A stretch of 43,703 nucleotides of DNA from a virus (taxonomy: Duplodnaviria > Caudoviricetes), in IMG/VR virus record IMGVR_UViG_3300029822_000021, positions 1 through 43,703 of that record; one strand, 5' to 3'. Each line of letters starts with the position of its first letter. Position 1 is the first letter of the stretch. Under the pieces are notes generated by a model. That model was not told where the DNA came from and ran no database searches. It was given only the letters and a program-made list of their open reading frames with translations. The translations under genes and the position numbers were made by a program. Shown one piece after another: positions 1 to 43,703 of this stretch.

Positions 1-639
1 AGGAACGATTATGACGTCTCAAACTCACATTGTCGGTCTGGATGCGGGGAACAGCTCCGCGAAAATGGTAGTCTATTTAGAGGGAGGGGGAGAAAAGCCG
101 CTGGAAGTGCTGGTCCCGAACGTATCAGCCAGGGGCGAAGAATTGGATATTCCGCCAAAGGGACAGGACATCTGGGATCGTCTGCATCTTGAGATCCTTG
201 ACGCTGAAGAACCTTTCGACGGTGAACGGTTTGTCGGTTCGCTGGCAGCTCGTCAACTGGTCGATGTTGAACAGGACCGGCGCAGGAATAAAGCAGAATC
301 GGACAATATCAACTTGATCACACCGGCACTGCTGGCTGCCGTTTGTCAGCCGGGCGACAAGGTGGTCTTGGGGATCGGTTCGCCGTTTGCAGACTTTGCG
401 ATGCAGAAACCGCAGATCATCGAACGCCTACAGCGTGAATTCAAAGTGCGATTCGGTTCATACTCCACCAAGCCGGGTCAAGTGGTCGACTTCGAAGTCT
501 CTCACGTTTATCCTTATCCGCAGACGGCTGCCGGGTACGTCTCCCAGGCACTCGGTCGTCTCGGCAAAGAGCATCCGGAATGGGATCAGCAGGCCGTGCT
601 GGTGATCGATCTGGGGCTTGGTCAATCTGGTGTTGCATA
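1..639 (+). repeat. Left copy of imperfect 639-bp direct repeat (parM RBS and 5' part)
   Basis: Aligns without gaps to 43065-43703; 63 mismatches by manual count (~90%). Confidence 0.95.
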
Positions 640-1081
640 CCTGGATTGCGGGGAAACTATAAAATCCGGTTGTTTCTCTGTGGACGAACCAGCCTTTTTA
701 CGTGTGGCACAAGGTGTCCAGCGCTACATGAACACCGAACGTCAGCGTGACTTGACGGTGCCGGAAATTCTGATCGCCATCGAAGCAGGGCAATATCACA
801 TAAATGGCGAAAAGATCGATCTTACACCGGTGATCGCGCTGGAGACCGAGCAGCTGGCCAGTGGTCTGCGACGTCGCTGCGAAGAGCTCATCCCGGCCAA
901 GCTGCGCGACAAAGTGAGTACGCTGCTGCTTATCGGTGGTGGCGCTCTGACAGTCGGCCTCGCCGATCAGTTCGAGGCGGCTTTCCATCGCCCGGCAATT
1001 GTCGGGGATAATCCGCGCTACGCCAATGCAATCGGACTGGCGGAGCAAGCCCGGCTAAAATACCAGAAAGAGTTGAGGTAA
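11..1081 (+). CDS. parM: ParM/StbA-family actin-like ATPase
   Basis: Actin-fold motifs: VGLDAGNSSAK (phosphate 1), PQTAAG (connect 1), VIDLGLGQS (phosphate 2), LIGGGA (adenosine), YANAIG (connect 2); 356 aa. Confidence 0.88.
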   Translation: MTSQTHIVGLDAGNSSAKMVVYLEGGGEKPLEVLVPNVSARGEELDIPPKGQDIWDRLHLEILDAEEPFDGERFVGSLAARQLVDVEQDRRRNKAESDNINLITPALLAAVCQPGDKVVLGIGSPFADFAMQKPQIIERLQREFKVRFGSYSTKPGQVVDFEVSHVYPYPQTAAGYVSQALGRLGKEHPEWDQQAVLVIDLGLGQSGVAYLDCGETIKSGCFSVDEPAFLRVAQGVQRYMNTERQRDLTVPEILIAIEAGQYHINGEKIDLTPVIALETEQLASGLRRRCEELIPAKLRDKVSTLLLIGGGALTVGLADQFEAAFHRPAIVGDNPRYANAIGLAEQARLKYQKELR

Positions 1082-1453
1082 ATGGCGGCGCGTGGTAGGG
1101 GCGAACGAATATCAGCATACATTGGTGATAAGACGCCTGAAGAACGCGCGTTTTGGGACGCAGCGGACGAGTTCCGCTTTCCCGCAGAACATGAGCGCGC
1201 CGGTAAAGTGCATTGGGCAGCGTTCATGCAATACCTCGCCGGGTTGGTACTCGTCGATCGGGAGCGCCAGAGCCGAGCGCAACCTAAGGCGGAAGACGTG
1301 CAAGCCGAACTCGCAGAGCTGCGACGCGAAGTTGACAGCATCAAGCAGATGGTTAGTCGCGGAGAGCTGACGCCCAGGACGGCGACCAGCGAAGTGAAAA
1401 ATGAAAATGCCCTGGCGAAAAAAGCTGCTCGCCTGGCAGAAGAGGATTGGTAA
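1082..1453 (+). CDS. Putative ParR-like DNA-binding adaptor
   Basis: Directly abuts parM; N-terminal basic beta-strand (RISAYI, RHH-like), central coiled coil, C-terminal amphipathic helix ending in W. Assigned mainly from position. Confidence 0.6.
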   Translation: MAARGRGERISAYIGDKTPEERAFWDAADEFRFPAEHERAGKVHWAAFMQYLAGLVLVDRERQSRAQPKAEDVQAELAELRREVDSIKQMVSRGELTPRTATSEVKNENALAKKAARLAEEDW

Positions 1454-1474
1454 CGTCGATCGTTATAATTTTGT

Positions 1475-3019
1475 TTACGCCGTAGTACGGTGACGATAGT
1501 ACTCAATATTGATTGTGACCTTTGTCTGGTACGGTTCGCCTCCACCAGCAAAGGTCACAATCGTGTTTATATCGATTGTGCTTTCATAAACAGTAACCCT
1601 TTTCACATAAGCCTGGATGATGCGTTTTTGCTCATCTGGGCTTTTGTCTTTTAGATTAGCATCCTTTTGCAGGTAGGCGCGAATCATCGCTTCAGTCGGT
1701 GCGTGGGTCTGAGCCTGCAATTTAGCTTCCTCCAATTTTATAATAAGGTTGGCCTTTTTGGCTTCCAGCTCGTCCATTCTGGTTTTCATGGACTCATGAA
1801 ACAGGCCAGCAGCAATTGCGTTCACGACATTGTTTATTTCAACCTGCACGCCTGAAAGCTGATCGGTAAACAGCTTTATGGCCCTATTTATTTCTGCGCC
1901 TTGTGAAGCGGCGTATTCGGTTATTTTTGCTGCCAGCTGCTCGGTAGCCGTTGGGGAAAATACATTTTCCTCAAGATACTCTATCACGGCGTTTTCTACC
2001 ATGTTTTTATTAATGGCCTTCATGTCGCATTCTTTTGTTCTCTTTCTTGTTGAGCATTCATAGCTGGCGTAAAGAGTTTTATTCCGACCGGCGAATTTCC
2101 TGGTACCTGTCATAGCCCCATCGCATTTGCCACAGAAAATTAGTCCAGACAACAGATAAAGCTCTTTTGCCGAATTAGAGCCTTTCTTATTACTTTTCAT
2201 GCGCTCTTGCACTACCCTCCAAGTTTGATCATCTATTATTCGTGGCATGCCGCCCTCAATCCTGATTATCGCATCGTCATCTTTGCTTTGGTGGTGGTTG
2301 CGTTTACCGTTAATTTTGGGTTTGGAGCGGTTAAAAATATATACTCCCCGGTATTTTTCATTCCTGAGTATATCATGGATGCTGTTATTGCCGAACGGGC
2401 GATTTGTTCGCGTCTTGAGCCCTTCACGCTTTAGCCTGGCGATAATATCGCTGTAGCCCTGCCCAGCAGCATACATCTCGAATATGATTTGTACAGTCTT
2501 CGCATTTGATACATCAATGACATATGTTTTGTCCTCGGCTAAAGCATAGCCTAGTGGGGGAACTCCACCGGTATGTTTGCACTGATAGGCGGTTTCCCTC
2601 ATCCCCTTCATAACTTCGCGCGACAGGTTCCGGCTATAATACTCGGCCATGCCCTCAAGAACGCTTTCCATGATAATTGATTCAGGACTGTCGTCCAAAT
2701 TTTCCAAAACAGATATTAAGCGCACGCCACACCTTTTCAGGTGCCGCTTGTAATAAGCGCTGTCATAGCGATCACGGCTGAAGCGATCCAATTTGTGCAC
2801 AATTACGGCTTGAAATACGCCGGTTTCCGCATCGCGCATCATTTCAAGGAACTGCGGCCGTTGATCAGTGGTCGCTGACTTCGCTTCATCAGGATAAACT
2901 TTAATTACCGCAAGTCCTTCCCGCGCGGCGTATTCCCTTATGGCGCGGATCTGGGCATCAATGGATTCTTCGCGCTGATTATCGCTGCTGTATCTCACAT
3001 ATGCGGCTGCTTTTTGCAT
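1475..3019 (-). CDS. int: Large serine recombinase (phage integrase)
   Basis: YVRYSS catalytic motif, resolvase domain (KLDRFSRD), recombinase domain (PPLGY...ILRNEKYRG), zinc ribbon (LLSGLIFCGKC...YECS...C), coiled coil; 514 aa. Confidence 0.95.
   Translation of the reverse strand: MQKAAAYVRYSSDNQREESIDAQIRAIREYAAREGLAVIKVYPDEAKSATTDQRPQFLEMMRDAETGVFQAVIVHKLDRFSRDRYDSAYYKRHLKRCGVRLISVLENLDDSPESIIMESVLEGMAEYYSRNLSREVMKGMRETAYQCKHTGGVPPLGYALAEDKTYVIDVSNAKTVQIIFEMYAAGQGYSDIIARLKREGLKTRTNRPFGNNSIHDILRNEKYRGVYIFNRSKPKINGKRNHHQSKDDDAIIRIEGGMPRIIDDQTWRVVQERMKSNKKGSNSAKELYLLSGLIFCGKCDGAMTGTRKFAGRNKTLYASYECSTRKRTKECDMKAINKNMVENAVIEYLEENVFSPTATEQLAAKITEYAASQGAEINRAIKLFTDQLSGVQVEINNVVNAIAAGLFHESMKTRMDELEAKKANLIIKLEEAKLQAQTHAPTEAMIRAYLQKDANLKDKSPDEQKRIIQAYVKRVTVYESTIDINTIVTFAGGGEPYQTKVTINIEYYRHRTTA
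1511..1562. other. Putative attP of the serine integrase, inside the int coding sequence
   Basis: Perfect 14-bp inverted repeat GATTGTGACCTTTG (1511-1524) / CAAAGGTCACAATC (1549-1562), plus inner CTGGT/ACCAG. The central dinucleotide TC (1536-1537) begins TCGCCTCCACCA, which resembles a tmRNA/tRNA-Ala 3' end. Confidence 0.8.
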
Positions 3020-3028
3020 GGCGATCCC

Positions 3029-3076
3029 TCACTTGGTTAATGTGGCGTTTGATATATTAGGGATGCTACCGGCCAT
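3029..3076 (-). CDS. Putative 15-aa leader peptide (MAGSIPNISNATLTK) upstream of int
   Basis: AGGAGG RBS (3085-3090) 8 nt before ATG; its TGA overlaps the int RBS (TGAGGGAT). Confidence 0.5.
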   Translation of the reverse strand: MAGSIPNISNATLTK

Positions 3077-3090
3077 AATACACGCCTCCT

Positions 3091-3729
3091 TTAATTTTCG
3101 CTTTCACTGGCGGCTTCGGCCTCGGCATCTCGAAGCGATGCCATGTTTCCGGAGGCAAATAGTCTCCAGCTTTTTATTTTTCGTCTGATCCAGACGATGA
3201 GCATAATCCAAGGGATTGTGATGGCCACGCATACGTATTGTAGCATCAAGGTTGTTTTGGTGCGCACAGCTTCGTTTTCGTAAGTCCCCACGGAGGCTGC
3301 TGAGGCAAGAAACGACAAGGCAAGCCAGGCAATTATGAGCAGGATAATCAAAAAGACTTTTATGATACGCAGCGCACTAATTTGATTTGGCATAATGCCG
3401 GATAGTCGATATTCCTCCACTTCAATGTAAATTTTAGGCGAAGCCAAAGCCGCAACGCGCGCCTTAGTTTGTTCCTTGCTTTCCTTACGCAGTATATAGT
3501 AAGACAAAAGTGCCTGATAAAAAAGTGCGACTGGGGGTTTGCTTGGGCCGTAGACAAGATTTAATCCGGCGAATACCAGGAGTGCGTTAAAAATCGATAA
3601 ACCCCAAGCGTGAACGCCCCTAATAGATTCTTTAATGATGTAAAATCTAGTTACTAAAGGGAGTACCAAAGCCGCAGCCCAAAACGCGGCCGTCTGCAGT
3701 AAGTAGCTAAGCAAATATGTATCGCTCAT
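3091..3729 (-). CDS. Multi-pass membrane protein (moron; possible superinfection exclusion or defence)
   Basis: About five hydrophobic segments; AT-richer; GAGGGGGG RBS-like sequence upstream of MSDTYL; sits in the immunity operon. Confidence 0.7.
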   Translation of the reverse strand: MSDTYLLSYLLQTAAFWAAALVLPLVTRFYIIKESIRGVHAWGLSIFNALLVFAGLNLVYGPSKPPVALFYQALLSYYILRKESKEQTKARVAALASPKIYIEVEEYRLSGIMPNQISALRIIKVFLIILLIIAWLALSFLASAASVGTYENEAVRTKTTLMLQYVCVAITIPWIMLIVWIRRKIKSWRLFASGNMASLRDAEAEAASESEN

Positions 3730-3745
3730 ACCTCTGTTTCCCCCC

Positions 3746-4351
3746 TCAATTGTATTGGCTACAATATTCGCGGAGTACTTTTGCGTCAATCTCGACTTTA
3801 GCAGGGACGTAGCTTTTTTCATCTTTATATAGCTCGTTAACGACAGCTTGCATGAAATCGCGGACTGCCTTTGGCGATTCAGTTCTTAAATCTATAAAAG
3901 AATTGTTATAAAGCGCCCGCTTATAGTGAAGCAGAAGCTTGATCCTGATAAGATATACCTCGCTATATGTTTCAATCGGGCGATCAGCACCCAACAATTC
4001 CCGCAGATGGAAAACGCAAATATCATCAAGCACTTTAAAGCGCTCATAAAGTATACAAGCTTTCCGAAACCCGTGGTCGTATTCGAAGCCTTCTCTTACC
4101 GTAAGGCGCACAAGCCTTCCGTCTACACCAATTTCATTCATAGCAAGCTGAAGTGCCACGTTATTTTCTGGCCACGAAGATGCATTCAAGTATGATAAAG
4201 CGATCGGTAAGCGCATTTTGCTGGCAACAGCTATGTACGTCAACGTCAGTTTCATGTCTTTATATCTTTCTATTCTTGGACGCAACCAAAACACATAGAA
4301 CCCAAGAAGCAACGGCAGTATTACTGCAATCGTTATTTCTAGCCCGGACAT
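3746..4351 (-). CDS. Hypothetical protein with N-terminal membrane anchor (moron)
   Basis: N-terminal TM (IAVILPLLLGFYVFW); start overlaps the upstream stop; AT-rich. Confidence 0.7.
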   Translation of the reverse strand: MSGLEITIAVILPLLLGFYVFWLRPRIERYKDMKLTLTYIAVASKMRLPIALSYLNASSWPENNVALQLAMNEIGVDGRLVRLTVREGFEYDHGFRKACILYERFKVLDDICVFHLRELLGADRPIETYSEVYLIRIKLLLHYKRALYNNSFIDLRTESPKAVRDFMQAVVNELYKDEKSYVPAKVEIDAKVLREYCSQYN

Positions 4352-4806
4352 TACTCTTTGACCTCCTTTTCGGTGTATAAAATCGCAATTACGTCCGGCA
4401 ACCCCATCCTAAACTTCATTACTTCTTCCGTGACGTCAAGCTTGTCCGCCATTTCCCAAACTTCGCAGACCCCCTTGTGCAGTAATTCCAGCAGCTTGTC
4501 CAAAGGTACTAAATAGCGCGCACCCCACGCCTGCGCTTTATGTTCCGCCTTATCAATCGTGATCCGATTACTATAATGCATATGTACCTGCGGCAGTAGC
4601 AAGCCGACGCTTGCAAAATGATGTCCCAACTCTTCAGCTAGTACACACCTAAAGTGTCGACGATTGCGAGGTAATCCGGGATCCAAGAATATCGTCGGCG
4701 GAAGCTTTGACTTTCGGAAATAAAATGCTTCCACGGGTGGGATCATGGGGCGGTATTCGATTCTTATTTCTTCAGCGGCTGCAAGCCGAAATAAATCAAG
4801 CGGCAC
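4351..4806 (-). CDS. immA: ImmA/IrrE-family (DUF955) metallopeptidase anti-repressor
   Basis: RCVLAEELGHH and E-x-x-A-x-x-WGARYLVP motifs; GGAGGGG RBS before GTG at 4806; downstream of the XRE repressor. Confidence 0.85.
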   Translation of the reverse strand: MPLDLFRLAAAEEIRIEYRPMIPPVEAFYFRKSKLPPTIFLDPGLPRNRRHFRCVLAEELGHHFASVGLLLPQVHMHYSNRITIDKAEHKAQAWGARYLVPLDKLLELLHKGVCEVWEMADKLDVTEEVMKFRMGLPDVIAILYTEKEVKE

Positions 4807-4872
4807 GTCATTCCCCTCCCGGTATGTAGAATCGATATTTGTCGAAAAATGACGTTTATCCTGTTTAACCCA

Positions 4873-4894
4873 AAACCCGCCAGTTGGCGGGTTT
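4873..4894 (-). terminator. Hairpin between repressor and immA (terminator or attenuator)
   Basis: AAACCCGCC-AGTT-GGCGGGTTT, short U tail on the minus strand. Confidence 0.5.
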
Positions 4895-5233
4895 CTACGG
4901 TTGCTTGTCTTTGTTGTCTTTCTGGAAACTGGCTTCATATTCTTCGATAATTTCCCGCACGCGCTTTAGTGCCGCTTCGGGCAAATCGTTCATGGGGTTG
5001 TCTGTACGGTGCGCGGCGAGAGTGTAATCGTCATTATTGACATCGCGGCCTAGCAGATAATCTGTAGTGACATTAAATAGGTCGGCGATTTTGCATAGCA
5101 TGCCCGGCTCGGGAACACGCCCATTTTCGTATCTATTAATCGTTGGCTGTTTGACATTCAACTTCTCTGCCAAGTCAAATTGAGTCCAACCTTGAGACTC
5201 ACGCAGATTTTTAATCCGCTGACCCGTTACCAT
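4895..5233 (-). CDS. XRE-family HTH prophage repressor (cI/ImmR-like)
   Basis: GQRIKNLRESQGWTQFDLAEKLNVKQPTINRYENGRVP...IADLFNVTTDYLLGR; C-terminal TLAAH motif; divergent from Cro-like gene; start taken at MVTGQ. Confidence 0.9.
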   Translation of the reverse strand: MVTGQRIKNLRESQGWTQFDLAEKLNVKQPTINRYENGRVPEPGMLCKIADLFNVTTDYLLGRDVNNDDYTLAAHRTDNPMNDLPEAALKRVREIIEEYEASFQKDNKDKQP

Positions 5234-5257
5234 TAGATCAACCCCTAATATGCTTAT

Positions 5258-5363
5258 ATGACTACATGGTATATTCATTATAACACGATATACGGAGTTG
5301 GTATATAAATTATACCAAAATACTATAATGGTATTGACAGATACCAAATCGGTATGAGATAAT
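5258..5363. promoter_or_regulatory. Genetic switch: ATACC-N5-GGTAT operators and rightward sigma-A promoter
   Basis: Operator-like 15-mers at 5258, 5290, 5320 and 5341 (ATACCAAATCGGTAT, perfect). TTGACA at 5334-5339 and TG-N-GATAAT ending at 5363 flank the perfect site. Confidence 0.75.
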
Positions 5364-5402
5364 GGGGGCAAATGAGAGGTATCCACTTACGGAGGGATTG
5401 AA

Positions 5403-5609
5403 ATGGTCGCTGTTGATTTGGCGAAGATACGTGAACTGCGAAGGCAAAAGGGCATCCGGCAACGGGAAATGGCTAGGTTTCTTGGCTATAAGACTCAAAC
5501 CGGTTATAGCTATCTTGAAGCCGGGAAATACCCGATGCGGGTTGAACAGCTTGCGACAATTGCCCAAAAGTTAGAAGTACCTATTGATTCTCTTTTTTTA
5601 CCTCAATAA
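5403..5609 (+). CDS. Cro-like XRE HTH regulator
   Basis: KIRELRRQKGIRQREMARFLGY...YSYLEAGK; GGAGGG RBS; divergent from the repressor. Confidence 0.88.
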   Translation: MVAVDLAKIRELRRQKGIRQREMARFLGYKTQTGYSYLEAGKYPMRVEQLATIAQKLEVPIDSLFLPQ

Positions 5610-5623
5610 TACCAAAACGGTAT
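5609..5623. promoter_or_regulatory. Additional operator downstream of cro
   Basis: ATACCAAAACGGTAT, one mismatch to the site at 5341. Confidence 0.65.
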
Positions 5624-5641
5624 AAAAGGAGGTGATCCCAC

Positions 5642-5896
5642 ATGCCTAGACCTAAGCGCGCCAAGACGTTGGATGCAATAGATGGGATCGGAAGCGGCTT
5701 TATGAAGGTAGGTATCTTGCGCATCACCATTGATCGCAGCACCGGTCGCGAACTCGATCGTAAAATCATCGGATACGAAGAGATCGACGAAGACGCGTAT
5801 TATCGGCCGCTTGTTGAGATGTTCGGCAAGCGCGTGCTTGCAGCTATGGAAGAGGGGAGGTGGATCAATGAAAGGCCCATGGAAAGTGACTTCTAA
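5642..5896 (+). CDS. Hypothetical early protein
   Basis: Strong AAAGGAGGTG RBS; 84 aa. Confidence 0.7.
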   Translation: MPRPKRAKTLDAIDGIGSGFMKVGILRITIDRSTGRELDRKIIGYEEIDEDAYYRPLVEMFGKRVLAAMEEGRWINERPMESDF

Positions 5897-6062
5897 TCCC
5901 ATAAATGGGGAAACCAAGTACGCTGTCTGTCGAGTTCTTGATGTCGACGCGGTCGACCACTCCGGTAACCGCGAATTCGCGACAGAGTACATGGAAGACC
6001 ATGATGAGGCTGAACTCATCGCCCAGGCGCTGAACGATGAGGAAGCTGAAACCGCAAAGTAG
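5868..6062 (+). CDS. Hypothetical early protein
   Basis: GGGGAGGTG RBS before MKGPWKVTSNPING; 64 aa. Confidence 0.7.
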   Translation: MKGPWKVTSNPINGETKYAVCRVLDVDAVDHSGNREFATEYMEDHDEAELIAQALNDEEAETAK

Positions 6063-6086
6063 CGCGGGAAGAGGGGAGGACGTTTA

Positions 6087-6389
6087 ATGCCAGATTTAAG
6101 CGCGATTTACGCCAAGATGCGGGAGTGGACATCCCACGGAAGAAGATCGGTCAAGATCGAGGTTTCGACGCAAGAAATTCTACCGTCAATGAGTGGCGGA
6201 ACCCCAGTGCTCAGAATCTATGCGTATGACTACAACATGATGGCGGGATGCAGTATTAACGACTGGGCAGAGTTTGAAGATTCTGTGGTCGAAGAGCGTC
6301 TTCGTCGGTCTTTGCAGATGGATCTGGAGCAAGCGCAGCGCAGGTTGGCGGCAATGGAAAAAGCGGCTGCGGCACCGGTGGCGCAATGA
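6087..6389 (+). CDS. Hypothetical protein
   Basis: GGGGAGG RBS; C-terminal coiled coil. Confidence 0.65.
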   Translation: MPDLSAIYAKMREWTSHGRRSVKIEVSTQEILPSMSGGTPVLRIYAYDYNMMAGCSINDWAEFEDSVVEERLRRSLQMDLEQAQRRLAAMEKAAAAPVAQ

Positions 6390-6583
6390 CTAAGACCGAG
6401 TGCAGTGAACAAATTTACGAGCTGTTCGAAATGGTCGATTCAGGCAAGGTCAGCGTCGAAGATGCGCAAAACATGGCGCGGGTGACCATCGACGAGTACG
6501 CCACTAGCTGTGCGCGCAGTATCGCCAGAGGTATTCTGCGGGGCGAACTGCTACCGACAGCTGCAGATAAAGCTACCCAGTAA
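6386..6583 (+). CDS. Hypothetical protein
   Basis: ATGA overlap with the previous gene. Confidence 0.6.
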   Translation: MTKTECSEQIYELFEMVDSGKVSVEDAQNMARVTIDEYATSCARSIARGILRGELLPTAADKATQ

Positions 6584-6636
6584 AAAACAGCGGCTTACGT
6601 GCATCACCACGTAAGCCGCCACCCGAAATAACCTAC
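6582..6636 (-). ncRNA. Candidate ~55-nt antisense small RNA
   Basis: Minus-strand TTGACT (6671-6666)-17 nt-TACGCT (6648-6643) with extended TG; perfect 12-bp hairpin 6590-6619 followed by U6 on the minus strand. Confidence 0.5.
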
Positions 6637-6693
6637 GGCTATAGCGTACCATTCGGGGCCGCTGTAGTCAAGCAGAAGGAGGATTGCCAATCA

Positions 6694-7260
6694 ATGAACG
6701 CCTTAGAAGAACACTTGCTGGATCAATACCCAGAACCCGAATTGCCGGAGGACGGCAGCAATGAGGTAGCTGAACGATTTAAGCTGACGAATGACCAGAT
6801 GGCAAACTGGGCGCTACGCAAGATCGCGAAAATCAGATCTGATCGGCGCGCCGACGAAGAGCTTGCGGAAGCAGAACACGCGCGCATCTATGCTTGGATG
6901 ACAGAGCGACAAAAACAGGCGCAACGAAACGAGGATTTTTTCGTCAGCCTCTTAACCGCCTATTTTGCTCCACAGCACGAGGCGGATCCCAAGGCCAAAA
7001 CCTTTAGTCTACCAGCTGGCAAAGTGCAGTTTAGGGCCCAGCAACCGGCATTTACGCGCGATGATACCACGCTAATCTACTGGCTCAAACATCACGACTT
7101 GGATGACTTTGTGAAAACCGTCGAAACTCCCGAATGGGGAGACCTCAAGAAGGAATTAGTGGTCGCAGACGGTCGCGCATTTTTGAAAGAAACCGGCGAA
7201 GCGGTTGATGGCATTACCGTCGAGGAACGCTCCGAAGTCGTGCGCGTGGAGGTGAGCTAA
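6694..7260 (+). CDS. gam: Mu Gam-like host-nuclease inhibitor
   Basis: ANWALRKIA, coiled coil, KTFSLPAGKVQFR, ETGEAVDGITVE; 188 aa. Confidence 0.8.
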   Translation: MNALEEHLLDQYPEPELPEDGSNEVAERFKLTNDQMANWALRKIAKIRSDRRADEELAEAEHARIYAWMTERQKQAQRNEDFFVSLLTAYFAPQHEADPKAKTFSLPAGKVQFRAQQPAFTRDDTTLIYWLKHHDLDDFVKTVETPEWGDLKKELVVADGRAFLKETGEAVDGITVEERSEVVRVEVS

Positions 7261-8172
7261 GTGGCTGGATTCCAGAGAGCGTCAAAAAGCAGTGCGCGTT
7301 TGCGCATGGCACTGATCGGTCCGGCAGGTTCCGGAAAAACCTATACCGCACTCAACATCGCGCAGCATCTCGGTGGACCAATAGCGGTACTAGATACCGA
7401 ACACGGATCGGCATCCAAATACGCGGATCGGTTTGAGTTCGACACCATGGAGCCGTCCAACTTCAACCCGCAGGTCTACATTGACGCCATCCATGAAGCC
7501 GAACGTGCTGGATACAAGCTGATGATCATTGACTCTTTGTCACATGCCTGGATGGGACGCGGTGGCGCATTGGAACTCGTTGACCAGGCTGCCAAGCGTT
7601 CAAAGTCCGGTAATTCGTTCACAGCCTGGCGCGAAGTGACGCCGTTACACAATCAATTAGTGGAAACGATGCTTGCGGCCAACTTGCATCTTATTGTGAC
7701 AATGCGGTCCAAGACCGAATATGTCGTCGAGCAGGACGACAAAGGCAAAACGTCTATACGCAAGGTCGGTCTGCAGCCGGTGCAGCGTGATGGTTTGGAA
7801 TACGAGTTCGACGTGATCGCAGATTTGGATCAGGACAACAACTTTGTCGTTGGCAAAACTCGTTGCCCGGAAATCGCGGGATTGGTAGTGCAACGTGCAG
7901 GTAAGGAAGTTGCTGATGTTCTGGTTAAGTGGCTGACCGATGGCACGCCGCTACCAGCGCCAGAGCCACCGCCCATACTCATCACCGACTCCCAGCGGCT
8001 GGATATGTTTGCGCTGGCGGAAGAGGTAGGAGTGACCGGGGAGCAACTGGGTAAGCACGTCCAAATATCCTATGGTCACAACTCCTCAAAAGAGATTACT
8101 GCGCCAGAGTATGACGCCATCATATCCTGGCTGAACAATCAGCGCGTGATGGCGCAGCCATTACAGGATTAG
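7261..8172 (+). CDS. AAA_24/Sak4-like P-loop ATPase (recombination/annealing)
   Basis: GPAGSGKT Walker A, DTEHGS, IIDSLSHAW Walker B, QRDGLEYEFD. Confidence 0.85.
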   Translation: MAGFQRASKSSARLRMALIGPAGSGKTYTALNIAQHLGGPIAVLDTEHGSASKYADRFEFDTMEPSNFNPQVYIDAIHEAERAGYKLMIIDSLSHAWMGRGGALELVDQAAKRSKSGNSFTAWREVTPLHNQLVETMLAANLHLIVTMRSKTEYVVEQDDKGKTSIRKVGLQPVQRDGLEYEFDVIADLDQDNNFVVGKTRCPEIAGLVVQRAGKEVADVLVKWLTDGTPLPAPEPPPILITDSQRLDMFALAEEVGVTGEQLGKHVQISYGHNSSKEITAPEYDAIISWLNNQRVMAQPLQD

Positions 8173-8185
8173 TTGGCCCTATTCA

Positions 8186-8207
8186 GGGGCGACCGCGTGG
8201 TCGCCCC
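8186..8207. terminator. GC-rich intergenic hairpin
   Basis: GGGGCGACC-GCGT-GGTCGCCCC; no U tract, so function uncertain. Confidence 0.4.
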
Positions 8208-8239
8208 ATCATAAACCCCAAACGAAGGAGGACGCTGAT

Positions 8240-8599
8240 ATGGGACAACTCTACGAAAAGCATGGAATGATTCTGTTCGACAAAACGCCTCCGGACACTT
8301 GCCCGATGTGCGCCGTAGAGCATGACCCGGCGATGCCGCACAACCTGCATAGTCTGGCCTACCAGTACAAGTTTTATGACAAGTACGGAAGGTGGCCGAC
8401 CTGGGCGGACGCGATCGCCCACTGCGCGGATGATATCCAAGTCGCTTGGCGTGAAGCTCTGGCCGAATATGGCATCGTGGTCGACGCGGAGCCCAAAACC
8501 GCGACTGTCGAGATTGAGATAACCGTCGAGGACGAAGGGAGAGACGCGCTTGGATACACCGCGAAAATTGGAATAAGAGGTGGGCTTAAAAGTGATTGA
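8240..8599 (+). CDS. Hypothetical protein with Cys/His metal-binding motif
   Basis: CPMCAVEHDPAMPHN...GRWPTWADAIAHC; AAGGAGG RBS. Confidence 0.75.
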   Translation: MGQLYEKHGMILFDKTPPDTCPMCAVEHDPAMPHNLHSLAYQYKFYDKYGRWPTWADAIAHCADDIQVAWREALAEYGIVVDAEPKTATVEIEITVEDEGRDALGYTAKIGIRGGLKSD

Positions 8600-9230
8600 C
8601 CGCAACGCACCATTAGCGTTGATTAATTCCGCAATTGCATGGTTCCCACAGATTCATAAAATACCGGGTTATGTTGCCGGAGGGTTTATCCGGGCTTATT
8701 ACTCCGGCGAGCAGCCTAAAGACATGGATATCTATTTCCACAAAGAAAGCGATATTGAGATGGCGGAGCACGTTTTGAGACAGGCCGAGTGGGAAAAGGT
8801 GTTTGAATCCGATCGGGCGCTCTCATATCAAAGAGATCGCAAGCTCATTCAGCTAATAAAAATTATCACCGGCCCACCTTCGGAAGTGATACAGGAATTC
8901 GACTTTACGGTATGCTCCGCAGCGCTGGAACTCAAAGCAACAGAGCAAAACGGCGAAACTGAAATAACCGGAACGGATTTGCTGCATGATGATTTTTTCG
9001 AGCATCTGGCCGCAAGAGTAGTTGTTTTTACAGGATCACGTTTCCCTCTTGCCAGCCTGGCGAGAGCATTCAAATATGTGAAGAAAGGCTATCACATCTG
9101 CGACGAAAACATCATTCGCTTAGCCAGTGACGTGGCCGCATCTATTGATTGGACTAACGAACAGGAAGTCGAAAGCCAGATCGACGGCATGGATCCCGAA
9201 GGCAATCGCCGCATTCGAGCCATTGATTAG
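8592..9230 (+). CDS. Nucleotidyltransferase-fold protein (CCA-adding/poly(A) polymerase head-like)
   Basis: YVAGGFIR...KDMDIYF (GG-x-x-R and DxD), FDFTVC, R...KY..KGY. Confidence 0.7.
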   Translation: MIDRNAPLALINSAIAWFPQIHKIPGYVAGGFIRAYYSGEQPKDMDIYFHKESDIEMAEHVLRQAEWEKVFESDRALSYQRDRKLIQLIKIITGPPSEVIQEFDFTVCSAALELKATEQNGETEITGTDLLHDDFFEHLAARVVVFTGSRFPLASLARAFKYVKKGYHICDENIIRLASDVAASIDWTNEQEVESQIDGMDPEGNRRIRAID

Positions 9231-9246
9231 GGAAGGTGGTGGCGCA

Positions 9247-9486
9247 GTGAACAGATACTTGTCGAAAGACGGGCGGGTGCTGTTTGTCGCGGACGGCATC
9301 TCTTCCGGTGAATGGTGGGGGACTTTCTACCAAAAGAGCAACGGCAGCCTAGCGCGCTTTAAATCCAGCAAGTTGCCAATGCGGAGACGTAAGCGCGACG
9401 CCGAGCAGGATCTTGACCAATACGCGGAGGCCAACGAGTTGATAACGGTAAGCGAGGAACAAAAGGAGGTATGTTCATATGTCTAA
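9247..9486 (+). CDS. Hypothetical protein
   Basis: AAGGTGG RBS before GTG; 79 aa. Confidence 0.6.
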   Translation: MNRYLSKDGRVLFVADGISSGEWWGTFYQKSNGSLARFKSSKLPMRRRKRDAEQDLDQYAEANELITVSEEQKEVCSYV

Positions 9487-9964
9487 AATCGAAGCAACCG
9501 CAAGTGTTACCCTGTACGAGGATTTCGAAGAAAAAAACCTTGAAGAAATGGTCATCGATCTTGCCGCCGAGAAGCTTGCAGAACGATTCTATAAGGACGC
9601 GAAGGATGAGATTTGTAAAAAAGCCGATCAAATTATCTATGATCGTGTCGCTGAGGCGATTAATGATGCGCTAAACACGCCGTGGCAAAAAACCGATTCA
9701 TGGGGCAACCCTTGCGGAGAACCCTGCACATTGGCTGATTTGATACGGAAGAAACTCGATGAGGTTGTGGGCGACAGCTACGATCGCAACAAGCAACAGC
9801 CCAGGATCAGCGCCCTGGTCACTAAGGCGGTCACTGACGCTCTCAACAATGAGATGAAAGACGTTATTCCGCAGGTCAGGGAGCAATTCAAAGCCGCCGT
9901 TGACGGAACATTGACGGCGCAGATTCGCAAGGTCTTGACTGATGGGTTAGGTATTAAGGCGTAA
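9479..9964 (+). CDS. Hypothetical alpha-helical protein
   Basis: AAAAGGAGG RBS; 161 aa. Confidence 0.75.
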   Translation: MSKIEATASVTLYEDFEEKNLEEMVIDLAAEKLAERFYKDAKDEICKKADQIIYDRVAEAINDALNTPWQKTDSWGNPCGEPCTLADLIRKKLDEVVGDSYDRNKQQPRISALVTKAVTDALNNEMKDVIPQVREQFKAAVDGTLTAQIRKVLTDGLGIKA

Positions 9965-9987
9965 GGTGCAAGTGAGGAGGCGATGGC

Positions 9988-10191
9988 GTGAAGATCAACC
10001 ACACAAACACTCCTAATATCGTATGTCCGCATTGCGGTCATGCACAGGCGAGTGCCTACACACAACAGCGCGCCTGCTTGCTGGCGCACGCCTGTGAAAT
10101 TACTTGTGAACAATGCGTGCGGGTCTTTATTTGTAATACGCGCTTAATAACCCGGTTCACGACCATAAAGAAGGGTGAAAGGGATGCGTAA
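9988..10191 (+). CDS. Small zinc-ribbon protein
   Basis: CPHC...CEQC; GAGGAGG RBS. Confidence 0.65.
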   Translation: MKINHTNTPNIVCPHCGHAQASAYTQQRACLLAHACEITCEQCVRVFICNTRLITRFTTIKKGERDA

Positions 10192-10501
10192 CTCCATATT
10201 AGACGAGCTTCAAGGACATACGCGTGACAACCCGATCCCTATGCCAGACTTGGCCGCCCGTCTTGGTACCAGCACACGCCAGCTGCAGCATGTTATTCGT
10301 CAGCTGCGCGAGGAAGGGCACCTGATCGACTGCCGGACGGACCCGCCCAATAACGGCTATTACCTGGCGGAACCGGAAGAGGCGCTGCGGGTGGCTGCTC
10401 ACCTGCAGCGCCGGGGATTCGAAATTCTAAAGACGGGTGCAAGGCTGAAGAAGCGAGCACTGAACGAAATGCAAAGACGCGACCAGGGCAGGTTGTTTTG
10501 A
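10184..10501 (+). CDS. Winged-helix HTH protein
   Basis: PIPMPDLAARLGTSTRQLQHVIRQLREEGHLI...GYYLA. Confidence 0.75.
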   Translation: MRNSILDELQGHTRDNPIPMPDLAARLGTSTRQLQHVIRQLREEGHLIDCRTDPPNNGYYLAEPEEALRVAAHLQRRGFEILKTGARLKKRALNEMQRRDQGRLF

Positions 10502-10509
10502 TTCGAATT

Positions 10510-10823
10510 TCCACAGCGGCGGCAGAACTGATAATTAGAATGGGGGAAACACAAATGGGCGAAGGCGCGTGCATGAGTAAAGATACAAATCTATTTGAAA
10601 GACTGATAACTCTTAAAAACCGCGTTGAGTGTATCAACAGCAGGTTGCGGAACGCACACTCATATGTTACTGGTACTGAAAATGATAAAAACGAAGAAAA
10701 AGGCTTTCAAGTGAGCGGTTTATTGTCCGCCACATCGTGCTTAGAAGTTGTCATCAAGGAAACGGAGACCATTGCCGATTCACTTCTTTCTGCAATGATG
10801 TAAAACCTAACCGCCGCTGTGGA
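10510..10823. repeat. 13-bp perfect inverted repeats flanking a single gene
   Basis: TCCACAGCGGCGG (10510-10522) and CCGCCGCTGTGGA (10811-10823). Confidence 0.8.
10555..10803 (+). CDS. Hypothetical helical protein (AT-rich cassette)
   Basis: ORF between the 13-bp IRs; start at 10555 or 10573. Confidence 0.55.
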   Translation: MGEGACMSKDTNLFERLITLKNRVECINSRLRNAHSYVTGTENDKNEEKGFQVSGLLSATSCLEVVIKETETIADSLLSAMM

Positions 10824-10872
10824 TTATTATTTACCACTTAAACAAACGACATTGTTTGGAGAGTGACTAAGG

Positions 10873-11883
10873 ATGGCGTGGCTGGAATTGCACCAAACGC
10901 TTTGGACACATAGAAAGACGCTGCAAATGGCTGCTGTTCTAAACATACCGCCTATTTATGCTGCCGCTCATATGGCTCATCTGTGGTGCTGGGCGCTGGA
11001 CAATGCCGAAAACGGAGATTTAAGTGGACTCGATCCGTCAGTCATTGCGGTCGCTGCAGGATGGACAGGAGAGCCAGACACGTTTGTGCAGGCTGCGCTG
11101 GCGGTCGGATACTTCGAAAAAGCAGATGATGGCGGGATTACGATCCACGATTGGCACGACTATGCCGGTCGGTTAATGGATGATCGTGCTGCAGAACGCG
11201 AGCGGTCGCGCCGCCGAAGAGAAGAGGCTAAAAAGAAAAAGACCAGCGGTCGACCGGTGGTTGACCAGCGGTCGACCGGCGACACCGTACCCTACCGTAC
11301 CGTACACAACCAAGATCTAAGATCATCAGCAGCAACCACAATAGATCCTACCGTCCCAGCTGCCGTCGAAGCGGCTGCGGCGGCTGAGGGTGAAACGTCA
11401 AAGCCGAACGAAGCGGCAGCCAGACACGCCGCACTAAACCGGATCGAGGGTGTCTTTGCCCAGTTCACTGGTCGGCTGATTCCCAGCCCAAAAGACATGG
11501 AGGACATGCGGGAAGCTCTGCGCCTCTGCCGTGGGGATGCAGAATTCGTGGTAAAAGCGATGGGTGCCGTCTCGAACGCTTATAAGCCACGCTTCCAGGG
11601 GGATAAGATTCGTACATTCTCATATTTCCTGCCAGCGATTCAGGAGGCGGCGGCACTGCGCAATGCCAGGGCGGCACCCATGAAACCATATACATCTGGC
11701 GAGACAAGTGAGCAGCCGTCGATGACAGCGGAGGAACAGGCGCGACTGGCTGCGATGACAGACGAAATTCTTTCCGCACTGCCACCGGAATTGCTGGAGG
11801 TAATGGACCAGGCGGAAGAAGGAGGCGAGCGTCATGAGCGAGACGACCCCAATGGCCACAGCCCTGCAAAACGTACTACCTGA
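10873..11883 (+). CDS. Phage replication initiator / replisome organizer
   Basis: MAWLELHQTL..HRKT...LWCWALDNAENGDL...IHDWHDYAGRL..R..ERER N-terminal domain; internal iteron-like repeats. Confidence 0.8.
   Translation: MAWLELHQTLWTHRKTLQMAAVLNIPPIYAAAHMAHLWCWALDNAENGDLSGLDPSVIAVAAGWTGEPDTFVQAALAVGYFEKADDGGITIHDWHDYAGRLMDDRAAERERSRRRREEAKKKKTSGRPVVDQRSTGDTVPYRTVHNQDLRSSAATTIDPTVPAAVEAAAAAEGETSKPNEAAARHAALNRIEGVFAQFTGRLIPSPKDMEDMREALRLCRGDAEFVVKAMGAVSNAYKPRFQGDKIRTFSYFLPAIQEAAALRNARAAPMKPYTSGETSEQPSMTAEEQARLAAMTDEILSALPPELLEVMDQAEEGGERHERDDPNGHSPAKRTT
11230..11302. repeat. Putative replication origin iterons inside the initiator gene
   Basis: A-tract, then GACCAGCGGTCGACCGG twice (11241-11257, 11263-11279; 22-bp period), then ACCGTAC/ACCCTAC microrepeats. 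Confidence 0.6.
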
Positions 11884-12262
11884 TGCGCTGTTGCGATCGA
11901 TAGAGCAGAGTATGGGGAAAGACGACGAAGCCGGTGCCCAAGAACGCTACCGGATTCTGTTGCGAGGGTTCGAGCAATATAACCTGCAGCAGCGCATCCC
12001 GAACTACCGGATAGAGTTTGCCCAGGCGCTACACGACCTGATCGCATGTCTGCGCTGTGATGGCAACACATGCCGGACTAAGTGCGGGAATCAATGCTAT
12101 TATGCCTTGCACAGACGTGATATAGAGTTCTATGGCGGAAGGCCGATGTTCAGGATTTTTACATGTCCAGGCGTGGCCGAGAGAAAAGAACAACTGCGCC
12201 GGTTATATGTTGAGAACCGCGAGGATGAGGAGCCGCCTGGTAAGGGGCAGTATCCTTGGTGA
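11834..12262 (+). CDS. Cys-rich hypothetical protein next to the initiator
   Basis: CLRCDGNTCRTKCGNQC...CPG; AGGAGG RBS. Confidence 0.7.
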   Translation: MSETTPMATALQNVLPDALLRSIEQSMGKDDEAGAQERYRILLRGFEQYNLQQRIPNYRIEFAQALHDLIACLRCDGNTCRTKCGNQCYYALHRRDIEFYGGRPMFRIFTCPGVAERKEQLRRLYVENREDEEPPGKGQYPW

Positions 12263-12274
12263 AACGAGGTGGAG

Positions 12275-12775
12275 ATGGTGAAGACAAACGAAGCACACAT
12301 ACTTGACGCCGCCTGCGGGGGCCGCATGTTCTGGTTTGACAAAGATGATCCGCGCGCTCTATTTGTGGATAATCGAACAGTTGAAACCACTTTATGCGAC
12401 GGGCGAGCGTTCACAATACAGCCGGACATAGTTGCAGACTTTAGAAATTTACCCTTTTCCGATAACTCGTTTAACCTCGTGGTCTTTGATCCACCGCATC
12501 TGCGCTGGGCTGGCCAAAGCTCATACATGCGTCAAAAGTACGGGGAACTAGGGCCGAACTGGCAAGAAGATATAAAGCGCGGGTTTGCGGAATGTTTTCG
12601 TGTGTTGAGGCCCTATGGAACTTTGGTCTTTAAGTGGAGTGAGGCACAAATACCTTTGCGGGACGTTCTGGCTCTGGCGAATGAAAAGCCGCTATTTGGT
12701 AACCAGAACCTGCGCGGTAAAACTCACTGGGTAGTCTTCATGAAGGAGGGGACATCTCAAAGTGAAACCGAGTGA
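12275..12775 (+). CDS. SAM-dependent (probable N6A/N4C DNA) methyltransferase
   Basis: ILDAACGGRMFWFDK SAM motif, VVFDPPH catalytic motif, ECFRVLRPYGTLVFKW. Confidence 0.85.
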   Translation: MVKTNEAHILDAACGGRMFWFDKDDPRALFVDNRTVETTLCDGRAFTIQPDIVADFRNLPFSDNSFNLVVFDPPHLRWAGQSSYMRQKYGELGPNWQEDIKRGFAECFRVLRPYGTLVFKWSEAQIPLRDVLALANEKPLFGNQNLRGKTHWVVFMKEGTSQSETE

Positions 12776-12911
12776 AGAACGCATCGCCGACAGCACAGAA
12801 GTCATAAGCCGCTGGATTATAAATTTGGCCATATGCCTGGTTGCATCCGTGGCGGTGTTGATTGTGACACTGGTGCTGATCGCGGCGGTGATCGTGAGGA
12901 TGCTTGCATAG
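12762..12911 (+). CDS. Small single-TM protein (49 aa; not in ORF track)
   Basis: AGGAGGGG RBS, GTG start; MKPSEERIADSTEVISRWIINLAICLVASVAVLIVTLVLIAAVIVRMLA. Confidence 0.6.
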   Translation: MKPSEERIADSTEVISRWIINLAICLVASVAVLIVTLVLIAAVIVRMLA

Positions 12912-12941
12912 GCCAGGGAAGGTGTGAAAGGAGAACCTGTC

Positions 12942-13040
12942 ATGATCCACATGGATTTGCTCTGGTCGATCGGTGGCGCACTGATGATCCTGCTGCTATT
13001 GGCGGGGCTGGCGCTGATCGCCTACGTGATGTGGGGATGA
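12942..13040 (+). CDS. Small single-TM peptide (32 aa; not in ORF track)
   Basis: AAAGGAG RBS; MIHMDLLWSIGGALMILLLLAGLALIAYVMWG. Confidence 0.6.
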   Translation: MIHMDLLWSIGGALMILLLLAGLALIAYVMWG

Positions 13041-13076
13041 TTCCTTGACCAATAAACACCGGAAGGAGGAAAAGAC

Positions 13077-13415
13077 ATGCACGACAAGGCTATTGAGTAT
13101 TTCGAAGATGCCATTCGGGAAACCGACGAAATCTTGGCACAACAGTGTAGCCCGTGTCTGCGCGGCGAGCTGACTGAGCAGAAGGCGCACTTCGAAGTGG
13201 CGCTGGCGGCTATGCGGAAGATGAAGTTTCTGGAGGATAAGTCTCGGGTGACGGCGTCAGAAATATTGCTGAGAGAGAGCCTGAACCAGTTGGAAATCCA
13301 CTGCGATACCTGCGGCGGTAGAAGTCGCGGGAATTGCTCTGACCAATCGGAGCAGTGCGGAACTCAGAAATTGAAAGACCGGATTGAAAAGTACCTGGAG
13401 GCGAAAATGGAATGA
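13077..13415 (+). CDS. Hypothetical protein with C-terminal His/Cys module
   Basis: AAGGAGG RBS; C-terminus resembles that of 15141-15482. Confidence 0.7.
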   Translation: MHDKAIEYFEDAIRETDEILAQQCSPCLRGELTEQKAHFEVALAAMRKMKFLEDKSRVTASEILLRESLNQLEIHCDTCGGRSRGNCSDQSEQCGTQKLKDRIEKYLEAKME

Positions 13416-13864
13416 AAGTCACCTTCACGATACTAGGCCCACCGCAGGGAAAAGGAAGGCCACGCTTTAGTAAAATCGGCAATTATGTAACCACACGCAC
13501 ACCGGATCAGACAGTGCTATACGAAAATCTGATCAAAACCGAGTACCAGCGGCAGTGCGGCGGGTTTCGGTTCCTGGACGGCACGGCACTGGAAATGAAT
13601 ATAAAAGCCTTTTACGCCATACCGGCGAGCGTGACTAAAAAGCGCAAGGCCGCCATGCAAGCAGGAAAAACCCGGCCAACCAAAAAGCCCGACGCCGACA
13701 ACGTAGTCAAGGTCGTGGCAGACTCGCTCAACGAAATTGCCTATCGAGATGACGCACAGATTGTTGACTGCCGGTTCGCAAAGTTCTTTTGCGAGCGGCC
13801 GCGGCTGGAAGTCACGATTCAAACGGCAGAGATTACAGAAAGGGGAGGCACCGAAAGTGAATGA
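13412..13864 (+). CDS. rusA: RusA-family Holliday junction resolvase
   Basis: GPPQGKGRPRF, PTKKPDADNVVKVVADSLNEIAYRDDAQIV. Confidence 0.92.
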   Translation: MKVTFTILGPPQGKGRPRFSKIGNYVTTRTPDQTVLYENLIKTEYQRQCGGFRFLDGTALEMNIKAFYAIPASVTKKRKAAMQAGKTRPTKKPDADNVVKVVADSLNEIAYRDDAQIVDCRFAKFFCERPRLEVTIQTAEITERGGTESE

Positions 13865-14276
13865 GCTGGATCGCAATCAGTATTTGCTGTCGATGGACGG
13901 CGACGCCTTTGCAGGGCTAAAGACTGACATCAATGAGATTCTCAAGAAAACGTTGGCCAGCATGGAACTCAAAGACAGCGATGAGGCGGACATAAGTATT
14001 AAGCTGGCCATAGAACTGCATAAGCGCATTGATGATGAAACCGGGCGCGTAGTGGTGTTCCCGATCGTGTCGCACAAAGTGTCCTCAGTCATGAAAACCA
14101 AAACCGAAACCGAGGGGATCCTGAACTCCAAGTGCGACTTTGAACTGGTCTATGATGGAGACATCGGCGAGTACATCATCAGGCGGCTGCCAAAAGCGCA
14201 GCTGGAGTTATTCGAAAACGGATTGCGCGCCAATACAGCGTTCGAGCGCGAAGCGCGTGAGGCCAAAGGAGCGTAA
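13857..14276 (+). CDS. Hypothetical protein
   Basis: GGGGAGG RBS before GTG; 139 aa. Confidence 0.7.
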   Translation: MNELDRNQYLLSMDGDAFAGLKTDINEILKKTLASMELKDSDEADISIKLAIELHKRIDDETGRVVVFPIVSHKVSSVMKTKTETEGILNSKCDFELVYDGDIGEYIIRRLPKAQLELFENGLRANTAFEREAREAKGA

Positions 14277-14341
14277 GTCAGTGTGGAGGTAGGGTCAGGC
14301 CACGGAAGGCCGCCCCGGAAGGGGCGGAAAGGAGTAGACCA

Positions 14342-14620
14342 ATGAGTGAATATGACGTTTCAAAATCAGTTGCGGCGCAGAAAGAGTTTTGCGAGAAAAC
14401 CGGAGAGCCACATTTCGCACCAAGCACAGGGTTCTGCTATTGCTGCGGCACGAACATTTATCATCCCATTGCCTGGGAGCGCAACCTGATAGATAGATGT
14501 CAGGTTCACATGCCGCTCGATGCGCCGGAGGTCGGAAAGATAACGGGTATTACGGTGGAAGAAGCGGGAAAATCGCTTGTTACCGGATGTCCTCATTGTC
14601 ATAGAAGTTACTGCGATTAG
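14342..14620 (+). CDS. Zinc-binding hypothetical protein
   Basis: PHFAP..GFCYCC...LVTGCPHCHRSYCD. Confidence 0.75.
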   Translation: MSEYDVSKSVAAQKEFCEKTGEPHFAPSTGFCYCCGTNIYHPIAWERNLIDRCQVHMPLDAPEVGKITGITVEEAGKSLVTGCPHCHRSYCD

Positions 14621-14647
14621 AGAGAAGACCAGAAAGGAGCGATAGCA

Positions 14648-14866
14648 GTGAAAGAACATAGAATGCAAATCGGCGTGTTCGAAGCCATCGAGGTCGGGGA
14701 GCGATTGTATTACGGATATGATGTCGTGTTCAATGGCTCCCTGATATCGCGGAGGGTTGGTTTCGAGAATCAAAAGGGCGCGGAGAATGCGGCCCTGGAA
14801 GAAGAAAATAGGCTTGAGGAGTTGCTTGAGCTAGAAATGGTGCCCGGAACGGTGGAGATACAATGA
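14648..14866 (+). CDS. Hypothetical protein
   Basis: AGAAAGGAG RBS. Confidence 0.6.
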   Translation: MKEHRMQIGVFEAIEVGERLYYGYDVVFNGSLISRRVGFENQKGAENAALEEENRLEELLELEMVPGTVEIQ

Positions 14867-15144
14867 ACATTTATCTTGGAAACCTATCGGTCGAACAGAT
14901 TGAGCAACGACTTGGCATTGAATTAACAGAGAATAACCGTAAAGAGTTGAGGTCGTCCAGGCAAGAAAAGGCGTCCGGCATTGAAAGTAATAAGTGGCAT
15001 TGCTTCGACATTCCATTCACGATCGTGTGCGGTGGTAAGCATTTTGCCGAAAAGCTAACAAAAATGTTAACCCCTTATGCTGACAAAATGAATTGTCCAA
15101 TAGAAATAGGATGGGAAGCCGCTGAAAGCGAGGGCCTAAAATGA
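14863..15144 (+). CDS. Hypothetical protein
   Basis: ATGA overlap; IYLGNLSVEQIE...KWHCFDIPF. Confidence 0.7.
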   Translation: MNIYLGNLSVEQIEQRLGIELTENNRKELRSSRQEKASGIESNKWHCFDIPFTIVCGGKHFAEKLTKMLTPYADKMNCPIEIGWEAAESEGLK

Positions 15145-15482
15145 GCACAGGCGAGAGATTAAATCGAATTGTCGAGGCCGACAAAAACGACGAGCATTAT
15201 TGGTGGTGTCCTACCTGTGAAAGAATTGTGCTCCCCACAGAAGTGACTTTTTCCGAACACCACGACACAAATTCGGGAGGATGCGGAAGAGCAGTCATTG
15301 CTAAAAAAGGGCATGAGGGAGATGCTCCATTCGCCGCGAAGGTAGCACTCGAAGCGCGGGAGTTGCTGCTGGAAAGTCAGGACCAACTCAATGCCCATTG
15401 CCAAGAACGGGAGTGCGCACATTGTAATGAGTGTTACACCAAAGACCTGCTCGACCGTATCAAAAACCATTTGGAAGACTAA
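15141..15482 (+). CDS. Cys/His-rich hypothetical protein
   Basis: WCPTC...H...C plus a C-terminal module shared with 13077-13415. Confidence 0.7.
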   Translation: MSTGERLNRIVEADKNDEHYWWCPTCERIVLPTEVTFSEHHDTNSGGCGRAVIAKKGHEGDAPFAAKVALEARELLLESQDQLNAHCQERECAHCNECYTKDLLDRIKNHLED

Positions 15483-15516
15483 GCGCGGAAGTGACCGTTC
15501 GGATGGGGGTGACAAC

Positions 15517-15954
15517 GTGGCTGTAAAAATAGCAAGGGCGGTATTTAGATACATAGAACATGAACTCTTTCACTACGATCAGACGCTGCGCGAACTGATG
15601 GACATGCAAACGCAGCTGAGCTACATCGACTTAACCCCCGCATACAGGGAGGCGGCTGCCTCAATCGCTGGCGGTCATGTAGGCGACCAGACTTCCCGGC
15701 AGGCAATCAGGCGCATAACCACGTCGGCTGCTGTCGCCACCATGGCCAGGTCCATCACAGCTATTGACCGAGCGCTGGCGCAGCTGAGTGAAGACCATCG
15801 TGCGGTATTCGAGCTGCGCTACCAGAAAGAATGGCCCTGGGAAATTGTCTCCCGCGAAATGCACATATCAGAGCGCACATACCAGCGCTTACGCCGCAAA
15901 TTAGTCCTGGTGGTAGGATGCGAACTGGGGCTAATCAACCCCATGGAAATTTGA
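15517..15954 (+). CDS. rinA: RinA/ArpU-family late transcriptional activator
   Basis: FRYIEHELFHY...AIDRALAQL...FELRY...W..VSREMHISERTYQRLRRKLV; last gene before terS. Confidence 0.85.
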   Translation: MAVKIARAVFRYIEHELFHYDQTLRELMDMQTQLSYIDLTPAYREAAASIAGGHVGDQTSRQAIRRITTSAAVATMARSITAIDRALAQLSEDHRAVFELRYQKEWPWEIVSREMHISERTYQRLRRKLVLVVGCELGLINPMEI

Positions 15955-15966
15955 CCGGCAAAAAGT

Positions 15967-16010
15967 TGGCGGAAATGTGGCGGGAATGAGAGTACTTTTT
16001 ATGTTATGGT
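15967..16010 (+). promoter_or_regulatory. Putative RinA-activated late promoter
   Basis: Tandem 11-bp repeats TGGCGGAAATG/TGGCGGGAATG (15967-15988) upstream of TG-N-TATGGT (16002-16010). Confidence 0.55.
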
Positions 16011-16016
16011 GTAAAC

Positions 16017-16123
16017 GAGCAAAGCGGCAAACAAAACAGCCGCCGACGGAGACGCTGACATCGGCGGTCCTCCTTTCTGGATAGCGGGATCCGGTATGAT
16101 TTTACCGGGTCCCGCGTTATTTT
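16017..16123 (+). ncRNA. Structured late leader or candidate sRNA
   Basis: Hairpin 16039-16068, single-stranded anti-SD TCCTCCTTTCT at 16068-16078, 13-bp hairpin 16084-16115 followed by GTTATTTT. Confidence 0.45.
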
Positions 16124-16148
16124 AGGGCAAAAACGCGACGGAAGGACG

Positions 16149-16709
16149 GTGGAAATCGTGGCTCTGACAAAAAAGCGACAGCGCTTCTGCGAAGAGTACC
16201 TGATCGACTTGAACGGCACACAGGCCGCGATTCGAGCCGGTTACTCGGTAGAGACTGCGGGGAGCATCGCCTCCGAGTTATTAACAATACCTGAAGTCCG
16301 CACGCGCATAGAGACAGCCATGGCCGAGCGCAGCAGGCGCGTCGGGGTGAACGCCGATCGCGTGCTGCAGGAACTGGGCAAGGTCGCGTTCATCAATGCA
16401 GTGGACGTGATCAATATGAACGATGCCACAGTTGCAGAAGACGCTAATCGAGATGACACAGCTGCGATCGCCAGCGTCAAAGTCAAGGTGTTTCCCACCG
16501 AAGCGGGTGAAGGCGTCGAACGCGAAATCAGACTAGCGGACAAGCTGAAGGCGCTGGAGTTGTGCGGTCGCCACCTGGGTATGTTCAAAGATTCAATGAG
16601 CCTGAACGTTAATCTGGAATTGTCCGACAGAATCAAACAATCGCGGGAGCGTGCATTAAATGGCAGGAAAACAACTAACGGTGACACCGGAGGAAATACA
16701 ACTGATTGA
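16149..16709 (+). CDS. terS: Terminase small subunit
   Basis: LTKKRQRFCEEYLIDLNGTQAAIRAGYS...DKLKALELCGRHLGMF (Terminase_2-like); alternative start at 16158. Confidence 0.93.
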   Translation: MEIVALTKKRQRFCEEYLIDLNGTQAAIRAGYSVETAGSIASELLTIPEVRTRIETAMAERSRRVGVNADRVLQELGKVAFINAVDVINMNDATVAEDANRDDTAAIASVKVKVFPTEAGEGVEREIRLADKLKALELCGRHLGMFKDSMSLNVNLELSDRIKQSRERALNGRKTTNGDTGGNTTD

Positions 16710-18150
16710 TGATATAGCCAGTTTTACGCACGACCCGTTGAAATTCGTCCTCTACGCATTTCCATGGAGCGAGCCGGGGGAATTGGAAAAATTCGATGGT
16801 CCGGAGGGCTGGCAGTGCGAGATCCTGAAGGCAATCAACACCGGCCTTATGTCTATCAATGAAGCGATTCAGATAGCGGTCGCTTCAGGCCATGGAATCG
16901 GGAAGTCAGCGTTGGTGGCATGGATTATTTTGTGGGCGATGTCCACACACGAAGACACCAAGGGCATCGTTACCGCGAACACTGATACACAGCTGCGCAC
17001 GAAGACGTGGGCGGAGTTGGCTAAATGGCACAGACTGTGTATTTGCAAACACTGGTTTGCCTTTACCGCGACAGCCATTTACTCAGCGGATCCGTCTCAT
17101 GAGAAAACATGGCGTGTTGACGCCATCCCATGGTCTGTTACGAATTCGGAAGCATTCGCCGGGCTTCATAACCAAGGGAAACGCCTCCTACTAATCTTCG
17201 ACGAAGCGTCAGCCATCGACGACAAAATATGGGAAGTAGCTCAAGGCGCGCTCACAGACAAAGACACTGAAATAGTGTGGTGCGCCTTTGGGAACCCGAC
17301 GCGTAATGTCGGAAGTTTCTATAACTGTTTTCATAAGCTTCGGCACCGCTGGCGCACGAAGCAGGTTGACAGCCGCACAGTACGGATCAGCAATAAGGAT
17401 CAGATTCAGAAGTGGGTTGATGATTACGGCGAAGACAGCGACTTTGTTAAGGTGCGTGTCAAAGGGGAATTTCCCGCCACCTCCGACCGACAGTTTATTG
17501 GTTCAGGCCTGGTGACAGCGGCTCGCGGCAAGCACATACCGAAGAGCCAATATAACTTCGCGGCCAAGATCATTACGTGTGACCCAGCATGGACTGGCGG
17601 CGATGAGGTTGTCATCTGGCTGCGGCAGGGACTAGCCTCGCAAAAGCTCGGTATTTATCCTAAAAACGATGATGACGGCGTGATCGCCGGATACTTGATG
17701 GGTTTCGAAGACGAACATCAGGCGGATGCGGTATTCATCGATATCGGTTATGGGACTGGCATCTATTCATTTGGCAAGCAATTGGGACGGCGCTGGACAC
17801 TAGTAGAGTTCGGCGCCGCGTCATCGGATCCAGCGTTTTTGAACAAACGTGCGGAGATGTGGGGACTGATGAAAAAATGGCTCAAAGAGGGCGGAGCCAT
17901 CCCGGACGATCCTCAGCTAGCCGAAGAGCTGACCAGCGTGGAGTATTTTGTCGTGCCAAGCGGACACAACGCTGGGAAAATACAGTTAGAATCCAAGAAG
18001 GATATGAAGGCACGCGGGTTGCCTTCGCCTAATAGGGCCGACGCTCTCGCGCTGTCTTTTGCTTACCCAGTGCAACCGAAGCGATTGCAGCTGGGCGGTG
18101 AGCGAGGACAATTCGCGCAACACGAGTTCGATCCGCTAGCGCATCGTTAA
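16660..18150 (+). CDS. terL: Terminase large subunit
   Basis: ASGHGIGKS Walker A, LIFDEAS Walker B, FGNPT coupling motif, RNase H CDPA...D and SPNRADAL. Confidence 0.95.
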   Translation: MAGKQLTVTPEEIQLIDDIASFTHDPLKFVLYAFPWSEPGELEKFDGPEGWQCEILKAINTGLMSINEAIQIAVASGHGIGKSALVAWIILWAMSTHEDTKGIVTANTDTQLRTKTWAELAKWHRLCICKHWFAFTATAIYSADPSHEKTWRVDAIPWSVTNSEAFAGLHNQGKRLLLIFDEASAIDDKIWEVAQGALTDKDTEIVWCAFGNPTRNVGSFYNCFHKLRHRWRTKQVDSRTVRISNKDQIQKWVDDYGEDSDFVKVRVKGEFPATSDRQFIGSGLVTAARGKHIPKSQYNFAAKIITCDPAWTGGDEVVIWLRQGLASQKLGIYPKNDDDGVIAGYLMGFEDEHQADAVFIDIGYGTGIYSFGKQLGRRWTLVEFGAASSDPAFLNKRAEMWGLMKKWLKEGGAIPDDPQLAEELTSVEYFVVPSGHNAGKIQLESKKDMKARGLPSPNRADALALSFAYPVQPKRLQLGGERGQFAQHEFDPLAHR

Positions 18151-18162
18151 GGAGGCATATAA

Positions 18163-18525
18163 ATGGGCAGTTCAAAAACCAAAACAGCCGGACCGGTAGT
18201 GCCAATGACCACGACAGAAGAGTCCATTATGGAATCGAATCTGGCAGCGCGAGACGCATTGCGGCGTAATGTTATGCGCCGGGGAGTATGGAACACGATT
18301 AAAAACGCCGGCGGATTCCGAGGCGATCAGTCAGCGGCGAACGTAAGGACAGGCTCGCTGATCGGCGAGGCGGGAACAGTTCCGGAGGCTGCAACCGATT
18401 CAATGTTAGATATCGGTAAACAAGTACCAGGCAAACCCAAGAAGGATGAAAACAAGTTGCCGGTGACATCTCCCTGGAGGGCTGGCGTGCTCAATCTTAC
18501 CAAGCGTAGCGCGATAGGTTCATGA
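18163..18525 (+). CDS. Small pre-portal protein (T7 gp7.3-like position)
   Basis: AAGGAGG RBS; lies between terL and portal. Confidence 0.6.
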   Translation: MGSSKTKTAGPVVPMTTTEESIMESNLAARDALRRNVMRRGVWNTIKNAGGFRGDQSAANVRTGSLIGEAGTVPEAATDSMLDIGKQVPGKPKKDENKLPVTSPWRAGVLNLTKRSAIGS

Positions 18526-18544
18526 TGGAAAGCGGTGAGGATAG

Positions 18545-20218
18545 ATGAATGTAGACAGAAAGCCATTTGAACTGCGATTCGCAGCCTTGCGCCAGGAGCG
18601 GCAGCCGTGGGAGCCGGTCTGGAAGGACATTCAGAAATACATACTTCCGACACGTGGGTGCTTTGACGATGTCAAGCCCGGTGACGATATTGCCATCGAC
18701 CATAAGGCCATGCTGGATGGCGAGCCGATGGACGCCGCACTGACACTGGCGTCTGGTATGATGAGCGGCCTAACCTCACCTGCGATGCCTTGGTTTTCTC
18801 TGGGCGTCGCTGATCCGGAACTGAACGGCTATCAGCCTGTGCGCGTGTGGGCCGACCAGGTGCGCGATCGCATGATGACCATTTTTCAGCGCAGTAACAT
18901 CTATGAAGGCTTATACAGCGTCTATGAGGAGCTGGGCACCTTTGGCACAGCGGCGCTGATCGTCCTGGAAGACTTCGACACCGTCATTCGCAGCATGTGG
19001 TTTACGATCGGCGAGTATTGCGTAGCACCGGATGACCTGGGGCGTGTACGGACATTCGCACGCTCGTTCTGGATGTCGGTTGAAAACCTGATCGCCAAAT
19101 TCGGACGCGAGAATGTCAGCGCAAACGCGCTACGCCTGTTCGACAGCAATCACGCGCACGAGTTGATTAAGGTTAACCACCTCATTGAACCGAACGACGG
19201 GCGCGACCCACAGCGCAAAAACAACAGGAATTTGCCTTATCGGTCGGTGTACTGGGAGGATCACGCTGAGGCGGACAAGATACTGCGGCTAAGTGGTTTT
19301 CAGCAGTTCCCGGTGCTGTGTCCACGCTGGGGCGTGCGCACCACAACTGACTCTTATGGTCGCGGAGCTCCTGGCTGGCGTGCGCTGGGAGACAGCAAGA
19401 CCTTACAGGCCATGAATCGTGACGAACTGCGCGGCCTGGCCAAGGCGGTTGATCCGCCTATCCAAGCACCGGAACGCATGAAAGGTGAGATCATCAATGC
19501 GTTACCGGGTGGCGTGACCTTTTTTAGCGGTACCCAGAATGAGCGCGTTACGTCGCTATATGATATCAGGCCAGACCTGCAGCAGATTGAGTACGGCATC
19601 GCACAACGACAGTATAAAATCAGTCGTTATTTTTATGCCGACTTGTTCAAGATGCTGCAACAGAAGACTGGGCCGCAAATGACCGCACGCGAGATTATGG
19701 AGCGCAAAGAGGAGAAAATGACCGTCCTGGCTCCTGTGTTAGAACGCGTGGAGACGGAACTGCTGGACCCGCTCATCGAACGCGCCTTTTATATTATGCT
19801 CGAAGCTGGCTTGGTGCCTGAACCGCCGACAGAGCTTGAAGGCGTTGAATTGCGCGTCGAGTACATCAGCGTGCTGGCACAGGCGCAGAAAATGGTTGGC
19901 ACTACTGGCATTGAGCAGTTCGCCAACTTCGCGGGCGGTCTGACCGCCGTCCAGCCGAACGTGCTGGATAAAATCGACATCGATGAGATGCTGGAGGAAT
20001 ACGGCACCCGGGTCGGAGTACCGCCGAAAATCCTGCGTTCCGAAGAGGACGTGGCACAGATACGCCAGCAGCGTGCCGAGGCTGAGCAGCAGGCGGCCAT
20101 GCAGGAACAGATGGCAGCCGGGGTGCAGGGGGCGAAGGTCCTTAGTGAGACAAAGGTTGATCAACCGAGCGCGTTAACGGCGCTGCTGGGTGGTGGTCTT
20201 GGAGGGGGGATAGCGTAA
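18545..20218 (+). CDS. Portal / head-tail connector (T7 gp8/BPP-1-like)
   Basis: LASGMMSGLTSP..PWF, ELGTFGTA, YGRG, MTAREIMERKEEK..LAPV.ER, EYISVLAQAQK. Confidence 0.92.
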   Translation: MNVDRKPFELRFAALRQERQPWEPVWKDIQKYILPTRGCFDDVKPGDDIAIDHKAMLDGEPMDAALTLASGMMSGLTSPAMPWFSLGVADPELNGYQPVRVWADQVRDRMMTIFQRSNIYEGLYSVYEELGTFGTAALIVLEDFDTVIRSMWFTIGEYCVAPDDLGRVRTFARSFWMSVENLIAKFGRENVSANALRLFDSNHAHELIKVNHLIEPNDGRDPQRKNNRNLPYRSVYWEDHAEADKILRLSGFQQFPVLCPRWGVRTTTDSYGRGAPGWRALGDSKTLQAMNRDELRGLAKAVDPPIQAPERMKGEIINALPGGVTFFSGTQNERVTSLYDIRPDLQQIEYGIAQRQYKISRYFYADLFKMLQQKTGPQMTAREIMERKEEKMTVLAPVLERVETELLDPLIERAFYIMLEAGLVPEPPTELEGVELRVEYISVLAQAQKMVGTTGIEQFANFAGGLTAVQPNVLDKIDIDEMLEEYGTRVGVPPKILRSEEDVAQIRQQRAEAEQQAAMQEQMAAGVQGAKVLSETKVDQPSALTALLGGGLGGGIA

Positions 20219-20219
20219 C

Positions 20220-20573
20220 ATGGCTCAGCGTACACCGCGCACAGCGCATGAGCAGGAAGCCGTTGAACAGATCAAGCGTCTCGCTGACGACAAAGCGTCT
20301 GAAGAGTTGCGCCAGGTGCTGTCAACGTATGAAGGCCGCTGCCTGGTGTGGTGGCTGATGGAGCAGAGTGGATTCTATAGCACGTCATTCAACGGCAACT
20401 CCCGCGACTATTACGAACTGGGCAAACGCAGCGTGGGAGCGCAGCTCCATGCGCGAGTGGTCGATGCTGCCGGATTCAGCGCATTTGACACAATGCGGCG
20501 TGAAGCGGAGGCAAGGCGAGCAGAGCAAGAAGCACTCGTCAAAAAACAATTACAGACGGAGGATGATTTTTGA
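20220..20573 (+). CDS. Bbp19-like head-associated protein
   Basis: LRQVLSTYEGRCLVWWLME...SF.GNS....ELGKRSVG; follows portal. Confidence 0.7.
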   Translation: MAQRTPRTAHEQEAVEQIKRLADDKASEELRQVLSTYEGRCLVWWLMEQSGFYSTSFNGNSRDYYELGKRSVGAQLHARVVDAAGFSAFDTMRREAEARRAEQEALVKKQLQTEDDF

Positions 20574-20866
20574 TGAATTTTGGACAAGCACTTGAGGAAT
20601 TGAAGGCCGGTAAGAAAGTTGCGCGTGAGGGTTGGAATGGTAAGGGCATGTGGATAGTGTTAATGCCTGCCTTGTACCTGCCGCCGTTCAACACGCAGGA
20701 CACAAACCGCAAAGTCAACGACCGGACAGCCAAACACATCGGCGAAGATATGCCGCTGGACAGTCAGCCGTATATCGCCATGTGGACGGCCAAACAGCAG
20801 TGGCAGCCGGGTTGGCTGGCGTCACAGGCTGATATGCTGGCCGAAGACTGGCAGGTTGTCGACTAA
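20570..20866 (+). CDS. tad2: DUF2829 / Tad2-like cyclic-nucleotide sponge (anti-defence)
   Basis: MNFGQALEELKAGKKVAREGWNGKGMW...PYIAMWTA...PGWLASQADMLAEDW matches the DUF2829 signature. Confidence 0.85.
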   Translation: MMNFGQALEELKAGKKVAREGWNGKGMWIVLMPALYLPPFNTQDTNRKVNDRTAKHIGEDMPLDSQPYIAMWTAKQQWQPGWLASQADMLAEDWQVVD

Positions 20867-20884
20867 AAAGGAGGTAAATTCGCT

Positions 20885-21592
20885 ATGACTGGCGAGCAAA
20901 CTGTGCTTTCCGGCGCTCAGGCTAGCACCGCAAGTGCCGAAGACACGAAACCAACAACCCAAACCGAACAGGCAGCCGCAGCAACCGCTGTCGCCACCGA
21001 AGAAACTATCCTGGGTGGCGCGGGTGCCACCGAAAAAGGGACAGAACAGACCACTACCACTCAGCAGACTGAGACTAAACCGCAGGACGGCCAAAAGGGC
21101 GCTGAACAGACCGAGACAGAGGATAAGACGCAGGCACCAGCTGAGTACACCGATTTCACCATGCCAGAGGGTGTGACAGCTTCGCCGGAGCTGCTGACCG
21201 AGTTCAAAGGTGCTGCTAAGGAACTGGGTTTGAGCCAGGAGCAGGCGCAGAAGTTGGTCGACCTGCAGTCCAAGTTCGTCTTGGCCAGTGCCAAAGAGCA
21301 GCAAGAGCAGTTTACCCAGCTCGGAAACGAGTGGGCGGCAGAGACGAAAAAGGCGCTGGGCACTAGCTTCGCAACCGAGATGCGTTTCGCTGCCAAGGCG
21401 CGCGATCAGTTCGCGTCACCGGAGCTGGTGCAGCTGCTCAACGATTCCAAGTTGGGCAACCATCCGGAAGTGGTGAAGCTGTTCATCGCGATCGGCAAAG
21501 CCGTATCTGAGGATGGCTTTGTGAGTGGTAGAAACGCCGCCGAGAATGATCCCTTGGTCGCAATGTACCCGACCATGAAAGACCCAAAGTAA
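20885..21592 (+). CDS. Capsid assembly scaffolding protein
   Basis: T/E/Q-rich N-terminus, APAEYTDFTMPEG, AKELGLSQEQAQKL, LGNHPEVVKLF..IGK..SED; precedes MCP. Confidence 0.85.
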   Translation: MTGEQTVLSGAQASTASAEDTKPTTQTEQAAAATAVATEETILGGAGATEKGTEQTTTTQQTETKPQDGQKGAEQTETEDKTQAPAEYTDFTMPEGVTASPELLTEFKGAAKELGLSQEQAQKLVDLQSKFVLASAKEQQEQFTQLGNEWAAETKKALGTSFATEMRFAAKARDQFASPELVQLLNDSKLGNHPEVVKLFIAIGKAVSEDGFVSGRNAAENDPLVAMYPTMKDPK

Positions 21593-21611
21593 AAAAGAAC
21601 AGGCACGAACG

Positions 21612-21638
21612 ACCGCCTTTAACATAGGGCGGTTTTTT
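21612..21638 (+). terminator. Intrinsic terminator-like hairpin before MCP
   Basis: ACCGCCTTT-AACAT-AGGGCGGT followed by a T run. Confidence 0.55.
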
Positions 21639-21664
21639 GATGCCAAAAGGAGTGAAAACAACGA

Positions 21665-22696
21665 ATGGCAAAGATAGGCGATGCCTTGACGCTGCTTGAT
21701 GTAGCGCGCAGGACAGACGACAGGGGCAGCATTGCCGCTATCGCAGAAATGCTGACTCAGGAAAACGATATCTTACTCGACATGCCTTGGTTTGAGGGCA
21801 ACCTTCCGACCGGGCATAAAACCACCATTCGAAACGGCTTGACCAAACCGACCTGGAGAAAGCTGAATTACGGCGTGAAGCAGTCCAAAAGCACAACCAC
21901 TCAGGTGGTCGACACCTGCGGTATGCTGGAGGACTATGGTGAAGTCGACGTGGACCTTGCCGGTTTGAACGGTAACACACGCGAATTCAGGCTTTCCGAA
22001 GACGCCGCGCACATTGAAGGCATTAGTCAGGAAATGGCTTCTATGCTCTTCTATGGTGACACGGACACCGATCCAGAGAAGATCTTGGGGTTGGCTCCCA
22101 GGTATGACACACCCAGCACCGACGAAAAAGAAATCGGTTCCAATATCATCGACGGCGGTGCTGCTGCTGGCCAGACCGATCTCACCAGTTTGTGGCTGGT
22201 TGTTTGGGGCCAGAACACCGTGCATGGCATCTATCCGAAAGGCAGCAAAGCTGGTTTGACGAACAAGGACCTGGGCGAGCAGACCGTTTCTGACGGAGAC
22301 GGTGGCTATTATCAGGCGCTTCGCAGCCACTACCAGTGGAAAGCTGGACTGTGCGTGCGTGACTGGCGTTACGTGGTCCGCATTGCCAACTTGGACGTTT
22401 CTGCTTTAGCAACCGCTGGGGACGATCAGGACACTTCAGCAAATCTGTGCAAGAAGATGATCCAAGCCATCGAGATGGTTCCCTCTCTCGGCAAGGGCCG
22501 TGCGGTCTTCTACAGCAATCGGGCAGTCAAAACCGCCTTGCGCATTCAGCTGATGAACAAGGCGAATGTGCTCCTGACCATGGACGACTTCACCGGCGTT
22601 GGCGGGATTACGCGCAAAGAACTTGCCTTCCAGGGCATTCCGGTGCGCCGCGTAGACAAGATCATCAACAACGAATCTGCGCTGTCCTTTAATTAA
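21665..22696 (+). CDS. Major capsid protein (BPP-1 Bbp17-like)
   Basis: IAEML.QEN.IL.D.PW.EGN, WRKLNYGV..SKS, HGIYPKGSKAGL, GLCVRDWRYVVRIAN, FQGIPVRRVD. Confidence 0.92.
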   Translation: MAKIGDALTLLDVARRTDDRGSIAAIAEMLTQENDILLDMPWFEGNLPTGHKTTIRNGLTKPTWRKLNYGVKQSKSTTTQVVDTCGMLEDYGEVDVDLAGLNGNTREFRLSEDAAHIEGISQEMASMLFYGDTDTDPEKILGLAPRYDTPSTDEKEIGSNIIDGGAAAGQTDLTSLWLVVWGQNTVHGIYPKGSKAGLTNKDLGEQTVSDGDGGYYQALRSHYQWKAGLCVRDWRYVVRIANLDVSALATAGDDQDTSANLCKKMIQAIEMVPSLGKGRAVFYSNRAVKTALRIQLMNKANVLLTMDDFTGVGGITRKELAFQGIPVRRVDKIINNESALSFN

Positions 22697-22710
22697 GGGG
22701 GCGTGACGAA

Positions 22711-23436
22711 ATGGGTTTACCTAACTTCTCAGGGTTCATCGGGCGGCAATTGAGGCAACTCCTTGCCGCCTTCGATCTTACCACCGGCCATGACCACGAC
22801 GGCGTAAACTCCAAAGCGGTCACCACCGGCGCACCTGCTGCCGGAGCGCTGGCCGCCAGTGCGGCTGGCCGTGCGATCATGGCGGACGGTTACTTCGACA
22901 AGGCAACCGTCGCCGCGAAGTTCGCTGCCGATTCAATTGACAATGCTGAATTGATCCAGTTGATCAGGGACGGCGCGTTCAATGCAGACGCCGCGACAAG
23001 GGCATTGTTTGACGATGCCATTTGGACGCTTGCGAAGCTGGACGTGGGAGCAAGGACTCACGTTCTGAGTTATCAGGTTGAGGATCTGGCCGCAGGTGCC
23101 GACATTGCGGCACGGGCGATCTTTGAGGTTCCGGCAGGGTTCGCAGCAACTGTGGTCAGCGCGTCGATCATCATGCTCGGTGCAAGTGCCGGGGTTGATG
23201 ATGCCAATACTTCCGTGATCGCGTTGAGCGATGGCACAAACGACATCGTGACAGCGACCTATAAGACTAGCGCGTTACCGCCTGCGGCAAACGCGAGCGC
23301 CAGTCTTGGTGAACCCGCAGCTGACCACAAGATACTGGCAGCAGGAGAGAAGTTGCACCTGGTAGTCACGAACGGTGCAACCGCGAACCTGCCTGCGTTC
23401 ATGGTGCAGGTGGTCTATTCGATAGCTGCCGCTTAG
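22711..23436 (+). CDS. Putative head decoration/fibre protein
   Basis: GHDHDGVNS motif, Ala-rich, C-terminal beta domain; follows MCP. Confidence 0.6.
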   Translation: MGLPNFSGFIGRQLRQLLAAFDLTTGHDHDGVNSKAVTTGAPAAGALAASAAGRAIMADGYFDKATVAAKFAADSIDNAELIQLIRDGAFNADAATRALFDDAIWTLAKLDVGARTHVLSYQVEDLAAGADIAARAIFEVPAGFAATVVSASIIMLGASAGVDDANTSVIALSDGTNDIVTATYKTSALPPAANASASLGEPAADHKILAAGEKLHLVVTNGATANLPAFMVQVVYSIAAA

Positions 23437-23461
23437 CAGCCTAAAGAAAGGGTGAAATAGG

Positions 23462-23869
23462 ATGTATGTTGATAAACAGTTAGAGTTCTCCGACGCGCAG
23501 GCCATTACCGGCGATGCCGCCAGTACCAATCATTTAGACTTGCAGAAAGCTGGTTCCTGGGCAGAGAAAGACGCTTGGCTGGTTGTCAAGGTCAATACCA
23601 CCTTTGATTCTGCCTTGGACACCGGCACGCTGACCCTGAAAGTCGAAACCGATGATGACAGCGAATTCGGGACCGCAACCGCTATTTACACCAGTGCCGC
23701 CCATGCCCAGGCCGCGCTCGTTGCCGGGGCCACCCTCCTGCAAATGCGCGTATCTGATATCGGCGCGCTGAAGCGTTACCTGCGGTTGTACTACGACAAC
23801 GGCACAGAGGTGTTCACAGCTGGTAAGATTGATGCCTTTATTACCAGCGATATTGAACACCGCTTTTAG
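23462..23869 (+). CDS. Bbp16-like capsid cement protein
   Basis: MYVDKQLEFSDAQAIT..AASTN..DL...RYLRLYY...TAGKIDAFI. Confidence 0.8.
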   Translation: MYVDKQLEFSDAQAITGDAASTNHLDLQKAGSWAEKDAWLVVKVNTTFDSALDTGTLTLKVETDDDSEFGTATAIYTSAAHAQAALVAGATLLQMRVSDIGALKRYLRLYYDNGTEVFTAGKIDAFITSDIEHRF

Positions 23870-23881
23870 GAGGCGTAGCGA

Positions 23882-24208
23882 ATGATACCGTATATCGCTA
23901 TTCGAGACTGCCAATACCGGGATGCGGAAGGCAAAATCCGGTTTTATAATGCCGGTGATGTTCTGGAATGGCAGGACGGGATGCCCAAGCCTCCGCCATC
24001 GTTTGAACGTGCGGATGGCAAGAAGGATAAAAAGCCTTCCGGCGAATCTCCGGCGCCTAAATTCGATCGCATGACCGTTGCCGAGTTGGAAGCCTTCGCC
24101 GCTGAGCATCAGATCAGCTTAGAAGGATGCGAAAACAAGGCGCAGAAGCTCGCGGCGATCAATGCGGGGCTGGAAGCCAAGAAACCGGACAAAGAGCCGG
24201 AGGCTTAG
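23882..24208 (+). CDS. Hypothetical virion-associated protein (C-terminal HeH-like motif)
   Basis: MTVAELEAFAAEHQISL....KAQKLAAI; AGGAGG RBS. Confidence 0.65.
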   Translation: MIPYIAIRDCQYRDAEGKIRFYNAGDVLEWQDGMPKPPPSFERADGKKDKKPSGESPAPKFDRMTVAELEAFAAEHQISLEGCENKAQKLAAINAGLEAKKPDKEPEA

Positions 24209-24220
24209 GGCAACAGACTG

Positions 24221-24251
24221 AAAGGGGACGGCTTTAGGTCGTCCCTTTTTT
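24221..24251 (+). terminator. Intrinsic terminator after head genes
   Basis: AAAGGGGACGGC-TTTAG-GTCGTCCCTTTTTT. Confidence 0.7.
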
Positions 24252-24274
24252 CGCAAAGAGGGGGAGTAACGCAG

Positions 24275-24871
24275 ATGGCCACTCAGGTTGATATCATAAA
24301 TTTGGCACTAACGCGTTTGGGTGTGCGCACAATCACACTCGCAGAACTCACCGAGCAGTCTAGCGAGCCAGCACGCCGCGCCGTTGTGGTGTGGGACTTG
24401 GTGCGACAGGCCGTACTGCGTGACCACGCATGGGGCTTCGCGTTGAAAAACAGTGTTTTAACGGACGCACTAGGCGATGCGGTGCCCGGCTGGCAGTACA
24501 TGTACCTGTACCCCTCCGACTGTCTACGGGCCTGGTCGCTGATCAGCGCCACCGTTATCAGTCCGCAGCCGTTTGAAAAACTGCTGGACGGCGATCGCCT
24601 GGTAATTGTCTGCGACCTGCCGGACGCTGTCCTGCGCTATACCACCGATGTCGAGGACACGGCATTGTGGGATGCGGTTTATGTAGACGCGTTCGCCTGG
24701 AGGCTCGCAGCCGAACTGGCCAAGCCGCTCGCTGGCGATGATGCCAAAATGCGCGATATGCTTCAGGCTTACATGATGTCTCTGGCGCAGGCCAAGGCTT
24801 CGGATGCCAATGAAGGGCAGCTTCAGAGCGTCCCAGTCGGACTGGGTAACCCGTATTACGAAGTGAGGTGA
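24275..24871 (+). CDS. Tail tubular protein A / adaptor (T7 gp11-like)
   Basis: VDIINLALTRLG...LRDHAWGFA...WQYMYLYPSDCLR...AWRLAAELA. Confidence 0.85.
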   Translation: MATQVDIINLALTRLGVRTITLAELTEQSSEPARRAVVVWDLVRQAVLRDHAWGFALKNSVLTDALGDAVPGWQYMYLYPSDCLRAWSLISATVISPQPFEKLLDGDRLVIVCDLPDAVLRYTTDVEDTALWDAVYVDAFAWRLAAELAKPLAGDDAKMRDMLQAYMMSLAQAKASDANEGQLQSVPVGLGNPYYEVR

Positions 24872-27156
24872 GCGACATGCCACCGCTGAGACTTATCCAA
24901 GCATCGTTTGCAGCTGGCGAGCTGGCTCCGGCATTGCAGAGCCGCACCGACCTGCAGCAGTATGCGGCCGCCTTGCGCACATGCCGCAATTTTTATGTAC
25001 GCGGCACCGGGGCGCTGAGCAACCGGCCTGGTACGCTGTATGTAGCAGATACAAAGGATGGAGCGCCGGGGAGATTGGTCGGTTTTAGATTTTCTGCAGA
25101 TCAATCATACGTCATCGAATTCGGGGATTATTATGCCTACTTTTACACGGATGGCGGCCAGATTGTCGACGGTGACGGGTATCCCATTGAAATTGAAACA
25201 CCCTACAAATTTGATGAACTCAAAGACCTGAAATTTGCGCAGAGCGCAGATATGCTATTTATCGTGCATCCAGCACATGCGCCACGTGTACTGGTACGCT
25301 ACAGTCACTCCGTATGGACGCTGGAACAGATTGATTTCAAAAAGGGTCCCTTCATGCTGGCCAACGTGGATGATGCCAAGAAGATCACACCCTCGGGGAA
25401 AACTGGGTCAATCACGCTGACTGCCAATGTTGATATCTTTGATGTTCTCCATGTGGGAGCATCATTCCAGTTAGGCCATTGGACGGCGGCCAACAAGATT
25501 AACGGCAAGGCCACGCCATCGGAGTTTGGCACCAGTGCGTCCATTGCATGTCAAGAATCATGGCGATTAAGCACGCACGGTACCTGGACGGGAGCCTTCG
25601 ACATAGAACGTTCGACCGACCAGGGCGAAACGTGGAAGGTACACCGTTCTTATACTGCGTCATCCGATAAGAATTTCGACGTAACCGGCGACGAACAGGG
25701 CATGGCGTGCCTGCTGCGCTTGCGTTTTACCGAACTCGGCAGCGGACAATGTGATTATACACTATTGGTAGACGGTCATATTCGCTATGGCATTGTGCGT
25801 ATTACCGCCGTGACGGATGCCCGTAATGCAGTTGCAGATGTGATCGAGCCGCTGGGGGATACTGACCCGACTGAAGATTGGGCAGAGGGCTCATGGAGCG
25901 ACTTTCGCGGCTGGCCGTCAGTGGTCGGGTTCTATCAAGACCGATTATGCTTTGCCAATACAGCGACGGAACCGCAGACAATTTGGATGTCGCAAACGTC
26001 TGATTACATGAATTTTGCGGTATCGAACCCGATTACAGACACCGATCGCCTGGTCTTTAATTTGGCGTCGCGTGACGTGCAAACCATCCGCTGGATGGTC
26101 GACCTTGGGGATCTGTTGGTGCTCACCGACACTGCTGTCTGGAGTATCGGAGCGGATGGGGCACTGACACCGACCAATGCCGCCCAAAAAAAGCAGGATA
26201 ATCACGGGGCTGCCAATGTCGAACCGGTTGCGGTTGGGAATCAGTGCCTCTATGCCCAGACACAGGGTACACGGCTGCGTGCAGTAGCGTACTCCTTTGA
26301 AACGGCGGGGTATCGCGGCGACGACTTATCACTGCTGGCGGCGCATTTGATGGAGACTTACCGCATTATCGATATGGCGTTCTGCCAGGAGCCAGACCCG
26401 ATTATTTGGATGCTGCGCGAGGACGGCATCCTGCTCGGACTGACCTATGTTCCGGAGCAGAGCATTATTGCCTGGCACCAACACGCCACACATGGGAAAA
26501 TCGAGAGCATCTGCGCGATCCCGGGTGACGGATACGACGAATTATGGGCCATTGTGGATCGCAGCGCTCCGATACCAGATGGGGGAATAACCCCTATGGC
26601 GACCGGGGGAGATGATGGGCGGCGTGTAGAGCGTTTCGCCATGCGCAAGCCAACCGATGATCCGGCCAGCTGGCATTTTGTGGACTGCGGCATGATCTAT
26701 GATGGTGTGCCAGTCGACCATTTCACTGACCTTTGGCCGCTGGACGGCAAAGAGGTCGCAATTCTGGCCGATGGCAAAATCGTGCCACGGCAGACAGTCC
26801 AAGGCGGGGAAATCACGCTGCCGTTCGCCGCCAGCAATGTGCATATCGGCCTCCCGTATACCTCTGACATGGCACCCATGGGGCTATCAGCAGACCTGCA
26901 GGACGGTACAATGCAGTCACGGCTGCTACAAGTCACCGGGGTGTCTATCAGACTGCAGGATGCTATCGGCGGCAAGATCGGGCCGGACACAGCACGACTA
27001 GACCGTATTGATACGGGCGCAGGGTTGTTTACGGGGCTTATCAAGGCGCGCATTGCATCAGATTACATCATTGGTGCTACGGTTTGGTACCGCCAGGACG
27101 ATCCTGTTCCAGTGACGCTGCTGGCGCTGTTGCCAGAAGTCACGATTGGCGGGTGA
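24868..27156 (+). CDS. Tail tubular protein B / nozzle (T7 gp12-like)
   Basis: QASFAAGELAP...R.DL..Y, FAQSADMLFIVH, GWPSVVGFYQDRL, AWHQH, VHIGLPY; alternative start at 24877. Confidence 0.88.
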   Translation: MSDMPPLRLIQASFAAGELAPALQSRTDLQQYAAALRTCRNFYVRGTGALSNRPGTLYVADTKDGAPGRLVGFRFSADQSYVIEFGDYYAYFYTDGGQIVDGDGYPIEIETPYKFDELKDLKFAQSADMLFIVHPAHAPRVLVRYSHSVWTLEQIDFKKGPFMLANVDDAKKITPSGKTGSITLTANVDIFDVLHVGASFQLGHWTAANKINGKATPSEFGTSASIACQESWRLSTHGTWTGAFDIERSTDQGETWKVHRSYTASSDKNFDVTGDEQGMACLLRLRFTELGSGQCDYTLLVDGHIRYGIVRITAVTDARNAVADVIEPLGDTDPTEDWAEGSWSDFRGWPSVVGFYQDRLCFANTATEPQTIWMSQTSDYMNFAVSNPITDTDRLVFNLASRDVQTIRWMVDLGDLLVLTDTAVWSIGADGALTPTNAAQKKQDNHGAANVEPVAVGNQCLYAQTQGTRLRAVAYSFETAGYRGDDLSLLAAHLMETYRIIDMAFCQEPDPIIWMLREDGILLGLTYVPEQSIIAWHQHATHGKIESICAIPGDGYDELWAIVDRSAPIPDGGITPMATGGDDGRRVERFAMRKPTDDPASWHFVDCGMIYDGVPVDHFTDLWPLDGKEVAILADGKIVPRQTVQGGEITLPFAASNVHIGLPYTSDMAPMGLSADLQDGTMQSRLLQVTGVSIRLQDAIGGKIGPDTARLDRIDTGAGLFTGLIKARIASDYIIGATVWYRQDDPVPVTLLALLPEVTIGG

Positions 27157-27161
27157 GAGCG

Positions 27162-27644
27162 ATGAGCACCATTTTAACGATTCAGCCAGCGCACCCGGAT
27201 GACTGCGCGCCGATCGCGGCTTGTATGCGCACAGACGATCGTCGCGAAGTGGCGGTGCTGGGGCAAACGCCGACCGAGGCATTGCAGGAGTCGCTGGCCG
27301 AGAGTTCCCTGGTATATACAGTACTGGTTGAAGGGCAACCAGCTGCCATGTTCGGACTGATGCCACTGTCCGTCATTGGTAATCATGCGTGCATATGGAT
27401 GCTGACTGGCGATCCGATAGCTGACATAGCGCCAATCACATTCGTGCGCGAGAGTCGCCAGATAATCAACCGGTTCCTGGATTTATATCCCGTCTTGGAA
27501 AATTGGGTCGATACGCGGTACACACAGGCGATTAAATGGCTGACGCTGTGCGGTGCACACTTCGATGAGACGCGAGAGTTTGGGCCGGAGCGGATCGCGT
27601 TCCGGCATTTTACAATAGGGAGGCAAAGCAGATGTGCGATGTAG
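27162..27644 (+). CDS. GNAT-like virion assembly protein (T7 gp13/DUF2833-like)
   Basis: MRTDDRREV...AMFG...IWML...LENWVD......IKWL...GA.F. Confidence 0.75.
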   Translation: MSTILTIQPAHPDDCAPIAACMRTDDRREVAVLGQTPTEALQESLAESSLVYTVLVEGQPAAMFGLMPLSVIGNHACIWMLTGDPIADIAPITFVRESRQIINRFLDLYPVLENWVDTRYTQAIKWLTLCGAHFDETREFGPERIAFRHFTIGRQSRCAM

Positions 27645-28198
27645 CAACAATAATGCTGGTTAGCGCTGGTATCGGGGCTGTAGGCAACCTGGTACAGATG
27701 GGGTCGTCTATCGCCTCAGGTTCCGCACAGCGCAAATATAACGAAGAGATCGCACAGTCCGCTGAGAAGCAGGCGCAGGCGATCGGCGATCAAGCACATT
27801 GGGACATCTTGCGATTGCGCGACGATGTTTCGCAGTTTACAGCCGGGCAGCGCGCTGTGCAGGCCGCCTCCGGTATGGCCGGTTCTCAATCGGCACTGGA
27901 AGTGTTGTCTGACACCGAGCGCCAAGCGCGGATGGATGAGATGACTATCCAGCGCAATGCGGATCTGCAACGTTGGCAGATGACCGATCAGGCACGCTTG
28001 GCGCGCGAGGCTGGAAAGAACGCCTATACTGCCGGATGGCTGGGCGCTGGTAGCAGTCTGCTTGGAGCAGCCGGATCGGTTGCTGATATTTGGGCGCGCT
28101 GGTCGCCAACCAGTCGCGGCCAGACGGCGTCCAGTTCATCGCAAAACTATTATGGCCGTCCATATCTGGGAGTAGACAGGGGGATGCAGTCCCGATGA
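27632..28198 (+). CDS. Internal virion (ejection) protein, T7 gp14-like
   Basis: MCD start, Gly/Ala hydrophobic N-terminus, QRAVQAASG....S motif. Confidence 0.75.
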   Translation: MCDVATIMLVSAGIGAVGNLVQMGSSIASGSAQRKYNEEIAQSAEKQAQAIGDQAHWDILRLRDDVSQFTAGQRAVQAASGMAGSQSALEVLSDTERQARMDEMTIQRNADLQRWQMTDQARLAREAGKNAYTAGWLGAGSSLLGAAGSVADIWARWSPTSRGQTASSSSQNYYGRPYLGVDRGMQSR

Positions 28199-30318
28199 AA
28201 GTACCAACTTATCAAAGACAAGTGGGCGCGAACCTGCCGCAACCGGCGCAGCCGTCTCCGGAGGCATCCGGTGTGGGCGTGGCCCAAGCGGCGGGGGGTC
28301 TGGGGTCCACTGCTCAGAATGTCGGCCTGATGCTGGCGCAGCACGGTATCGAGATGCAAGAACGCGAGGATGCCAGGCAGACCCAGGAGGCCGAAACCGC
28401 TTTTCGCAAAGCCTTGGATGATCTGCAACACAATCAACGAAACGGCCTGCTTAATCGCCAGTTGAGCGATGCAGTTGGCATCACGATTGATTTTGATAAA
28501 CAGGCCGAGGAACTGCGCAAGCAGTACCTGGATACGCTGCCCGGAAAGACGCAGAAGGAGCAATTTGGCCTGGCTTCGGACTCGCACATTCAGGCCGCAC
28601 GCAGTGCGGTACTGCGTTATGAAACCGATCAAATACGTAAGGGCGAAGATACTGCCTACGCCAATGCGCTGGCCGCCGACTTTGCGGACGTGGCGCGCGA
28701 CCCATCGCAGGAGACACTAGTGCGCAAGATTGCTGACGCCACCAGCCGGATTAATACCTACGGCGCAATGCGCGGCTGGACACCGGAAATGACCGAGGCA
28801 CAAGCGCTGAAGGTGTCCGGGCAAATGGCATTCGCGGCGATCACGCAGCAGCTAACTAGTAATAATATCGCGGCTGCACAGTCGATTTACGACCAGCTCT
28901 CTGGGGCGATCAAGGCCTATTCGCTAGAAAAAGATCTGCAATTACGGGAGCAGTTAAAGAAAGCGGATTTGAACCAAGCGCAGACAACCTTGAATTTGCT
29001 AACGTCGAAGGCAGCGGCCATTCAAAGTGATGCAGATCTCGGCAAGCTCATCGCCGATGGATTGAACGTCATTGAAGCACAAAACAAATACGGGTTCACC
29101 GACGACGCCAAGGTTGCTATGCGTCAATCCTTCGTTGGCGGGGTGGTTACTAACCGGGTCATGACCGCGTTGAATGTCGAAAAGGATCCGGAAAAGGCGC
29201 AGAAGATACTGGATGGACACATCAATGATATGGATGCTCCCACGTGGGCAAAGCTGCAGGCACAAATCAGCGAAGCAGGCCAATACATAGAATACGAGCG
29301 TATGTGGGACACCGATTTATCGTTGCTACTGCTCTCTGACGGCACTCCGGACGAAAACGCTATATATGCCAAGTTGGAAGCAACCTATAACCTGCAAGGC
29401 GAACAGCTGGTTCGGGCGCGCAGTTATGTTTCGCAGAAAGTGTCCGCCGCTGCAGGGGCGATGAACGCGCAGCGCAATGCCACCTGGAGTACATTTTTAG
29501 ACGCGGTGGATGCTGTCATAATCAAAGGCGGAACTAAAGAGCAAGCCATGGCCGTATGGCGGGACACAAAGTTCCCGCGTGAACATGACCGCCTGGAAGG
29601 CCGCGATTATATTGATGGCCGTTTTAAGCCTGCTGAGTTTGCAGCCAAAACAGATCTAGGCGTATGGAGTGGATTGTACAGTATGGCCGTAAATGGCACC
29701 TGCACATTGACTGATTTGCAGGCGGCCGCCAGGCAGGGCGTGCTTTCGGACGCGGACTATAAGTCGCTATTTAAGATGATCGTCGACTCCGGCGATACGA
29801 AGAAAAACGAGGAACAGAAGCGCATAGTAGACTACATCGGCAGCCTTGCCCGAACGAAGTTTGCAGGTGATACCACCAAGCAGACCGAATTTCGGGCGTT
29901 TTTTGAGTACTCCACTAAAGATATGTCTTTTATTGAGGCGCAAGCATTCATCCAGAATAACAAAGACGCCTGGAAGAGTCATTTTGAGACGACCGAGAAA
30001 CTGGGCAAAGAAGCAGCAAAACTCTATAGTATTTTTGACAAAACAAAAGCGGATGCCGTCATTGACGGCCTGCGCGTGGAATTCGGGTCTACGGTTACCG
30101 TCGATAACTTAATGGCTTTCGAAACTGCGATTGGTGGCTACACCAACGAGAATCAAAACGCCATCCTCAATCTATACCGACTGAAAATCCCCATTACCAG
30201 CGCCACCGTGCAGGCACTGATATCAATCTATCCTACCGGCCTCGTACCCAAAGGTACTGGAGCCGCAGGACCCAGCGCGGAATTTTGGGAGGCGATCACA
30301 CGTGCCGCAGGATATTGA
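28195..30318 (+). CDS. Internal virion (ejection) protein, gp15-like
   Basis: MKVPTYQRQV start, long alpha-helical; between gp14-like and giant genes. Confidence 0.7.
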   Translation: MKVPTYQRQVGANLPQPAQPSPEASGVGVAQAAGGLGSTAQNVGLMLAQHGIEMQEREDARQTQEAETAFRKALDDLQHNQRNGLLNRQLSDAVGITIDFDKQAEELRKQYLDTLPGKTQKEQFGLASDSHIQAARSAVLRYETDQIRKGEDTAYANALAADFADVARDPSQETLVRKIADATSRINTYGAMRGWTPEMTEAQALKVSGQMAFAAITQQLTSNNIAAAQSIYDQLSGAIKAYSLEKDLQLREQLKKADLNQAQTTLNLLTSKAAAIQSDADLGKLIADGLNVIEAQNKYGFTDDAKVAMRQSFVGGVVTNRVMTALNVEKDPEKAQKILDGHINDMDAPTWAKLQAQISEAGQYIEYERMWDTDLSLLLLSDGTPDENAIYAKLEATYNLQGEQLVRARSYVSQKVSAAAGAMNAQRNATWSTFLDAVDAVIIKGGTKEQAMAVWRDTKFPREHDRLEGRDYIDGRFKPAEFAAKTDLGVWSGLYSMAVNGTCTLTDLQAAARQGVLSDADYKSLFKMIVDSGDTKKNEEQKRIVDYIGSLARTKFAGDTTKQTEFRAFFEYSTKDMSFIEAQAFIQNNKDAWKSHFETTEKLGKEAAKLYSIFDKTKADAVIDGLRVEFGSTVTVDNLMAFETAIGGYTNENQNAILNLYRLKIPITSATVQALISIYPTGLVPKGTGAAGPSAEFWEAITRAAGY

Positions 30319-33300
30319 TCTGAGTTATCTGCCAATCGAACTACAGCAACGCGTGCGAAACGCGTTTTATACTGATCCGGCCTCCCGCCTTGACGAAATC
30401 TTCCGTGCTTCGGCAGGCAAAGACCCTGCTAATGTGGCGCGCGCCATTGAGATCGCGTCTCAGCTGGATGTTACACCGGACGCGGTCATGGCCGAAAAGC
30501 TGACATCGGGTGATATCACCGCAGCGCCACCGAAGGCGTATTGGAAATGGCTACACGAGTATCGACCAATCACGACCGACTTTATTAGTGACCCGTACCG
30601 GATGACAGCTGTGCGCGACATCTTGGATGATCTTGATCGCAGCGAAAGTTGGGGAGCACAGCGCAAACGCGAGTTGCGGCTGCATAGCCTGACGGTACGT
30701 CAATCAGAGTTAGAGTGGGAGCGGATGATGTCCGCCTTGATTAGCGGCCAGATGCCGCAGTTGTATAACGGTGAACTGTCCGCTATCGAGCAAGAATTAG
30801 CGCAACTGTCAGCTGAGGTCGATGAAGGCTTTTGGCTGAACGTTATGCAGCAGCCAGCTCAATGGGCTTTCATGGCGAAACATGGCGCTACTGGTGCGGC
30901 GATAGGCGGAACCATAGGTGGAGTGGGAAGTGGCGTCGCTGCAATTTTGGCTGGTAATGCTGGACCACAAGCATTGATCCCAGAGGAAGTCGTTACGGTT
31001 CCTACCGCAGTGGTAGGTGGCGCAAAAGTCGGAGCCAAGATAGGCGGTAAGCTGGGCGCAGCCAAAGCCATGGTGATGCTAGAAGGTGGATCGGCATTCC
31101 GCGAACTATCGCAAATGCGCGATGACAACGGCGATCCTATTGACCCGCGCTTAGCGGCGGCTGGGGCATTGGCAGTCGGGCTGATCAATGGCGGGATGGA
31201 ATATCTCAGCATGTCGACGTTTCTAAAATTACTAACGGTTGTTCCTGGTGCTAAACAAGTACTGTCTGTTATCAGCGAGGCGAAGTTGACCGAACTCGCG
31301 AAGCAAGCCGGAAAGAACGCCAGCAAGAGCGTGATCTTAGGAGTTGTTAAAAACTATCTGGTTTCGCTGATTACAGAAGCTGGTACGGAAACAGGACAAG
31401 AGGCATCACCTCAAATAGTCGCCAACGTCCTGAAATCAATTTCCAGGCAGCCGTTTACTGCGCCGGAGACACGCGCAGCCACCGCCAAAGAGATCTGGCA
31501 GCGCTCCACCGGCGTGATTGTCCCGACAATCCAGTCGACCGCCTTTTGGGGTGCAATTACAGGCGGGATTGGGCTGGGGATCAACGCAGTTCAAAATACT
31601 CTGCAGGTGCAGCAGGCCGAGCGCAACGCGCAAACATACCGCGCTGCCGGACAGGTTGCGGCGCAGTCCCAGCTGCTCGACCGCACATCGACCGGCTATC
31701 GCGATCATATGGCCGAAGTCCTGAAGGGTAGTCCGCTCGAAACGGTATATGTAGATCCAGAACCGTTTGTAACATTGCTGCAGTCGGCGGCTGAAGAGCA
31801 GGGCCAGCAATCGCAGGAAGTGCTGCGTCTTGCGGCTCGCGAACTGGGTGTTAGTGACACGGAAATGCAACAGGCGCTGGAGAGCGGTACGCCGATCGCA
31901 GTGCCTTACGCGGCCTGGCTGCAGCAGACCGCCAAGACTCCAGCCTATAATGCACTTGAAGAGCATGTACGGTTCAGCCCTGATGGCCTTACCCTGGCAC
32001 AGGCCAAGAGCGAGGAACAACGCATTGATCAAATAACAGAGCAGGAACAGCTACGAGCGCAAGAGCTGATTGCCGAATCAGAGCAGAATCAGGCCGGTTA
32101 TCAGCTGGTGTATGACGATATCCGCAGCAAGTTGCAGGCGGCCGGACGACCGGAAGGGCAGTTCACGGCACGCCGCTGGGATGCGTACATCGACAAGAGC
32201 GCCAGGCTATGGGCGGCGCACGCTGTCACGGAAGCGGCGCGGCGTGGGATTACCGTTGAACAGTGGTATCAAGGGACTAACCGCCCGGAGATTCGCCGGG
32301 GGCAGGTGGACACGCAGGGCCTCGTACTGAACCAGCAGGCCCTCCATGCCTCGCTGGCTGATTTCGATCGGTTTTCGCTGGAGAAAATCGGCACCGGAGT
32401 TGGCCAGAACCTGAAGGGGTGGGGGCTGAACTTCACCACCTCAGTGGCGCTACGAGACTACTATCGGCAAATGTTTGAACAGTACCGCGCGGAGGATGGC
32501 CAAAAGGCGATTGGCTACCGGGTTAATATTGCGGAAGACAGCGATCTGATGAACTGGGAGACCAGCCTGGGCGAACAGCCTGCCAAAGTCCAGCAAGCCG
32601 TCGAGAAGGTTTTGGAGGCGCATCCAGAGTTAGACTCCCTGGGCAATATTAACGCCAGGGAGTTTTATTATGCGCTGGCGGAGACCTTGGGCGGAACAAA
32701 AGAGGCGTCCTTGGCACTACGCAATGCCGGAATACCGGGTCACAGCTACGTGATGGACGCTCATGAGTATGGTAAGGTGAAGAACTTTGTGATTTATGAT
32801 GAGCAGTCCATAGAGATTAAGGGGAAGGAGTACTTTCAGAGCGGGGTCAATGAGCAGTCTGCAAGCCTTCCGCAAAATGAAGCAGAAAACATTGAACGTG
32901 GTACCGCAGCAATGGAAGAGGTTATCGAAAACCATACCGACTTTCTGAACGCCATGTACCGTCAGGAGGTAGGCGGGATATCATTTTATTGGGGGGAGCC
33001 GGGGCAGGCACCGGAATTTAAAAAGGGTAGCGGCATATCGAAGATCATAGCCAAATGCACTTTCGAAGGTCTGGACGGAGAAGCGGTGGCTAGAAAGATG
33101 GTCGAGGTACTCGCTAAAGGAGAACTGGGGGAGGTTTACGGCCCACCCGAAGGGCAAAGGGTTAACATTGGTTATGACGGTCACACGGCGGTGCTCTCGT
33201 TGTATCGCGATAAAAATCTGCAAACGTGGCTGTTGACCGGGTGGAAAAACGATACAGAGGTTTCCGTTGATTCCGGAGAGGGTGACGGCTCTGCCGGACC

Positions 33301-36300
33301 TACGCTCTCCGAGCCTATGCGTACTCGTCCCGGAGAGGGAGCGGAAACCTCTGTTGATGATATTATACCAAAACCGGGCACATTATTCCACCGTATACCA
33401 CAGACACAAACTGAAGCCTTCAAAGCGTGGTTTGGTGACAGCCAGGTTGTCGACGAAAACGGGCAACCGTTGGTGGTCTATCACGGCACGCAGCGGCCTG
33501 ACCGCATTGGAGACCGTTTCAGGAAAGACCGGGCAACCTCCGGGCCGATGTCCTTCTTTACAGATAATGCTGAAATCGCCAGCAACTATGCGACTGGCAA
33601 GCAGGACACTTCCTTGACTCGCGAAGACACCAGTTATGAAAACTGGTACCAGGTCAAGGTTAGGGGCAAAGATAATCCCGTCAACATCGTGCAGGCTTGG
33701 CACTCATTGTCAGCGGAAGAACGGCGTCGCATCAGCGAATTGGCACCCCGCATTACTGAGAATGATGATGGCGATATTTACCTGGCCGGTCCGGAACACA
33801 AGACAGGGTTGGGCGGGTACACCTGGCAGATCAAAGAGGCCAAGGGCAATGCGCTGGCAGCATTAGTCGATGCATGGCTTAACGATGGAACCCTGTACAA
33901 TAACGAGGATAAATTCGCGCAAGTGCTGGATCTCGCAGGGTTAAAAGACTATCAGTATGATCCGCCGAACGCATCTTACCCGGGTGTCTATCCGGTGTAT
34001 TTGGCGATCCGGAACCCGTTCGACACAGCTAATATTCCTGATGATGTTGTGCAAGCGCTCGAAAAGCATTCTCAGACAGTACAGTTTGAGGATGGCCAGG
34101 GCGGCGCGGACATGTGGGACAAAGAAAGCCGCAGGCCGGAAGACTGGATACAAATGCTTCGCGACGATATTGCAGGCGGCACGACACGAGCGTGGACCAG
34201 TATTCCTGATTGGGTCACTGACACGCTGAAAGAACTGGGATATGACGGTATCAAGGATGCCGGTGGTAAGCTAGGCGGCTTAGGCCACACAGTATGGATT
34301 CCGTTCGAGGAAACGCAAGTCAAGAGCGCCACCGGCAATCGTGGTACATTTGGCCCTAATAATCCGAGTATCCTGCTGCAAGGCGACAAAAACACCCCGC
34401 GTGGCGCGGTGCACATCGGACAGTCCAAGAGCGTTATTGCTCTTCTGCAAGCCGCCGACCCCAGCACGTTCCTCCATGAGTCGGCGCACCTGTGGCTGAA
34501 TGATATGTTTGAATACGTTCGTTCGGGACAGGCCAACGAATCCTATCTGGCAGATTGGAAGACCTTGTCCGGTTGGCTGCAAGTCGCGGACACCCAGGCC
34601 GAGTTGACCACCGAGCAGCAAGAGAAATTTAGCAGAGGCTTTGAAACGTACCTCATGGAAGGCAAGGCACCTTCGCGCGGTTTACGCAAGGTTTTTGCAG
34701 CCTTGAAGCAATGGATGATCCGGGTGTACCGGTCGGTTGTACCACTGAATGCACCGATGTCTGACGCCGTGCGCGGCGTCATGGATCGGATGCTGGCCAC
34801 CGAGGAGGAGATCCGCCAGGCTGAGGCAGCCGAAGCAGCGGATCAGCAGCTGATCGGCGAGGCAGATGTCGCGCCGGAAGTACTGGCGACACTGGACGAC
34901 TATCGCGCCCGAGCACACGAGCAAGCTACCGCCCAGCTGCTTAAAAGCCGCATGGAGGAAATGACAGCGCAGGCCATTGAGAAGATGGAAGATGAATGGA
35001 TTCAAACCAAAGATGCGGTCAGCGAGGAAATGGCGGTTGAACCGCTGTTTGCCGCGCAACAGGATCTGCTCTCTTTTATGGGTGCAGATACTGACTTGCG
35101 CAGTCTGGCGTCCATGTATCGCCGGGACACACTCCATACAAAGGTGCGAGAGCGCTTTGAGCGCATTGCTGAAAACTATGGCCTCAGCGGCGACGAACTG
35201 GCCTGCAAAATTCTCGACGGCCAGACCATCCGCGAAGAACTGCAGCGGCGTACCGAGCAGCGCATGGAAGCGCAGCATCCGGAATTGCTGCCGGAGAACC
35301 TGCGCGCAACCGCCCAGGCGGCCATCCACAATGAGGCACGCAGCGAACTGATCGCACTGGAAAACGCTATCCTACAGGAAATGGTCTCGAAGGCGCAGGC
35401 GGGTGCGATCAACCGGCGCGCTGCGCTCCAACGCGCACAAGTCATGTCACGCGCAGCGTGGAGTAAGGCGCGGGAGATTTTGAGCCGGACAAACTATAAA
35501 GAAGCCACCGACGCCACCAAGTATTTTGCAGCTGAGCGCGATGCGGCTGTCAAGGCAGCCTTGGCCAAACAACGTGGCGATCTGACCAGGGCACAGAAAT
35601 ATGCTGAGCAACGCATGGTGGCGCACGCTTTGGCACGCGAAGCGCTGAAGAACAAAGTGGAAGTCGACAAGATTTTCCGCTACATTCAGCCGCTGACCAA
35701 GCATGGCCGTAGCCTGATGAATATGCCGAAGGAATTTGTCTTTCAGATTGACGCCTTACTAGGACGCTTTGGCTTTGGGCCAGGGCCGGAGATCGCGCCA
35801 GGTGATATTGTGGAAAGCCTGTCAGACTTCGCAGCGCGCATGAAGGACGAATATCACGAGTTGCCGTTTAGTAGTACAATGTTCGCGGAGGCTTACCGCA
35901 AACCCTATCAGGAACTGACCTTGGGCGAACTACGCGACCTGCACCAGGCCTTAAAATCATTGGCACGAATGGGCCGCAATTATAACAGCTTCCTGAGCCT
36001 GTTCAAAGGGGCCGATATCAGAATCGCGGGAGCTGAGACGCGCGCCAGTATCGCGGAGCAGGTTGGCAACCCGCGTGCACATGAGAAGTATATCGGCAGC
36101 GGCAAAGGCAGCGAAAAGGCGCTCAGCATCTCCGACGAAATAGCCGGATGGCTGGTCAAGCCGGAGTTTTACGCACGCTTCCTGGACGGTGATCAGGACG
36201 GACCATTCCAGAATTATTTCCTACGTCCGCTGAAACAGGCACGCGATGCCGAACAGGTCATGCGAGAAAAGATTATGCACGATCTATCGCAGCTGTTCAA

Positions 36301-38092
36301 GCCTTTTTACACCGTAGCCGAGATGCGCGAGATGACAAAGAAAAAGAGCGAAAAGTACATCAAAGAGATCGGTCGTAACCTGACGCGGGAGAATATCATT
36401 CTGTTCGCCTTGAACCAGGGTAACGAGATGAACAAGCAGCGCGCCAAGGACGGTTTCGCAACGCCGCTAAGCGACAAAACGGGCCTGACTGATGCCCAGG
36501 TGGATGCGATCCTCAGCTATATGACCGAAAAGGATTGGCAACTGGCGCAGAGTGTCTGGGATTACGTTGACACGTACTGGGATGAAATCAAGAAGCTGGA
36601 GGAAGAGGTCACCGGGGTAACACCGGAAAAAGTGGAGGCGACGCCTGTGGTTACGCCATACGGAACCCTGCGCGGCGGCTATTTTCCGATTGCCTATGAT
36701 CCCGGGAAATCATCAGCGGCAGCGACGAACGAAGCGCAGTTGAACGCACTCTACAAAGAAATGCCAGCTGCCAGAGCTGCGACGCGTCAAGGCCACACAA
36801 AGCAGCGAGCGCAGCACGTTGAGCGACCAATCCTGCTTACCTGGGGCGTCTTGACACGCCATTTGAACAACGTCGCACACGACCTGACGCACAGGAGAGC
36901 CATTATCGATGCGAACAGATTCCTGAAAAACCGCGATGTCCGGACTGCCGTCGAAAGTGCCGTCGGTCAGGCGGGGTACCGTTCATTGGAAAATGCGCTG
37001 AAGGCCATCGCCGCCGATCAGGGCGATAGCCTGACACCTCTTGATAAGGTTGTTCGTTGGAGTCGCACTCATACAACAATGTTCGCCCTGGGCGGCAATC
37101 TACGCCTGGCTCTGCTGCAGCTGTCGGGAGTTCACCAATCTGCCTGGGAGATTGGCGCGATTCCAACCATGCGCGGCATTGGGAACTTTATCGCTAATCC
37201 GCAGCAGACTTGGAAAACGGTACACGAAAAATCAACTTTCATGGCAAACCGTGGTCAAACGTTCGACCGCGATGTCTATGATTATTTCAACAAGATGTTC
37301 AAAAAAGACCGGAGCAAGGCAGACTTCGCTTTCTGCCTGGCCGGGTTTGCCGACCAGTTATGGACGGTGCCAATGTGGATGGAATCTTACCGCATGGCAC
37401 TGGCCGAAGGATTGACCGAACAGGATGCCATTGCACGAGCAGACGGACATGTGGAACGCGCTGCCGGATCCGGTACCGTGCTGGGGCAATCAGCTGCACA
37501 GCGTGGGCCGGAGATTCAAAAACTAATGACGATGTTCTACAGTTACGGCAATCAGCTGGCCAATTTATACTGGCTGAACGCTAAGCGCGCTGGCGTGGAG
37601 ATTCGCCAGGGACAAACCGGAGCGGCCACAAAACGTATCGCGGCCATGGTTGCCTATGGTTGGATCTTACCAGGGATTTTCGAATGGGGCATCCGTGAAA
37701 TTTTGAGACAAAAACGTGGCGATGAGGAACCGGAAGACGTTTTTAAGCGCCTGGTGGCAGCGTTGCCCTCCGGCTTACTCCAGACCATTCCACTGTTGCG
37801 CGATATCGCATCGGCATTCATCAATCGGCAGATGGGCATTTACGACGAATTCAGCGTTACACCGGTTGAAGATTCGATCAATGACGCGCTCGATACCATC
37901 GACCAGGCGAAAAAAGCGCTTGTTGGCGAGGGTGATCCAATGAAGGCGGTTGAATCTGTTGCAGAAACTGGCGCTTATAGCGCGGGTATCCCGAAACAGA
38001 TTGTCACCTGGGTGTTCAACATCCTCGACTGGATCACCGGCGAGGGTGCGCCAGCTGTGCAGGATCTGTTCACACGCCGACCTAAACGGTAA
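30302..38092 (+). CDS. Giant polyvalent internal virion/ejection protein (gp16 position)
   Basis: 2596 aa. LPD23-like (FDRFSLEKIGTG..GWGL.F), barnase/EndoU/RelE-like (I.FYWG..G...G.G..KI...TWLLTGW), ART-PolyVal (FKAWFGDS.VVDENGQPLVVYHGT...GYDGI), zincin FLHESAH, conserved C-terminal helical region. Confidence 0.8.
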   Translation: MPQDIDLSYLPIELQQRVRNAFYTDPASRLDEIFRASAGKDPANVARAIEIASQLDVTPDAVMAEKLTSGDITAAPPKAYWKWLHEYRPITTDFISDPYRMTAVRDILDDLDRSESWGAQRKRELRLHSLTVRQSELEWERMMSALISGQMPQLYNGELSAIEQELAQLSAEVDEGFWLNVMQQPAQWAFMAKHGATGAAIGGTIGGVGSGVAAILAGNAGPQALIPEEVVTVPTAVVGGAKVGAKIGGKLGAAKAMVMLEGGSAFRELSQMRDDNGDPIDPRLAAAGALAVGLINGGMEYLSMSTFLKLLTVVPGAKQVLSVISEAKLTELAKQAGKNASKSVILGVVKNYLVSLITEAGTETGQEASPQIVANVLKSISRQPFTAPETRAATAKEIWQRSTGVIVPTIQSTAFWGAITGGIGLGINAVQNTLQVQQAERNAQTYRAAGQVAAQSQLLDRTSTGYRDHMAEVLKGSPLETVYVDPEPFVTLLQSAAEEQGQQSQEVLRLAARELGVSDTEMQQALESGTPIAVPYAAWLQQTAKTPAYNALEEHVRFSPDGLTLAQAKSEEQRIDQITEQEQLRAQELIAESEQNQAGYQLVYDDIRSKLQAAGRPEGQFTARRWDAYIDKSARLWAAHAVTEAARRGITVEQWYQGTNRPEIRRGQVDTQGLVLNQQALHASLADFDRFSLEKIGTGVGQNLKGWGLNFTTSVALRDYYRQMFEQYRAEDGQKAIGYRVNIAEDSDLMNWETSLGEQPAKVQQAVEKVLEAHPELDSLGNINAREFYYALAETLGGTKEASLALRNAGIPGHSYVMDAHEYGKVKNFVIYDEQSIEIKGKEYFQSGVNEQSASLPQNEAENIERGTAAMEEVIENHTDFLNAMYRQEVGGISFYWGEPGQAPEFKKGSGISKIIAKCTFEGLDGEAVARKMVEVLAKGELGEVYGPPEGQRVNIGYDGHTAVLSLYRDKNLQTWLLTGWKNDTEVSVDSGEGDGSAGPTLSEPMRTRPGEGAETSVDDIIPKPGTLFHRIPQTQTEAFKAWFGDSQVVDENGQPLVVYHGTQRPDRIGDRFRKDRATSGPMSFFTDNAEIASNYATGKQDTSLTREDTSYENWYQVKVRGKDNPVNIVQAWHSLSAEERRRISELAPRITENDDGDIYLAGPEHKTGLGGYTWQIKEAKGNALAALVDAWLNDGTLYNNEDKFAQVLDLAGLKDYQYDPPNASYPGVYPVYLAIRNPFDTANIPDDVVQALEKHSQTVQFEDGQGGADMWDKESRRPEDWIQMLRDDIAGGTTRAWTSIPDWVTDTLKELGYDGIKDAGGKLGGLGHTVWIPFEETQVKSATGNRGTFGPNNPSILLQGDKNTPRGAVHIGQSKSVIALLQAADPSTFLHESAHLWLNDMFEYVRSGQANESYLADWKTLSGWLQVADTQAELTTEQQEKFSRGFETYLMEGKAPSRGLRKVFAALKQWMIRVYRSVVPLNAPMSDAVRGVMDRMLATEEEIRQAEAAEAADQQLIGEADVAPEVLATLDDYRARAHEQATAQLLKSRMEEMTAQAIEKMEDEWIQTKDAVSEEMAVEPLFAAQQDLLSFMGADTDLRSLASMYRRDTLHTKVRERFERIAENYGLSGDELACKILDGQTIREELQRRTEQRMEAQHPELLPENLRATAQAAIHNEARSELIALENAILQEMVSKAQAGAINRRAALQRAQVMSRAAWSKAREILSRTNYKEATDATKYFAAERDAAVKAALAKQRGDLTRAQKYAEQRMVAHALAREALKNKVEVDKIFRYIQPLTKHGRSLMNMPKEFVFQIDALLGRFGFGPGPEIAPGDIVESLSDFAARMKDEYHELPFSSTMFAEAYRKPYQELTLGELRDLHQALKSLARMGRNYNSFLSLFKGADIRIAGAETRASIAEQVGNPRAHEKYIGSGKGSEKALSISDEIAGWLVKPEFYARFLDGDQDGPFQNYFLRPLKQARDAEQVMREKIMHDLSQLFKPFYTVAEMREMTKKKSEKYIKEIGRNLTRENIILFALNQGNEMNKQRAKDGFATPLSDKTGLTDAQVDAILSYMTEKDWQLAQSVWDYVDTYWDEIKKLEEEVTGVTPEKVEATPVVTPYGTLRGGYFPIAYDPGKSSAAATNEAQLNALYKEMPAARAATRQGHTKQRAQHVERPILLTWGVLTRHLNNVAHDLTHRRAIIDANRFLKNRDVRTAVESAVGQAGYRSLENALKAIAADQGDSLTPLDKVVRWSRTHTTMFALGGNLRLALLQLSGVHQSAWEIGAIPTMRGIGNFIANPQQTWKTVHEKSTFMANRGQTFDRDVYDYFNKMFKKDRSKADFAFCLAGFADQLWTVPMWMESYRMALAEGLTEQDAIARADGHVERAAGSGTVLGQSAAQRGPEIQKLMTMFYSYGNQLANLYWLNAKRAGVEIRQGQTGAATKRIAAMVAYGWILPGIFEWGIREILRQKRGDEEPEDVFKRLVAALPSGLLQTIPLLRDIASAFINRQMGIYDEFSVTPVEDSINDALDTIDQAKKALVGEGDPMKAVESVAETGAYSAGIPKQIVTWVFNILDWITGEGAPAVQDLFTRRPKR

Positions 38093-38122
38093 TCAGTCGA
38101 CTGAAAAGGAGATGAGCGCAAA

Positions 38123-38410
38123 ATGCCTGTAAGCATTAATCCTAAAAGCCGGATGGTGCCGCGTAAAAGAACGCGCGGAACCTCTAAAGGCACATACTCA
38201 GCAAAGATGGACGATAACAACTGGTATTTGCGTTCGGACGGCTCGCGGCAGCTCAGTCGAACATGGGACGCCGGTCCGCATCTGATCATCGCTGCCGCAC
38301 TGCTGGCTGACAGCGTGTCGGTACGGTCACAGACACATACCGGCAAACGCTTTGAGATGACCTATAACGATATTGAGAACAGCCTGGACTTGATATACCA
38401 CGAATTGTAG
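38123..38410 (+). CDS. Hypothetical protein (tail region)
   Basis: AAAAGGAG RBS; 95 aa. Confidence 0.6.
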   Translation: MPVSINPKSRMVPRKRTRGTSKGTYSAKMDDNNWYLRSDGSRQLSRTWDAGPHLIIAAALLADSVSVRSQTHTGKRFEMTYNDIENSLDLIYHEL

Positions 38411-38424
38411 GAAGGTGAAAGAGG

Positions 38425-39621
38425 ATGCTGCGCATAGGCAAGAAGAAGGGCGGTGTCCTCTCCGTCCTTGGTGACATCTATCTGGTCGGCGGTCAGAATG
38501 GGGCGAAAGTTACTTCGCGCGGTGATCTAAAAACTGAGACCGTCACAGAAGATCCATTGCTAAACAAAGTCAGCGTCCTGCCGGGTGGCGTGAAGAGCAA
38601 GGAAATATGGGCGGGATGGATGCAGACTTATAAGTGGGAATACGCCGACGGCAAGATCAAACGCCTTACCAGGCAGACCGTCGCAAGACTTATCGAAACA
38701 CTTGCAAATTCTCCGCAGCCTGTCGGAGAATTTTCTTTTTGCTTCGGTCCGGCGACGCAGGGCGATACTTCCGAGCTGCAAACTAAACGGCGCTATACCG
38801 AACGCATCTATGCTGTCTATCAGGCAACCGATGGCGATTACTACATGGCAAAAGGCAATGCCGATTTTAGCGGGTGGGACAGTACCGAGCGATTGGTGTT
38901 TGTCCCTTCTGGCGCATACAATCCGTCTATTGCCTTTGACGAACTAGGTTATATGACTGTCGCGGCTGAGTTTAATCCTGCTGGTGCGGAAATTGAATTG
39001 TGGATTTACAGCTATCCCTATACCGGTGACGCGATTCGGTCAATCGTTGTCGGGGAATATGCTCGCACACCGTTTCTGTTTCTCGATCCGGATTTGGATC
39101 TGCTGTTTTTCTACGGCAATAGTACCGAACTGAAGTACAGGGCGAAGTCGGAAGGATATGCAACCGACCATATACTTCCGTTGACTTCCGAAGAGCATGT
39201 CCAGCTTGAAACGGTGCGCTGGTTCACGCAACCGGACGGTTACCGCAGAATAATATCGGCGTACACCTTGGGCAACGAATCGAAGCTGCGCTATATTCAC
39301 ACGCACGGGATGCGGACGGAAGATTATGCCGAAAGCATGGGGAGCGAAACCGGACTAACAGAAATCACTTGGGAAATGGCTGTGCTTGAACCGCTTCTTG
39401 CAGAACTTGCTGAATCCGAATCTGCGCAGGCTGGGCTTGTGACGGTTACATGGGAAGAGGTTGTTAACTACAACGTTTCCATTAATCCTGCTGAATCCGA
39501 ATCCGCGCAGACTGGATTGACGACGATTAGTTGGGTGCAGATTTACAAGGTGAGCGACAGCAGACAAGAATCAGAACAAGCGCAAGTCGGACTTGTAAGT
39601 ATTCTTTGGGTCAAGCCATAG
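38425..39621 (+). CDS. Putative tail/receptor-binding protein with beta-rich domain and four C-terminal repeats
   Basis: Beta-propeller-like PSIAFD/PFLFLD segments; repeats AESxSAQxGLxxxxW. Confidence 0.6.
   Translation: MLRIGKKKGGVLSVLGDIYLVGGQNGAKVTSRGDLKTETVTEDPLLNKVSVLPGGVKSKEIWAGWMQTYKWEYADGKIKRLTRQTVARLIETLANSPQPVGEFSFCFGPATQGDTSELQTKRRYTERIYAVYQATDGDYYMAKGNADFSGWDSTERLVFVPSGAYNPSIAFDELGYMTVAAEFNPAGAEIELWIYSYPYTGDAIRSIVVGEYARTPFLFLDPDLDLLFFYGNSTELKYRAKSEGYATDHILPLTSEEHVQLETVRWFTQPDGYRRIISAYTLGNESKLRYIHTHGMRTEDYAESMGSETGLTEITWEMAVLEPLLAELAESESAQAGLVTVTWEEVVNYNVSINPAESESAQTGLTTISWVQIYKVSDSRQESEQAQVGLVSILWVKP
39328..39618 (+). repeat. Four intragenic repeats of 25-27 aa
   Basis: Units start at 39328, 39409, 39490 and 39565; GCTGAATCCGAATC is identical at 39409 and 39490. 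Confidence 0.8.
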
Positions 39622-39632
39622 GAGGGATATAG

Positions 39633-40541
39633 ATGGGCGAGATTATTGTTCCCATAAGCGTAGGGTTGCGCGGGGATGTAAAGTTGATCATGCGCAATGT
39701 AGTGACGGACGAAGTTGAAACACGCGAGATGAGAAACACGATATTCAAAAATTATTTGAACGCCTTGTTCAATTCGTATTATGTGCTTAATAATGGCATC
39801 TTTAGATCGATCAACGGAACTGTTCTTATTGGAACCAGCGATCAGCCAGCGTCTAGAAATGACACTGGAATTGTGGGCACAACACTCGCGACGAAAGTCG
39901 CCTCTTCGTCTATTGTTGCAACGGTTCCGCCAACAAAAACTTTTACTGCTGTCTTTCCGGCCGGAACGGGTGTCGGGCTAGTGAAGGAAGTAGTTATGGC
40001 CAATACGGCGAGGCAAGTAGTTAGCCCTGGGTTAGACAAGACAGCCCAGCATGAATTAACTGTGGTCTGGACATTTACTCTATCTCGTGGAGCGGATTCT
40101 TGGAGCGGAACCATTACGGGTGGACAAAGGGACGGAGTGACTGACGTTAACTGGATAGCGACAATCAATGACAATCAACTTGGTGGAATGGTTGGCAGTG
40201 GAGCCGGTAATTATAGTTTGAACCCATACTTATATGTTGGAAGTAGCAACGCAGAGAGCAACTTAGCAAGCGACCTCGGAACAACTCTAAAAGGCGCAAC
40301 ATTGTTCGGCGGTGCACCAGCGTTCAAAGAAGCGTTGTCCTATGTTGCTGATTCGTTTTACCGCGATTATAGGGTGGGTCTGGAAACTTCTCAGGGAAAT
40401 GGCTCGATCGGAGAAGCAATTGTGACGCTAAGTGTCTCTGCTTTTCCCATAGGCCGCATCACCTTCACTCCCGCGCTCGACAAAGTGGACACTTACCGTT
40501 TATACCTTACCTTCCGGATTGCGGTGGTGAACGCATCATGA
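39633..40541 (+). CDS. Tail structural protein with two tandem DUF3751-like beta modules
   Basis: IGT...P...DT...G.G...E...LDK....L.V.W and VGS...GNG.I.E...LDK....L.L.F. Confidence 0.6.
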   Translation: MGEIIVPISVGLRGDVKLIMRNVVTDEVETREMRNTIFKNYLNALFNSYYVLNNGIFRSINGTVLIGTSDQPASRNDTGIVGTTLATKVASSSIVATVPPTKTFTAVFPAGTGVGLVKEVVMANTARQVVSPGLDKTAQHELTVVWTFTLSRGADSWSGTITGGQRDGVTDVNWIATINDNQLGGMVGSGAGNYSLNPYLYVGSSNAESNLASDLGTTLKGATLFGGAPAFKEALSYVADSFYRDYRVGLETSQGNGSIGEAIVTLSVSAFPIGRITFTPALDKVDTYRLYLTFRIAVVNAS

Positions 40542-40684
40542 TAGCTGATACAGCATGGATTCAAGAGGGCGTATGGGGAGATGGGAATACGCCGGATGTG
40601 CAGGAGGCGGTTGATACGGGAAACGGGAACCTGCTAATCGATTACAGGCGAGGGCTATATGACAATAAGCAAATAAGTCAGTAA
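40538..40684 (+). CDS. Small hypothetical protein (48 aa; not in ORF track)
   Basis: ATGA overlap with the previous stop; ends just before a terminator hairpin. Confidence 0.5.
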   Translation: MIADTAWIQEGVWGDGNTPDVQEAVDTGNGNLLIDYRRGLYDNKQISQ

Positions 40685-40686
40685 GC

Positions 40687-40710
40687 AGACGGGCGAAAAG
40701 CCCGTTTTGT
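40687..40710 (+). terminator. Terminator-like hairpin before the lysis cassette
   Basis: AGACGGGC-GAAAA-GCCCGTTTT. Confidence 0.55.
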
Positions 40711-40725
40711 GTTAGAAAGGTGGTC

Positions 40726-41082
40726 ATGGCCTTGACAATAGAGTTGACAATTCTTATCTCAGGGATCTCGGTAGCTTTCGCGGTTTTTTTCGGTATCTCA
40801 AATATAAAACGCAACAGATCATCGGATGAACGTGACAGGACAGAAGACGAACGCAAAGACGCATCCCAAATGACTACCGTTATCGTTAAGTTAGAAAATA
40901 TCGGCACGACCACGACCGAGATCAAGTGCGACCTCAACACTCTGAAAAATGACTTACGTGCGACGTCGGAGCGGCTGGTAAGGGTTGAGGAATCTACGAA
41001 AAGTGCCCATAAACGCATTGATGCCCTCGAAGAGCGTTTGCTGGAGCATGAAACTCGTGCGAATAAGGAGGGTTTGGGATGA
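40726..41082 (+). CDS. Single-TM coiled-coil lysis protein (XhlA/holin-like)
   Basis: N-terminal TM, coiled coil, RLVRVEESTKSAHKRID motif; precedes the endolysin. Confidence 0.7.
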   Translation: MALTIELTILISGISVAFAVFFGISNIKRNRSSDERDRTEDERKDASQMTTVIVKLENIGTTTTEIKCDLNTLKNDLRATSERLVRVEESTKSAHKRIDALEERLLEHETRANKEGLG

Positions 41083-41690
41083 AGCCTAAACGCATTGTCA
41101 TTGATGCCGGTCACGGCGGCACAGATCCGGGTGCCGTTGGCTGGGTGCCACACTCGCCGGATATAGCGCCTAAGCGAGAAGTGGATCAGGCGTTAGCGAT
41201 CGCTGCTGCTGTTGCTGCGGAGCTGGATCGTCGGGGGTATGACGTGGTGATGACGCGCACTGCCGACAGGTACATGCAGCTACAGGAGCGCGTTATGTTT
41301 GTTAATGCGCTGAAACCTCAGGCCGCTCTGGTCATCAGCCTCCACCGCGATGCCGCCGCCAGCGCAAATGCGCAGGGCTTGACTGTGTTTTATAACAACA
41401 TGGGTAACAAGCCCAGCGTGCGCGGCAAGCGTCTGGCAGAAATCTTGCAGCGCCACCTAGTACAGCGCACCGGTCTGACCGACCGCAGTGCGCGTCCACG
41501 TCCAGCGTTTCGAGATGGTAAACAGGTTGAAACCTCGCTGGCCATTCTGCGCGATACCAAACCGCCAGCCGCGTTGGTGGAACTTGGCTTCATGAGCCAT
41601 CCGACAGAAGAATTGTTGGCAGACGATCCGAATTTCAGGCGCAGCTGCGCGCTAGCGATCGCTGGTGCGGTCGACGAGTATTTTCGGTAG
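41079..41690 (+). CDS. Endolysin, N-acetylmuramoyl-L-alanine amidase (Amidase_3), catalytic domain only
   Basis: IDAGHGG.DPGA, E, ISLH.DA, ALVELGFMS. Confidence 0.93.
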   Translation: MKPKRIVIDAGHGGTDPGAVGWVPHSPDIAPKREVDQALAIAAAVAAELDRRGYDVVMTRTADRYMQLQERVMFVNALKPQAALVISLHRDAAASANAQGLTVFYNNMGNKPSVRGKRLAEILQRHLVQRTGLTDRSARPRPAFRDGKQVETSLAILRDTKPPAALVELGFMSHPTEELLADDPNFRRSCALAIAGAVDEYFR

Positions 41691-41699
41691 AAAGGGGTA

Positions 41700-42014
41700 A
41701 TGTTAATGGAATTTTTCTCGCCGGTTCATTTCATGTTAGCCACCATTATTGGCGGGATCATGCAGTTGCTCAAGGGTGCCATACCTAAGCGGCTAAGGCC
41801 TATTATTCCTTTTCTGCTGGGGTTTGCCCTAGCTGCCCTGGTGACAATCATCGAGTATGGGGACGTCCCGGCGTGGCCGGTATTGCTCTCTAATATCCTT
41901 TGGCAGGGGATCATTGGGGCCGTCCTTTCTATGGCTGGCTATGACATAATTAAAGCGGGATTCGCGGGAGGTGCGCGTGATGTCAAAATTGGCGGAACGG
42001 ATCCGGAAGGTTAA
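41700..42014 (+). CDS. Holin (3 TM)
   Basis: Three hydrophobic segments, G...GYD motif, charged C-tail; follows the endolysin. Confidence 0.75.
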   Translation: MLMEFFSPVHFMLATIIGGIMQLLKGAIPKRLRPIIPFLLGFALAALVTIIEYGDVPAWPVLLSNILWQGIIGAVLSMAGYDIIKAGFAGGARDVKIGGTDPEG

Positions 42015-42603
42015 GACCCATGCGGTCGCATTTATCGTCGGAATCATTTCGGCAATGGCTATGGGGGCATGGCTCTTCTATCAAAAATTCAGGCCTCCCG
42101 GCTTTGACGGCCAAGGCCTCGCCGATCGGCAGGCAGACAGAAAGCGGAGGACGGAAGAAGAAGCGGCGAAGGCAGCCCAGGAACAATCAAACGCTGCCGA
42201 CCGGGGAGAGAGCTTCCAGGAAGCTGAATCGTTCCGTGACAAAATTCTGACCGGTGGCTTGATGATCCTGCTGAGTTTGTCTTTGCTGGCCACCACAGCT
42301 CGCGCCACCGAGCCGGGCCCGTTCGTTCCAGAGGACTATGCCGCCCTCAAACAATACTACTTGGCTACCTGGGACTTAGCGGAACGGTATCGCGGCTTGT
42401 ATCTGCAGGCGGAAGATTCAGCCAAGGTGTTGAGAGAATCGAACACCAAACTATTAATAATCATTGAAGAACAGGCCAAAGAGGTTGAATCTCTCAGGGA
42501 AGAACTGAGGCGGATGAACGCCTGGAGCTTCGGCGCACTGGGCGGAGTGACCTGGTCGACATCGGGCCCTGGTGTGTTTCTCGGAGGAACGATGCAGTTT
42601 TGA
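41980..42603 (+). CDS. Spanin-like / outer-membrane lysis candidate
   Basis: TM1, charged linker, TM2 ending in A-R-A, coiled coil, C-terminal Gly/aromatic beta-hairpin ending in Phe; last lysis gene. Confidence 0.55.
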   Translation: MSKLAERIRKVKTHAVAFIVGIISAMAMGAWLFYQKFRPPGFDGQGLADRQADRKRRTEEEAAKAAQEQSNAADRGESFQEAESFRDKILTGGLMILLSLSLLATTARATEPGPFVPEDYAALKQYYLATWDLAERYRGLYLQAEDSAKVLRESNTKLLIIIEEQAKEVESLREELRRMNAWSFGALGGVTWSTSGPGVFLGGTMQF

Positions 42604-42759
42604 GAGGGGGTGGTCCGTATCTCCCAAGCCGCGGGGAATGCGGCATAACGGAGGGAGGAGATCACCTGTTGAAGTATTCCTGAATAAGCAACTAACCACA
42701 AGGAGAAGACTGCCCTTCCAGAGAAGTGATTATAAAACAAATTAAGGGGGACTTCTCAA

Positions 42760-42942
42760 ATGCGTGAAAGAATAATGAACTCTCTTAAACCCAAAGTTTT
42801 CAATCTCATTGATAGGTCTGAGGATACGAAGAACATGCGGCGCGCCTTTGCATTGTTGATGGAAAAGCTTCATGAAAAGAACATACTCAGTACGGAGGAG
42901 ATCGAGCAAATGCTCGAAGATATCCAAAAAGACGATCACTAA
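42760..42942 (+). CDS. Small hypothetical protein (60 aa)
   Basis: AAGGGGG RBS; own terminator downstream. Confidence 0.6.
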   Translation: MRERIMNSLKPKVFNLIDRSEDTKNMRRAFALLMEKLHEKNILSTEEIEQMLEDIQKDDH

Positions 42943-42961
42943 AGCAAAGCAGTTACTTCGT

Positions 42962-42993
42962 AGCTCCGGGGAAACCCGGAGCTTTATTTTTTT
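42962..42993 (+). terminator. Intrinsic terminator
   Basis: AGCTCCGGG-GAAA-CCCGGAGCT followed by TTATTTTTTT. Confidence 0.85.
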
Positions 42994-43025
42994 ATCCGGC
43001 AGGAGTATAGGAACACGCGCTGAAG

Positions 43026-43058
43026 TGTATGATAAAATGTAGTATAAAAAATCATACA
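43026..43058 (+). promoter_or_regulatory. parMR promoter with overlapping inverted-repeat operator
   Basis: TG-N-TAAAAT (43030-43038) overlapped by TGTATGAT (43026-43033) / ATCATACA (43051-43058). Confidence 0.55.
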
Positions 43059-43064
43059 AAAGGG

Positions 43065-43703
43065 AGGAACGATTATGGCGTCTCAAACTCACATTGTCGG
43101 TCTGGATGCGGGGAACAGCTCCGCGAAAATGGTAGTCTATTTGGAGGGAGGAGAAGGCAAACCGTTAGAGGTACTGGTGCCGAACGTCTCGGCCAGGGGC
43201 GAAGAACTGGATATTCCACCGAAAGGAGAGGACATCTGGGATCGGCTGCATCTTGAGATCCTCGAGGCTGAGGAACCTTTCGACGGTGAACGGTTTATCG
43301 GCTCACTGGCAGCGCGTCAGCTGGTCGATGTTGAGCAGGACCGGCGTAGAAATAAAGCGGCGTCGGACAATATCAACTTGATCACACCGGCGCTGCTGGC
43401 TGCCGTCTGTCAGCCAGGTGATAAGGTGGTCTTGGGGATCGGATCACCGTTTGCGGACTTTGCGACGCAGAAGCCGCAGATCATCGAACGCCTGCAACGG
43501 GAGTTCAAAGTGCGATTCGGTTCATACTCCACCAAGCCGGGACAGGTGGTCGACTTCGAAGTCTCTCACGTTTACCCATATCCGCAGACGGCTGCCGGTT
43601 ACGTCTCCCAGGCACTCGGTCGCCTCGGTAAAGAACATCCGGAATGGGATCAGCAGGCCGTGCTGGTAATTGATCTAGGCCTCGGACAATCTGGTGTAGC
43701 ATA
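43065..43703 (+). repeat. Right copy of imperfect 639-bp direct repeat
   Basis: About 90% identical to 1-639. Confidence 0.95.
43075..43703 (+). CDS. parM: Second ParM-like allele, truncated by the window end
   Basis: GGGAGG RBS, ATG at 43075, open frame MASQTHIVGLDAGNSSAK... to the window end; 8 aa differences from the copy at 11. Confidence 0.85.
   Translation, partial: MASQTHIVGLDAGNSSAKMVVYLEGGEGKPLEVLVPNVSARGEELDIPPKGEDIWDRLHLEILEAEEPFDGERFIGSLAARQLVDVEQDRRRNKAASDNINLITPALLAAVCQPGDKVVLGIGSPFADFATQKPQIIERLQREFKVRFGSYSTKPGQVVDFEVSHVYPYPQTAAGYVSQALGRLGKEHPEWDQQAVLVIDLGLGQSGVA

Follow-up and report, generated by a model that had tools for sequence, protein, structure and literature searches.

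Why do phages that integrate into the host chromosome keep partition motors of the plasmid type? The effect of such a motor can be small; in the Corynebacterium glutamicum phage CGP3, where AlpAC is the first ORF pair and int lies at the other border, the effect is only two-fold, loss of AlpAC halving the circular phage DNA (PMC4446434). In our study, the question was raised by a viral DNA stretch of 43,703 nucleotides (IMG/VR record IMGVR_UViG_3300029822_000021), the whole of which is called the window. It was found to carry, beside the integrase gene of a temperate phage of the short-tailed (podovirus) type, genes for an actin-like protein and a small partner. The phage comes from a fermentation pit and probably has its host group in the Bacillota. 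No close phage relative was found by an amidase search.

The actin-like ATPase and its partner

11..1081, + strand: actin-like ATPase (ParM/Alp fold), allele A, 356 aa, ORF and motifs intact
1082..1453, + strand: putative adaptor, 123 aa, starting directly after the ATPase stop

The original prediction had described an intact, ParMR-like pair of an actin-fold ATPase and an adaptor. Both ORFs (11-1081 and 1082-1453) were found to be whole, and the ParM-like identity of the ATPase was borne out by matches to Pfam ALP_N (E 1.3e-8) and PHROG 691 'partition protein' (E 5.8e-26) and by the Foldseek ranking of its model (pLDDT 83.8), in which ranks 1-18 were taken by ParM/Alp/Ta0583/CorM and the first MreB stood at rank 19. 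The modelled fold is nearer to ParM/Alp than to MreB or Hsp70. All five actin motifs (phosphate 1, connect 1, phosphate 2, adenosine, and connect 2) were present, with D11/G13/K18, Q171, D200-x-G-x-G-Q205, GGG 309-311, and N339-A-x-G. The D11, G13, K18, Q171, G202, G204, G309, A340, and G342 residues were invariant in 14 of the 14 clade members, and D200 was conserved in 13 of them. Position 205 of the phosphate 2 motif was Gln in all 14 clade members vs. Thr/Ser in 125 of 128 other Alps; this clade-wide Thr-to-Gln change in the phosphate-2 loop might alter hydrolysis. The closest matches in both sequence and fold were pCBH ParM, Dh-cParM1, Ta0583, and Alp7A. Of these, pCBH ParM (6izr, 6ixw; E 1.4e-10) and Dh-cParM1 (8x1i; E 1.3e-6) are the best solved relatives and contain the Gln of connect 1, whereas they share only ~20% identity with the phage ATPase, keep Thr at phosphate 2, and belong to a plasmid or chromosome (PMC12270681) instead of a phage.

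The sequence of the partner contained a basic N-terminus, alternating strand-like residues at positions 9-15, two helices, and a coiled coil at 70-92. Its C-terminal helix was amphipathic and ended in Trp; helix and Trp were invariant in five of five homologues, and the helix was conserved as strongly as the N-terminal part. The homologues, again five of five, sit on contigs equal in length to those of the ATPase homologues, and adjacency of the two genes was seen directly in L002, a relative at 53%; the putative adaptor is co-conserved with the ATPase. No significant Pfam, PDB, sequence, or fold match of the adaptor to any ParR was found. Its model reached a pLDDT of 66 with the strand not modelled, and a language-model hint of a ribbon-helix-helix (0.86-0.88) was under the reliable range. 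The HMM and structure searches that had been proposed earlier thus upheld the ParM-like ATPase and the two-gene module, but returned no significant match for a ParR-type fold in the partner.

The promoter region and the lytic switch

42962..42993, + strand: terminator-like hairpin (42962-42983) and T run, parting the cassette from the upstream genes
43026..43058: 8-bp inverted repeat (43026-43033/43051-43058) with a 17-bp spacer, overlying the promoter and the predicted start site; candidate operator and minimal centromere
43028..43038, + strand: extended -10 promoter, the only perfect TRTGnTAWAAT of the window, with a ribosome-binding site at 43062-43067
5258..5623: lysis-lysogeny switch, with divergent HTH genes on either side of six operator-like sites (ATACC-N5-GGTAT)
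10873..11883, + strand: gene for the replication initiator, one of the lytic genes read rightward; contains 11-bp iterons (11241-11281)

The upstream terminator, the separate promoter, and the inverted repeat that the original prediction had assigned to the cassette were all found. The promoter was missed by a sigma-70 scan, and at least one perfect TRTGnTAWAAT occurred somewhere in 16 of 100 shuffles. When the 73-bp intergenic stretch was shuffled 2000 times, an equally good inverted repeat appeared in 4 cases. Since 8-bp repeats of this kind gave 34 seed hits (22 distinct) in the genome, the position of the repeat counts more than its size. The lack of an R1-like iteron centromere, also remarked earlier, was confirmed: no iteron array was found at the cassette, upstream, downstream, or elsewhere except for the origin iterons, and the only tandem repeats of the window were at 11241-11281 and 32554-32582. 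The cassette was not classed as a member of the R1 type, because it has no iteron-array centromere.

The operator-like sites of the switch cover the rightward promoter (5334-5363). No ATACC-N5-GGTAT site was found at the cassette promoter, and control of the cassette by the phage repressor was rejected for this reason. These observations bear on the view that the partner does no more than repress its own operon or regulate the filament, and that the ATPase forms a scaffold for lytic growth without any DNA cargo. A plain operator would look like one palindrome over a promoter; unbound Cb-cParR depolymerises its filament (PMC12270681), and so does unbound AlpA (PMC5539076). However, the predicted expression of the cassette lies outside lytic control, and the conservation of the C-terminal helix is expected of a protein that links DNA to the filament. 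We regard a scaffold of this kind as very unlikely.

Integrase and integration into the tmRNA gene

1475..3019, - strand: large serine integrase; the attP form has 514 aa, of which 496-514 are swapped upon integration
1511..1562: attP, within the last 20 integrase codons; perfect inverted arms of 14 bp with their centre at 1536-1537

The integrase contained Resolvase, Recombinase, and Zn-ribbon domains. It had been thought to converge with the cassette across attP; the two were indeed convergent, with 21 bp between the stop codons, but a position of attP in this gap was rejected, as attP lies inside the integrase ORF (1511-1562). The attP arms (1511-1524/1549-1562) were the sole perfect inverted repeat of 14 bp in the genome and had no equal in 2000 shuffles. 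The 12-bp core (1536-1547) was identical to the 3' end of tmRNA genes. P0016 was found to be the same integrase with a different tail after residue 495, which is the attL form. Among the integrase relatives, 35 of 72 scoreable ones face a tmRNA gene, and the tmRNA 3' end was inside the ORF in 33. In contigs of runs X1 and X2, phage sequence gives way to foreign DNA at 1547; two contigs of X4 end at 1547 and 1536. The attP, attR, and attL-form integrase are all present in public data. Judged from these junctions, the phage has the host tmRNA gene, at its 3' end, as its integration target and occurs in integrated form, with the cassette at the prophage end opposite the integrase.

The integrase relatives pointed to anaerobic Bacillota; the host-side flank had no exact match in the GTDB representatives. 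The contig depths were 20.6 for the phage and 16.9 for the attR piece in X2, and 8-11 for the phage and 24.9 for the host flank in X1; these depths, which are no copy numbers and were not taken as proof, fit a mostly integrated low-copy phage. A similar arrangement is known from DsiB of Dehalococcoides, a large serine recombinase for ssrA with an att embedded at the 3' end of its own gene and a C-terminus that is variable in the integrated state (PMC3146451). The DsiB elements are small genomic islands that carry DsiA as a second recombinase, whereas ours is a complete Bacillota phage with the attP form seen directly.

The cassette might instead support a stable dual lysogeny, in which the cassette would partition the phage as a low-copy plasmid for many generations. 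Pairs of a ParM-like motor and a small adaptor are a mark of plasmid prophages, and the temperate Bacillus phages IEBH, B83, and Bp8p-C, which carry such pairs, are thought to persist as plasmids (PMC8026635, PMC6669507). The window itself is joined at attP, attP-spanning contigs occur in X1 and X2 with no attL fork among those listed, and the cassette promoter is free of repressor control. On the other hand, attR and attL forms exist. The Bacillus plasmid prophages have Xer-type recombinases or none (none is listed for IEBH and Bp8p-C), whereas our phage has a tmRNA-specific serine integrase; the scanned ORFs included neither an Xer-type recombinase nor a small resolvase, and a host enzyme could serve instead. 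B83 carries a plasmid-type initiator on the lysogenic strand, whereas the sole initiator here lies, with its iterons, downstream of the operator-covered lytic promoter. The review of such phages also cautions that these genes are no proof of plasmid life. Because the replication genes sit under the lytic switch, stable plasmid lysogeny is considered quite unlikely. Of the two alternatives offered by the original prediction, action outside the chromosome in the manner of AlpAC fits the data, whereas stable dual integrated and plasmid lysogeny is disfavoured, with the initiator behind a lytic promoter.

Form of the genome and the two alleles

43075..43703, + strand: second copy of the ATPase gene start (allele B), of which 209 codons precede the contig end; overlaps 11-639 in the circle

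The genome was found to be a circle of 43,064 bp, and the ends of the window are two alleles of the same region with 90% identity, the end copy differing from positions 1-639 at 63 of 639 bases. The second allele, which was absent from the original prediction, carries the promoter upstream of its gene start. The differences were nearly all synonymous (52 vs. 8 codons), and on a dN/dS of 0.038 between alleles A and B (209 codons) the ATPase gene is under strong purifying selection. A linear genome with a terminal direct repeat was rejected, as the copies differ almost only synonymously and fork from one upstream contig.

An assembly artefact at the junction or cassette, or a window taken from the middle of a tandem prophage array, would also leave non-identical copies at the contig ends, and an attP look-alike is expected at a tandem junction; the whole 6.5-kb stretch is spanned by none of the listed contigs. 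However, a separate assembly (L001, 0 differences in 629 bases from the end copy) joins allele B both to the promoter and to the 3' part that the alleles share. Both alleles branch from one upstream contig in X1 and then rejoin, and a single 35,552-bp contig of X2 passes through the cassette as far as 1547. An artefact or array is therefore extremely improbable.

Distribution and neighbours of the cassette

The L002 contig stops ~135 bp past its adaptor, in the 3' half of a tRNA-Lys gene, and 55 of 63 matches of this end stretch fall within whole tRNA-Lys genes; the L002 cassette too adjoins a predicted att site (tRNA-Lys). The Rfam search of the window and L002 gave no matches, the tRNA half included. 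The lone promoter palindrome lies 1.5 kb from attP in our phage, and the integration system is serine/tmRNA here and tRNA-Lys in L002. L009, an attP form with 68% integrase identity, contained a holin and an amidase in the same slot and no Alp. The slot between the lysis genes and attP also gathers unrelated cargo.

No locus of the ATPase clade was found in the viral contigs or in the GTDB representatives, and the metagenome scan gave two short loci, so that the genomic context of the clade is that of two loci only. Whole-genome searches for the ATPase found distant Alps only, in 0 of 5, 15 of 250 (best E 2e-22; one further genome not scored), 3 of 5, 0 of 28, 4 of 162, and 0 of 151 genomes, respectively. 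The usual Thr motif was present in 10 of the 11 distant Alps inspected, no motif being printed for the other. GenBank phages yielded no more than partial matches and plasmids no more than ParM matches, both at 22-25%.

A known defence system was rejected, as PADLOC had no match for the ATPase or the adaptor. The cassette could still be lysogenic-conversion cargo that, for example, destabilises rival plasmids or phages relying on related sites, or that serves as a cytoskeleton put to a new use. It has its own promoter and an upstream terminator, sits in a cargo slot beside att, and is without an array to hold its own DNA. A CorM-CorR filament was among the fold matches of the ATPase, and genome-encoded ParMs may serve other roles (PMC12270681). 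In P2-like prophages, about a quarter of the genomes contain a ParM-like motor with a small adaptor and an integrase, and this partition cassette, described only as putative, sits in a defence hotspot (PMC9122126). Against this, neither protein is matched by PADLOC, and the almost wholly synonymous allele changes are not arms-race-like. A cargo role is judged to be unlikely.

Proposed role of the cassette

We consider it probable that the autoregulated pair works on the transient, non-integrated phage circle, as AlpAC and SrpMRC do. Bound as a dimer to the palindrome over its own promoter, the partner would both repress the operon and mark the phage DNA, and would contact the ATPase filament through its C-terminal helix. 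Because the partner would repress its own operon, the operon is proposed to be on standby in lysogens; while integrated, the prophage would be carried along by the chromosome, leaving the cassette idle. Once the phage has entered a cell or has been excised, the filament would separate or position the few circles, which would thereby pass to the daughter cells until re-integration, or be placed for lytic replication.

The layout resembles AlpAC, where the element is an integrated prophage, an Alp and a co-transcribed adaptor and the integrase flank attP in the circle, and a binding site is predicted in the operon promoter (PMC4446434, PMC5539076). AlpC is likened by layout, with no AlpC match among the search results. 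The CGP3 element is cryptic, spans 187 kb, and has 24 alpS repeats and an early induction, whereas our phage has 43 kb, one palindrome, and a cassette promoter outside the operators of the repressor. SrpMRC of SXT/R391 is likewise a type II pair on a normally integrating element, with an adaptor without homology to known ParR and, upstream of the ATPase, a small centromere that contains inverted repeats; it acts on the excised circle and stabilises the excised R391 ICE via a four-repeat centromere (PMC4489591). SrpMRC belongs to an ICE with relaxase-driven replication and four 13-bp repeats, whereas the phage has two candidate 8-bp half-sites. One point against action on the circle is the single palindrome, of a size seen ~22 times in the genome, whereas known systems use several sites (24 alpS, PMC4446434; 4 srpC, PMC4489591). 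Others are the lack of a significant ParR match for the partner, the Gln change in the phosphate-2 loop, the unrelated cargo that L009 has in the slot, and the small number of loci with context (two).

A bolder and rather improbable version is an att-linked actin tether with one palindrome. Slow-hydrolysing filaments of the Gln clade, on standby in lysogens, would tow one circle into both daughters or the forespore until re-integration, and the module would be swapped between unrelated integration systems, always beside att.

This kind of system is already known in other phages and mobile elements, and the ATPase is from an unstudied branch of the family. Distinctive here are the clade of ATPases with Gln for Thr/Ser, the lack of an iteron centromere, and a 53% relative that is also at an att site. 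The mapped attP/attB pair also makes available a serine integrase that targets the tmRNA gene in anaerobic Bacillota. With just two genes, a single candidate site, two alleles found in nature, and an active-site change common to its clade, the compact cassette lends itself to simple tests and could show whether an actin motor works from a single palindrome and serves a transient circle.

The actin cassette and the genome around it

The window was found to correspond to a complete virus record (43,703 bases). Family scans showed T7/BPP-1-like head and short-tail genes (head-tail connector, GP7 capsid, Bbp16, nozzle and gp13/gp14-like), a lysis module, a repressor/metalloprotease/Cro switch and a large serine recombinase. 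The virion region also encodes a 2596-aa polyvalent protein with ART-PolyVal and PBECR1 domains (30302-38092), probably injected along with the DNA. Two leftward ORFs between the metalloprotease and the integrase (3091-4351; 243 aa, membrane-like, and 201 aa) had no clear family in the scans and are possible exclusion or defence cargo.

Features of the cassette, its promoter region and the attachment site
11-1081 (+), actin-like ATPase ORF; Pfam ALP_N E 1.3e-8, PHROG 691 E 5.8e-26
1082-1453 (+), putative adaptor ORF; starts at the base right after the ATPase stop
1511-1524/1549-1562, attP inverted repeat; 14 bp, perfect, unique in the genome, inside the integrase gene
1536-1547, attP core; 12 bp, begins at the centre of the 14-bp inverted repeat
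42962-42983, terminator-like hairpin; upstream of the extended -10 element
43028-43038, extended -10 element; the sole perfect one in the window
43026-43058, palindrome; overlaps the extended -10 element and brackets the predicted start

All five actin motifs were intact in the ATPase, and ParM/Alp (actin-like protein) entries ranked higher than MreB in the fold search with its model (pLDDT 83.8); together with the family matches, this confirms the intact actin-fold ATPase of the original prediction. The best solved relatives were pCBH ParM and Dh-cParM1, and the first-ranked viral model was gp506 of Bacillus phage G. Close relatives were few (6 clusters at a minimum of 50% identity), followed by 7 more full-length relatives near 30% identity. 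In a quick tree of 53 rows, 14 clade proteins formed one branch (SH-aLRT 99). Each of these 14 contained Gln at position 205, which aligns with the first Thr of the phosphate-2 loop of pCBH ParM; the other Alp matches contained Thr or Ser there in 125 of 128 and Gln in none. This Thr participates in hydrolysis in MreB and Hsp70. A slower filament in the Gln205 clade is only a prediction.

Five homologues of the putative adaptor were found, each on a contig equal in length to one with an ATPase homologue (43703, 40959, 1668, 5858 and 54499 bases), and the adjacency of the two genes was read directly in the related locus L002. Conservation extends over a basic N-terminus, a stretch with strand-like alternation, two helices, a coiled coil and a C-terminal amphipathic helix with Trp as the final residue, the anatomy of ParR-type adaptors. 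The adaptor had no significant match in Pfam, PDB sequence or two fold searches, its monomer model was weak (pLDDT 66), and the atlas gave only hints of ribbon-helix-helix clusters (0.86-0.88). The predicted adaptor gene thus stands as a co-occurring small gene, but its ParR-type fold was not supported by the Pfam, PDB and fold searches.

Two alleles in a probable circular genome

The two ends of the window (1-639 and 43065-43703) contained two versions of the start of the ATPase gene, which differed at 63 of 639 positions, with 52 synonymous and 8 non-synonymous codon differences. Locus L001, from another assembly, runs from the promoter region through the end version into the shared 3' part of the gene; it differs from the window at 2 of 524 bases in the promoter region and at 0 of 629 in the end version. 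P0007 is a full-length protein of this allele form. In sequencing run X1, a single upstream contig splits into both alleles (depth 4.9 and 10), which then rejoin; runs X2, X3 and X4 showed the end version. The window is read as a 43,064-bp circle in which the 5' part of the ATPase gene has two alleles. A tandem array or an artefact is extremely improbable. The upstream promoter thus belongs to the cassette, as originally proposed.

Promoter and palindrome

The inverted repeat and the upstream terminator described earlier were both present. The palindrome would occupy the place of an autorepressor operator. It was rare for its stretch (4 of 2000 shuffles as good) and unremarkable genome-wide (22 distinct 8-bp inverted repeats by our own count), and its half-site TGTATGAT was found nowhere else in the genome. 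Back-translation of P0008, a 91%-type allele with a mis-called N-terminus, weakly suggests retention of the right arm, with the spacer shortened by one base. A genome repeat search found no iteron array, in agreement with the earlier remark that no R1-like iteron centromere is visible; unlike R1-type ParMRC, the cassette lacks this array and for that reason is not classed as such.

Six copies of the phage operator-like motif, among them every exact and one-mismatch copy, were located in 5258-5623, and none was present at the cassette promoter (19 genome matches in total at two mismatches); this predicts an operon outside the control of the lysis-lysogeny switch. No convincing terminator was found between the adaptor and attP, so that in the circle the cassette transcript would continue antisense into the integrase gene. 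A 60-aa ORF without family match (42760-42942) separates the lysis genes from the terminator; a directionality factor is one guess.

Integration at ssrA

The attP, placed by the original prediction between the cassette and the integrase gene, was found inside the last 20 codons of the latter. Protein P0016 was identical to the window integrase through residue 495, followed by a different 25-residue tail. Among 96 integrase loci fetched, 72 were long enough for scoring; the integrase faced a tmRNA gene in 35, with the tmRNA 3' end inside the ORF in 33, and the 37 loci without a tmRNA gene represent attP forms, decayed copies or insertions at other targets. In L004 (76% identical), the sequence after the tmRNA 3' end was identical to the right arm of the window. 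In X1 and X2, contigs exit the phage precisely at 1547 and continue in foreign DNA, which retains CACAATC in the right-arm register, and of two X4 contigs one stops at 1547 and one starts at 1536. The P0016 tail, the tmRNA 3' ends in the ORFs and the exits at 1547 establish that the phage integrates at ssrA (the tmRNA gene), rebuilds its 3' end and exchanges the integrase tail. The integrated cassette is the last operon before attR.

The attP-form tail (1475-1535, 19 residues) was similar to that of the attP-form relative L009. In integrated forms the protein instead ends in variable antisense-tmRNA text, and the integrase may change its C-terminus upon integration. A 71% integrase relative was present at the 3' end of tRNA-Ala, not tmRNA, with the same right arm (L007:3831-3906; L075 likewise). 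DsiB of Dehalococcoides has the same ssrA, att-in-integrase layout (PMC3146451). An Islander paper stated that no serine integrases with such targets were known (PMC4383910).

The cassette in relatives

L002 contained homologues of the ATPase (53%) and adaptor (40%) and no integrase on its contig, which ends about 135 bp past the adaptor in a tRNA-Lys 3' half preceded by non-tRNA DNA. In 106 loci, 55 of 63 matches to this end stretch were within whole tRNA-Lys genes. Such a half after non-tRNA DNA is typical of an att site; it would belong to a different integration system, and the L002 cassette would abut it. The ATPase clade was found in 0 of the 96 integrase loci, a result of little weight because most of them cover the integrase end only, and in L009 the lysis genes directly adjoin attP. 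The cassette is accessory.

Distant Alps of anaerobic Bacillota genomes had conjugative coupling proteins or topoisomerase III nearby in 5 of the 11 loci examined. Moorella mulderi, Desulfovirgula thermocuniculi and Desulforamulus putei (G255-G257) contained 3-5 weak-to-moderate Alp matches each, several in conjugative-element context. An island at L070:6321-17132 (same element in L095) combined a conventional ParM/StbA gene with a broken integrase relative, a relaxase-like gene, restriction-type genes and an unknown ORF of 1016 aa. A bactofilin gene (PF04519, E ~1e-12) was present directly 3' of a distant actin-like gene in L209:4041-5841, L216:9119-10610, L217:9062-10544, L180 and L184 (5 genomes, 5 of 28 Alp loci) in housekeeping-looking surroundings, apparently two cytoskeletal polymers in one operon.

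Role of the cassette

The original prediction offered dual integrated/plasmid lysogeny or DNA positioning. Integration was borne out; the initiator (PHROG 9474), with 11-bp iterons, was located downstream of the rightward promoter that the operators cover, which speaks against replication while the lysogen is repressed, and stable plasmid lysogeny is quite unlikely. With integration found, the cassette would probably serve the genome during its time as a free circle, following infection or excision. Polymerisation, DNA binding and transport would be its activities. A role as cargo, in incompatibility or defence for example, is unlikely, and a DNA-free scaffold is improbable.

By analogy, the cassette would work like AlpAC or SrpMRC. 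CGP3 AlpAC shares the end-of-prophage layout (PMC4446434), binds 24 repeats in its own promoter and shows early induction, with circular DNA doubled (PMC4446434, PMC5539076); SrpMRC stabilises the excised R391 ICE via four 13-bp repeats (PMC4489591). ParM pairs are also found in plasmid prophages of Bacillus (PMC8026635, PMC6669507) and in roughly one in four P2-like prophages (PMC9122126), and chromosomal ParMs polymerise (PMC12270681); the word "phage" is absent from the text of the last paper. A literature search of main texts, with few subscription papers, found no paper on the ATPase clade, a single-palindrome centromere or Alp-driven phage entry into spores.

The actin cassette beside the att site and integrase, correctly spotted at the outset, is real and well conserved (dN/dS 0.038 between alleles) and belongs to a known kind of system. 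Three features are distinctive: the Thr-to-Gln clade, the lone palindrome and the att-adjacent position under two integration systems.
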